Shown here: positions 1 through 64,000 of the stretch, in pieces
How the letters are laid out: each line of letters begins with the position of its first letter
Position numbering within the stretch: the stretch's first letter is position 1
DNA from: Auanema rhodensis
Taxonomy: Eukaryota > Animalia > Nematoda
Direction of reading: 5' to 3'
Assembly (NCBI GenBank): GCA_964057225.1
Contig: OZ059898.1
Coordinates: 11,346,001-11,410,000 of the forward strand
DNA: 64,000 bases
Notes under the pieces: generated by a model
The model's input: the letters and a program-made list of their open reading frames with translations, nothing else
Told to the model about the DNA's origin: nothing
Databases searched by the model: none
Made by a program: the position numbers and the translations under genes

Positions 1-3000
1 CGTTTGCATATTTGTCCAGCAGAATCTTCGTAGTATGGCTTCTTTAGTTTTGTTAATTCCTTGATGTGCTCCAATTGCTGGGTCTTCGTGAAATTCTTCG
101 ATAACCTTGTTGATAAGTTCGCTTTCCCTTGGTAAAATCAAAGCTGGGTGTGGTCGTTTTCTGCTTGGTTTTGTGTATAACATGTTGTCAATGACACAAT
201 AACGATCATTAGAAAGCATGTTCTTTTTCGCTCTGTATTCTATTTCGGCGATAGTTCTCTTTATCCAAGGTGTATCCTCTTGAATTGCTCTAATGTCAGG
301 TACATTAACGAAATTAATTTGAGCTTTCGGAATTTCTTTTGTTTTCTTTTTCTTTTCCGGTTTAGGATCGTTTGCTTCATCTCCAATGTATCGTGAGAGA
401 GCATCACAGACTTTGTTTAGTCTGCCTTCTCGGTATCTTATCTCGATATCGTATTCCTGTATGACTAATTGAAATTTTGCTAGTCTTCCAAAAAGGTCTC
501 TACGAGTCAATAAGCTTGTTAATGGTCGATGGTCTGTGATACAGATTGTATGTGATCCAAGTATATATGTTCGAAACTGAGCTAAAGCGTATACGAGTCC
601 TAACGCTTCTATTTCAATAGGAGCATAGTTGCGTTCCGCTTTTACAAGTTTACGGCTTGCAAATGCAATTGGATGTAAATTTTTGAGTGGTTCATTGGGA
701 TCTTCAGGTTGTAATAACACTGCTCCCACTGCGATATTACTACCGTCACTTTCTATAATGAACATACGGTCTGATCTTGGTGGTTTTAAGACCGGTGCTT
801 GGATCAATTTTCTTTTTAATGTATCAACAGCTTGTTGACTTTTGTCATTCCATTGGAATTCCACATCAAGTTTTGTAAGGTCGTATAAAGGGCTTGCGAT
901 GTGTGCAAAATCCTTAATAAATTTCCGAAAAAATCCTACCATTCCCAAAAATGCTCTTACTCCTGTAGGTGACTTTGGAGCAGGATAGTCTTGAATGGCG
1001 GATACTTTCTGTGGATCTGGTTTGACTCCATCTCTTCCGACAATTAAACCAAGAAATTTTACTTCAGGTCTTGCAAAAGCGCATTTCTTGAGTTTAATTT
1101 TCATGCCTAATTTCTTTACTTCTCTGAGAATCTCAGCTATATCGTCAAGATGTTGTTCTGCAGTGTCTGATATAACAAGTAAATCATCCAAATAAACAAA
1201 GAGTCGGCATTTACATCGGCTTTGAAGGTATCGCACTGCTGTTTGAAAGGTATGTGGCGCTCCACATAACCCCATAGGCATCCTTCTATATTGATAAGTA
1301 CCGGTGTTTGTTGTAAATGCTGTTAATGGTCGATCTGATTTCTTTAATGCTATTTGGAAGAATCCGGATACTAAATCAAAGTTAGAAAAATATTGTGATC
1401 CGGCTGCCATATCGACAATGTCAGAGATGTTAGGTATGATGTACGTTTGCTTGCGAGTGACGTTATTTAGAGCACGGAAATCGGTTACGAAACGGAATGT
1501 TTCATCTTTCTTTTTGACTAAAACTACAGGGCTATTGAAAAGAGATGTGGATGGTTCAATTATATTTTGCTTCAGCATCTCCTGTACCTGTCTTTCGACT
1601 TCTTCTTGTTTGCCTATAGGGATACGCGTTATACGCGGTCTAGGCATGTCCATATCTGTTCTTAGAGGTATTGAATGCTCTACAGGTCCTTTAAATAGTC
1701 CTATTTGTTTATCCTCATTTAAAAATGCATCTCTATTACGTAGAATACAAAGCTGAAGAAGATCTTTTTGTTCTTTAGTTAGGTCGGCGTCTTTTAAATC
1801 AAGATCGTTCATAAAGTCCTGAGGAAAATGAGGTAATTTATTTTCCCAATCCGCTTCGGGTGGTATATAGTCTGGATTGTGTTCGGTCGTAAAGATCTCG
1901 TATTGTGGCAGTACGCCTATTTTTGCTTTGTCAATAATGTTTCCGGGTGATAGATCTATAGGATGATCAGTGTTGTTTTTGAATGTCATGGTAATTGAAT
2001 TGACGTCTCGAAATGCTGTTTCGTAGGTGGTAGATATCGTCTTTTCTTCATCGGGTTGTAGCATGGCGACTTCGTTGTGTGATATGGGTTCAGCTAACCT
2101 CACTGGTATTCTACAGGTCTGATGAGGAAAGATACATTGTGGATTTAAATTTATCAAGTTAATGACAAATGATGTTTTTCTAATATTCCCGTTATTTCCA
2201 TTGGCTAACGGTACTACGCGGTTTCCGATTTCTAACGTTTGTTTGAATGGTCGAAGTTTCATACCGATATTTTGACGATCGAGTGTTTTCATAAAATCTA
2301 ATCCAATTAATGCTGGTGATGGACAGTCTTCATCTCTTGATATGAAGAATGTATGATCTATTTCATATCCAGCAATTTCTACGGTTAAATCAATTGTTCC
2401 AAGAAATCGAAATGCTGATCCGTTTGCTGTCGTTGCAACTGATTTATCCTTTTTTACAAAATCATTCAAAGTTAAGTAATGTAATGTCGAAAGTCTGATA
2501 TAACTAATCGATGATCCTGAATCCCAAAGAGTTAGGATTAGTCTATCGTTAACAGTCATCAATAGCAGTGGTAGAGTTTGATCTTTGCGATTGGAAACTG
2601 AACAAACTATGGGCATAGCTAGTGGAACTAAAGTGAGAAACGATGGATAGTACTGTTTCATTATATTCTTTGGTATTGGCTGATCAGGTTGACTTACTAG
2701 CTCTAATGTTTCTTCATATGTGGGAAGATCGTTGGTTTGATCTCGGAGTTCGATATGCATGACTTGCATGCCTATTGGTTTGAAGAAATATATTTTCGCA
2801 ACGAAGGCTAGTACGATCAGTATAACTACAATAATTGTAATTGCTCCAATAGTGATGAGTGTTCGTTCAATCGTTCCTGCTATTGTATCGACGAATGAAT
2901 TCCATGTACTTTTGGTGAATTCATTGGCTTTGGAGATGTAATCACTACTTTTCTTCAATATGCTGAATGCTGATGATATTTTTGGATCATGATGAATTGT

Positions 3001-6000
3001 GTGAAGCACGTGATTTTGACGAATCGATGCTAAACTAGCACCATAAGCAATGGCTGTTGTCATTGAGTACACTCGAGATGATAAGTTGGTGTATAAGTGT
3101 GCTCCGGTGAATTTTAATGGTGTGATCTTTTCATGATGGAGTCCGTCCCACATGGATATGAGACTGACGTCTACAGTACCATTAATTCCTTTCCATTCAC
3201 CGTCTGTTGACCATACGTCTGTTGGTACGTGATCACAGTTAATTTCTTTACCATGAGGTAATAGGTCTTTCGATCCTGGTGCGGCAAACAGTAATTGTCC
3301 TTCTTGTGTTAATACAGGGGTTTCGAGATAACATGTGCCATTCACAGTGTGATTGTGATATATATTCTTTTGTAATACTACCGGGCAAACATGTATATGT
3401 AATATCTCGCTGCCTACAAATCTTGCGGCTATATCTTCTCTTCCCAGTATTGTACGCATAGCTATTGTTGGTTCAATTTGTAAAATTGATCTCCATAATT
3501 CAAGATACCTATTTTGGATCTCACATATTGATTCGTATAACTCTTTAAAATGTTTCTGCAGTTCTTCTTGAATCATAGTTGTAGCATATTGCAAATGATC
3601 TTGTGCAATTCTGCTTGTTATGTTTTGGCGAAACTGTTGTTCAGAGTCAACTTTTGTGGCAATGTATTGAGCATTAGCCTGTACAGACTCTATATCGGTG
3701 GCTGTAGGCGTTGATGATGCTCTATGTTTACGAATCAAAGATATTGGTGTATATGTAGTTTCTTCCATTATTGGAATTTGTTGATCTTGATGAACAGCGT
3801 AGAGTATAGTAGTTGGCGGCGCGCGGGTCGATATTGTTGCGCGCGCGGTTGTCGTTGCGGTTGTATGGCGCGCCGTTGTTTCGGGCTGGGCCATCGATGA
3901 AGGCGCGCGCGCGGTAGTTGCTGCGGCTGCCCGAGGGCTTGTAGATGTTTGCGGCAGTATTGCGGGATCTGTTGTGATCAGCGCCTCACGATCGATTATA
4001 GGGAGGGCTGCCATCTCGACCGCGCCGCCTGCCGCGTTGCTCGGCGCACGCGTCGTGGTTTGCAACGATTTAAGTTGGATTTTCTCTGTCATTAATCTTT
4101 TTAACTGTTCTGATGATATTCTACTAGATGTATTAGGCAAAATATTATCGTTTAGTAGTGGTAAAAATATTTCCAATAATAAGTCCTTAGAGATGTTGTT
4201 GGGCTCTATGAGCTTGGGATGTGGTCCAATTGGTATTCCAAAATTATTCTTGATGTCATAGAACAATTTATCCGTATCAAGTACAAACATTCGTGAAGAT
4301 GGAAGGTTTATAAATTTTATGTCATCAATATCAGCTGCTGTTTTATTTCTTCTAAGCGTAACGAGAGTTTTTAGCTCATGTACAAGGTCAATTGTATCTT
4401 TTATAAATTTGCTGTTTCTTTCTTCTTGATCAGTTAATAATTGTTTTCTTATTGGTGGCATTTTTACGAATGCTTTCAATATTTCTTGTCTTGATGGAAC
4501 TGTTAATTTGTCTTCAATTATAACTGGTGTATTGGCTAAATCAAGAGCAATAGTTTCAGCACGCTCTCGATAAGTGCCTTCTTTTGTACGAATTAACCGA
4601 TCAAATTCAATAACGGTCAAACGATCTGATATTTGTTGAAGAAGTTGCCTGGATGTTAAATAAGATATTCCAGCTTTAGTAGCTAAAGCTAATTCTCTTT
4701 GAGCAACATATTGTAAAATGGCTTCGTCTTTATCACGGAAATCATATTGTTTGAGAAAATGTCTTAAAGATTTCTCATAAATTTGAATTTTAAAGAAAAA
4801 TTCAAAATTTTCACGATGGGCTATTATCCATTCTTTCAAGGAATATGTAGGGTCTACCATACGTCTTCCTTTAATTAGAGGAATAATTTGTGTAATTCCT
4901 GGATTACTCATAAGTGGTCTTAAAAATGGATATGGGCAAATTCGAAGCGTGTACGTTTCAAAATCTTCAACTTCATTTATTCTATCCTGATCGAATGGGA
5001 ATGAGCATTTTGTAGAAGTTGCGCGTTTAGGTCTTTTGAACGGCAATTTCTTAAATTCTCGTTCAATTAGGAGTGTGATATTGTTATCGTTAGGATATTT
5101 GGGGAATGTTATATAATTTCCTGATGTTGTATGGAATGCTGGTTGTCTAAAGCAGGATGCAATTGGTTTTGGTGTTATTTTACTCGAAAGGATAAGCGCT
5201 GATTGTGTACTTGGAATCAAAATAGTTTCTTTGCTTATTATAGCATCGTAGTAATGCATATCGATATAATTACAACGGGAATCCGATGTTTGGGGATCCC
5301 ATATAATTATTGATGTATTTGATCTGCAATTACCATGATGAGCACTACAACCTTCAGTGTTTAGTATTAAATTGGATAATATTGTATCATCGGGCATGCG
5401 GGTCATGACTCCGCGCTCTAGTACTAAACGCGGCCGCTCCTCGCACTCGTCGCGGCTAAACGCGCGCGCCGGATCATAGGAGGGCTCTGGGGTTGCTTGT
5501 GCTATACTATCGATTCTCTCCAGCTCCATGTTATTCCATTTGCGATCGCGAATCGCCTGCCTGCACTCGTGCGCCGCTATAGGCTGCACCCTATCGATTG
5601 TTCTGTTTGTGTCGCGGAGGAATAACAAATCGCGTACACACAGCTTGTGTACTTCCTTCGAGCAGCGCCACGCGTCCCACTCGTGTGCCGTGTGGTTTCG
5701 CGTGTATAGATGGATTTGTGTACGTAGCACATGATTTGTTTCTGTTAATTTACATTTCTTTACTACTGGTGGAACTAATAAGGCTCCTCCAGTTGCTTTT
5801 GTGCAAATTTGATATGAAGTTACACATGGCAGGAAAATTGCTACTGTGATTGCCATTACAACCGTTAGTGATAACGGTGAAAGGGTCACAGAGTTAATTC
5901 GTGGTGTGCTTCTATCTCGTCCTCTTGATTGATCTCTTTGATTGTTAAAATGGACTCTTCTTTGTCCGTTATGTTCATTAGTCCTTCCTCTTCTATTATT

Positions 6001-7629
6001 GTTTGAAGGATTAAAATTGTTTGAATGCCAGTTGTTATTAAATCGTCCCGAATTTCGTTCATAATTATTGTTACGGCGATAAGTAGCAAAAGAGCCGTTA
6101 CGATTTTGGTTGTTATTATATTTTGAAAAGTTTTTATTTTTCTGATAATTTTGATAATTATGATAATTTTTATTGTTTTGGTTATCACGTGGATAATTAC
6201 GGTCGAAATTTCGGTTATCTCGTCTCTCGTTTGTGCGCGCGAAAGGAGCTAGTGCTTTGTTTACAGCATTGACTAGCATGGACTGCGTGTCTGTTGTCTG
6301 GTTCATTATCGATTCTTCCCAGCGAGCGGCCTCAATCGCATCCGTGAAGGATTTTGGCTTCGCTCGAATCACAGCTGGTTTCAGAGTATTTTTTAGTCCT
6401 CTGAGGAAAGTTGATCTTAATATGTGATCTTTGTGAGGGTCATCCGTGGCAAAAGCGCTTAGTGCAATCGTTCTCAGTGATTGAGCGTAAGCGTCAATTG
6501 TCAGATCCCCTTGGGTTGTATTTTGGAGATTGATCAGCGCGGGGTCCTGATTATATTCAGGACAAAGCTTAGATGTTAGAGCTCTTAACAGGTCATTCCA
6601 TGAACCGGTGGTTTTTAATTGTTCAGGTACTTGCCTGTACGCTTCTTCCGCTGCTTCGTTTTTAAGAAGCAAAGGTAGAAGGGCTAATCTCTCCGGGATT
6701 ACCAGACCTACAGCGTTGGCAAATAGGTTGAATTTAGCCGTGAAATCTCGAAAGTTGCGACTGCCATCATAAGTTGGGCAGTAGGGTGATAACAAGGCTT
6801 GCGCTATGGTTGTTTTCCCTGCCCCAGGTAAAGAAGGTTCAGTTGCCATATTACTTGTACGGGCAGATGGCATTTTTATCACTCTGCCTGTTGTTAATGA
6901 GTTCTCAGACACAGGGGTTGTGTGTACTGAGCGGCTGGGTTGGTTTGGTGCTTTTGAACTTCCTGTTGTTGTATTTGGTAAAATTGGGGTTGAAGTTTGG
7001 TTATCAGTAATAGCAAGATGTGTATGTTCGGGTGGTTGTATGGGAGATAAATTAATGTTTGGAACCGACGAGTATCTATTCGTGTGGCTGGTGTTCAAGT
7101 TTCGATCTTTTGGTGAACGATTGAAGAGATCAGAAACTATGTTTTTAAAAGTTTGTAAACCGCCTGCACTAGTAGTGGCTACTGAAGGTGAAACTGTTGG
7201 TTCAGGGATGGACAGAGAGAGAGATGCGTCCGATTTGCTTGAGTTTTTATTTTTATTTTTCTTATTTTTATTTGAATTAGAGGAGCGTACCTTTTTAGCA
7301 GTAACTGGTGTTTGTTCTTCCACTATGACGGATGTTTCTTCTCCTCCTGGTGGTACGTAATCCTCGTCGCTTAATCGTTCAGTAGGTGAATAAGTGCCTG
7401 CACGAGGAGTAAAGAATTTGTCGGTTTTGTGCTCGGCTTTCTGCTCGTCTTCGATTATAGCGATGCTTTGTGCGCGAGCTCGGCTTCTGGTGAGTGGAGC
7501 TGAGTCTCGCAGATCAAAATCAGTTCGTGTACTGAGAGGTACAGCTGATCGGAATCGCTTATCCACTTTGGTAGCGCTCTTGGTTTGGAAAAACCTTGAG
7601 TGTTTAGTAACGTGGGGGATTTTGAGACG
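1..7629 (-). CDS. Family A Gag-Env-Pol polyprotein (partial, runs off window start; no AUG at 5' end)
   Basis: Spot translations share one frame: GINKTKEAILRRFCW (IN Zn-finger region, 1-60), FVYLDD (~1183-1200), LWDSGS (~2515-2530), KRPKR (5023-5037), CPTYDGSRNFRDF (~6745-6780), KVDKRF (~7555-7570). Upstream stop at 7630-7632; first AUGs at 6873 and 6849. Absence from the ORF track fits an ORF open to the window edge. Confidence 0.88.
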
Positions 7630-8931
7630 TTAATGAGTGTTATGGATAAGGAATTTTGGAAAAGAGGTGAGAAAGCTGTGAGTAACTGGTTTGTATAGTC
7701 GGCGTTAAGGAATGAATCTAAGTTGTGGCCTTTAACAGAGATCCGCCTACTACCGTATGAAAATTTGGACTTTGTTCGCTCTCCAATTTAATATTCTTAA
7801 ATGTATATAATTCAACCAGTTTGTATATGTTCAAAAATGTTCAGTGCTCACTTGATTGATGCCTGAGAAATCTCATTAGTCCTTATTCCCATTTTTTTTT
7901 CTTTTTCTGACAATTCTGATCTTCTTGGACCCACGAGTGATCGAAAATGCCACGAAAATGGACTTTGGTAAATGTTCAAAGGATTTTAGCGGTTTTCATA
8001 ATGTACATTCGTAATAGCATTACTCTTTTAAGGAAGCAATTTGGAAAACGAATGAGTACCGTAGTCCCATCATGATCAGAAATCTAGTTTTAAAATTATG
8101 GCTAGGAATAGATGACTAAAGATTACAATAACTATATTTAAAGAATTATGGTGTTTAGGAATGAGTCTTATGCTTCAAAACAACAATAACAGTATGAGGA
8201 AGGTGACATATAGTAAGGGGAGAAAATCCAAACTGATATGCTTAAGCCAACACGACCTGATAGACAATCACTAATAATAATTCAGTTCGTAAAATTGTAC
8301 AGGATTTTTCGGACTATAGCGATCTTGAAATTCACTTTTCATAATATTCCTCCCATTTAGGTGAGGTTTCCCGTGTAAATTCAATGCGTTATCAAAATAT
8401 TTTTGGATGTTAATGGCAAAAAGTTGTCTGAACAGAAATGTAACGCAAAATAAAATAGTCCTGATCGCAAAATATGAAATAATCTCAATTTGGTGCGCAA
8501 AATTGTTTCATCCACAAAAATAAAGAAATAACCGTGGCTATTCTTTCCTCGAAGCCAAAATCAATCCTTAAAAGGAGAAAGTGTGGGCATAAATCTCAAT
8601 AAAAATTATCCTTCGGTGAATTTGTTCACTAATTCATCCTAGGGTCCTCAAAAATGCTTCGAGTTCGGGTAACAGAGTATTCGATGTTAACAGCAAGGAT
8701 ATAAAAATTGTTGGGTTCAGACAGACAGAAAATTGTGAACAAACGGGAAAATATAACTTCAGTTTCAAAAAATATAAAATATCCATCTCCAAAAGGAGTG
8801 GTCCTTGCATCTGTTCCCTTTTAAACGTTGTTGGCCCCACCGTATTGTGTTAAGACATGGAGTAGATGGTGTAGAGATATAAGAGAATTCAGATTCAATG
8901 AAATGTAGTAAAAATAACGAAATATAAGAGA
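1..8931 (-). mobile_element. Ty3/Gypsy LTR retrotransposon family A, autonomous type; 3' part outside window, 5' LTR and PBS deleted
   Basis: Minus-strand ORF collinear with the family B polyprotein. 7291-8931 is nearly identical to the leader and ORF start of the LTR-bounded 3.3-kb elements, but stops about 55 nt before the PBS. Confidence 0.95.
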
Positions 8932-9042
8932 CTGCATGTATAAGGAATATACTTTACAGTTAAAGTGATAGACGCAATGATCTCGTACTTTTTGGAATAA
9001 GATCAAATGGGATCAAAAAATTGATTTGTCATGCAAAATATT

Positions 9043-9124
9043 CGCAGTCAGCAGGATTCGAACCTACGCGGGCAGAGCCCAATTGATTTCTAGTCAATCT
9101 CCTGAACCACTCGGACATGACTGC
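9043..9124 (-). tRNA. tRNA-Ser(AGA), first copy (D-loop region variant TTCAGG)
   Basis: One substitution against the array consensus. Confidence 0.9.
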
Positions 9125-9223
9125 TCGTAAAAGGAATATACTTTACAGTTAAAGTGATACACGCAATGATTTCGTACTTTTTGGAATAAGATCAAAAGGG
9201 ATCAAAAAATTGAATTCTCATGC

Positions 9224-9227
9224 AAAA
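9224..9227 (-). terminator. Pol III T4 terminator (representative, present in each unit)
   Basis: Minus strand ...GACTGCG-AATA-TTTT, with a backup T4-T6 run about 20 nt further downstream. Confidence 0.75.
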
Positions 9228-9231
9228 TATT

Positions 9232-9313
9232 CGCAGTCAGCAGGATTCGAACCTACGCGGGCAGAGCCCAATTGATTTCTAGTCAATCTCCTTAACCACT
9301 CGGACATGACTGC
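9232..9313 (-). tRNA. tRNA-Ser(AGA), representative consensus copy
   Basis: GCAGTCATGTCCGAGTGGTTAAGGAGATTGACTAGAAATCAATTGGGCTCTGCCCGCGTAGGTTCGAATCCTGCTGACTGCG: acceptor stem, AGA anticodon, long variable arm, B-box GGTTCGAATCC, G discriminator. Matches my recollection of C. elegans tRNA-Ser(AGA). Confidence 0.98.
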
Positions 9314-12300
9314 TTGTAAAAGTAATATACTTTACAGTTAAAGTGATAGCCGCAATGATTTCGTACATATTAGAATTAGATCAAAAAGCATCAAAAAATT
9401 GATTTGTCATGCAAAATATTCGCAGTCAGCAGGATTCGAACCTACGCGGGCAGAGCCCAATTGATTTCTAGTCAATCTCCTTAACCACTCGGACATGACT
9501 GCTTGTAAAAGTAATATACTTTACAGTTAAAATGATAGACGCAATGATCTCGTACTATTTGGAATAAGATCAAAAGGGATCAAAAAGTTGATTTCTCATG
9601 CAAAATATTCGCAGTCAGCAGGATTCGAACCTACGCGTGCAGAGCCCAATTGATTTCTAGTCAATCTCCTTAACCACTCGGACATGACTGCTTGTAGAAG
9701 GAATTTACTTTACAGTTAAAGTGGTAGACGCAATGATCTCGTACTTTTTGGAATAAGAACAAATGGGATCAAAAAATTGATTTCTCATGCAAAATATTTG
9801 CAGTCAGCATGATTCGAACCTACGCGGGCAGAGCCCAATTGATTTCTAGTCAATCTCCTTAACCACTCGGACATGACTGCTTGTAAAAGTAATATACTTT
9901 ACAGTTAAAATGATAGACGCAATGATCTCGTACTATTTGGAATAAGATCAAAAGGGATCAAAAAGTTGATTTCTCATGCAAAATATTCGCAGTCAGCAGG
10001 ATTCGAACCTACGCGTGCAGAGCCCAATTGATTTCTAGTCAATCTCCTTAACCACTCGGACATGACTGCTTGTAGAAGGAATTTACTTTACAGTTAAAGT
10101 GGTAGACGCAATGATCTCGTACTTTTTGGAATAAGAACAAATGGGATCAAAAAATTGATTTCTCATGCAAAATATTTGCAGTCAGCATGATTCGAACCTA
10201 CGCGGGCAGAGCCCAATTGATTTCTAGTCAATCTCCTTAACCACTCGGACATGACTGCTTGTAAAAGGAATATACTTTACAGTTAAAGTGATAGACGCAA
10301 TGATTTCGTACATATTGGAATTAGATCAAAAAGCATCAAAAAATTGAATTCTCATGCAAAATATTCGCAGTCAGCAGGATTCAAACCTACGCGGGCAGAG
10401 CCCAATTGATTTCTAGTCAATCTCCTTAACCACTCGGACATGACTGCTTGTAGAAGGAATATACTTTACAGTTAAAGTGATAGACGCAATAATCTCGTAC
10501 TTATTGGAATTAGATCAAAAAGCATCAAAAAAGTGATTTCTCATGCAAAATATTCGCAGTCAGCAGGATTCGAACCTACGCGGGCATAGCCCAATTGATT
10601 TCTAGTCAATCTCCTTAACCACTCGGACATGACTGCTTGTAAAAGTAATATACTTTACAGTTAAAATGATAGACGCAATGATCTCCTACTTTTTGGAATA
10701 AGATCAAAAGGGATCAAAAAATTGATTTCTCATGCAAAATATTCGCAGTCAGCAGGATTCGAACCTACGCGGGCAGAGCCCAATTGATTTCTAGTCAATC
10801 TCCTTAACCACTCGGACATGACTGCTCGTAAAAGGAATATACTTTACAGTTAAAGTGATACACGCAATGATTTCGTACTTTTTGGAATAAGATCAAAAGG
10901 GATCAAAAAATTGGATTCTCATGCAAAATATTCGCAGTCAGCAGGATTCGAACCTACGCGGGCAGAGCCCAATTGATTTCTAGTCAATCTCCTTAACCAC
11001 TCGGACATGACTGCTTGTAAAAGTAATATACTTTACAGTTAAAGTGATAGCCGCAATGATTTCGTACATATTAGAATTAGATCAAAAAGCATCAAAAAAT
11101 TGATTTGTCATGCAAAATATTCGCAGTCAGCAGGATTCGAACCTACGCGGGCAGAGCCCAATTGATTTCTAGTCAATCTCCTTAACCACTCGGACATGAC
11201 TGCTTGTAAAAGGAATATACTTTACAGTTAAAGTGATAGACGCAATGATCTCGTACTTTTTGGAATAAGATCAAAAGGGATCAAAAAATTGATTTCTCAT
11301 ACAAAATATTCGCAGTCAGCAGGATTCGAACCTACGCGGGCAGAGCCCAATTGATTTCTAGTCAATCTCCTTAACCACTCGGACATGACTGCTTGTAGAA
11401 GGAATATACTTTACAGTTAAAGTGATAGACGCAATGATCTCGTACTATTTGGAATAAGATCAAAAGGGATCAAAAAGTTGATTTGTCATGCAAAATATTC
11501 GCAGTCAGCAGGATTCGAACCTACGCGGGCAGAGCCCATTTGATTTCTAGTCAATCTCCTTAACCACTCGGACATGACTGCTTGTAGAAGGAATATACTT
11601 TACAGTTAAAGTGATAGACGCAATGATCTCGTACTTTTTGGAATAAGATCGAAAGGGATCAAAAAATTGATTTCTCATGCAAAATATTCGCAGTCAGCAG
11701 GATTCGAACCTACGCGGGCAGAGCCCAATTGATTTCTAGTCAATCTCCTTAACCACTCGGACATGACTGCATGTATAAGGAATATACTTTACAGTTAAAG
11801 TGATAGACGCAATGATCTCGTACTTTTTGGAATAAGATCAAATGGGATCAAAAAATTGATTTGTCATGCAAAATATTCGCAGTCAGCAGGATTCGAACCT
11901 ACGCGGGCAGAGCCCAATTGATTTCTAGTCAATCTCCTGAACCACTCGGACATGACTGCTCGTAAAAGGAATATACTTTACAGTTAAAGTGATACACGCA
12001 ATGATTTCGTACTTTTTGGAATAAGATCAAAAGGGATCAAAAAATTGAATTCTCATGCAAAATATTCGCAGTCAGCAGGATTCGAACCTACGCGGGCAGA
12101 GCCCAATTGATTTCTAGTCAATCTCCTTAACCACTCGGACATGACTGCTTGTAAAAGTAATATACTTTACAGTTAAAGTGATAGCCGCAATGATTTCGTA
12201 CATATTAGAATTAGATCAAAAAGCATCAAAAAATTGATTTGTCATGCAAAATATTCGCAGTCAGCAGGATTCGAACCTACGCGGGCAGAGCCCAATTGAT

Positions 12301-13519
12301 TTCTAGTCAATCTCCTTAACCACTCGGACATGACTGCTTGTAAAAGTAATATACTTTACAGTTAAAATGATAGACGCAATGATCTCGTACTATTTGGAAT
12401 AAGATCAAAAGGGATCAAAAAGTTGATTTCTCATGCAAAATATTCGCAGTCAGCAGGATTCGAACCTACGCGTGCAGAGCCCAATTGATTTCTAGTCAAT
12501 CTCCTTAACCACTCGGACATGACTGCTTGTAGAAGGAATTTACTTTACAGTTAAAGTGGTAGACGCAATGATCTCGTACTTTTTGGAATAAGAACAAATG
12601 GGATCAAAAAATTGATTTCTCATGCAAAATATTTGCAGTCAGCATGATTCGAACCTACGCGGGCAGAGCCCAATTGATTTCTAGTCAATCTCCTTAACCA
12701 CTCGGACATGACTGCTTGTAAAAGGAATATACTTTACAGTTAAAGTGATAGACGCAATGATTTCGTACATATTGGAATTAGATCAAAAAGCATCAAAAAA
12801 TTGAATTCTCATGCAAAATATTCGCAGTCAGCAGGATTCAAACCTACGCGGGCAGAGCCCAATTGATTTCTAGTCAATCTCCTTAACCACTCGGACATGA
12901 CTGCTTGTAGAAGGAATATACTTTACAGTTAAAGTGATAGACGCAATAATCTCGTACTTATTGGAATTAGATCAAAAAGCATCAAAAAAGTGATTTCTCA
13001 TGCAAAATATTCGCAGTCAGCAGGATTCGAACCTACGCGGGCAGAGCCCAATTGATTTCTAGTCAATCTCCTTAACCACTCGGACATGACTGCTTGTAGA
13101 AGGAATTTACTTTACAGTTAAAGTGGTAGACGCAATGATCTCGTACTTTTTGGAATAAGATCAAATGGGATCAAAAAATTGATTTCTCATGCAAAATATT
13201 CGCAGTCAGCATGATTCGAACCTACGCGGGCAGAGCCCAATTGATTTCTAGTCAATCTCCTTAACCACTCGGACATGACTGCTTGTAGAAGGAATATACT
13301 TTACAGTTGAAGTGATAGACGCAATGATCTTGTACTTTTTGGAATAAGATATAAATGGGATCAAAAAATTGATTTCTCATGCAAAATATTCGCAGTCAGC
13401 AGGATTCGAACCTACGCGGGCAGAGCCCAATTGATTTCTAGTCAATCTCCTTAACCACTCGGACATGACTGCTTGTAGAAGGAATATACTTTACAGTTAA
13501 AGTGATAGACGCAATGATC

Positions 13520-16500
13520 CGTTCCGTTATGCTCTCACGTCGATCCTATAGACCAATAAAGCCTACAAGATGAGTGTGATAGTATTCCAGATGTAGCGGT
13601 AGATAAAGAGCATAATGGATAAACATAAGACTCAAGAAAGAAAGGTTTATTATGTCTACATAATTACAATAAGTTATAAAAGTATACATAAAGATATAAA
13701 GTGAAAGAGAGCTAAGAAAGGAAGACCAACCATCCATAGTCATTCCATAAGGCAAAGCTGAAGTCTGTGTTCCATATGAAGGGCGTGTCGTCCTCTCTCA
13801 GCCTGATGTCGTCTGATTCCAACCCGCCTGCTACGTATTGATTTCCGAATGGAAAGTGCCATTTTTTCGAGTTTATGTCGCGTCCTCGCGAATAGCAAAA
13901 TATGTGGCTTGTTCCAATCGTAGCAGAAGGTTTAGATTTAAAAATCAAAAATTACAATTTTAACATAAAAATAGTAAAGATAAATTACAATATAATGTTA
14001 AACAATATTATGTGCAAAGAATTCAATACAAATTATTTGAAAATACATGAATATTAAGAAATAAAATAATCTTTTAGAATACCAGGGCTATATTTTGTCA
14101 GCGAGAGTGCGCAAAATAGCTTTTTAGGCACGACGCTGCATGTCTAACTTGTTTGAGTATAGAGAAACGAGAGTCATGCTATATTATCGATGGAGCTAGC
14201 ATGTTTCCTCAGCGTATTCAAAGCAAATTGTAATAATAAAAAAATGAAAATAAATTAAATCCCATATAATTTCCGGAATTGAATCATTAACTACTTGATA
14301 AGGACTGTTGCTCAGATGAATATGCAATATAATGTCTCTTATCTTTCATTTCTTCTTTATTCACGGGAAATTATTTGAAATTGATGTTTTTTTTCGAAAA
14401 ATTGAAGTTTTATAATCATATATGCTTTGAAACTGAAATGCTTTTTGATTATTAGCTTACATCTCGTCTTACTCAAGTTTTTCAATGATATAATAATATT
14501 AATAGCTCTGGTTTTTTAAAAGAGAGTTGATACAAAGTTTTACAATAATTTTATCAATCTCGAAATTATTTCTTTCATCGTCTTCTTCTTGGTGGTAGCC
14601 AATTTTGGTCCGATGGGTCTTCTGGTTCTGTTTCTTCAGTAGAGTCATAGTTATCGTTACCATTTATGACTTTTATGATCTCAATATCGCTGTCGTCGTC
14701 CGTGTCATAAGTCGTTGTATTTGATCGCAAAAGTTTGAGATTGTCTTTGTGTATGTCTTGAATTTTTCCAAATGGATTCTTGAGTTGTACCATGTTTCCT
14801 TCAACGTTGATGACTTTTTAGCAGTAACTGGTGTTTGTTCTTCGACTATGATGGATGTTTCTTCTCTTCCTGGTGGTACGTGATCCTCGTCGCTCAATCG
14901 TTCAATAGGTGAATAAGTGCCTGCACGAGGAGTAAAGAATTTTTCGGTTTTGTGCTCGGCTTTCTGCTCGTCTTCGATTATAGCGATGCTCTGCGCGCGA
15001 GCTTGGCTTCTGGTGAGTGGAGCTGAGTCTCGCAGATCAAAATCAGTTCGTGTACTGAGAAGTACAGCTGATCGGAATCGCTTATCCACTTTGGTAGCGC
15101 TCTTGGTTTGGAAAAACCTTGAGTGTTTAGTAACGTGGGGGATTTTGAGACGTTAATGAGTGTTATGGATAAGGAGTTTTGGAAAAGGAGGGAGAAAGCT
15201 GTGAGTAACTGGTTTGTATAGTCGGCGTTAAGGAATGAATCTAAGTTGTGGCCTTTAACAGAGATCCGCCTACTACCGTATGAAAATTTGGACTTTGTTC
15301 GCTTTCCAATTTAATATTCTTAAATGTATATAATTCAACCAGTTTGTATATGTTCAAAAATGTTCAGTGCTCACTTGATTGATGCCTGAGCAATCTCATT
15401 AGTCCTTATTCCCATTTTTTTTTCTTTTTCTGACGATTCTGATCTTCTTGGACTCACGAGTGATCGAAAATGCCACGAAAATGGACTTTGGTAAATGTTC
15501 AAAGGATTTTAGCGGTTTTCGTAATGTACATTCGTAATAGCATTACTTTTTAAGGAAGCAATTTGGAAAACGAATGAGTATCGTAGTCCCATCATGATCA
15601 GAAATCTAGTTTTAAAATTATGGCTAGGAATAGATGACTAAAGATTACAATAACTATAATTAAAGAATTAAGGTGTTTAGGAATGAGTCTTATGCCTCAA
15701 AACAACAATAACGGTATGAGGAAGGTGACATATAGTAAGGGGAGAAAATCCAAACTGATATGCTTAAGCCAACACGACCTGATAGACAATCACTAATAAT
15801 AATTCAGTTCGTAAAATTGTACAGGATTTTTCGGACTATAGCGATCTTAAAATTCACTTTTCATAATATTCCTCCCATTTAGGTGTGGTTTCCCGTGTAA
15901 ATTCAATGCGTTATCAAAATATTTTTGGATGTTAATGGCAAAAAGTTGTCTGAACAGCAATGTAACGCAAAATAAAATAGTCCTGATCGCAAAATATGAA
16001 ATAAACTCAATTTGGTGCACAAAATTGTTTCATCCACAAAAATAAAGAAATAACCGTGGCTATTCTTTCCTCGAAGCCAAAATCAATCCTTATAAGGAGA
16101 AAGTGTGGGCATAAATCTCAAAAAAAATATCCTTAGGTGAATTTGTTCACTAATTCATCCTAGGGTCCTCAAAAATGCTTCGAGTTCGGGTAACAGAGTA
16201 TTTGATGTTAACAGCAAGGATATAAAAATTGTTGGGTTCAGACACACAGAAAATTGTGAACAAACGGGAAAACATAACTTCTTTTTCAAAAAATATAAAA
16301 TATCCATCTCCAAAAGGAGTGGTCCTTGCATCTGTTCCCTTTTAAACGTTGTTGGCCCCACCGTATTGTGTTAAGACATGGAGTAGATGGTTTAGAGATA
16401 TAAGAGAATTCAGATTCAATGAATTGTATTGAAAATAACGAAATATAAGAGAAAATAGTCAAGAAATCAAGATAAAATGTTCGAGGTGGAACCTCCACGT

Positions 16501-16834
16501 TCCGTTATGCTCTCACGTCGATCCTATAGACCAATAAAGCCTACAAGATGAGTGTGATAGTATTCCAGATGTAGCGGTAGATGAAGAGCATAATGGATAA
16601 ACATAAGACTCGAGAAAGAAAGGTTTATTATGTCTACATGATTACAATAAGTTATAGAAGTCTACCTAAAGATATAAAGTGAAAGAGAGCTAAGAAAGGA
16701 AGACCAACCATCCATAGTCATTCCATAAGGCAAAGCTGAAGTCTGTGTTCCATATGAAGGGCGTGTCGTCCTCTCTCAGCCTCATGTCGTCTGATTCTAA
16801 CCCGCCTGCTACGTATTGATTTCCGAATGGAACG
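13520..16834 (-). mobile_element. Non-autonomous family A LTR element, copy N1 (3315 bp)
   Basis: 337-bp LTRs at 13520-13856 (3') and 16498-16834 (5'), PBS 16485-16497. Gag N-terminal fragment joined at 14813/14814 to the integrase C-terminal tail. Confidence 0.95.
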
Positions 16835-19800
16835 CAATGATCTCGTACTTATCGGAATTAAATCAAAAGGGATCAAAAAAGTGTGTTCTAGTGCAAAATA
16901 TTCGCAGTCAGCAGGATTCGAACCTACGCGGGCAGAGCCCAATTGATTTCTAGTCAATCTCCTTAACCACTCGGACATGACTGCTTGTAGAAGGAATATA
17001 CTTTACAGTTAAAGTGATAGACGCAATGATCTCGTACTTTTTGGAATAAGATCAAAAGGGATCAAAAAATTGATTTCTCATGCAAAATATTCGCAGTCAG
17101 CAGGATTCGAACCTACGCGGGCAGAGCCCAATTGATTTCTAGTCAATCTCCTTAACCACTCGGACATGACTGCTTGTAGAAGGAATATACTTTACAGTTA
17201 AAGTGATAGACGCAATGATCTCGTACTTTTTGGAATAAGATCAAAAGGGATCAAAAAATTGATTTCTCATGCAAAATATTCGCAGTCAGCAGGATTCGAA
17301 CCTACGCGGGCAGAGCCCAATTGATTTCTAGTCAATCTCCTTAACCACTCGGACATGACTGCTTGTAGAAGGAATATACTTTACAGTTAAAGTGATAGAC
17401 GCAATGATCTCGTACTTTTTGGAATAAGATCAAAAGGGATCAAAAAATTCATTTCTCATGCAAAATATTCGCAGTCAGCAGGATTCGAACCTACGCGGGC
17501 AGAGCCCAATTGATTTCTAGTCAATCTCCTTAACCACTCGGACATGACTGCTTGTAGAAGGAATATACTTCACAGTTAAAGTGATAGACGCAATGATCTC
17601 GTACTTATTGGAATTAGATCAAAAAGCATCAAAAAAATGATTTCTCATGCAAAATATTCGCAGTCAGCACGATTCGAACCTACGCGGGCAGAGCCCAATT
17701 GATTTCTAGTCAATCTCCTTAACCACTCGGACATGACTGCTTGTAGAAGGAATATACTTCACAGTTAAAGTGATAGACGCAATGATCTCGTACTTATTGG
17801 AATAAGATCAAAAAGCATCAAAAAAGTGATTTCTCATGCAAAATATTCGCAGTCAGCAGGATTCGAACCTACGCGGGCATAGCCCAATTGATTTCTAGTC
17901 AATCTCCTTAACCACTCGGACATGACTGCTTGTAGAAGGAATATACTTTACAGTTAAAGTGATAGACGCAATGATTTCGTACATATTTGAATTAGATCAA
18001 AAAGCATCAAAAAATTGATTTCTCATGCAAAATATTCGCAGTCAGCAGGATTCGAACCTACGCGGGCAGAGCCCAATTGATTTCTAGTCAATCTCCTTAA
18101 CCACTCGGACATAACTGCTTGTAGAAGGAATATACTTTACAGTTAAAGTGATAGACGCAATGATGTCGTACTTTTTGGAATAAGATCAAAAGGGATCAAA
18201 AAATTGATTTCTCATGCAAAATATTCGCAGTCAGCAGGATTCGAACCTACGCGGGCAGAGCCCAATTGATTTCTAGTCAATCTCCTTAACCACTCGGACA
18301 TGACTGCTTGTAGAATGAATACACTTTACAGTTAAAGTGATAGACGCAATGATCTCGGACTTTTTGGAATAAGATCAAAAGGGATCAAAAAATTGATTTC
18401 TCATGCAAAATATTCGCAGTCAGCAGGATTCAAACCTACGCGGGCCGAGCCCAATTGATTTCTAGTCAATCTCCTTAACCACTCGGACATGACTGCTTGT
18501 AGAAGGAATATACTTCACAGTTCAAGTGATAGACGCAATGATCTCGTACTTTTTGGAATAAGATCAAAAGAGATCAAAAAATTCATTTCTCATGCAAAAT
18601 ATTCGCAGTCAGCAGGATTCGAACCTACGCGGGCAGAGCCCAATTGATTTCTAGTCAATCTCCTTAACCACTCGGACATGACTGCTTGTAGAAGGAATAT
18701 ACTTTACAGTTAAAGTGATAGACGCAATGATCTCGTACTTTTTGGAATAAGATCAAAAGGGATCAAAAAATTGATTTCTCATGCAAAATATTCGCAGTCA
18801 GCAGGATTCGAACCTACGCGGGCAGAGCCCAATTGATTTCTAGTCAATCTCCTTAACCACTCGGACATGACTGCTTGTAGAAGGAATATACTTTACAGTT
18901 AAAGTGATAGACGCAATGATCTCGTACTTTTTGGAATAAGATCAAAAGGGATCAAAAAATTGATTTCTCATGCAAAATATTCGCAGTCAGCAGGATTCGA
19001 ACCTACGCGGGCAGAGCCCAATTGATTTCTAGTCAATCTCCTTAACCACTCGGACATGACTGCTTGTAGAAGGAATATACTTTACAGTTAAAGTGATAGA
19101 CGCAATGATCTCGTACTTTTTGGAATAAGATCAAAAGGGATCAAAAAATTGATTTCTCATGCAAAATATTCGCAGTCAGCAGGATTCGAACCTACGCGGG
19201 CAGAGCCCAATTGATTTCTAGTCAATCTCCTTAACCACTCGGACATGACTGCTTGTAGAAGGAATATACTTTACAGTTAAAGTGATAGACGCAATGATCT
19301 CGTACTTTTTGGAATAAGATCAAAAGGGATCAAAAAATTGATTTCTCATGCAAAATATTCGCAGTCAGCAGGATTCGAACCTACGCGGGCAGAGCCCAAT
19401 TGATTTCTAGTCAATCTCCTTAACCACTCGGACATGACTGCTTGTAGAAGGAATATACTTCACAGTTCAAGTGATAGACGCAATGATGTCGTACTTTTTG
19501 GAATAAGATCAAAAGGGATCAAAAAATTCATTTCTCATGCAAAATATTCGCAGTCAGCAGGATTCGAACCTACGCGGGCAGAGCCCAATTGATTTCTAGT
19601 CAATCTCCTTAACCACTCGGACATGACTGCTTGTAGAAGGAATATACTTTACAGTTAAAGTGATAGACGCAATGATCTCGTACTTTTTGGAATAAGATCA
19701 AAAGGGATCAAAAAATTCATTTCTCATGCAAAATATTCGCAGTCAGCAGGATTCGAACCTACGCGGGCAGAGCCCAATTGATTTCTAGTCAATCTCCTTA

Positions 19801-22800
19801 ACCACTCGGACATGACTGCTTGTAGAATGAATACACTTTACAGTTAAAGTGATAGACGCAATGATCTCGTACTTTTTGGAATAAGATCAAAAGGGATCAA
19901 AAAATTGATTTCTCATGCAAAATATTCGCAGTCAGCAGGATTCGAACCTACGCGGGCAGAGCCCAATTGATTTCTAGTCAATCTCCTTAACCACTCGGAC
20001 ATGACTGCTTGTAGAATGAATACACTTTACAGTTAAAGTGATAGACGCAATGATCTCGTACTTTTTGGAATAAGATCAAAAGGGATCAAAAAATTGATTT
20101 CTCATGCAAAATATTCGCAGTCAGCAGGATTCGAACCTACGCGGGCAGAGCCCAATTGATTTCTAGTCAATCTCCTTAACCACTCGGACATGACTGCTTG
20201 TAGAATGAATACACTTTACAGTTAAAGTGATAGACGCAATGATCTCGTACTTTTTGGAATAAGATCAAAAGGGATCAAAAAATTGATTTCTCATGCAAAA
20301 TATTCGCAGTCAGCAGGATTCGAACCTACGCGGGCAGAGCCCAATTGATTTCTAGTCAATCTCCTTAACCACTCGGACATGACTGCTTGTAGAAGGAATA
20401 TACTTTACAGTTAAAGTGATAGACGCAATGATCTCGTACTTTTTGGAATAAGATCAAAAGGGATCAAAAAATTGATTTCTCATGCAAAATATTCGCAGTC
20501 AGCAGGATTCGAACCTACGCGGGCAGAGCCCAATTGATTTCTAGTCAATCTCCTTAACCACTCGGACATGACTGCTTGTAGAAGGAATATACTTCACAGT
20601 TCAAGTGATAGACGCAATGATGTCGTACTTTTTGGAATAAGATCAAAAGGGATCAAAAAATTCATTTCTCATGCAAAATATTCGCAGTCAGCAGGATTCG
20701 AACCTACGCGGGCAGAGCCCAATTGATTTCTAGTCAATCTCCTTAACCACTCGGACATGACTGCTTGTAGAAGGAATATACTTTACAGTTAAAGTGATAG
20801 ACGCAATGATCTCGTACTTTTTGGAATAAGATCAAAAGGGATCAAAAAATTCATTTCTCATGCAAAATATTCGCAGTCAGCAGGATTCGAACCTACGCGG
20901 GCAGAGCCCAATTGATTTCTAGTCAATCTCCTTAACCACTCGGACATGACTGCTTGTAGAATGAATACACTTTACAGTTAAAGTGATAGACGCAATGATC
21001 TCGTACTTTTTGGAATAAGATCAAAAGGGATCAAAAAATTGATTTCTCATGCAAAATATTCGCAGTCAGCAGGATTCGAACCTACGCGGGCAGAGCCCAA
21101 TTGATTTCTAGTCAATCTCCTTAACCACTCGGACATGACTGCTTGTAGAATGAATACACTTTACAGTTAAAGTGATAGACGCAATGATCTCGTACTTTTT
21201 GGAATAAGATCAAAAGGGATCAAAAAATTGATTTCTCATGCAAAATATTCGCAGTCAGCAGGATTCGAACCTACGCGGGCAGAGCCCAATTGATTTCTAG
21301 TCAATCTCCTTAACCACTCGGACATGACTGCTTGTAGAATGAATACACTTTACAGTTAAAGTGATAGACGCAATGATCTCGTACTTTTTGGAATAAGATC
21401 AAAAGGGATCAAAAAATTGATTTCTCATGCAAAATATTCGCAGTCAGCAGGATTCGAACCTACGCGGGCCGAGCCCAATTGATTTCTAGTCAATCTCCTT
21501 AACCACTCGGACATGACTGCTTGTAGAAGGAATATACTTCACAGTTCAAGTGATAGACGCAATGATCTCGTACTTTTTGGAATAAGATCAAAAGAGATCA
21601 AAAAATTCATTTCTCATGCAAAATATTCGCAGTCAGCAGGATTCGAACCTACGCGGGCAGAGCCCAATTGATTTCTAGTCAATCTCCTTAACCACTCGGA
21701 CATGACTGCTTGTAGAATGAATACACTTTACAGTTAAAGTGATAGACGCAATGATCTCGTACTTTTTGGAATAAGATCAAAAGGGATCAAAAAATTGATT
21801 TCTCATGCAAAATATTCGCAGTCAGCAGGATTCGAACCTACGCGGGCCGAGCCCAATTGATTTCTAGTCAATCTCCTTAACCACTCGGACATGACTGCTT
21901 GTAGAAGGAATATACTTCACAGTTCAAGTGATAGACGCAATGATCTCGTACTTTTTGGAATAAGATCAAAAGAGATCAAAAAATTCATTTCTCATGCAAA
22001 ATATTCGCAGTCAGCAGGATTCGAACCTACGCGGGCAGAGCCCAATTGATTTCTAGTCAATCTCCTTAACCACTCGGACATGACTGCTTGTAGAAGGAAT
22101 ATACTTTACAGTTAAAGTGATAGACGCAATGATCTCGTACTTTTTGGAATAAGATCAAAAGGGATCAAAAAATTGATTTCTCATGCAAAATATTCGCAGT
22201 CAGCAGGATTCGAACCTACGCGGGCAGAGCCCAATTGATTTCTAGTCAATCTCCTTAACCACTCGGACATGACTGCTTGTAGAAGGAATATACTTTACAG
22301 TTAAAGTGATAGACGCAATGATCTCGTACTTTTTGGAATAAGATCAAAAGGGATCAAAAAATTGATTTCTCATGCAAAATATTCGCAGTCAGCAGGATTC
22401 GAACCTACGCGGGCAGAGCCCAATTGATTTCTAGTCAATCTCCTTAACCACTCGGACATGACTGCTTGTAGAATGAATACACTTTACAGTTAAAGTGATT
22501 GACGCAATGATCTCGTACTTTTTGGAATAAGATCAAAAGGGATCAAAAAATTGATTTCTCATGCAAAATATTCGCAGTCAGCAGGATTCGAACCTACGCG
22601 GGCAGAGCCCAATTGATTTCTAGTCAATCTCCTTAACCACTCGGACATGACTGCTTGTAGAAGGAATATACTTTACAGTTAAAGTGATAGACGCAATGAT
22701 CTCGTACTTTTTGGAATAAGATCAAAAGGGATCAAAAAATTGATTTCTCATGCAAAATATTCGCAGTCAGCAGGATTCGAACCTACGCGGGCAGAGCCCA

Positions 22801-25800
22801 ATTGATTTCTAGTCAATCTCCTTAACCACTCGGACATGACTGCTTGTAGAAGGAATATACTTTACAGTTAAAGTGATAGACGCAATGATCTCGTACTTTT
22901 TGGAATAAGATCAAAAGGGATCAAAAAATTGATTTCTCATGCAAAATATTCGCAGTCAGCAGGATTCGAACCTACGCGGGCAGAGCCCAATTGATTTCTA
23001 GTCAATCTCCTTAACCACTCGGACATGACTGCTTGTAGAAGGAATATACTTTACAGTTAAAGTGATAGACGCAATGATCTCGTACTTTTTGGAATAAGAT
23101 CAAAAGGGATCAAAAAATTGATTTCTCATGCAAAATATTCGCAGTCAGCAGGATTCGAACCTACGCGGGCAGAGCCCAATTGATTTCTAGTCAATCTCCT
23201 TAACCACTCGGACATGACTGCTTGTAGAAGGAATATACTTTACAGTTAAAGTGATAGACGCAATGATCTCGTACTTTTTGGAATAAGATCAAAAAGAATC
23301 AAAAAATTGATTTCTCATGCAAAATATTCGCAGTCAGCAGGATTCGAACTTACGCGGGCAGAGCCCAATTGATTTCTAGTCAATCTCCTTAACCACTCGG
23401 ACATGACTGCTTGTAGAAGGAATATACTTTACAGTTGAAGTGATAGACGCAATGATCTCGTACTTTTTGGAATAAGATCAAAAAGAATCAAAAAATTGAT
23501 TTCTCATGCAAAATATTCGCAGTCAGCAGGATTCGAACCTACGCGGGCATAGCCCAATTGATTTCTAGTCAATCTCCTTAACCACTCGGACATGACTGCT
23601 TGTAAAAGTAATATACTTTACAGTTAAAATGATAGACGCAATGATCTCCTACTTTTTGGAATAAGATCAAAAGGGATCAAAAAATTGATTTCTCATGCAA
23701 AATATTCGCAGTCAGCAGGATTCGAACCTACGCGGGCAGAGCCCAATTGATTTCTAGTCAATCTCCTTAACCACTCGGACATGACTGCTCGTAAAAGGAA
23801 TATACTTTACAGTTAAAGTGATACACGCAATGATTTCGTACTTTTTGGAATAAGATCAAAAGGGATCAAAAAATTGGATTCTCATGCAAAATATTCGCAG
23901 TCAGCAGGATTCGAACCTACGCGGGCAGAGCCCAATTGATTTCTAGTCAATCTCCTTAACCACTCGGACATGACTGCTCGTAAAAGGAATATACTTTACA
24001 GTTAAAGTGATACACGCAATGATCTCGTACTTTTTGGAATAAGATCAAAAAGAATCAAAAAATTGATTTGTTATGCAAAATATTCGCAGTCAGCAGGATT
24101 CGAACTTACGCGGGCAGAGCCCAATTGATTTCTAGTCAATCTCCTTAACCACTCGGACATGACTGCTTGTAGAAGGAATATACTTTACAGTTGAAGTGAT
24201 AGACGCAATGATCTCGTACTTTTTGGAATAAGATCAAAAAGAATCAAAAAATTGATTTCTCATGCAAAATATTCGCAGTCAGCAGGATTCGAACCTACGC
24301 GGGCATAGCCCAATTGATTTCTAGTCAATCTCCTTAACCACTCGGACATGACTGCTTGTAAAAGTAATATACTTTACAGTTAAAATGATAGACGCAATGA
24401 TCTCCTACTTTTTGGAATAAGATCAAAAGGGATCAAAAAATTGATTTCTCATGCAAAATATTCGCAGTCAGCAGGATTCGAACCTACGCGGGCAGAGCCC
24501 AATTGATTTCTAGTCAATCTCCTTAACCACTCGGACATGACTGCTCGTAAAAGGAATATACTTTACAGTTAAAGTGATACACGCAATGATTTCGTACTTT
24601 TTGGAATAAGATCAAAAGGGATCAAAAAATTGGATTCTCATGCAAAATATTCGCAGTCAGCAGGATTCGAACCTACGCGGGCAGAGCCCAATTGATTTCT
24701 AGTCAATCTCCTTAACCACTCGGACATGACTGCTTGTAAAAGTAATATACTTTACAGTTAAAGTGATAGCCGCAATGATTTCGTACATATTAGAATTAGA
24801 TCAAAAAGCATCAAAAAATTGATTTGTCATGCAAAATATTCGCAGTCAGCAGGATTCGAACCTACGCGGGCAGAGCCCAATTGATTTCTAGTCAATCTCC
24901 TTAACCACTCGGACATGACTGCTTGTAAAAGGAATATACTTTACAGTTAAAGTGATAGACGCAATGATCTCGTACTTTTTGGAATAAGATCAAAAGGGAT
25001 CAAAAAATTGATTTCTCATACAAAATATTCGCAGTCAGCAGGATTCGAACCTACGCGGGCAGAGCCCAATTGATTTCTAGTCAATCTCCTTAACCACTCG
25101 GACATGACTGCTTGTAGAAGGAATATACTTTACAGTTAAAGTGATAGACGCAATGATCTCGTACTATTTGGAATAAGATCAAAAGGGATCAAAAAGTTGA
25201 TTTGTCATGCAAAATATTCGCAGTCAGCAGGATTCGAACCTACGCGGGCAGAGCCCATTTGATTTCTAGTCAATCTCCTTAACCACTCGGACATGACTGC
25301 TTGTAGAAGGAATATACTTTACAGTTAAAGTGATAGACGCAATGATCTCGTACTTTTTGGAATAAGATCGAAAGGGATCAAAAAATTGATTTCTCATGCA
25401 AAATATTCGCAGTCAGCAGGATTCGAACCTACGCGGGCAGAGCCCAATTGATTTCTAGTCAATCTCCTTAACCACTCGGACATGACTGCATGTATAAGGA
25501 ATATACTTTACAGTTAAAGTGATAGACGCAATGATCTCGTACTTTTTGGAATAAGATCAAATGGGATCAAAAAATTGATTTGTCATGCAAAATATTCGCA
25601 GTCAGCAGGATTCGAACCTACGCGGGCAGAGCCCAATTGATTTCTAGTCAATCTCCTGAACCACTCGGACATGACTGCTCGTAAAAGGAATATACTTTAC
25701 AGTTAAAGTGATACACGCAATGATTTCGTACTTTTTGGAATAAGATCAAAAGGGATCAAAAAATTGAATTCTCATGCAAAATATTCGCAGTCAGCAGGAT

Positions 25801-27238
25801 TCGAACCTACGCGGGCAGAGCCCAATTGATTTCTAGTCAATCTCCTTAACCACTCGGACATGACTGCTTGTAAAAGTAATATACTTTACAGTTAAAGTGA
25901 TAGCCGCAATGATTTCGTACATATTAGAATTAGATCAAAAAGCATCAAAAAATTGATTTGTCATGCAAAATATTCGCAGTCAGCAGGATTCGAACCTACG
26001 CGGGCAGAGCCCAATTGATTTCTAGTCAATCTCCTTAACCACTCGGACATGACTGCTTGTAAAAGTAATATACTTTACAGTTAAAATGATAGACGCAATG
26101 ATCTCGTACTATTTGGAATAAGATCAAAAGGGATCAAAAAGTTGATTTCTCATGCAAAATATTCGCAGTCAGCAGGATTCGAACCTACGCGTGCAGAGCC
26201 CAATTGATTTCTAGTCAATCTCCTTAACCACTCGGACATGACTGCTTGTAGAAGGAATTTACTTTACAGTTAAAGTGGTAGACGCAATGATCTCGTACTT
26301 TTTGGAATAAGAACAAATGGGATCAAAAAATTGATTTCTCATGCAAAATATTTGCAGTCAGCATGATTCGAACCTACGCGGGCAGAGCCCAATTGATTTC
26401 TAGTCAATCTCCTTAACCACTCGGACATGACTGCTTGTAAAAGGAATATACTTTACAGTTAAAGTGATAGACGCAATGATTTCGTACATATTGGAATTAG
26501 ATCAAAAAGCATCAAAAAATTGAATTCTCATGCAAAATATTCGCAGTCAGCAGGATTCAAACCTACGCGGGCAGAGCCCAATTGATTTCTAGTCAATCTC
26601 CTTAACCACTCGGACATGACTGCTTGTAGAAGGAATATACTTTACAGTTAAAGTGATAGACGCAATAATCTCGTACTTATTGGAATTAGATCAAAAAGCA
26701 TCAAAAAAGTGATTTCTCATGCAAAATATTCGCAGTCAGCAGGATTCGAACCTACGCGGGCAGAGCCCAATTGATTTCTAGTCAATCTCCTTAACCACTC
26801 GGACATGACTGCTTGTAGAAGGAATTTACTTTACAGTTAAAGTGGTAGACGCAATGATCTCGTACTTTTTGGAATAAGATCAAATGGGATCAAAAAATTG
26901 ATTTCTCATGCAAAATATTCGCAGTCAGCATGATTCGAACCTACGCGGGCAGAGCCCAATTGATTTCTAGTCAATCTCCTTAACCACTCGGACATGACTG
27001 CTTGTAGAAGGAATATACTTTACAGTTGAAGTGATAGACGCAATGATCTTGTACTTTTTGGAATAAGATATAAATGGGATCAAAAAATTGATTTCTCATG
27101 CAAAATATTCGCAGTCAGCAGGATTCGAACCTACGCGGGCAGAGCCCAATTGATTTCTAGTCAATCTCCTTAACCACTCGGACATGACTGCTTGTAGAAG
27201 GAATATACTTTACAGTTAAAGTGATAGACGCAATGATC
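16835..27238 (-). repeat. tRNA-Ser(AGA) tandem array block 2, 55 genes
   Basis: Genes from 16903-16984 to 27110-27191, 189-bp period. Confidence 0.97.
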
Positions 27239-30200
27239 CGTTCCGTTATGCTCTCACGTCGATCCTATAGACCAATAAAGCCTACAAGATGAGTGTGATA
27301 GTATTCCAGATGTAGCGGTAGATAAAGAGCATAATGGATAAACATAAGACTCAAGAAAGAAAGGTTTATTATGTCTACATAATTACAATAAGTTATAAAA
27401 GTATACATAAAGATATAAAGTGAAAGAGAGCTAAGAAAGGAAGACCAACCATCCATAGTCATTCCATAAGGCAAAGCTGAAGTCTGTGTTCCATATGAAG
27501 GGCGTGTCGTCCTCTCTCAGCCTGATGTCGTCTGATTCCAACCCGCCTGCTACGTATTGATTTCCGAATGGAAAGTGCCATTTTTTCGAGTTTATGTCGC
27601 GTCCTCGCGAATAGCAAAATATGTGGCTTGTTCCAATCGTAGCAGAAGGTTTAGATTTAAAAATCAAAAATTACAATTTTAACATAAAAATAGTAAAGAT
27701 AAATTACAATATAATGTTAAACAATATTATGTGCAAAGAATTCAATACAAATTATTTGAAAATACATGAATATTAAGAAATAAAATAATCTTTTAGAATA
27801 CCAGGGCTATATTTTGTCAGCGAGAGTGCGCAAAATAGCTTTTTAGGCACGACGCTGCATGTCTAACTTGTTTGAGTATAGAGAAACGAGAGTCATGCTA
27901 TATTATCGATGGAGCTAGCATGTTTCCTCAGCGTATTCAAAGCAAATTGTAATAATAAAAAAATGAAAATAAATTAAATCCCATATAATTTCCGGAATTG
28001 AATCATTAACTACTTGATAAGGACTGTTGCTCAGATGAATATGCAATATAATGTCTCTTATCTTTCATTTCTTCTTTATTCACGGGAAATTATTTGAAAT
28101 TGATGTTTTTTTTCGAAAAATTGAAGTTTTATAATCATATATGCTTTGAAACTGAAATGCTTTTTGATTATTAGCTTACATCTCGTCTTACTCAAGTTTT
28201 TCAATGATATAATAATATTAATAGCTCTGGTTTTTTAAAAGAGAGTTGATACAAAGTTTTACAATAATTTTATCAATCTCGAAATTATTTCTTTCATCGT
28301 CTTCTTCTTGGTGGTAGCCAATTTTGGTCCGATGGGTCTTCTGGTTCTGTTTCTTCAGTAGAGTCATAGTTATCGTTACCATTTATGACTTTTATGATCT
28401 CAATATCGCTGTCGTCGTCCGTGTCATAAGTCGTTGTATTTGATCGCAAAAGTTTGAGATTGTCTTTGTGTATGTCTTGAATTTTTCCAAATGGATTCTT
28501 GAGTTGTACCATGTTTCCTTCAACGTTGATGACTTTTTAGCAGTAACTGGTGTTTGTTCTTCGACTATGATGGATGTTTCTTCTCTTCCTGGTGGTACGT
28601 GATCCTCGTCGCTCAATCGTTCAATAGGTGAATAAGTGCCTGCACGAGGAGTAAAGAATTTTTCGGTTTTGTGCTCGGCTTTCTGCTCGTCTTCGATTAT
28701 AGCGATGCTCTGCGCGCGAGCTTGGCTTCTGGTGAGTGGAGCTGAGTCTCGCAGATCAAAATCAGTTCGTGTACTGAGAAGTACAGCTGATCGGAATCGC
28801 TTATCCACTTTGGTAGCGCTCTTGGTTTGGAAAAACCTTGAGTGTTTAGTAACGTGGGGGATTTTGAGACGTTAATGAGTGTTATGGATAAGGAGTTTTG
28901 GAAAAGGAGGGAGAAAGCTGTGAGTAACTGGTTTGTATAGTCGGCGTTAAGGAATGAATCTAAGTTGTGGCCTTTAACAGAGATCCGCCTACTACCGTAT
29001 GAAAATTTGGACTTTGTTCGCTTTCCAATTTAATATTCTTAAATGTATATAATTCAACCAGTTTGTATATGTTCAAAAATGTTCAGTGCTCACTTGATTG
29101 ATGCCTGAGCAATCTCATTAGTCCTTATTCCCATTTTTTTTTCTTTTTCTGACGATTCTGATCTTCTTGGACTCACGAGTGATCGAAAATGCCACGAAAA
29201 TGGACTTTGGTAAATGTTCAAAGGATTTTAGCGGTTTTCGTAATGTACATTCGTAATAGCATTACTTTTTAAGGAAGCAATTTGGAAAACGAATGAGTAT
29301 CGTAGTCCCATCATGATCAGAAATCTAGTTTTAAAATTATGGCTAGGAATAGATGACTAAAGATTACAATAACTATAATTAAAGAATTAAGGTGTTTAGG
29401 AATGAGTCTTATGCCTCAAAACAACAATAACGGTATGAGGAAGGTGACATATAGTAAGGGGAGAAAATCCAAACTGATATGCTTAAGCCAACACGACCTG
29501 ATAGACAATCACTAATAATAATTCAGTTCGTAAAATTGTACAGGATTTTTCGGACTATAGCGATCTTAAAATTCACTTTTCATAATATTCCTCCCATTTA
29601 GGTGTGGTTTCCCGTGTAAATTCAATGCGTTATCAAAATATTTTTGGATGTTAATGGCAAAAAGTTGTCTGAACAGCAATGTAACGCAAAATAAAATAGT
29701 CCTGATCGCAAAATATGAAATAAACTCAATTTGGTGCACAAAATTGTTTCATCCACAAAAATAAAGAAATAACCGTGGCTATTCTTTCCTCGAAGCCAAA
29801 ATCAATCCTTATAAGGAGAAAGTGTGGGCATAAATCTCAAAAAAAATATCCTTAGGTGAATTTGTTCACTAATTCATCCTAGGGTCCTCAAAAATGCTTC
29901 GAGTTCGGGTAACAGAGTATTTGATGTTAACAGCAAGGATATAAAAATTGTTGGGTTCAGACACACAGAAAATTGTGAACAAACGGGAAAACATAACTTC
30001 TTTTTCAAAAAATATAAAATATCCATCTCCAAAAGGAGTGGTCCTTGCATCTGTTCCCTTTTAAACGTTGTTGGCCCCACCGTATTGTGTTAAGACATGG
30101 AGTAGATGGTTTAGAGATATAAGAGAATTCAGATTCAATGAATTGTATTGAAAATAACGAAATATAAGAGAAAATAGTCAAGAAATCAAGATAAAATGTT

Positions 30201-30795
30201 CGAGGTGGAACCTCCACGTTCCGTTATGCTCTCACGTCGATCCTATAGACCAATAAAGCCTACAAGATGAGTGTGATAGTATTCCAGATGTAGCGGTAGA
30301 TGAAGAGCATAATGGATAAACATAAGACTCGAGAAAGAAAGGTTTATTATGTCTACATGATTACAATAAGTTATAGAAGTCTACCTAAAGATATAAAGTG
30401 AAAGAGAGCTAAGAAAGGAAGACCAACCATCCATAGTCATTCCATAAGGCAAAGCTGAAGTCTGTGTTCCATATGAAGGGCGTGTCGTCCTCTCTCAGCC
30501 TCATGTCGTCTGATTCTAACCCGCCTGCTACGTATTGATTTCCGAATGGAACGCAATGATCTCGTACTTATCGGAATTAAATCAAAAGGGATCAAAAAAG
30601 TGTGTTCTAGTGCAAAATATTCGCAGTCAGCAGGATTCGAACCTACGCGGGCAGAGCCCAATTGATTTCTAGTCAATCTCCTTAACCACTCGGACATGAC
30701 TGCTTGTAGAAGGAATATACTTTACAGTTAAAGTGATAGACGCAATGATCTCGTACTTTTTGGAATAAGATCAAAAGGGATCAAAAAATTGATTT
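24253..30795. repeat. ~6.5-kb segmental duplication of ~10534-17076 (offset 13719)
   Basis: Same order of rare unit variants (e.g. GGCATAGCC at 10587/24306, 190-bp unit, GTGTGTTCTAGTG spacer) and the same element with the same junctions. Confidence 0.9.
27239..30553 (-). mobile_element. Non-autonomous family A LTR element, copy N2 (duplicate of N1)
   Basis: Same ORF set and junctions as N1, shifted by 13719; LTRs at 27239-27575 and 30217-30553. Confidence 0.95.
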
Positions 30796-32300
30796 GTCAT
30801 GCAAAATATTCGCAGTCAGCAGGATTCGAACCTACGCGGGCAGAGCCCAATTGATTTCTAGTCAATCTCCTTAACCACTCGGACATGACTGCTTGTAGAA
30901 GGAATATACTTTACAGTTGAAGTGATAGACGCCGTTCCGTTATGCTCCTGCGTCGATAATATAAACCATTGTAGTTTATACCATGACGCGAATAGTATTC
31001 CTTGGTGTAGCGGTAGGAATACAGAGCATAAGGTCAATCATAAGATAAAAGAGAGAAAGATTTATTGGCATGAAACTACAACAATAATATACAAAGATAA
31101 AGATACAATACAATAAGATAAATATAAGTATAAAGACTAAACTACAAGCCGTCCATGAGCTTGCTAAGAGGCGAACTCCCGACCAAGGGAACGAGGGAAG
31201 GCGGAGCCATTCCTCGGTCCTCTGGTCGTCTGGCTCTAACCCTTCAGCTACATATATGGGGAGTCCGAATGGAACGACGCAATGATTTCGTACATATTAG
31301 AATTAGATCAAAAAGCATCAAAAAATTGATTTTTCATGCAAAATATTCGCAGTCAGCAGGATTCGAACCTACGCGGGCAGAGCCCAATTGATTTCTAGTC
31401 AATCTCCTTAACCACTCGGACATGACTGCTTGTAGAAGGAATATACTTTACAGTTGAAGTGATAGACGCAATGATTTCGTACATATTAGAATTAGATCAA
31501 AAAGCATCAAAAAATTGATTTGTCATGCAAAATATTCGCAGTCAGCAGGATTCGAACCTACGCGGGCAGAGCCCAATTGATTTCTAGTCAATCTCCTTAA
31601 CCACTCGGACATGACTGCTTGTAGAAGGAATATACTTTACAGTTGAAGTGATAGACGCAATGATTTCGTACATATTAGAATTAGATCAAAAAGCATCAAA
31701 AAATTGATTTGTCATGCAAAATATTCGCAGTCAGCAGGATTCGAACCTACACGGGCAGAGCCCAATTGATTTCTAGTCAATCTCCTTAACCACTCGGACA
31801 TGACTGCTTGTAGAAGGAATATACTTTACAGTTAAAGTGATAGACGCAATGATCTCGTACTTTTTGGAATAAGATCAAAAGGGATCAAAAAATTGATTTG
31901 TCATGCAAAATATTCGCAGTCAGCAGGATTCGAACCTACGCGGGCAGAGCCCAATTGATTTCTAGTCAATCTCCTTAACCACTCGGACATGACTGCTTGT
32001 AGAAGGAATATACTTTACAGTTGAAGTGATAGACGCAATGATTTCGTACATATTAGAATTAGATCAAAAAGCATCAAAAAATTGATTTGTCATGCAAAAT
32101 ATTCGCAGTCAGCAGGATTCGAACCTACGCGGGCAGAGCCCAATTGATTTCTAGTCAATCTCCTTAACCACTCGGACATGACTGCTTGTAGAAGGAATAT
32201 ACTTTACAGTTGAAGTGATAGACGCAATGATTTCGTACATATTAGAATTAGATCAAAAAGCATCAAAAAATTGATTTCTCATGCAAAATATTCGCAGTCA
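30554..32300 (-). repeat. tRNA-Ser(AGA) array block 3: 7 intact genes, 1 split gene, interrupted by a solo LTR
   Basis: Genes at 30622, 30811, 31348, 31537, 31726, 31915, 32104; split copy starts at 32293. Confidence 0.95.
30933..31276 (-). mobile_element. Solo LTR of family B (344 bp), TSD ACGC
   Basis: Reverse complement of the 49463-49807 LTR with a few differences; ACGC at 30929-30932 and 31277-31280. Confidence 0.95.
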
Positions 32301-35300
32301 CGTTCCATTCGGAAATCAATACGTAGCAGGCGGGTTAGAATCAGACGACATGAGGCTGAGAGAGGACGACACGCCCTTCATATGGAACACAGACTTCAGC
32401 TTTGCCTTATGGAATGACTATGGATGGTTGGTCTTCCTTTCTTAGCTCTCTTTCACTTTATATCTTTAGGTAGACTTATATAACTTATTGTAATTATGTA
32501 GACATAATAAACCTTTCTTTCTCGAGTCTTATGTTTATCCATTATGCTCTTTATCTACCGCTACATCTGGAATACTATCACACTCATCTTTTAGGCTTTA
32601 TTGGTCTATAGGATCGATGTGAGAGCATAACGGAACGTGGAGGTTCCACCTCGAACATTTTATCTTGATTTCTTGACTATTTTCTCTTATATTTCGTTAT
32701 TTTCAGTATTTCATTGAATCTGAATTCTCTTATATCTCTAAACCATCTACTCCATGTCTTAACACAATACGGTGGGGCCAACAACGTTTAAAAGGGAACA
32801 GATGCAAGGACCACTCCTTTTGGAGATGGATATTTTATATTTTTTGAAACTGAAGTTATATTTTCCCGTTTGTTCACAATTTTCTGTCTGTCTGAACCCA
32901 ACAATTTTTATATCCTTGCTGTTAACATCGAATACTCTGTTACCCGAACTCGAAGCATTTTTGAGGACCCTAGGATGAATAAGTGAACAAATTCACCCAA
33001 GGATAATTTTTATTGAGATTTATGCCCACACTTTCTCCTTTTAAGGATTGATTCTGGCTTCGAGGAAAGAATAGCCACGGTTATTTCTTTATTTTTGTGG
33101 ATGAAACAATTTTGCGCACCAAATTGAGATTATTTCATATTTTGCGATCAGGACTATTTTATTTTGCGTTACATTTCTGTTCAGACAACTTTTTGCCATT
33201 AACATCCAAAAATATTTTGATAACGCATTGAATTTACACGGGAAACCTCACCTAAATGGGAGGAATATTATGAAAAGTGAATTTTAAGATCGCTATAGTC
33301 CGAAAAATCCTGTACAATTTTACGAACTGAATTATTATTAGTGATTGTCTATCAGGTCGTGTTGGCTTAAGCATATCAGTTTGGATTTTATCCCCTTACT
33401 ATATGTCACCTTCCTCATACCGTTATTGTTGTTTTGAAGCATAAGACTCATTCCTAAACACCATAATTCTTCAAATATAGTTATTGTAATCTTTAGTCAT
33501 CTATTCCTAACCATAATTTTAAAACTAGATTTCTGATCATGATGGGACTACGGTACTCATTCGTTTTCCAAATTGCTTCCTTAAAGAGTAATGCTATTAC
33601 GAATGTACATTACGAAAACCGCTAAAATCCTTTGAACATTTACCAAAGTCCATTTTCGTGGCATTTTCGATCACTCGTGAGTCCAAGAAGATCAGAATCG
33701 TCAGAAAAAGAAAAAAAATGGGAATAAGGACTAATGAGATTGCTCAGGCATCAATCAAGTGAGCACTGAACATTTTTGAACATATACAAACTGGTTGAAT
33801 TATATACATTTAAGAATATTAAATTGGAAAGCAAACAAAGTCCAAATTTTCATACGGTAGTAGGCGGATCTCTGTTAAAGGCCACAACTTAGATTCATTC
33901 CTTAACGCCGACTATACAAACCAGTTACTCACAGCTTTCTCACCTCTTTTCCAAAATTCCTTATCCATAACACTCATTAACGTCTCAAAATCCCCCACGT
34001 TACTAAACACTCAAGGTTTTTCCAAACCAAGAGCACTACCAAAGTGGATAAACGATTCCGATCAGCTGTACCTCTCAGTACACGAACTGATTTTGATCTG
34101 CGAGACTCAGCTCCACTCACCAGAAGCCGAGCTCGCGCACAGAGCACCGCTATAATCAAAGACGAGCAGAAAGCCGAGCACAAAACCGAAAAATTCTTTA
34201 CTCCTCGTGCAGGCACTTATTCACCTACTGAACGATTAAGCGACAAGGATTACGTACCACCAGGAGGAGAAGAAACATCCGTCATAGTGGAAGAACAAAC
34301 ACCAGTTACTGCTAAAAAGGAAACATGGTACAACTCAAGAATCCATTTGGAAAAATTCAAGACGTACACAAAGACAATCTCAAACTTTTTGAACGAAAAA
34401 TGGACCATACAATCGCTCAAAACACGCGATCAAATACAACGACTTATGACACGGACGACGACAGCGATATTGAGATCATAAAAGTCATAAATGGTAACGA
34501 TAACTATGACTCTACTGAAGAAACAGAACCAGAAGACCCATCGGACCAAAATTGGCTACCACCAAGAAGAAGACGATGAAAGAAATAATTTCGAGATTAA
34601 TAAAATTATTGTAAAACTTTGTATCAACTCTCTTTTAAAAAAAAAAAAAAGAACCAGAGCTATTAATATTATTATATCATTGAAAAACTTGAGTAAGACG
34701 AGATGTAAGCTAATAATCAAAAAGCATTTCAGTTTCAAAGCATATATGATTATAAAACTTCATCAATTTCAAATAATTTCCCGTAAATAAAGAAGAAATG
34801 AAAGATAAGAGACATTATATTGCATATTCATCTGAGCAACAGTCCTTATCAAGTAGTTGATGATTCAATTCCGGAAATTATATGGGATTTAATTTTTTTT
34901 TTTTATTATTACAATTTGCTTTGAATACGCTGAAGAAACATGCTAGCTCCATCGATAATATAGCATGACTCTCGTTTCTCTATACTCAAACAAGTTAGAC
35001 ATGCAGCGTCGTGCCTAAAAAGCTATTTTGCGCACTCTCGCTGACGAAATATAGCCCTGGTATTCTAAAAGATTGTTTTATTACTTAATATTCATGTATT
35101 TTCAAATAATTTTTATTAAATTCTTTTCAGATAATATTCTTTAACACTATATTGTAATTTATCTTTACTATTTTTATGTTAAAATTGTAATTTTTGATTT
35201 TTAAAACTAAACCTTCTGCTACGATTGGAACAAGCCACATATTTTGCTATTCGCGAGGACGCGACATAAACTCGAAAAAATGGCACTTTCCATTCGGAAA

Positions 35301-35622
35301 TCAATACGTAGCAGGCGGGTTAGAATCAGACGACATGAGGCTGAGAGAGGACGACACGCCCTTCATATGGAACACAGACTTCAGCTTTGCCTTATGGAAT
35401 GACTATGGATGGTTGGTCTTCCTTTCTTAGCTCTCTTTCACTTTATATCTTTATGTAAACTTATATAACTTATTGTAATCATGTAGACATAATAAACCTT
35501 TCTTTCTCGAGTCTTATGTTTATCCATTATGCTCTTTATCTACCGCTACATCTGGAATACTATCACACTCATCTTTTAGGCTTTATTGGTCTATAGGATC
35601 GATGTGAGAGCATAACGGAACG
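32301..35622 (+). mobile_element. Non-autonomous family A LTR element, copy N3 (3322 bp), TSD GTCA, inside a tRNA gene
   Basis: LTRs 32301-32637 and 35286-35622, PBS 32638-32650, internal junction 34319/34320; GTCA at 32297-32300 and 35623-35626. Confidence 0.96.
32638..32650 (+). promoter_or_regulatory. Primer binding site, tRNA-Gln
   Basis: TGGAGGTTCCACC directly after the LTR; complementary to the metazoan tRNA-Gln 3' end ...GGUGGAACCU-CCA (recalled sequence). Confidence 0.85.
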
Positions 35623-38600
35623 GTCAGCAGGATTCGAACCTACGCGGGCAGAGCCCAATTGATTTCTAGTCAATCTCCTTAACCACTCGGACATGACTGC
35701 TTGTAAAAGTAATATACTTTACAGTTAAAATGATAGACGCAATGATCTCGTACTTTTTGGAATAAGATCAAAAGGGATCAAAAAATTGATTTCTCATGCA
35801 AAATATTCGCAGTCAGCAGGATTCGAACCTACGCGGGCAGAGCCCAATTGATTTCTAGTCAATCTCCTTAACCACTCGGACATGACTGCTTGTAAAAGTA
35901 ATATACTTTACAGTTAAAATGATAGACGCAATGATCTCGTACTTTTTGGAATAAGATCAAATGGGATCATAAAATTGATTTCTCATGCAAAATATTCGCA
36001 GTCAGCAGGATTCGAACCTACGCGGGCAGAGCCCAATTGATTTCTAGTCAATCTCCTTAACCACTCGGACATGACTGCTTGTAAAAGGAATATACTTTAC
36101 AGTTAAAGTGATAGACGCAATGATCTCGTACTTTTTGGAATAAGATCAAAAGGGATCAAAAAATTGAATTCTCATGCAAAATATTCGCAGTCGGCAGGAT
36201 TCGAACCTACGCGGGCAGAGCCCAATTGATTTCTAGTCAATCTCCTTAACCACTCGGACATGACTGCTTGTATAAGGAATATACTTTACACTTAAAGTGA
36301 TAGACGCAATGATTTCGTACTTTTTGGAATAAGATCAAATGGGATCATAAAATTGATTTCTCATGCAAAATATTCGCAGTCAGCAGGATTCGAACCTACG
36401 CGGGCAGAGCCCAATTGATTTCTAGTCAATCTCCTTAACCACTCGGACATGACTGCTTGTAAAAGGAATATACTTTACACTTGAAGTGATAGACGCAATG
36501 AATTCGTACATATAGGAATTAGATCAAAAAGCATCAAAAAATTGATTTCTCATGCAAAATATTCGCAGTCAGCAGGATTCGAACCTACGCGGGCAGAGCC
36601 CAATTGATTTCTAGTCAATCTCCTTAACCACTCGGACATGACTGCTTGTAAAAGGAATATACTTTACAGTTAATGTGATAGACGCAATGATCTCGTACTT
36701 TTTGGAATAAGATCAAAAGGGATCATAAAATTGATTTCTCATGCAAAATATTCGCAGTCAGCAGGATTCGAACCTACGCGGGCAGAGCCCAATTGATTTC
36801 TAGTCAATCTCCTTAACCACTCGGACATGACTGCTTGTAAAAGGAATATACTTTACAGTTAATGTGATAGACGCAATGATCTCGTACTTTTTGGAATAAG
36901 ATCAAAAGGGATCATAAAATTGATTTCTCATGCAAAATATTCGCAGTCAGCAGGATTCGAACCTACGCGGGCAGAGCCCAATTGATTTCTAGTCAATCTC
37001 CTTAACCACTCGGACATGACTGCTTGTAAAAGGAATATACTTTACACTTAAAGTGATAGACGCAATGATTTCGTACATATAGGAATTAGATCAGAAAGCA
37101 TCAAAAAATTGATTTCTCATGCAAAATATTCGCAGTCAGCAGGATTCGAACCTACGCGGGCAGAGCCCAATTGATTTCTAGTCAATCTCCTTAACCACTC
37201 GGACATGACTGCTTGTAAAAGGAATATACTTTACACTTAAAGTGATAGACGCAATGATTTCGTACATATAGGAATTAGATCAAAAGGGATCATAAAATTG
37301 ATTTCTCATGCAAAATATTCGCAGTCAGCAGGATTCGAACCTACGCGGGCAGAGCCCAATTGATTTCTAGTCAATCTCCTTAACCACTCGGACATGACTG
37401 CTTGTAAAAGGAATATACTTTACAGTTAAAGTGATAGACGCAATGATCTCGTACTTTTTGGAATAAGATCAAAAGGGATCATAAAATTGATTTCTCATGC
37501 AAAATATTCGCAGTCAGCAGGATTCGAACCTACGCGGGCAGAGCCCAATTGATTTCTAGTCAATCTCCTTAACCACTCGGACATGACTGCTTGTATAAGG
37601 AATATACTTTACACTTAAAGTGATAGACGCAATGATTTCGTACTTTTTGGAATAAGATCAAATGGGATCATAAAATTGATTTCTCATGCAAAATATTCGC
37701 AGTCAGCAGGATTCGAACCTACGCGGGCAGAGCCCAATTGATTTCTAGTCAATCTCCTTAACCACTCGGACATGACTGCTTGTATAAGGAATATACTTTA
37801 CAGTTAAAGTGATAGACGCAATGATCTCGTACTTTTTGGAATAAGATCAAATGGGATCATAAAATTGATTTCTCATGCAAAATATTCGCAGTCAGCAGGA
37901 TTCGAACCTATGCGGGCAGAGCCCAATTGATTTCTAGTCAATCTCCTTAACCACTCGGACATGACTGCTTGTATAAGGAATATACTTTACAGTTAAAGTG
38001 ATAGACGCAATGATCTCGTACTTTTTGGAATAAGATCAAATGGGATCATAAAATTGATTTCTCATGCAAAATATTCGCAGTCAGCAGGATTCGAACCTAC
38101 GCGGGCAGAGCCCAATTGATTTCTAGTCAATCTCCTTAACCACTCGGACATGACTGCTTGTATAAGGAATATACTTTACAGTTAAAGTGATAGACGCAAT
38201 GATCTCGTACTTTTTTGAATAAGATCAAATGGGATCATAAAATTGATTTCTCATGCAAAATATTCGCAGTCAGCAGGATTCGAACCTACGCGGGCAGAGC
38301 CCAATTGATTTCTAGTCAATCTCCTTAACCACTCGGACATGACTGCTTGTAAAAGGAATATACTTTACAGTTAATGTGATAGACGCAATGATCTCGTACT
38401 TTTTGGAATAAGATCAAAAGGGATCATAAAATTGATTTCTCATGCAAAATATTCGCAGTCAGCAGGATTCGAACCTACGCGGGCAGAGCCCAATTGATTT
38501 CTAGTCAATCTCCTTAACCACTCGGACATGACTGCTTGTAAAAGGAATATACTTTACACTTAAAGTGATAGACGCAATGATTTCGTACATATAGGAATTA

Positions 38601-41600
38601 GATCAAAAGGGATCATAAAATTGATTTCTCATGCAAAATATTCGCAGTCAGCAGGATTCGAACCTACGCGGGCAGAGCCCAATTGATTTCTAGTCAATCT
38701 CCTTAACCACTCGGACATGACTGCTTGTAAAAGGAATATACTTTACACTTGAAGTGATAGACGCAATGAATTCGTACATATAGGAATTAGATCAAAAAGC
38801 ATCAAAAAATTGATTTCTCATGCAAAATATTCGCAGTCAGCAGGATTCGAACCTACGCGGGCAGAGCCCAATTGATTTCTAGTCAATCTCCTTAACCACT
38901 CGGACATGACTGCTTGTATAAGGAATATACTTTACAGTTAAAGTGATAGACGCAATGATCTCGTACTTTTTTGAATAAGATCAAATGGGATCATAAAATT
39001 GATTTCTCATGCAAAATATTCGCAGTCAGCAGGATTCGAACCTACGCGGGCAGAGCCCAATTGATTTCTAGTCAATCTCCTTAACCACTCGGACATGACT
39101 GCTTGTAAAAGGAATATACTTTACAGTTAATGTGATAGACGCAATGATCTCGTACTTTTTGGAATAAGATCAAAAGGGATCATAAAATTGATTTCTCATG
39201 CAAAATATTCGCAGTCAGCAGGATTCGAACCTACGCGGGCAGAGCCCAATTGATTTCTAGTCAATCTCCTTAACCACTCGGACATGACTGCTTGTATAAG
39301 GAATATACTTTACAGTTAAAGTGATAGACGCAATGATCTCGTACTTTTTGGAATAAGATCAAATGGGATCATAAAATTGATTTCTCATGCAAAATATTCG
39401 CAGTCAGCAGGATTCGAACCTACGCGGGCAGAGCCCAATTGATTTCTAGTCAATCTCCTTAACCACTCGGACATGACTGCTTGTAAAAGGAATATACTTT
39501 ACAGTTAAAGTGATAGACGCAATGATCTCGTACTTTTTGGAATAAGATCAAATGGGATCATAAAATTGATTTCTCATGCAAAATATTCGCAGTCAGCAGG
39601 ATTCGAACCTACGCGGGCAGAGCCCAATTGATTTCTAGTCAATCTCCTTAACCACTCGGACATGACTGCTTGTAAAAGGAATATACTTTACAGTTAATGT
39701 GATAGACGCAATGATCTCGTACTTTTTGGAATAAGATCAAAAGGGATCATAAAATTGATTTCTCATGCAAAATATTCGCAGTCAGCAGGATTCGAACCTA
39801 CGCGGGCAGAGCCCAATTGATTTCTAGTCAATCTCCTTAACCACTCGGACATGACTGCTTGTAAAAGGAATATACTTTACACTTAAAGTGATAGACGCAA
39901 TGATTTCGTACATATAGGAATTAGATCAAAAGGGATCATAAAATTGATTTCTCATGCAAAATATTCGCAGTCAGCAGGATTCGAACCTACGCGGGCAGAG
40001 CCCAATTGATTTCTAGTCAATCTCCTTAACCACTCGGGCATGACTGCTTGTAAAAGGAATATACTTTACACTTAAAGTGATAGACGCAATGATTTCGTAC
40101 ATATAGGAATTAGATCAGAAAGCATCAAAAAATTGATTTCTCATGCAAAATATTCGCAGTCAGCAGGATTCGAACCTACGCGGGCAGAGCCCAATTGATT
40201 TCTAGTCAATCTCCTTAACCACTCGGACATGACTGCTTGTAAAAGGAATATACTTTACACTTAAAGTGATAGACGCAATGATTTCGTACATATAGGAATT
40301 AGATCAGAAAGCATCAAAAAATTGATTTCTCATGCAAAATATTCGCAGTCAGCAGGATTCGAACCTACGCGGGCAGAGCCCAATTGATTTCTAGTCAATC
40401 TCCTTAACCACTCGGACATGACTGCTTGTAAAAGGAATATACTTTACACTTAAAGTGATAGACGCAATGATTTCGTACATATAGGAATTAGATCAAAAGG
40501 GATCATAAAATTGATTTCTCATGCAAAATATTCGCAGTCAGCAGGATTCGAACCTACGCGGGCAGAGCCCAATTGATTTCTAGTCAATCTCCTTAACCAC
40601 TCGGACATGACTGCTTGTAAAAGGAATATACTTTACACTTAAAGTGATAGACGCAATGATTTCGTACATATAGGAATTAGATCAAAAGGGATCATAAAAT
40701 TGATTTCTCATGCAAAATATTCGCAGTCAGCAGGATTCGAACCTACGCGGGCAGAGCCCAATTGATTTCTAGTCAATCTCCTTAACCACTCGGACATGAC
40801 TGCTTGTAAAAGGAATATACTTTACACTTAAAGTGATAGACGCAATGATTTCGTACATATAGGAATTAGATCAGAAAGCATCAAAAAATTGATTTCTCAT
40901 GCAAAATATTCGCAGTCAGCAGGATTCGAACCTACGCGGGCAGAGCCCAATTGATTTCTAGTCAATCTCCTTAACCACTCGGACATGACTGCTTGTAAAA
41001 GGAATATACTTTACAGTTAAAGTGATAGACGCAATGATCTCGTACTTTTTGGAATAAGATCAAAAGGGATCATAAAATTGATTTCTCATGCAAAATATTC
41101 GCAGTCAGCAGGATTCGAACCTACGCGGGCAGAGCCCAATTGATTTCTAGTCAATCTCCTTAACCACTCGGACATGACTGCTTGTAAAAGGAATATACTT
41201 TACACTTAAAGTGATAGACGCAATGATTTCGTACATATAGGAATTAGATCAAAAGGGATCATAAAATTGATTTCTCATGCAAAATATTCGCTGTCAGCAG
41301 GATTCGAACCTACGCGGGCAGAGCCCAATTGATTTCTAGTCAATCTCCTTAACCACTCGGGCATGACTGCTTGTAAAAGGAATATACTTTACACTTAAAG
41401 TGATAGACGCAATGATTTCGTACATATAGGAATTAGATCAGAAAGCATCAAAAAATTGATTTCTCATGCAAAATATTCGCAGTCAGCAGGATTCGAACCT
41501 ACGCGGGCAGAGCCCAATTGATTTCTAGTCAATCTCCTTAACCACTCGGACATGACTGCTTGTAAAAGGAATATACTTTACACTTAAAGTGATAGACGCA

Positions 41601-42070
41601 ATGATTTCGTACATATAGGAATTAGATCAGAAAGCATCAAAAAATTGATTTCTCATGCAAAATATTCGCAGTCAGCAGGATTCGAACCTACGCGGGCAGA
41701 GCCCAATTGATTTCTAGTCAATCTCCTTAACCACTCGGACATGACTGCTTGTAAAAGGAATATACTTTACACTTAAAGTGATAGACGCAATGATTTCGTA
41801 CATATAGGAATTAGATCAAAAGGGATCATAAAATTGATTTCTCATGCAAAATATTCGCAGTCAGCAGGATTCGAACCTACGCGGGCAGAGCCCAATTGAT
41901 TTCTAGTCAATCTCCTTAACCACTCGGACATGACTGCTTGTAAAAGGAATATACTTTACACTTAAAGTGATAGACGCAATGATTTCGTACATATAGGAAT
42001 TAGATCAAAAGGGATCATAAAATTGATTTCTCATGCAAAATATTCGCAGTCAGCAGGATTCGAACCTACG
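35623..42070 (-). repeat. tRNA-Ser(AGA) array block 4: 33 intact genes plus split halves at both ends
   Basis: Genes from 35808 to 41856; split copy starts at 42045. Confidence 0.96.
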
Positions 42071-42318
42071 GGGTCTGAGACGTTTCGTCGTCTCCTATTT
42101 TTACAACCTCTCCCCAGCAAGCCTAACGGTCGTAAATTATACCACACGTGTTGTACTCTCAGTTTTTGGTCGTTTAGACTTCTAAAAATTACCCAAAAAC
42201 TTAAACAGTTCATAAAAAATCAAGGTTTTCAATCTAAACGGCAAGGAGGTTTTTGTGTTAGAAAAAAAAGGTATGGTTCAAAAAATTTATTAGAGTTTAG
42301 TTTTTCAAGTTAAATGAT

Positions 42319-44364
42319 TCAAAAATAAGATTTTCTGGTGTTAAACTTCGCCATCTCCTCGACATATGCTATTATTTCTTGCTGATTAGGCAGTCGGTTA
42401 TTGGAGATGCTCCTAAAGTTTTCAAACTGAACCTCAATCCGTTGTTGCCTCTCAATTACGTTTTTTCTTTTTTTCCTGGCAGGCTCAACATTCGATGACA
42501 AAGCGATCAGGACATGATTAGCCATCAAATTTTCACCATGAAAAAAAGTAATTAATTCAGAAAGAGGAGGATGAGAGCAAGATAAAATAGTCTTCATTTT
42601 ACGGTGAAAAGATTCAACATTATTAGATGTACGAAACTGTTTTATGTCCCATTTGCTCCAATAATGTCGCAAAGGTCCTTCAATCCATGTTTCATTCACA
42701 TAACTGATCATTTGAAGACAAGAAGAATATGATGGATGATCAGAAGAAACAGGAGAATTGAGTAACCCGGACCGTGAGATAAGATCAGTTTGAAGGAAGA
42801 GCAAGCCCAGCAGCCGACCATGCCATTGTTTGATTTCAATGGATTGCTTCTCTGCTTGTGTCAAACCCAGTTGAAGAAACCGTCTGTTCAAGCTCTGAGC
42901 ATAATGAAATGCACATCCTTGAACAGAATTAAAAATAGTTTCAGCTTCCCTTATTACAGCGATCTCAAAATCACAGATAAAAATAAGGTTTTCAACTATG
43001 CAACCAACGTTGGAGAGAGCTAGTGCAATATGTTGAAGAAGCCTTCTATAAGTGAACCTACTCTTATTTTTTAAAATGGAATAGAAAAGAGGTACAGTTG
43101 TTCCATTTCTGCAACCGCCCATGATGGTATATGTTTGTTCCATATCCAAAGGCTGGTATTTGAAACAACCGTCCCCAAGCAAATGAGTTAAACCATGCTG
43201 AACAGCTAGTTCCAAACAAAATGTATCGAAATACAAATGAAACTCGCTGTCATGAAAATGCAAGAACGTACGACCATTGATAGTTTTAGACAGAGACAGA
43301 GGAACATTGGTCATGGATGTTCTTAAGTCTTTACGAGAACTTAAAGCCCTTGTAATAGCTCTACGTCTACTGTCATAGCCACCATGAAACCAAGCAGAGG
43401 AAACTTCTTGCTTTTCATGCTCTTCTAACTCAGATTCATGAAATATTTTTTTTATTTCATTGACAAATAAGGAATATGCTTTCATCTCAAAACATGAGTC
43501 TGAACTTTTGATATTCTGAGTTAGAGAGTATGTGATATTTTTGCATTTGTTAATAGAAAACAAAAATGGATCACAATGATAGTTTTGAGCAATAGGATTT
43601 TCGAGAAATACATTATTTTCTACTTTGATAGAAGTGTATTTACCCAAATGTTTACAACCTGTGCAACGATAAATAGAATAAGCTTTTTGAGAACTTTTAC
43701 TACTGAATTGGTAGCGATACAGCAAGTTTTCAAATTTATATTCTAAACAGGGGTGTACACCCTGCTTAGAAGGCGCAATGAGAGCGGCGTATGAGTTAGG
43801 ATTTGCAGATTGCGAAGAAAATGAAGAAGAAGGAGAGGGAACAGAAGAAGAAGGAGAGGGAACAGAAGAAGAAGGAGAGGGAACAGAAGAAGAAGGAGAG
43901 AGAACAGGTAAAGAAGGAGAGGAAACAGAAGGAGGAGAAGAAGAAAGAGAAGATGACGGTGAAGAATGAACGGCAGAAGAAGAAGAAGAAGGCTGAATAG
44001 AAAGATGTGAAGTAGAAGAAGAGAACAGTGGAACGCTGTTGACAGTAGGAACAGTAACTGTAGCAACAGATTCAACTGAAGAAGATGCCGCAGATGAATT
44101 TGCTAGAGAAAGAGCAGAAGCAAAATTAACATTTTGCTGCCTCAATGGAGGGATATTAAAAGATGGAAGAGTGAAATTCAAAAATGAGAGTGAAGTTACA
44201 TCATTTGAATAAACTTCAAGATTCTGAGTATTTACCGAAGAATTATTAAAAAAGATAGTTATGTTCTCCGAAGGAACATTATCAAAAGGCTGAGAAACAA
44301 GAACAGATTTACCCTGAGCGTTAATCATCAGAGAAAATGGACAGAAAGTAGAAGGAAAAATCAT
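42319..44364 (-). CDS. MULE DDE transposase, 681 aa
   Basis: LLGDGCFK, FICDFE, GCAFH (CxxH), RTSNNVESFH motifs; FLYWCH/WRKY-like YRC..C...H region; Ser/Pro-rich N-terminal linker. Confidence 0.92.
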   Translation of the reverse strand: MIFPSTFCPFSLMINAQGKSVLVSQPFDNVPSENITIFFNNSSVNTQNLEVYSNDVTSLSFLNFTLPSFNIPPLRQQNVNFASALSLANSSAASSSVESVATVTVPTVNSVPLFSSSTSHLSIQPSSSSSAVHSSPSSSLSSSPPSVSSPSLPVLSPSSSVPSPSSSVPSPSSSVPSPSSSFSSQSANPNSYAALIAPSKQGVHPCLEYKFENLLYRYQFSSKSSQKAYSIYRCTGCKHLGKYTSIKVENNVFLENPIAQNYHCDPFLFSINKCKNITYSLTQNIKSSDSCFEMKAYSLFVNEIKKIFHESELEEHEKQEVSSAWFHGGYDSRRRAITRALSSRKDLRTSMTNVPLSLSKTINGRTFLHFHDSEFHLYFDTFCLELAVQHGLTHLLGDGCFKYQPLDMEQTYTIMGGCRNGTTVPLFYSILKNKSRFTYRRLLQHIALALSNVGCIVENLIFICDFEIAVIREAETIFNSVQGCAFHYAQSLNRRFLQLGLTQAEKQSIEIKQWHGRLLGLLFLQTDLISRSGLLNSPVSSDHPSYSSCLQMISYVNETWIEGPLRHYWSKWDIKQFRTSNNVESFHRKMKTILSCSHPPLSELITFFHGENLMANHVLIALSSNVEPARKKRKNVIERQQRIEVQFENFRSISNNRLPNQQEIIAYVEEMAKFNTRKSYF
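43823..43906. repeat. 21-bp coding minisatellite (VPSPSSS) in transposase
   Basis: GAAGAAGAAGGAGAGGGAACA x3 plus one variant; x4 plus variant in copy 2 (47231-47335). Confidence 0.9.
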
Positions 44365-44712
44365 GATGAACGAGAAAAGATGAGAAAGTGTGAATAAGCA
44401 AACTTATCGAAAGAAAAGATAAACTAACAACTATTACTATGAACTCACGTAACTGTTGACTTGAAACTGTTTGATGATAGCCTGGTTGATAGAACTGTAT
44501 GTTTATTTTAATTTCTGCTTTTTTCAATTTATATTTTGATGGCACTTCAAGGTATGTAGCCACTTATAACTGAATTCTATAGATTTATAGCTTTAATAGC
44601 ACCCCGAGTTACATGAACACTGACACTTGTCAGCACATTATCATAAAGTTTGCCCTCTAATGATCAGCCTGAACTAGTTCACAAACTAGAGACGACGAAA
44701 CGTCCGCCACCC

Positions 44713-45478
44713 CGAACCTACGCGGGCAGAGCCCAATTGATTTCTAGTCAATCTCCTTAACCACTCGGACATGACTGCTTGCAGAAGGAATATACTTTAC
44801 AGTTAAAGTGATAGACGCCATGATCTCGTACTTATTGGAATTAGATCAAAAAGGATCAAAAAATTGATTTCTCATGCAAAATATTCGCAGTCAGCAGGAT
44901 TCGAACCTACGCGGGCAGAGCCCAATTGATTTCTAGTCAATCTCCTTAACCACTCGGACATGACTGCTTGTAGAAGGAATATACTATACAGTTCAAGTGA
45001 TAGACGCAATGATCTCGTACTTTTTGGAATAAGATCAAAAAGGATCAAAAAATTGATTTATCATGCAAAATATTCGCAGTCAGCAGGATTCGAACCTACG
45101 CGGGCAGAGCCCAATTGATTTCTAGTCAATCTCCTTAACCACTCGGACATGACTGCTTGTAGAAGGAATATACTTTACAGTTAAAGTGATAGACGCAATG
45201 ATTTCGTACATATAGGAATTAGATCAAAAAGCATCAAAAAATTGATTTATCATGCAAAATATTCGCAGTCAGCAGGATTCGAACCTACGCGGGCAGAGCC
45301 CAATTGATTTCTAGTCAATCTCCTTAACCACTCGGACATGACTGCTTGTAGAAGGAATATACTTTACAGTTAAAGTGATAGACGCAATGATCTCGTACTT
45401 ATTGAAATTAGATCAAATGGGATCAAAAAGTTGATTTCTCATGCAAAATATTCGCAGTCAGCAGGATTCGAACCTACG
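44713..45478 (-). repeat. tRNA-Ser(AGA) array block 5: 3 intact genes between the MULEs
   Basis: Genes at 44886, 45075, 45264, plus two split halves. Confidence 0.95.
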
Positions 45479-48141
45479 CGGGCAGAGACGTTTCGTCGTC
45501 TCCTATTTTTACAACCTCTCCCCAGCAAACATAACGGTCGTAAATTATACCACACGTGTTGTACTCTCAGTTTTTGGTCGTTTAGACTTCTAAAAATTAC
45601 CCAAAAACTTAAACAGTTCATAAAAAATCAAGGTTTTCAATCTAAACGGCAAGGAGGTTTTTGTGTTAGAAAAAAAAGATATGGTTCAAAAAATTTATTA
45701 GAGTTTAGTTTTTCAAGTTAAATGATTCAAAAATAAGATTTTCTGGTGTTAAACTTCGCCATCTCCTCGACATATGCTATTATTTCTTGCTGATTAGGCA
45801 GTCGGTTATTGGAGATGCTCCTAAAGTTTTCAAACTGAACCTCAATCCGTTGTTGCCTCTCAATTACGTTTTTTCTTTTTTTCCTGGCAGGCTCAACATT
45901 CGATGACAAAGCGATCAGGACATGATTAGCCATCAAATTTTCACCATGAAAAAAAGTAATTAATTCAGAAAGAGGAGGATGAGAGCAAGATAAAATAGTC
46001 TTCATTTTACGGTGAAAAGATTCAACATTATTAGATGTACGAAACTGTTTTATGTCCCATTTGTTCCAATAATGTCGCAAAGGTCCTTCAATCCATGTTT
46101 CATTCACATAACTGATCATTTGAAGACAAGAAGAATATGATGGATGATCAGAAGAAACAGGAGAATTGAGTAACCCGGACCGTGAGATAAGATCAGTTTG
46201 AAGGAAGAGCAAGCCCAGCAGCCGACCATGCCATTGTTTGATTTCAATGGATTGCTTCTCTGCTTGTGTCAAACCCAGTTGAAGAGACCGTCTGTTCAAG
46301 CTCTGAGCATAATGAAATGCACATCCTTGAACAGAATTAAAAATAGTTTCAGCTTCCCTTATTACAGCGATCTCAAAATCACAGATAAAAATAAGGTTTT
46401 CAACTATGCAACCAACGTTGGAGAGAGCTAGTGCAATATGTTGAAGAAGCCTTCTATAAGTGAACCTACTCTTATTTTTTAAAATGGAATAGAAAAGAGG
46501 TACAGTTGTTCCATTTCTGCAACCGCCCATGATGGTATATGTTTGTTCCATATCCAAAGGCTGGTATTTGAAACAACCGTCCCCAAGCAAATGAGTTAAA
46601 CCATGCTGAACAGCTAGTTCCAAACAAAATGTATCGAAATACAAATGAAACTCGCTGTCATGAAAATGCAAGAACGTACGACCATTGATAGTTTTAGACA
46701 GAGACAGAGGAACATTGGTCATGGATGTTCTTAAGTCTTTACGAGAACTTAAAGCCCTTGTAATAGCTCTACGTCTACTGTCATAGCCACCATGAAACCA
46801 AGCAGAGGTAACTTCTTGCTTTTCATGCTCTTCTAACTCAGATTCATGAAATATTTTTTTTATTTCATTGACAAATAAGGAATATGCTTTCATCTCAAAA
46901 CATGAGTCTGAACTTTTGATATTCTGAGTTAGAGAGTATGTGATATTTTTGCATTTGTTAATAGAAAACAAAAATGGATCACAATGATAGTTTTGAGCAA
47001 TAGGATTTTCGAGAAATACATTATTTTCTACTTTGATAGAAGTGTATTTACCCAAATGTTTACAACCTGTGCAACGATAAATAGAATAAGCTTTTTGAGA
47101 ACTTTTACTACTGAATTGGTAGCGATACAGCAAGTTTTCAAATTTATATTCTAAACAGGGGTGTACACCCTGCTTAGAAGGCGCAATGAGAGCGGCGTAT
47201 GAGTTAGGATTTGCAGATTGCGAAGAAAATGAAGAAGAAGGAGAGGGAACAGAAGAAGAAGGAGAGGGAACAGAAGAAGAAGGAGAGGGAACAGAAGAAG
47301 AAGGAGAGGGAACAGAAGAAGAAGGAGAGAGAACAGGTAAAGAAGGAGAGGAAACAGAAGGAGGAGAAGAAGAAAGAGAAGATGACGGTGAAGAATGAAC
47401 GGCAGAAGAAGAAGAAGAAGGCTGAATAGAAAGATGTGAAGTAGAAGAAGAGAACAGTGGAACGCTGTTGACAGTAGGAACAGTAACTGTAGCAACAGAT
47501 TCAACTGAAGAAGATGCCGCAGATGAATTTGCTAGAGAAAGAGCAGAAGCAAAATTAACATTTTGCTGCCTCAATGGAGGGATATTAAAAGATGGAAGAG
47601 TGAAATTCAAAAATGAGAGTGAAGTTACATCATTTGAATAAACTTCAAGATTCTGAGTATTTACCGAAGAATTATTAAAAAAGATAGTTATGTTCTCCGA
47701 AGGAACATTATCAAAAGGCTGAGAAACAAGAACAGATTTACCCTGAGCGTTAATCATCAGAGAAAATGGACAGAAAGTAGAAGGAAAAATCATGATGAAC
47801 GAGAAAAGATGAGAAAGTGTGAATAAGCAAACTTATCGAAAGAAAAGATAAACTAACAACTATTACTATGAACTCACGTAACTGTTGACTTGAAACTGTT
47901 TGATGATAGCCTGGTTGATAGAACTGTATGTTTATTTTAATTTCTGCTTTTTTCAATTTATATTTTGATGGCACTTCAAGGTATGTAGCCACTTATAACT
48001 GAATTCTATAGATTTATAGCTTTAATAGCACCCCGAGTTACATGAACACTGGCACTTGTCAGCACATTATCATAAAGTTTGCCCTCTAATGATCAGCCTG
48101 AACTAGTTCACAAACTAGAGACGACGAAACGTCCGCCACCC
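45479..48141 (-). mobile_element. MULE copy 2, ~2663 bp, same tRNA position; left terminal 9 nt read as tRNA sequence
   Basis: Near-identical to copy 1 (+21 bp, a few SNPs); right end ...CGCCACCC followed by GAACCTACG. Confidence 0.93.
45727..47793 (-). CDS. MULE DDE transposase, 688 aa
   Basis: Same motifs as copy 1; one extra 7-aa repeat and 3 substitutions (S>T, F>S, S>N). Confidence 0.92.
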   Translation of the reverse strand: MIFPSTFCPFSLMINAQGKSVLVSQPFDNVPSENITIFFNNSSVNTQNLEVYSNDVTSLSFLNFTLPSFNIPPLRQQNVNFASALSLANSSAASSSVESVATVTVPTVNSVPLFSSSTSHLSIQPSSSSSAVHSSPSSSLSSSPPSVSSPSLPVLSPSSSVPSPSSSVPSPSSSVPSPSSSVPSPSSSFSSQSANPNSYAALIAPSKQGVHPCLEYKFENLLYRYQFSSKSSQKAYSIYRCTGCKHLGKYTSIKVENNVFLENPIAQNYHCDPFLFSINKCKNITYSLTQNIKSSDSCFEMKAYSLFVNEIKKIFHESELEEHEKQEVTSAWFHGGYDSRRRAITRALSSRKDLRTSMTNVPLSLSKTINGRTFLHFHDSEFHLYFDTFCLELAVQHGLTHLLGDGCFKYQPLDMEQTYTIMGGCRNGTTVPLFYSILKNKSRFTYRRLLQHIALALSNVGCIVENLIFICDFEIAVIREAETIFNSVQGCAFHYAQSLNRRSLQLGLTQAEKQSIEIKQWHGRLLGLLFLQTDLISRSGLLNSPVSSDHPSYSSCLQMISYVNETWIEGPLRHYWNKWDIKQFRTSNNVESFHRKMKTILSCSHPPLSELITFFHGENLMANHVLIALSSNVEPARKKRKNVIERQQRIEVQFENFRSISNNRLPNQQEIIAYVEEMAKFNTRKSYF

Positions 48142-49462
48142 GAACCTACGCGGGCAGAGCCCAATTGATTTCTAGTCAATCTCCTTAACCACTCGGACAT
48201 GACTGCTTGTAAAAGGAATATACTTTACACTTAAAGTGATAGACGCAATGATTTCGTACATATAGGAATTAGATCAGAAAGCATCAAAAAATTGATTTCT
48301 CATGCAAAATATTCGCAGTCAGCAGGATTCGAACCTACGCGGGCAGAGCCCAATTGATTTCTAGTCAATCTCCTTAACCACTCGGACATGACTGCTTGTA
48401 AAAGGAATATACTTTACAGTTAAAGTGATAGACGCAATGATCTCGTACTTTTTGGAATAAGATCAAAAGGGATCATAAAATTGATTTCTCATGCAAAATA
48501 TTCGCAGTCAGCAGGATTCGAACCTACGCGGGCAGAGCCCAATTGATTTCTAGTCAATCTCCTTAACCACTCGGACATGACTGCTTGTAAAAGGAATATA
48601 CTTTACAGTTAAAGTGATAGACGCAATGATCTCGTACTTTTTGGAATAAGATCAAAAGGGATCATAAAATTGATTTCTCATGCAAAATATTCGCAGTCAG
48701 CAGGATTCGAACCTACGCGGGCAGAGCCCAATTGATTTCTAGTCAATCTCCTTAACCACTCGGACATGACTGCTTGTAAAAGGAATATACTTTACACTTA
48801 AAGTGATAGACGCAATGATTTCCTACATATAGGAATTAGATCAGAAAGCATCAAAAAATTGATTTCTCATGCAAAATATTCGCAGTCAGCAGGATTCGAA
48901 CCTACGCGGGCAGAGCCCAATTGATTTCTAGTCAATCTCCTTAACCACTCGGACATGACTGCTTGTAAAAGGAATATACTTTACACTTAAAGTGATAGAT
49001 GCAATGATTTCGTACATATAGGAATTAGATCAGAAAGCATCAAAAAATTGATTTCTCATGCAAAATATTCGCAGTCAGCAGGATTCGAACCTACGCGGGC
49101 AGAGCCCAATTGATTTCTAGTCAATCTCCTTAACCACTCGGACATGACTGCTTGTAAAAGGAATATACTTTACAGTTAAAGTGATAGACGCAATGATCTC
49201 GTACTTTTTGGAATAAGATCAAAAGGGATCATAAAATTGATTTCTCATGCAAAATATTCGCAGTCAGCAGGATTCGAACCTACGCGGGCAGAGCCCAATT
49301 GATTTCTAGTCAATCTCCTTAACCACTCGGACATGACTGCTTGTAAAAGTAATATACTTTACAGTTCAAGTGATAGACGCAATGATCTCGTACTTTTTGG
49401 AATAAGATCAAATGGGATCAAAAAATTGATTTCTCATGCAAAATATTCGCAGTCAGCAGGAT
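48142..49462 (-). repeat. tRNA-Ser(AGA) array block 6: 6 intact genes plus split halves
   Basis: Genes from 48314 to 49259; split copy starts at 49448. Confidence 0.95.
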
Positions 49463-49807
49463 CGTTCCATTCGGACTCCCCATATATGTAGCTGAAGGGT
49501 TAGAGCCAGACGACCAGAGGACCGAGGAATGGCTCCGCCTTCCCTCGTTCCCTTGGTCGGGAGTTCGCCTCTTAGCAAGCTCATGGACGGCTTGTAGTTT
49601 AGTCTTTATACTTATATTTATCTTATTGTAATGTATCTTTATCTTTGTATATTATTGTTGTAGTTTCATGCCAATAAATCTTTCTCTCTTTTATCTTATG
49701 ATTGACCTTATGCTCTTTATTCCTTACCGCTACACCAAGGAATACTATGTGCGTCATAGTATAAACTACAATGGTTTATATTATCGACGCAGGAGCATAA
49801 CGGAACG
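49463..49807 (+). repeat. 5' LTR, family B
   Basis: Direct repeat of 61198-61542; terminal inverted repeat CGTTCC...GGAACG; AATAAA at ~49673. Confidence 0.97.
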
Positions 49808-49820
49808 TGGAGGTTCCACC
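49808..49820 (+). promoter_or_regulatory. Primer binding site, tRNA-Gln
   Basis: TGGAGGTTCCACC, identical to family A. Confidence 0.85.
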
Positions 49821-50794
49821 TCGAACTCATCTTTTGGAAAAAAAAAAAAATTTTTTTTTATTGTAAAAGTCCATTTTTGCATTCTAAATTATAAATCCTC
49901 CACTTGAAACAACAAAATGAAGGCGCCAATTTGTTTTAAGGTACAGATACAAGGGATCTCGCTTAAATGCGAGATAGGACCAATAAAATTTTCGCCCGCC
50001 GTCCTCAATTTAAAACCGTCTGAATGTCCACCCTTTTCTTTATCGTATCTTGTACCGCTTCTCATGCCATTTTGAGGACGTTTGGATTGAAATAGAGGAC
50101 AATTTCGCCAAACGAGAAATTATAATTGTTCACATTTTTTTTGGGCATAGAGAAGTTTGATTATTGGAACAAAAATGTATAAGACGCGCGCAATTGATTA
50201 TAGTTTGTATATTTTGTGGTCAGGACTAGAATTTTGAAATATTATTATATTCAGACGTAAAAGACCATTTTACATATTATTTTGCGGGAAACCAAAAACG
50301 GTTACATAAATTGAATATAAAAAGAGACCACACTAGTCCGAAAAAGCCTGGTAAATCTGCAATAAGACTTCTCAGCTCTTAATTGACAGTCAGGTCAAGT
50401 TGGCGGAAGCATAACTGCTACGGATTTTATCCCCGTAGATTATGTCACCTTCCTCAAATCATTTCGTTGTTTCAACTCATAAGATACCCCTTATTTCCTA
50501 CAGTAATCCTAAGTAAATGGGAAATGTTTAAAAATAGACGTATTTTTCTCATTTTCAAAAAGAAATTCGCTTAGGAAAACGCACTTTTGCTTATTTTGAT
50601 CAAGAAAAAGGACAGCCTTTTCAATAACTCTCCTCAAACCTCATTAGCATGCACAATGTCGAAAACATTTTGAGCAAAACATGCTATTTAAGGGAAAAAG
50701 AATGAGGAAAAGATTGAAAACATAAGTCCATTTTCTTGACGAAAACAGAGCAAAGCGCATAAAAATAAAAACACAGAGTACAAACTTTATTCAG

Positions 50795-51339
50795 TCAATA
50801 CCCATATTTGATTTGCAACCGAGTTCGAAACTCAGAGGCAAGAAACATAGGAGTTTCGCTCGCAATTAAATCTTCACTATATTCTAAACCTCGCGAAACC
50901 CTAAGTTCCAAACCAAATAATGAGTCATCATAAACAATATAGATTTTAAACAATAATCTATATAATAAATAATAATAAAAATAACTCTTTTCCTGGTACC
51001 AGGCCCAAGGACGTGCGGTTAATAAACCGGCCCTACCATTATATACATGAGCGCATAGATCAACTAAGCACCTTCGACCAACAAGCTCCACTTCGGGAGC
51101 TACATCTACGAAGGTGGCAAAGTTTATATGGCCCTGCCCCAAATAATACATTTGGAGATCTTCGATAAGCTAAAGTAATCAAATAATCAAACATAAAATG
51201 GAGATACACAAACCATCAAAATTATATCAGGATGTGGCCTATAAGCCAAAACTCCTTCTCCATCGTATTCAACGATGGATTCGTATAATTTCCACAGGAC
51301 ATAAGTCATGCCAGTGGGATTATAACGTTGGAAATCCAT
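50795..51339 (-). CDS. Putative antisense two-exon accessory gene in the family B leader (~166 aa, unknown function)
   Basis: AAAA-ATG at 51339; 44-nt phase-0 GTTTGT...CTTTAG intron (51170-51213) joins two ORFs in frame; AATAAA 3 nt after the stop. Confidence 0.45.
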
Positions 51340-51565
51340 TTTTTTTTCTTTCTTTCTTTTCTTTTCTTTTGTTTCTAACCTTAAAATAAATGTCCAAAGG
51401 CCGCAAAAGTACAAAGGGGACGACATGAATAAAGTTTTTTCTGAAGATTCTAGAGCAGTAAGAAAACAAAATTAGAGGAAAGTGCAAGAGCGGATAAAAA
51501 TAGTTTTTGAGAAGAGATAAACATCATTAACTATAATAAGCTTACGGTAGATAGGCGGAGTCAGA

Positions 51566-54500
51566 TTGGTGGCCACGATTTGGAAAACTCCCTCTCATTT
51601 ACCCTCCGCATCGCCCAGCGAAGCACGACTATCCTATTGCTCCCGAATCTCTCTCTCTCCCAACACACATCTAAAAGAATCTCACGCACCTTACATCAAC
51701 ATCCCACACGTAGCTCACCATTCTCGGTTTTTCCAAACCAAAAGTCCTACAAAGGTGGCCAAAAGATTCTCATCGGCTTTCCCAGCCCTTTACCCGTCCG
51801 ATATCAACAGTGACGCTACTGTCGCAAGTCGTACCCGAAGCCGCACCCGACTTCTCAGTGTTCAAATAGAAGAACCGCACCAACCAGACGAGAAGCCGAA
51901 GCCGCAAGTCGACAAGTTCTATACTCCCCGAGAAGGTACATATTCACCTTCTGACGACACCGACGAAGACCCGGACTTCATCATAGCCGACGACAGCACT
52001 CAAACTCCAACTACAAATCCCAAGGTACGCTCAGTTGATACTAATAAAAATTTGCGAAAAATTCAAAAGAAAAAGCCGACAACCGCATCTGCCTCACCGG
52101 TAACCCCAGACCCAAACGCGTCGAACTTATCAGTTATCACTGATAACGCACCTTCCCCATCCCTCGGGTTAACACAAAGCCCGCAAGCGTCTTCCACGCC
52201 TATTAATCAACCACATTCGCTAACTTTAGAACCCACCCAACTTAGTGACAACCCTTCAACCTTATCAAAAATCACTGATAAGATCAAAAAGAATATCCCT
52301 AATAAGCGGAAGACAAAAACACCCAGTAAGCGCGCAACAGAAACTTTGTCAGCAGAAGCCAGCCTCGAAGGCATACAAGAAGCTTCACCCTTATCATTAA
52401 CAACTGATAAGTTTAAAAACAAAAGATCTTTAACAAATCGACTGATAAAGATTTTAAACTTATCCCCAGGCGATAAAACAACACCCGGCGGAACAGCAAA
52501 ACCCCGGTTTTCTTCACATAATCCTAATCTTAACAGATCAGATAGTGCGATCCCTAGCTCACGATCAACTGATAGAACATCGCCTCAGGCATCTGGTAAA
52601 GTCATCCAGGTTCCAAGAGCCCGTTTCGCAACAACTACGCCTATAATAGGCTCCTCTAGCAGAAACCCTAAGGCAATAGAAAACACTCATCAAGATCCAA
52701 CAGGGAGCGAAGTGATAATATCACCTATCACATACCCTGAGGGCATCTCATCCGAAATGACCGAAACATCACGGCTTCCAGGAGCGGGTAAATCTACCAT
52801 TGCTCAGGCATTAAGCTCCCCATATTGCCCTATATACGACGGAAGTCGCAACTTTAGAGACTTCGTGGCCAAGTTTAACACCTTTGCAAACGCCTTAGGC
52901 TTAGTTATGCCCGAAAGATTAACAATCTTACCATTACTTCTCAAAAACGAACGAGCTGAAGAAGCTTATACACAGCTTAGCGATACTATCAAGACATCTG
53001 GCTCGTGGAATACTCTCATCGAAGAACTTACCTCTAGGCTATGCCCAGAGTATAATCAAGATCCGGCGCTGATAACGCTACAGAATTCCACCCAAGGCGA
53101 GCTATCAGTGGATGGATTCGCACAAACTTTACGAAGCCTAAGCTTAAACGCTTTCTCCCATACAGACCCACACAAGGACCATATCCTTAGATCTACCTTT
53201 CTACGCGGTCTCAAAAACACAATACGCCCGGGGGTAATCAGAGCTAAACCAAAAACGTTTGCCGAGGCAATTGATAATGCCAGATGGGAGGAATCAATTG
53301 CTAACCAAGTAGCCGACCCTCAGGCGCTACTGGTTAACGCAATCGATAGAACATTCCCTCCCAGGCGCGACACCGGAAGGCGAGGAATCGGCAGAGGCTA
53401 TCAATCATTTAACAATAGAAACTACCAAAATTATCAAAATTATCAAAGTTATCAAAATTCATCAAATAATCAGAAACCACAAAATCTGCAAAATTCTTTC
53501 GCAAGAAACCGCAATCTTGGTAATCGCGGTAGAAATTTCTCAAATCCAAATTGGTATCAAAGAAATAACAACTTATCACGTAATCAGGAGAGTGATAACC
53601 GTCAACGCGGTAATAATCCCTTCAGGGGAAACAACAATAATAGAGGTAGAGGAAGAGGCTCAAGAGTCAATAATTTGACCTTGATATCCCCCTTAACACT
53701 AGCAGTAGCTTTATCAGTGATCTTATCACTAATCACTATAACTGATGCTTATCAGATGTGCACTAAAGCTACAGGTGGAGCCCTCCTTATACCCCCACCC
53801 CTGAGGAAATGCACAATACCACCTACCAAACATGTCCTCCGCACAAACATACATCTGTATACAAGAAACCAGACGGCTCACGAATGGGATTCATGGCGAT
53901 GTTCAAAAGAAATACATAAAATATGCATCAGGGATTTGCTATTTTTAAGAGATCATAACTCCTCCATTGTTCGAATTGAGCCAACAACAGAAAACGAATG
54001 TAGACTGGCTGTCCGCGACCGTAAATGGAAATCAGAAGACCTGATTAAATTGGATAGCTTGACATACGCGACAACCGAACCTACATTCTCTCCAGCGCGC
54101 TCATTCAATTACGAACAATGCGAAGAAAAAGAACGACTGGTTTTGGAAAGAGGCGTTATGACCAGGATGCCAGACGACACCATATTGACAAATCTATTAC
54201 TCAATACGGAAGGCTGTCTTGCACATCATGGCCAATGCGCATCCAATACTTCAATGATCATCTGGGAAATCCAATCATACGAACAGAGATGCAACTATAT
54301 AGACATGAGCGAATATGATGCCATCATTGGAGACAGCATAATACTGATTCCCAATACGCAGTCAGCCCTTGTTATCGACAATAAACAAATTCCAAAACAG
54401 ATTACATCATGTTTTTCGCAACCTATATTTCAATCAACCACGGGCAATTATATACTCTTTCCCAAATATCCAAATGACAGTAATATACACAACTTAATTG

Positions 54501-57500
54501 AAAGAGAATATCAAAAGTTGCCAGCTAAGCGTCAAAAAAGGGCTATAGCGCACTGCGCACTGCAATTGGACGAAAGCTGGATAAAAGAACAAGAAGACTA
54601 CGAAACTTTAACATTGAACATATGCCCATACCCATTTTTACGTCCAGTAATGAGTAACCCTGGGATATCACAAATAATTCCTATAATTCGAGCCAGACGG
54701 ACGATAGATCCAACATATTCTATCGTTAAGTGGATCTCAGCACATCCCGAGCAGTTCAAATTCTTCCTACGAAGCACTACTTCGGATAGATCAATAGAAA
54801 GATTCTTGAAAATATATGAATTCTACGACCCAGAAGAAGCAATGCTTCAATTCTTCGCCCAAAAAGAACTGGCAGCTACCACAAGAGGAGCCGTTAAATA
54901 CCTCACCTCCCTGCAACTTTTAGAGCAGATAGGCGACAGATTAACAGCAGAAGAATTTGACGAAAAAATACTCACAAAAGAAGGAAGTTATCGAGAGCGA
55001 ACCGAAAGTATAGCGCTCGAGTTGGCATTTACACCGACCATTTTCGCTCAAAATAACATGTCGGTGCCATCAAAACAAGAAGTTTTGAAAGCATTTGTAA
55101 ACATGCCGCCAACCAGGCCCGTATTATCAACTAATAACGAAAAGGAACAACTGATTATTAAAGAAACAATTGACCTATATCACCAAGTCCTCAAACTACG
55201 TACAATAAAACCCAATCGAACAGCGGCAAGAGCAGACGATGAAAGATTTCGACATCTGCCTGTACCAACTATTATCCTGCCGGATATAGAGAAATTATAT
55301 CGAGATATGGAGAATAATTTTGGTATACCTGTGGGGCCCCATCAACAAACAAAAAGTCCTAACAAATATACACGAAATCTTCTCATTCAAACCTTTCTAC
55401 CGCTACTAGAGGATAAAAGAACACCTCCCTACTCAACCAGACGCCTGACAGACAAAACTGAATATATAACGACAACAACGGAAGTAACAAAGCTAATCCA
55501 GGACCCTCAAACAACGCCAGAGATCGATACAACTCAAGCCATAACATCCACGCGCGCGCCAACAACGGTTACATTAATATATGGTGTTCACAAAGAACAG
55601 CCTATTACTACGTTTGCAACGGTCACAGATATGTCTTTAAGATCGCAAAGAAAGCAGAGAACGTCATCACCACCTTTGGAGATTGAAACGAAAGCAGTAC
55701 AAGCGCAAGCACATTATATAGGCTCCAAAGTAAATAACGAGATACAATATAAACAGAATATATCTCAGAGAATAGCGCAAGATCATCTACAATATGCAAC
55801 CACTCTTATACAGGAAGAATTGCAAAAGCATTTTATGGAATCTTACGAATCCATATGCGAGATACAAAATAGATATCTCGAGTTGTGGCGTTCAATTCTC
55901 CAAATAGAGCCAACCATAGCAATGAGAACAATCCTTGGCAGAGAAGACATAGCAGCGCGTTTCGTGGGCAGCGAAATAGTTCATGTTCATATATGCCTAC
56001 CAATAGAGCCTAAAACCGTTCACCACTCTCATAAAATCAATGAAACATGTTACTTAGAGACACCAGTAACAACAGAAGACAACAAATTATATTTCGCAGC
56101 ACCGGGATCAAGAGATTTACTCTTGTACGGGAAAGAAATCGACTGCGAACACGTATCAACTGATATTTATGAGAAAAACGGGGAATGGATGAACATTAAT
56201 GGGTCTGCGGAAGTCAATCCCATCACACTTTTTGATGGAGCTCACCAACATAAAGTTACGCCTTTAAAATTCACAGGTGCTCATCTTTATACTAATCTTT
56301 CATCAAGAGTCTATTCAATGACTACCGCAATAGCGTACGGAGCTAGTTTAGCTTCAATACGACAAAATCACGTACTAAATACGATCCACAACGACCCAAA
56401 GATAACGTCAGCCTTTATTCTTTTGAAAAAGGGCAGCGATTATATTTCGAAAGCAACTGAGTTCACAACTACAGCCTGGAATAGCATAAAACAATTCTTA
56501 ATGGGGACAATTGAAAGAACCTTAATATTAATAGGATCTACTGTTCTAATCATTGCAGCAATCATAATTACCATCTTTGCCGGAAAATTCTACTTTTTCA
56601 AAGCAATGCCACTACCAGTCATGCATATTCAAAAAGCAGACAACGAGCCCCCAGGCTACGAGGAAACATTAGAACTCGTTAGCCGCCCAGACCAACCAAT
56701 GCCAGAAAATATAATGAAGCAGTATTACCCGGCGCTCGTAACATTCATTCCACTAGCAATACCATTTATTGCTTTTATTAAATCAAAAGAAACAAAGCTA
56801 CCTCTTATCTATATATCAGTGGAAGATAAGCTGATATTAGCTTTATGGGATTCAGGCTCGTCAGTCTCATATGTCAGGCTATCGACATTAAAATACCTGA
56901 ACATGGCTCAACACGTCAAAAAGCGACGACTAGTGGCAATGGCAGCAAACAAAACAACGTTTACATTATACGGAAAAATAAATTTAAACATCGAAATTGC
57001 TGGCTATGAGATAGAACATACCTTTTTGGTCTCAAATGACTGTGATTGCCCAGCCCCTGCTCTTATTGGGATGGACTTTATGAGCACGCTCGACAGTGAA
57101 AACATTGATGTCAGTTTAAAACCATCGAAAAAGATGCTAGAGATCGGAAATTACGCACTCCCTTTAATTGAACAGGACGCCATTAAACAAACGGCAATAA
57201 CAGTAAATATCATCAATTTGAAGAAAAGAATCATACAACCCGACGAAGAGTCCACTATTCCAATCAAAGCTGATAGACCACTTAAATCAAACGAAGTGGT
57301 AATCTTAGGAGACAACGGAAATGCATTAGCTTCAAGTTATCCAACAGCTTTCCGTGAGACAAGTGGAGTATATGTAGTTTTCCGTAACAATACGGACAAA
57401 ACATTAGCTATGGAAGCTAATTCAGTCATAGGGCAGGCAACAATAGGAGAAGTACCAAGCTGGCAAACAATACAAGAAGACCCTATGCAACCATATATTC

Positions 57501-60499
57501 CACCAGAAGCAGATTGGGAGAATAAATTACCCCACTTTCCAAGAAATTTTATGAATGACCTTAATCTGGATAAAGCAGATTTGAATAATGAAGACAAGCA
57601 CGAGCTCACAAACATAGTTAAGAACCATCGTGAGGCCTTTCTTAATGAAGATAGGAAGATAGGTCTATTTAAAGGACCCATTGAGCATACAATCCCACTA
57701 AGATCGGATATGGACATGCCAAGGTCAAGAATAACGAGGATTCCACTTGGTAAACAGGAAGAAGTGGAAAAGCAAGTAAAAGAAATGCTAGAGCAAGGCA
57801 TAATCGAACCCTCTACATCCCTCTTCAATAGCCCTGCTGTGCTAGTGAAGAAGAAGGATGAGACATATAGGTTCGTGACAGATTTTCGAGCCCTCAATAG
57901 TGTCACGCGTAAACAAACATACGTTATACCAAGCATATCGGATATAGTTGACATGGCAGCTGGAGCTCAATTCTTCTCAAACTTCGATTTAGTATCAGGA
58001 TTTTTTCAAATATCACTACGTAAATCTGATCGTCCTTTAACAGCATTTACAACAACATCAGGCACGTATCAATATAAAAGAATGCCTATGGGTCTCTGCG
58101 GAGCCCCTCATACTTTTCAAACAGCAGTAAGATATTTGCAAAGTAAATGCTCTTGCAAATTATTTGTATACTTGGACGATCTGCTGATAATCTCTGATAC
58201 AAGAAAGCAACACCTTGAAGATATCGACGAATTATTACATGCGGTCGAAAGTTTGGGAATGAAAATTAAGTTAAAGAAATGTGCCTTTGCTCAACCAGAA
58301 GTAAAATTTCTCGGATTAATTATTGGAAGAGAAGGAATAAAACCAGACCCTCAAAAAGTGGCTGCGATACAAGAATATCCGGCACCAAAGAACGCAACAG
58401 GCGTTCGCGCATTCTTAGGAATGGTTGGATTTTTTCGCAAATTCATTAAAGATTTTGCAAGTATCGCAAGCCCATTGTACGATTTGACAAAGACGGATAC
58501 CGAATTCGCTTGGGAAAAGCAACATCAGGAAGCTGTAGATCGATTAAAAAGAAGTCTCACCCAAGCGCCCGTATTAAGTCCACCAAAATCTGATCGATTA
58601 TTCATTATCGAGAGTGACGGCAGCAACATAGCAGTGGGCGCAGTATTATTGCAACCAGAAGATCCCACGCAACCATTGAAGCATCTTCATCCTATCGCAT
58701 TTGCCAGCAGAAAACTGGTAAAAGCGGAACGCAATTACGCACCAATCGAAATTGAAGCCTTAGGGTTAGTATACGCACTGAATCAATTTCGCACATACAT
58801 ACTGGGAACGCATACTATATGTATCACTGACCATCGCCCTCTCACAAGTTTACTAACTCGCAGAGACCTATTTGGTCGTCTTGCTAAATTTCAGTTAGTA
58901 ATACAAGAATACGACATTGAGATAAGGTACAGAGAGGGCCAGCTCAATAAAGTATGTGATGCATTGTCACGTTATATAGGCGATGAAGCAAATGATGCAA
59001 AGCCGGAAAAGAAGAAAAAGAAAAACGCAGAATCGATCAGAATAAATACTATTGATACACCTACTATAAAAGAAATTCAACAAAATACTCTATGGATAAA
59101 GAAAACAATCGCGGACATCGAATATAGAACGCAAAAGAAAATGGTCTCTAACGATAGATATTGCGTTATAAATGGATTACTCTACACAAAACCAACAGAC
59201 AAGAAACCACATCCTGCAATCGTTGTGCCACAAGATCATCCAATCAAGGACGAGATAATAGAATTATTTCACGAAGATCCTACAATCGCAGCGCATCAAG
59301 GAATTAATAAAACTAAAGAAGCTATCCTACGGAGATTTTATTGGACCAACATGCAAAATGATATCATGATATATATCAAAAACTGCATTAAATGCGCACA
59401 AAGGAAGAAGGACCCACATTCTATGACAGTACAGCCAATAGGTCAATTTGAAATACCGACCAAGCCTTTTGAACGAGTTCATATGGATGTAATGGGACCT
59501 TTTCCCCCGTCAAAAAGGAATTGTACTTACGTTATTACCATCCAGGATGCTTTTACTAAATGGTCAACAACGATAGCAGTACCGCAAATTACGACAGAAA
59601 TAACAATTGACAGATTTCTACGCAACTTTGTATACATATACGGACCGCCTCATCGACTGATCACCGATAGAGGATCTAATTTTGTATCTCAAAAGTTTGA
59701 AGAAATGTGTACAAAACTGGGAATTCAACATGAACCCACCCTTCCTCACCAAAAGAACTCAAACGGACAAGTCGAAAGACTACACAGAACTCTTGAGGAA
59801 GGATTAACACACTACTTGAAGGAAGATCTAAGCGACTGGGATAGCGTATTGCCAAAAATTACATTCGCTATCAATAACATTCAGCATGCTACAACAGGCA
59901 TAGCCCCATACGTAGCACTTTTTGGAAAAGAATGCAGAATGAAAATTGATGCCGAATTACCGGGAACCATAACAAAAATCAAAGAGATTTCGGAAGAATT
60001 ACTCACGAGAAGACCTCAAATGATGAAAATAGACCAAATAATACGTGAACGTATCGCCCAAAACCAAGAAAACGCCAGAAAGAAGAAGGATAGAACACAA
60101 AGAACGCACGAAAGGAACATTCAACCCGGCGACATGGTGATGACAACAATAAAGTCACATAAAATTGGTCAGAAACTGAGGAAAAGCTATGACGGACCTT
60201 ACGAAGTTATTAACGTACAAGGATCCAAGGTGCAGATAAGGAATTCATCAGGAAAGATACAAGATATCCACAAGGATAATCTCAAACTCTTCTCAAACGC
60301 GACTCAAAATATCACTCACAATACCCGCTCTAATACACGCAACAATCACGAAGAAGAAGAAGAGGACAGCGATATAGAGATACTAAGAGTGATCAAAAGA
60401 AACGAGCAAGATAACACCGATAGCGAACCGGAATCAGAGAACGAAGATGGAGACGAATTATGGTTACCACGGATGAAAAATCAAAAAGAGAAAGCATGA
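51566..60499 (+). CDS. Family B Gag-Env-Pol polyprotein, 2977 aa (true start uncertain; first AUG at 52757)
   Basis: Capsid-like region from ~52820; N/R/G-rich NC-like region; signal peptide ~53675-53749; Cys-rich ectodomain 53750-56520; TM ~56522-56584; PR DSG at 56849; RT YLDD 58169-58180; RNaseH (ESDGS, EIEA, TDH, CDALSR); IN with HHCC, DD35E and GPY. Confidence 0.96.
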   Translation: MVATIWKTPSHLPSASPSEARLSYCSRISLSPNTHLKESHAPYINIPHVAHHSRFFQTKSPTKVAKRFSSAFPALYPSDINSDATVASRTRSRTRLLSVQIEEPHQPDEKPKPQVDKFYTPREGTYSPSDDTDEDPDFIIADDSTQTPTTNPKVRSVDTNKNLRKIQKKKPTTASASPVTPDPNASNLSVITDNAPSPSLGLTQSPQASSTPINQPHSLTLEPTQLSDNPSTLSKITDKIKKNIPNKRKTKTPSKRATETLSAEASLEGIQEASPLSLTTDKFKNKRSLTNRLIKILNLSPGDKTTPGGTAKPRFSSHNPNLNRSDSAIPSSRSTDRTSPQASGKVIQVPRARFATTTPIIGSSSRNPKAIENTHQDPTGSEVIISPITYPEGISSEMTETSRLPGAGKSTIAQALSSPYCPIYDGSRNFRDFVAKFNTFANALGLVMPERLTILPLLLKNERAEEAYTQLSDTIKTSGSWNTLIEELTSRLCPEYNQDPALITLQNSTQGELSVDGFAQTLRSLSLNAFSHTDPHKDHILRSTFLRGLKNTIRPGVIRAKPKTFAEAIDNARWEESIANQVADPQALLVNAIDRTFPPRRDTGRRGIGRGYQSFNNRNYQNYQNYQSYQNSSNNQKPQNLQNSFARNRNLGNRGRNFSNPNWYQRNNNLSRNQESDNRQRGNNPFRGNNNNRGRGRGSRVNNLTLISPLTLAVALSVILSLITITDAYQMCTKATGGALLIPPPLRKCTIPPTKHVLRTNIHLYTRNQTAHEWDSWRCSKEIHKICIRDLLFLRDHNSSIVRIEPTTENECRLAVRDRKWKSEDLIKLDSLTYATTEPTFSPARSFNYEQCEEKERLVLERGVMTRMPDDTILTNLLLNTEGCLAHHGQCASNTSMIIWEIQSYEQRCNYIDMSEYDAIIGDSIILIPNTQSALVIDNKQIPKQITSCFSQPIFQSTTGNYILFPKYPNDSNIHNLIEREYQKLPAKRQKRAIAHCALQLDESWIKEQEDYETLTLNICPYPFLRPVMSNPGISQIIPIIRARRTIDPTYSIVKWISAHPEQFKFFLRSTTSDRSIERFLKIYEFYDPEEAMLQFFAQKELAATTRGAVKYLTSLQLLEQIGDRLTAEEFDEKILTKEGSYRERTESIALELAFTPTIFAQNNMSVPSKQEVLKAFVNMPPTRPVLSTNNEKEQLIIKETIDLYHQVLKLRTIKPNRTAARADDERFRHLPVPTIILPDIEKLYRDMENNFGIPVGPHQQTKSPNKYTRNLLIQTFLPLLEDKRTPPYSTRRLTDKTEYITTTTEVTKLIQDPQTTPEIDTTQAITSTRAPTTVTLIYGVHKEQPITTFATVTDMSLRSQRKQRTSSPPLEIETKAVQAQAHYIGSKVNNEIQYKQNISQRIAQDHLQYATTLIQEELQKHFMESYESICEIQNRYLELWRSILQIEPTIAMRTILGREDIAARFVGSEIVHVHICLPIEPKTVHHSHKINETCYLETPVTTEDNKLYFAAPGSRDLLLYGKEIDCEHVSTDIYEKNGEWMNINGSAEVNPITLFDGAHQHKVTPLKFTGAHLYTNLSSRVYSMTTAIAYGASLASIRQNHVLNTIHNDPKITSAFILLKKGSDYISKATEFTTTAWNSIKQFLMGTIERTLILIGSTVLIIAAIIITIFAGKFYFFKAMPLPVMHIQKADNEPPGYEETLELVSRPDQPMPENIMKQYYPALVTFIPLAIPFIAFIKSKETKLPLIYISVEDKLILALWDSGSSVSYVRLSTLKYLNMAQHVKKRRLVAMAANKTTFTLYGKINLNIEIAGYEIEHTFLVSNDCDCPAPALIGMDFMSTLDSENIDVSLKPSKKMLEIGNYALPLIEQDAIKQTAITVNIINLKKRIIQPDEESTIPIKADRPLKSNEVVILGDNGNALASSYPTAFRETSGVYVVFRNNTDKTLAMEANSVIGQATIGEVPSWQTIQEDPMQPYIPPEADWENKLPHFPRNFMNDLNLDKADLNNEDKHELTNIVKNHREAFLNEDRKIGLFKGPIEHTIPLRSDMDMPRSRITRIPLGKQEEVEKQVKEMLEQGIIEPSTSLFNSPAVLVKKKDETYRFVTDFRALNSVTRKQTYVIPSISDIVDMAAGAQFFSNFDLVSGFFQISLRKSDRPLTAFTTTSGTYQYKRMPMGLCGAPHTFQTAVRYLQSKCSCKLFVYLDDLLIISDTRKQHLEDIDELLHAVESLGMKIKLKKCAFAQPEVKFLGLIIGREGIKPDPQKVAAIQEYPAPKNATGVRAFLGMVGFFRKFIKDFASIASPLYDLTKTDTEFAWEKQHQEAVDRLKRSLTQAPVLSPPKSDRLFIIESDGSNIAVGAVLLQPEDPTQPLKHLHPIAFASRKLVKAERNYAPIEIEALGLVYALNQFRTYILGTHTICITDHRPLTSLLTRRDLFGRLAKFQLVIQEYDIEIRYREGQLNKVCDALSRYIGDEANDAKPEKKKKKNAESIRINTIDTPTIKEIQQNTLWIKKTIADIEYRTQKKMVSNDRYCVINGLLYTKPTDKKPHPAIVVPQDHPIKDEIIELFHEDPTIAAHQGINKTKEAILRRFYWTNMQNDIMIYIKNCIKCAQRKKDPHSMTVQPIGQFEIPTKPFERVHMDVMGPFPPSKRNCTYVITIQDAFTKWSTTIAVPQITTEITIDRFLRNFVYIYGPPHRLITDRGSNFVSQKFEEMCTKLGIQHEPTLPHQKNSNGQVERLHRTLEEGLTHYLKEDLSDWDSVLPKITFAINNIQHATTGIAPYVALFGKECRMKIDAELPGTITKIKEISEELLTRRPQMMKIDQIIRERIAQNQENARKKKDRTQRTHERNIQPGDMVMTTIKSHKIGQKLRKSYDGPYEVINVQGSKVQIRNSSGKIQDIHKDNLKLFSNATQNITHNTRSNTRNNHEEEEEDSDIEILRVIKRNEQDNTDSEPESENEDGDELWLPRMKNQKEKA

Positions 60500-61186
60500 A
60501 AAGACGACAAGAAATAACTTTATATACATTCTTTTCTTCTCTGTAAATTGTAAAAATGGAAGTAACGGTGAATTAGAAAACTTTTTGATGAGAGATTAAG
60601 TGAGTAAACAACTAAAAATAAGGAATAAGCAAAAATATAATAGAAATAAATGGCTACCGTAATCCTATACGACCGATAGAGATAATATTTTGCGCTAAAC
60701 TGAGCTCCATATGTATCTCCAAGAAGAGACGAACATTGGCAGGCGCCTAAGCCACACCCCATCTGAGTGGTAGCCTCCATTAGTACTCAAGAATTCATTT
60801 AGAGAGACATATGGAGACGAGTAAATTATTAACTAAAATTATCCCCATCATCATTAGGATACGAGTAACCATGTACCCGAAATGTTTAATAATTCCTTAT
60901 TGTCTCACATAATTCACACATTCATGAAACTAAGAAAATTTTTTTTTATTACAGTACTACAGTGACTAAATTTATTTTCTAATCCTCCGTTACAAAATAA
61001 CGTAAAACCTATTATTGTATTCAAATTCTATCTTAATACCATAAAGAAACCTATTAAAACTATTTATATATCTTTCTACATGTAGATTTTAAAACTTTTA
61101 ATTTTATTTGTAAACTCCTAGACTCTAAAACTCAGCTACATATACACTAAAAATCTCTTTATATCGCGCGGTCGCGAAAAATCTTT

Positions 61187-61197
61187 GAAAAAGGGCA
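61187..61197 (+). promoter_or_regulatory. Polypurine tract
   Basis: GAAAAAGGG-CA directly before the 3' LTR. Confidence 0.75.
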
Positions 61198-61542
61198 CGT
61201 TCCATTCGGACTCCCCATATATGTAGCTGAAGGGTTAGAGCCAGACGACCAGAGGACCGAGGAATGGCTCCGCCTTCCCTCGTTCCCTTGGTCGGGAGTT
61301 CGCCTCTTAGCAAGCTCATGGACGGCTTGTAGTTTAGTCTTTATACTTATATTTATCTTATTGTAATGTATCTTTATCTTTGTATATTATTGTTGTAGTT
61401 TCATGCCAATAAATCTTTCTCTCTTTTATCTTATGATTGACCTTATGCTCTTTATTCCTTACCGCTACACCAAGGAATACTATGTGCGTCATAGTATAAA
61501 CTACAATGGTTTATATTATCGACGCAGGAGCATAACGGAACG
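61198..61542 (+). repeat. 3' LTR, family B
   Basis: Identical to the 5' LTR by eye. Confidence 0.97.
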
Positions 61543-64000
61543 GGATTCGAACCTACGCGGGCAGAGCCCAATTGATTTCTAGTCAATCTCCTTAACCACT
61601 CGGACATGACTGCTTGTATAAGGAATATACTTTACAGTTAAAGTGATAGACGCAATGATCTCGTACTTTTTGGAATAAGATCAAAAGGGATCATAAAATT
61701 GATTTCTCATGCAAAATATTCGCAGTCAGCAGGATTCGAACCTACGCGGGCAGAGCCCAATTGATTTCTAGTCAATCTCCTTAACCACTCGGACATGACT
61801 GCTTGTAAAAGTAATATACTTTACAGTTCAAGTGATAGACGCAATGATCTCGTACTTTTTGGAATAAGATCAAATGGGATCAAAAAATTGATTTCTCATG
61901 CAAAATATTCGCAGTCAGCAGGATTCGAACCTACGCGGGCAGAGCCCAATTGATTTCTAGTCAATCTCCTTAACCACTCGGACATGACTGCTTGTATAAG
62001 GAATATACTTTACACTTAAAGTGATAGACGCAATGATTTCGTACTTTTTGGAATAAGATCAAATGGGATCATAAAATTGATTTCTCATGCAAAATATTCG
62101 CAGTCAGCAGGATTCGAACCTACGCGGGCAGAGCCCAATTGATTTCTAGTCAATCTCCTTAACCACTCGGACATGACTGCTTGTATAAGGAATATACTTT
62201 ACAGTTAAAGTGATAGACGCAATGATCTCGTACTTTTTGGAATAAGATCAAATGGGATCATAAAATTGATTTCTCATGCAAAATATTCGCAGTCAGCAGG
62301 ATTCGAACCTACGCGGGCAGAGCCCAATTGATTTCTAGTCAATCTCCTTAACCACTCGGACATGACTGCTTGTAAAAGGAATATACTTTACAGTTAAAGT
62401 GATAGACGCAATGATCTCGTACTTTTTGGAATAAGATCAAAAGGGATCATAAAATTGATTTCTCATGCAAAATATTCGCAGTCAGCAGGATTCGAACCTA
62501 CGCGGGCAGAGCCCAATTGATTTCTAGTCAATCTCCTTAACCACTCGGACATGACTGCTTGTAAAAGGAATATACTTTACACTTAAAGTGATAGACGCAA
62601 TGATTTCGTACATATAGGAATTAGATCAAAAGGGATCATAAAATTGATTTCTCATGCAAAATATTCGCAGTCAGCAGGATTCGAACCTACGCGGGCAGAG
62701 CCCAATTGATTTCTAGTCAATCTCCTTAACCACTCGGACATGACTGCTTGTAAAAGGAATATACTTTACACTTAAAGTGATAGACGCAATGATTTCGTAC
62801 ATATAGGAATTAGATCAAAAGGGATCATAAAATTGATTTCTCATGCAAAATATTCGCAGTCAGCTAGATTCGAACCTACGCGGGCAGAGCCCAATTGATT
62901 TCTAGTCAATCTCCTTAACCACTCGGACATGACTGCTTGTATAAGGAATATACTTTACAGTTAAAGTGATAGACGCAATGATCTCGTACTTTTTGGAATA
63001 AGATCAAATGGGATCATAAAATTGATTTCTCATGCAAAATATTCGCAGTCAGCAGGATTCGAACCTACGCGGGCAGAGCCCAATTGATTTCTAGTCAATC
63101 TCCTTAACCACTCGGACATGACTGCTTGTAAAAGGAATATACTTTACAGTTAATGTGATAGACGCAATGATCTCGTACTTTTTGGAATAAGATCAAAAGG
63201 GATCATAAAATTGATTTCTCATGCAAAATATTCGCAGTCAGCAGGATTCGAACCTACGCGGGCAGAGCCCAATTGATTTCTAGTCAATCTCCTTAACCAC
63301 TCGGACATGACTGCTTGTAAAAGGAATATACTTTACACTTAAAGTGATAGACGCAATGATTTCCTACATATAGGAATTAGATCAGAAAGCATCAAAAAAT
63401 TGATTTCTCATGCAAAATATTCGCAGTCAGCAGGATTCGAACCTACGCGGGCAGAGCCCAATTGATTTCTAGTCAATCTCCTTAACCACTCGGACATGAC
63501 TGCTTGTAAAAGGAATATACTTTACACTTAAAGTGATAGATGCAATGATTTCGTACATATAGGAATTAGATCAGAAAGCATCAAAAAATTGATTTCTCAT
63601 GCAAAATATTCGCAGTCAGCAGGATTCGAACCTACGCGGGCAGAGCCCAATTGATTTCTAGTCAATCTCCTTAACCACTCGGACATGACTGCTTGTAAAA
63701 GGAATATACTTTACAGTTAAAGTGATAGACGCAATGATCTCGTACTTTTTGGAATAAGATCAAAAGGGATCATAAAATTGATTTCTCATGCAAAATATTC
63801 GCAGTCAGCAGGATTCGAACCTACGCGGGCAGAGCCCAATTGATTTCTAGTCAATCTCCTTAACCACTCGGACATGACTGCTTGTAAAAGTAATATACTT
63901 TACAGTTCAAGTGATAGACGCAATGATCTCGTACTTTTTGGAATAAGATCAAATGGGATCAAAAAATTGATTTCTCATGCAAAATATTCGCAGTCAGCAG
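61543..64000 (-). repeat. tRNA-Ser(AGA) array block 7: 12 intact genes, continues past window
   Basis: Genes from 61721 to 63800; partial copy at 63989. Confidence 0.96.

What the first reader, a model, noticed from the sequence alone, without database searches (positions are those of the whole stretch)
42061..48150. Candidate tRNA-gene-specific Mutator transposon: two intact copies at the same position of the tRNA-Ser B-box
Seen: both MULEs lie in the same orientation and duplicate (C)GAACCTACG, which is CGTAGGTTC(G) on the tRNA strand (T-stem and 5' half of the B-box). The copies differ by several SNPs, a 21-bp repeat unit, junction details and flanking spacer variants. Known: MULEs are normally sequence-nonspecific with ~9-bp TSDs; multicopy RNA-gene targeting is known for Dada (small RNA genes) and Pokey (28S rDNA). 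Inference: two independent hits at one site, i.e. a site-specific MULE that uses the tRNA array as a safe harbour.
Basis: partly seen in the sequence, partly recalled or inferred. Interest (0 to 1): 0.88.

Follow-up and report, generated by a model that had tools for sequence, protein, structure and literature searches.

The report
Composite Mutator transposon inside tRNA-Ser array
Two intact Mutator-type transposons, bracketing four tRNA-Ser repeat units brought from elsewhere, entered one tRNA-Ser gene as a single 6-kb block at almost the same base where they sat before, which hints at a DNA transposon family that aims at tRNA genes.

Summary
Two 99.7%-identical MULEs (42071-44712 and 45479-48141) carry intact 681- and 688-aa DDE transposase ORFs. 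Both split tRNA-Ser(AGA) units of a 189-bp array at the same T-arm/B-box position, in the same orientation.

They are not two separate hits on this array. Deleting 42071-48150 restores 1,235 bp of perfect identity to the array 7 units upstream. MULE1 + 766 bp of foreign tRNA-Ser units + MULE2 is therefore one 6,071-bp insertion with a clean 9-bp TSD and an empty paralogous site (40739-40747). MULE2's inner tip is destroyed; both outer tips are intact. This fits a composite "macrotransposon".

The inner flanks show the donor copies sat at the same tRNA position, with the right boundary shifted by 1 nt. So the site was probably used at least twice. Contigs from related genomes show the element's right end abutting a B-box-like motif, and the 5' half of another tRNA containing an A box.

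Tropism for tRNA or Pol III genes is plausible but unproven, because I could not census the genome. Copying by recombination within the array remains a live rival.

First readers of this scan also noted MULEs in other tRNA and 5S genes on other pieces of this genome. Those notes are unverified.

The parts
42045..42070 (-). 3' part (26 nt) of the interrupted local tRNA-Ser(AGA) unit. It ends in the left copy of the TSD, GAACCTACG (42062-42070).
   Evidence: Sequence; unit consensus.
42071..44712 (-). MULE1, an autonomous Mutator-like element of 2,642 bp. TIRs are at 42071-42094 and 44689-44712. Its left tip, GGGTCTGAG, is intact and forms the outer end of the composite.
42319..44364 (-). MULE1 transposase ORF: 681 aa, no intron needed. 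It has a CxxC...HxC zinc finger (C234, C237, H264, C266), the catalytic residues D398, D465 and E584, and a C484xxH487 motif.
43806..43920 (-). 21-bp tandem repeats inside the ORF, encoding Ser/Pro-rich heptads. MULE2 has one more unit.
44713..45478 (-). Passenger DNA: 766 bp, which is 4 x 189 + 10, of tRNA-Ser array from another place. It holds three whole tRNA-Ser genes (44886-44967, 45075-45156, 45264-45345) and two part-genes. Its four spacer variants occur nowhere else in the window.
45479..48141 (-). MULE2, 2,663 bp. Its inner (left) tip at 45479-45487 reads CGGGCAGAG, which is tRNA sequence, instead of GGGTCTGAG. Its right tip, ...CCGCCACCC, is intact and forms the outer end of the composite.
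45727..47793 (-). MULE2 transposase ORF, 688 aa and intact. It differs from MULE1's by 3 substitutions and one 7-aa repeat.
48142..48206 (-). 5' part (65 nt) of the same interrupted local tRNA-Ser unit. It begins with the right copy of the TSD, GAACCTACG (48142-48150).
40722..40803 (-). Paralogous uninterrupted tRNA-Ser unit. The empty site, GAACCTACG, is at 40739-40747. It lies in a block (39970-41204) that is 100% identical to the flanks of the composite.

Best explanation
This is a young, apparently autonomous Mutator-like transposon family. Its features are 24-26-nt TIRs, one intron-less DDE/CxxH transposase with an N-terminal zinc finger, and 9-10-bp TSDs.

In this window it is present as one composite 'macrotransposon' of 6,071 bp: MULE1, then 766 bp of tRNA-Ser array carried from a previous location, then MULE2.

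Proposed sequence of events:
1. In a donor tRNA-Ser array, two copies sat four units apart at the same T-arm position.
2. MULE2's left tip was then overwritten with tRNA sequence. This could be conversion or break repair from an intact unit, ending in the GAG microhomology. MULE2 could no longer move alone.
3. Transposase paired MULE1's intact left end with MULE2's intact right end.
4. It integrated the whole block, by a 9-bp staggered cut, into tRNA positions 48-56 (T stem and start of the B box) of a local unit.

The new site is the same as the old one to within 1 nt. Related genomes also show the right end beside a B-box-like motif and inside the A-box/D-arm region of another tRNA. I therefore infer that the family selects the internal promoter regions of tRNA (Pol III) genes. 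Selection could work by direct reading of the conserved T-arm/B-box DNA or by tethering to TFIIIC. Multicopy arrays would serve as a harmless landing ground.

Shown: the composite structure, the empty site, the TSD, the TIRs, and intact ORFs with catalytic residues.
Inferred: transposition rather than recombination as the delivery route; the target preference; how the target is recognised.
For: Single insertion: removing 42071-48150 restores 1,235 bp of perfect identity with the array 1,323 bp upstream. Removing either MULE alone does not.

Foreign passenger DNA: spacers 43-46 are unique in the window and at least 3-5 edits from all others. The outer spacers are identical to several local ones and continue the local order 36-37-37|36-38.

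Outer ends intact, inner left tip destroyed.

Two events: the right junctions differ by one base. MULE1's is inherited from the donor, MULE2's is new.

Internal control for duplication with the array: an LTR element copied with the array at offset 13,719 is 100% identical, flanks included, over about 6.5 kb. The MULE pair instead shows 0.27% divergence inside the elements and about 8% in the flanks.

MULE identity:
- PF10551 at E=1.3e-5.
- 2,851 HMMER relatives, the best E=2.7e-64, named MULE transposase in strongylid and Diploscapter nematodes.
- D398, D465, C484xxH487 and E584 are conserved.

Other contexts in contigs of four coded organisms:
- Contigs stop exactly at 42071 and 44712.
- In X5 the right end is followed by GGGGTTCGATT.
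- In X1 the right end is followed by the reverse complement of a tRNA 5' half with a perfect A box, TGGCGCAGTGG.
- Such motifs occur once (B-box core) and not at all (A box) in 72 kb of non-array sequence.
Against: I could not see the rest of this genome, so no census of copies or target logo exists.

The evidence from other contexts rests on 11- and 29-nt overhangs of short contigs from other, coded organisms. One left-end context in X1 is not recognisably tRNA.

Gap repair or gene conversion from a donor that already had the MULE-4 units-MULE structure could deliver the block with recipient flanks untouched. MULE2's tip shows that such repair does act here. The 6.5-kb duplication shows that array dynamics copy TEs.

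The one-base junction difference lies in a run of C and could be a mutation or an assembly error.

No excision footprints are present in the 141 units of the window.

Two distant relatives (about 30% identity) in other nematodes show no tRNA nearby.

Many other TE families are reported near Pol III genes in this genome. Selection for harmless sites could therefore mimic targeting.
Confidence: 0.5

Rival explanations
1. One ancestral insertion into a tRNA-Ser unit, with no target specificity. All later copies, including this block, arose by array dynamics. Unequal crossing-over made a [MULE + 4 units] repeat in a donor array. Double-strand-break repair or gene conversion then copied MULE-4 units-MULE into this unit.
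For: The array does duplicate TEs with their flanks: about 6.5 kb at 100% identity at offset 13,719. MULE2's left tip has been overwritten with tRNA sequence, a recombination or repair signature. The MULE1-to-MULE2 spacing of 3,408 bp equals one element + 10 bp + 4 units, as a tandem repeat would give.
Against: Both recipient flanks are unconverted right up to the tRNA pieces, with 1,235 bp perfect against the paralog. The outer repeat is a clean 9 bp, while the inherited right junction implies a boundary 1 nt away. Contigs from other genomes place the right end in other tRNA-like contexts.
Confidence: 0.22
2. A sequence-nonspecific MULE that prefers open, nucleosome-free DNA. In a compact genome, only insertions in redundant multicopy genes survive selection, so the tRNA association reflects survivorship rather than targeting.
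For: The same array also holds five LTR-type insertions at varied positions. First-reader notes report many TE families near Pol III genes in this genome (unverified).
Against: Survivorship does not explain reuse of the same nucleotide, within 1 nt, and the same orientation within a 189-bp unit. The chance for a second random hit in the unit is roughly 1 in 378. It also does not explain ends abutting A-box and B-box motifs in other genomes.
Confidence: 0.15
3. One reading: two separate single-element insertions into two units of this array.
For: Same position, same orientation, divergent immediate flanks and junction details.
Against: The four intervening spacers are foreign to the local array. 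The outer flanks join seamlessly when the whole block is removed, but not when either element alone is removed.
Confidence: 0.05
4. Assembly artefact: reads from two array regions, each with one MULE, were mis-joined.
For: Long near-identical tandem arrays are hard to assemble. The junction differences include a homopolymer length.
Against: A random mis-join would not leave a perfect 9-bp TSD and an uninterrupted local higher-order pattern across a 6-kb block. The block is short enough to be spanned by single long reads.
Confidence: 0.03

Closest known systems
Dada DNA transposons (Kojima & Jurka 2013, PMC3706591; PMC8869645)
   Same: DDE/(C/D)xxH transposase. Insertion inside multicopy small-RNA genes, including tRNA genes in arrays. 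Part of the element's end sequence recurs in the target next to the TSD; here the left tip matches 6 of 9 positions with the tRNA letters it displaces.
   Different: Dada makes 6-7-bp TSDs and has no terminal inverted repeats. Each Dada family hits one gene type. This element has 24-26-nt TIRs and 9-10-bp TSDs, its transposase matches the MULE domain and nematode MULE proteins, and it may hit several tRNA types at different internal positions.
Mutator-like elements in animals (Phantom/Muta1 and unnamed nematode MULEs; PMC6446971, PMC5499845)
   Same: Transposase fold markers (D, D, CxxH, E), short TIRs, a single ORF, and TSDs within the 8-11-bp range.
   Different: The MULE survey I read (PMC6446971) does not mention tRNA targeting. 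The nearest database relatives are only about 32% identical, and two of them show no tRNA nearby.
Composite or macrotransposons (bacterial Tn5/Tn10 type; maize Ac/Ds macrotransposons) - from general knowledge
   Same: Two element copies in the same orientation mobilise the DNA between them through the outer ends. A single TSD flanks the whole.
   Different: I know of no description for MULEs. Here the cargo is tRNA genes, and the inner end appears to have been disabled by repair from the target repeat.
tRNA-gene-targeted retroelements (yeast Ty1/Ty3, Dictyostelium TRE5-A/DGLT-A) - from general knowledge
   Same: Use of Pol III genes as safe landing sites in compact genomes, possibly through Pol III factors.
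   Different: Those are retroelements that integrate upstream or downstream of intact tRNA genes. This is a cut-and-paste DNA transposon that integrates inside the gene and splits the A and B boxes.
Pokey (piggyBac, Daphnia 28S rDNA), as cited in PMC3706591
   Same: A DNA transposon with a preferred site in a multicopy RNA gene that also occurs elsewhere.
   Different: Different superfamily, a TTAA target, and an rDNA rather than tRNA target.

Membership tests
Mutator/MULE superfamily | [quoted passage not shown] | tested here: met
   PF10551 scores E=1.3e-5 at 26.0 bits, just under the 27.6-bit cut-off. phmmer finds 2,851 relatives, the top E=2.7e-64, named MULE transposase. D398, D465, C484, H487 and E584 are conserved in at least 90% of 22 sequences.
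Mutator/MULE superfamily | Target-site duplication of 8-11 bp (PMC6446971) | tested here: met
   A 9-bp TSD, GAACCTACG, flanks the composite against an empty paralogous site. The inherited inner junction implies a boundary 1 nt away, giving a 10-bp overlap.
Mutator/MULE superfamily | Terminal inverted repeats | tested here: met
   24-26 nt at 85% complementarity. The 16-nt perfect core occurs 4 times in the window, only at the four ends.
Mutator/MULE superfamily | N-terminal zinc-finger DNA-binding domain | tested here: inconclusive
   A CxxC...HxC pattern at residues 234-266 is conserved in the consensus of relatives. The Pfam RYYR-CCHC match is only E=0.019.
Dada superfamily | 6-7-bp TSD and no TIRs, only subterminal repeats (PMC3706591) | tested here: not met
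   The TSD is 9-10 bp and clear TIRs are present.
Dada superfamily | Dada-type transposase sequence | not tested
   No Dada protein was available to compare. The best family matches are to MULE.
Composite (macro)transposon | Two copies bracketing unrelated DNA, a single TSD around the whole, and an empty site that lacks all of it | tested here: met
Composite (macro)transposon | Delivery by transposase acting on the outer ends, not by recombination | not testable with these tools
   It is consistent with intact outer tips and a dead inner tip. Break repair from a donor could give the same product.
Target-specific transposon of multicopy RNA genes | Most or all copies in the genome lie at the same kind of target, each with its own TSD | tested here: inconclusive
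   At least two events occurred at one tRNA-Ser position. Two further right-end contexts resemble tRNA in other genomes, and one left-end context does not. Scan notes on other pieces were seen as titles only.

The most novel reading that the evidence does not exclude
This would be a lineage of Mutator-superfamily DNA transposons in an animal, probably a rhabditid nematode, that is guided to the internal promoter elements (A box and B box, the TFIIIC sites) of Pol III genes. It would integrate inside tRNA genes, and perhaps 5S genes, of several kinds. As composites, it would carry whole tRNA genes from one array to another. That would make it the first target-selective MULE and a transposon-driven route for spreading tRNA gene arrays.
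Probability: 0.4. Interest if true: 0.85.

Novelty: new variant of a known kind. Interest (0 to 1): 0.68.

Why it matters
Target-selective DNA transposons are very rare. Dada is the only superfamily described as strictly specific, and Pokey is a partial case. MULEs are textbook examples of loosely targeted, mutagenic elements.

A MULE that homes to tRNA genes would be:
- A case of convergence with Dada, R2, Ty3 and TRE5-A.
- A natural safe-harbour integrase with a simple one-protein, short-TIR design.
- A tractable system for asking how a DDE transposase reads a Pol III gene, by DNA sequence or through TFIIIC.

The composite is of interest whatever the targeting mechanism. It shows tRNA genes being moved between arrays as transposon cargo, and a tandem repeat repairing, and thereby crippling, a transposon end.

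Tried and rejected
Searches that led nowhere:
- Exact look-ups of both transposases found no record in public assemblies.
- Word-indexed homology searches with residues 200-681 and with the N-terminal 164 aa found only one weak hit and nothing, respectively. No further copies with flanks could be fetched that way.
- A search of the scan's notes by sequence was blank.

Tests that came back negative:
- Distant nematode relatives were fetched for a test of conserved tRNA association: L001 from Cylicocyclus nassatus and L002 from Cooperia oncophora. No tRNA, no B-box motif near the ends and no Rfam tRNA hit were found. At about 30% identity this says little about this family.
- I looked for excision footprints at the site in all 141 units. 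There are only point variants and no indels.

Ideas tested and rejected:
- Local tandem duplication of [MULE + 4 units]. The inner spacers are not copies of the neighbouring ones.
- Two separate local insertions.

Idea left open:
- The left tip resembles the displaced tRNA letters at 6 of 9 positions. I estimate this at about 1% for one comparison, weaker after allowing for the several comparisons tried. It is a possible Dada-like target-recognition clue, too weak to build on.

Literature: searches found no report of a tRNA-targeting MULE.
Full report
**Setting.** The window is dominated by a head-to-tail array of tRNA-Ser(AGA) genes on the minus strand, 141 units with a 189-bp period. Of these, 103 units are identical to the consensus and 38 carry point changes. 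None has an indel at the site in question. Several mobile elements interrupt the array:
- A 3.3-kb LTR-bounded element, present three times.
- A solo LTR.
- A 12-kb Gypsy-like element.
- The two MULEs of the finding.

**The observation.** Reading the junctions directly gives MULE1 at 42071-44712 and MULE2 at 45479-48141.
- Both have 24-26-nt terminal inverted repeats. The 16-nt core occurs only at the four ends, against 0.02 expected by chance.
- Both lie in the same orientation. The transposase ORFs are intact at 681 and 688 aa, on the same strand as the tRNA.
- Both are bounded by the tRNA letters GAACCTACG. On the tRNA strand this is CGTAGGTTC, positions 48-56, covering the T stem and the first three bases of the T loop/B box.

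The copies differ as follows:
- 7 internal substitutions in about 2.63 kb (0.27%).
- One 21-bp repeat unit.
- One C at the right junction.
- Three changes in the first 9 nt of MULE2's left tip. MULE1 reads GGGTCTGAG there, agreeing with the right TIR. MULE2 reads CGGGCAGAG, exactly the tRNA sequence that follows the site in an intact gene.
- The adjacent 107-bp spacers differ at 9 positions on each side.

**What the element is.**
- The protein matches Pfam MULE (PF10551) at E=1.3e-5, just under the curated cut-off.
- A full HMMER scan finds 2,851 relatives. The best, at E=2.7e-64 and 32% identity, are annotated MULE transposase-domain proteins of strongylid nematodes and Diploscapter. The host is therefore probably a rhabditid nematode.
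- In an alignment of 22 sequences the catalytic D398, D465 and E584 and the C484xxH487 motif are conserved and present in both copies. A CxxC...HxC zinc finger lies at residues 234-266.
- With TIRs and a 9-10-bp TSD, inside the 8-11-bp MULE range (PMC6446971), the element passes the MULE membership tests.
- It fails those of Dada, which has a 6-7-bp TSD and no TIRs (PMC3706591).

**The pair is one insertion.** The order around the pair is ...36 37 37 [MULE1] 43 44 45 46 [MULE2] 36 38 38...
- Types 43-46 occur nowhere else in the window and are 3-5 edits from any other spacer.
- The outer spacers are identical to several local ones.
- The local array shows 36-37-37-36-38 uninterrupted seven units upstream.

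Deleting 42071-48150, which is the block plus one TSD copy, yields a sequence identical over 1,235 bp to 39970-41204. That identity covers 778 bp left and 457 bp right of the junction. Deleting MULE1 alone leaves at least 12 mismatches, and MULE2 alone at least 20, in +/-300 bp against any register of the array.

So MULE1 + 766 bp (4 units + 10 bp) of foreign tRNA-Ser array + MULE2 is a single 6,071-bp insertion. It has a clean 9-bp TSD and an empty paralogous site at 40739-40747. The insertion is younger than a local 7-unit duplication that has not yet acquired a single substitution. The two MULE copies had already diverged from each other by then.

**An internal control.** The same array shows what "amplified with the array" looks like. 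The LTR element at 13473-16902 and its copy at 27192-30621 sit in a duplication of about 6.5 kb, offset 13,719, that is 100% identical, flanks included. The MULE pair shows the opposite pattern, with near-identical elements and roughly 8% divergent flanks.

**Mechanism.** The outer ends of the block are intact: MULE1's left tip and MULE2's right tip. MULE2's inner left tip is destroyed.

The simplest reading is a composite or macrotransposon.
1. Two copies sat four units apart at the same position of a donor tRNA-Ser array.
2. MULE2's left tip was overwritten from an intact tRNA unit. This could be conversion, or break repair with 9 nt of synthesis, ending in the GAG microhomology.
3. The transposase then paired the next available intact left end with MULE2's right end and moved everything between them.

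Steps shown: the structure, the TSD and the empty site. Steps inferred: that transposase, not recombination, delivered the block.

Break repair from a donor that already had MULE-4 units-MULE would also leave the recipient flanks untouched. MULE2's tip shows that such repair operates here. I give that rival about 0.2.

**Does the family aim at tRNA genes?** Three lines of evidence bear on this.

1. The inner flanks are relics of residence at the same tRNA position elsewhere.
   - The inherited right boundary is CCC|CGAACC and the new one is CCC|GAACC.
   - This gives two integration events within 1 nt, in the same orientation. The chance for a random second hit within a unit is about 1 in 378.
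   - The caveat is that a 1-nt change in a C run could be mutation or assembly error.

2. Contigs of four coded organisms were laid on MULE1.
   - The element is 99-100% identical in all of them.
   - Contigs break exactly at 42071 and 44712, which implies multiple contexts.
   - In X5 the right end is followed by GGGGTTCGATT, a B-box-like motif.
   - In X1 a contig at about the depth of the rest of the element runs from the right end into the reverse complement of AGCAGCGTGGCGCAGTGGAAGCG. This is a tRNA 5' half with a perfect A box; its resemblance to an initiator tRNA is from memory only. The insertion would lie in the D arm.
   - The B-box core occurs once and the A-box pattern never in 72 kb of non-array sequence.
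   - One X1 left-end context is not recognisably tRNA.
   - One X5 contig shows a tRNA-Ser lacking 11 nt beside the site, which is possibly a footprint.

3. First-reader notes on other pieces of this genome list MULEs in a tRNA-Arg gene, at a tRNA 5' end, in a T arm and in 5S genes. I saw only their titles and could not test them.

Together these make tropism for tRNA or Pol III genes plausible; I put it at about 0.55-0.6. Varied positions, over both A-box and B-box regions, would favour tethering to TFIIIC. Reuse of one nucleotide in tRNA-Ser favours direct DNA reading. I cannot decide between the two.

**Against targeting.**
- I have no genome census.
- Many TE families in this genome are reported near Pol III genes, and five LTR-type insertions lie in this array at varied positions. 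Tolerance and selection may therefore contribute.
- Two distant relatives in other nematodes have no tRNA nearby.

**Comparison and novelty.** The element works like Dada: it inserts inside multicopy small-RNA genes and shows some resemblance between its end and its target. By every testable criterion it is a MULE. The MULE survey I read does not mention tRNA targeting, and my literature searches found no such report. I also found no description of a MULE composite carrying tRNA genes, though I did not search for that specifically. I rate it a new variant of a known kind.
- Interest: 0.68.
- Confidence in the composite structure: about 0.9.
- Confidence in delivery by transposition: about 0.65.
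- Confidence in target selectivity: about 0.55-0.6.

Noticed in passing
window 10500-17100 and 24200-30800: A perfect (100%) segmental duplication of about 6.5 kb at offset 13,719. It copies a 3.3-kb LTR-bounded element (13473-16902 = 27192-30621) together with its flanking tRNA-Ser units. This directly shows array dynamics amplifying a TE.
   Followed up: partly
window 13519, 30932, 32300, 49480 (junctions): LTR-type elements with CGTTCC...GGAACG termini sit at varied places in the array. Two lie about 40 and 47 bp upstream of a tRNA 5' end (the 3.3-kb element and a solo LTR, 30893-31347). One lies 8 nt, and one 15 nt, inside the tRNA 3' end; the latter is the 12-kb Gypsy-like element, 49.4-61.6 kb. 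Three junctions show 4-bp TSDs. The 13519 junction appears to show an 8-bp repeat. Other scan notes report LTR insertions 27-70 bp upstream of tRNA genes elsewhere in this genome.
   Followed up: partly
run X6, contig over window 42076-43499: In coded organism D, the left 1.4 kb of the MULE (99.4% identical) is carried by a contig at about 45 times the depth of the rest of the element. It is joined at 42076 to unrelated sequence. An X3 contig also stops fitting the window at 43499. This is probably an amplified non-autonomous derivative.
   Followed up: no
run X5, loose end at window 44718: A contig shows a tRNA-Ser unit that lacks 11 nt (CAGGATTCGAA) ending inside the TSD. This may be an excision footprint. 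No such unit exists among the 141 units in the window.
   Followed up: no
window 42071-42079 versus 44723-44731: MULE1's left tip, GGGTCTGAG, matches the tRNA letters it displaces, CGGGCAGAG, at 6 of 9 positions. The right tip shows no such likeness to its side. This recalls Dada, whose subterminal motif recurs in the target (PMC3706591), but it could be chance.
   Followed up: partly
window 9043-63881: 38 of the 141 tRNA-Ser units carry point substitutions, some in the T loop or acceptor stem, shared in blocks that follow higher-order repeats. Each unit has a TTTT run 5 nt after the tRNA 3' end, so most units look transcribable.
   Followed up: no
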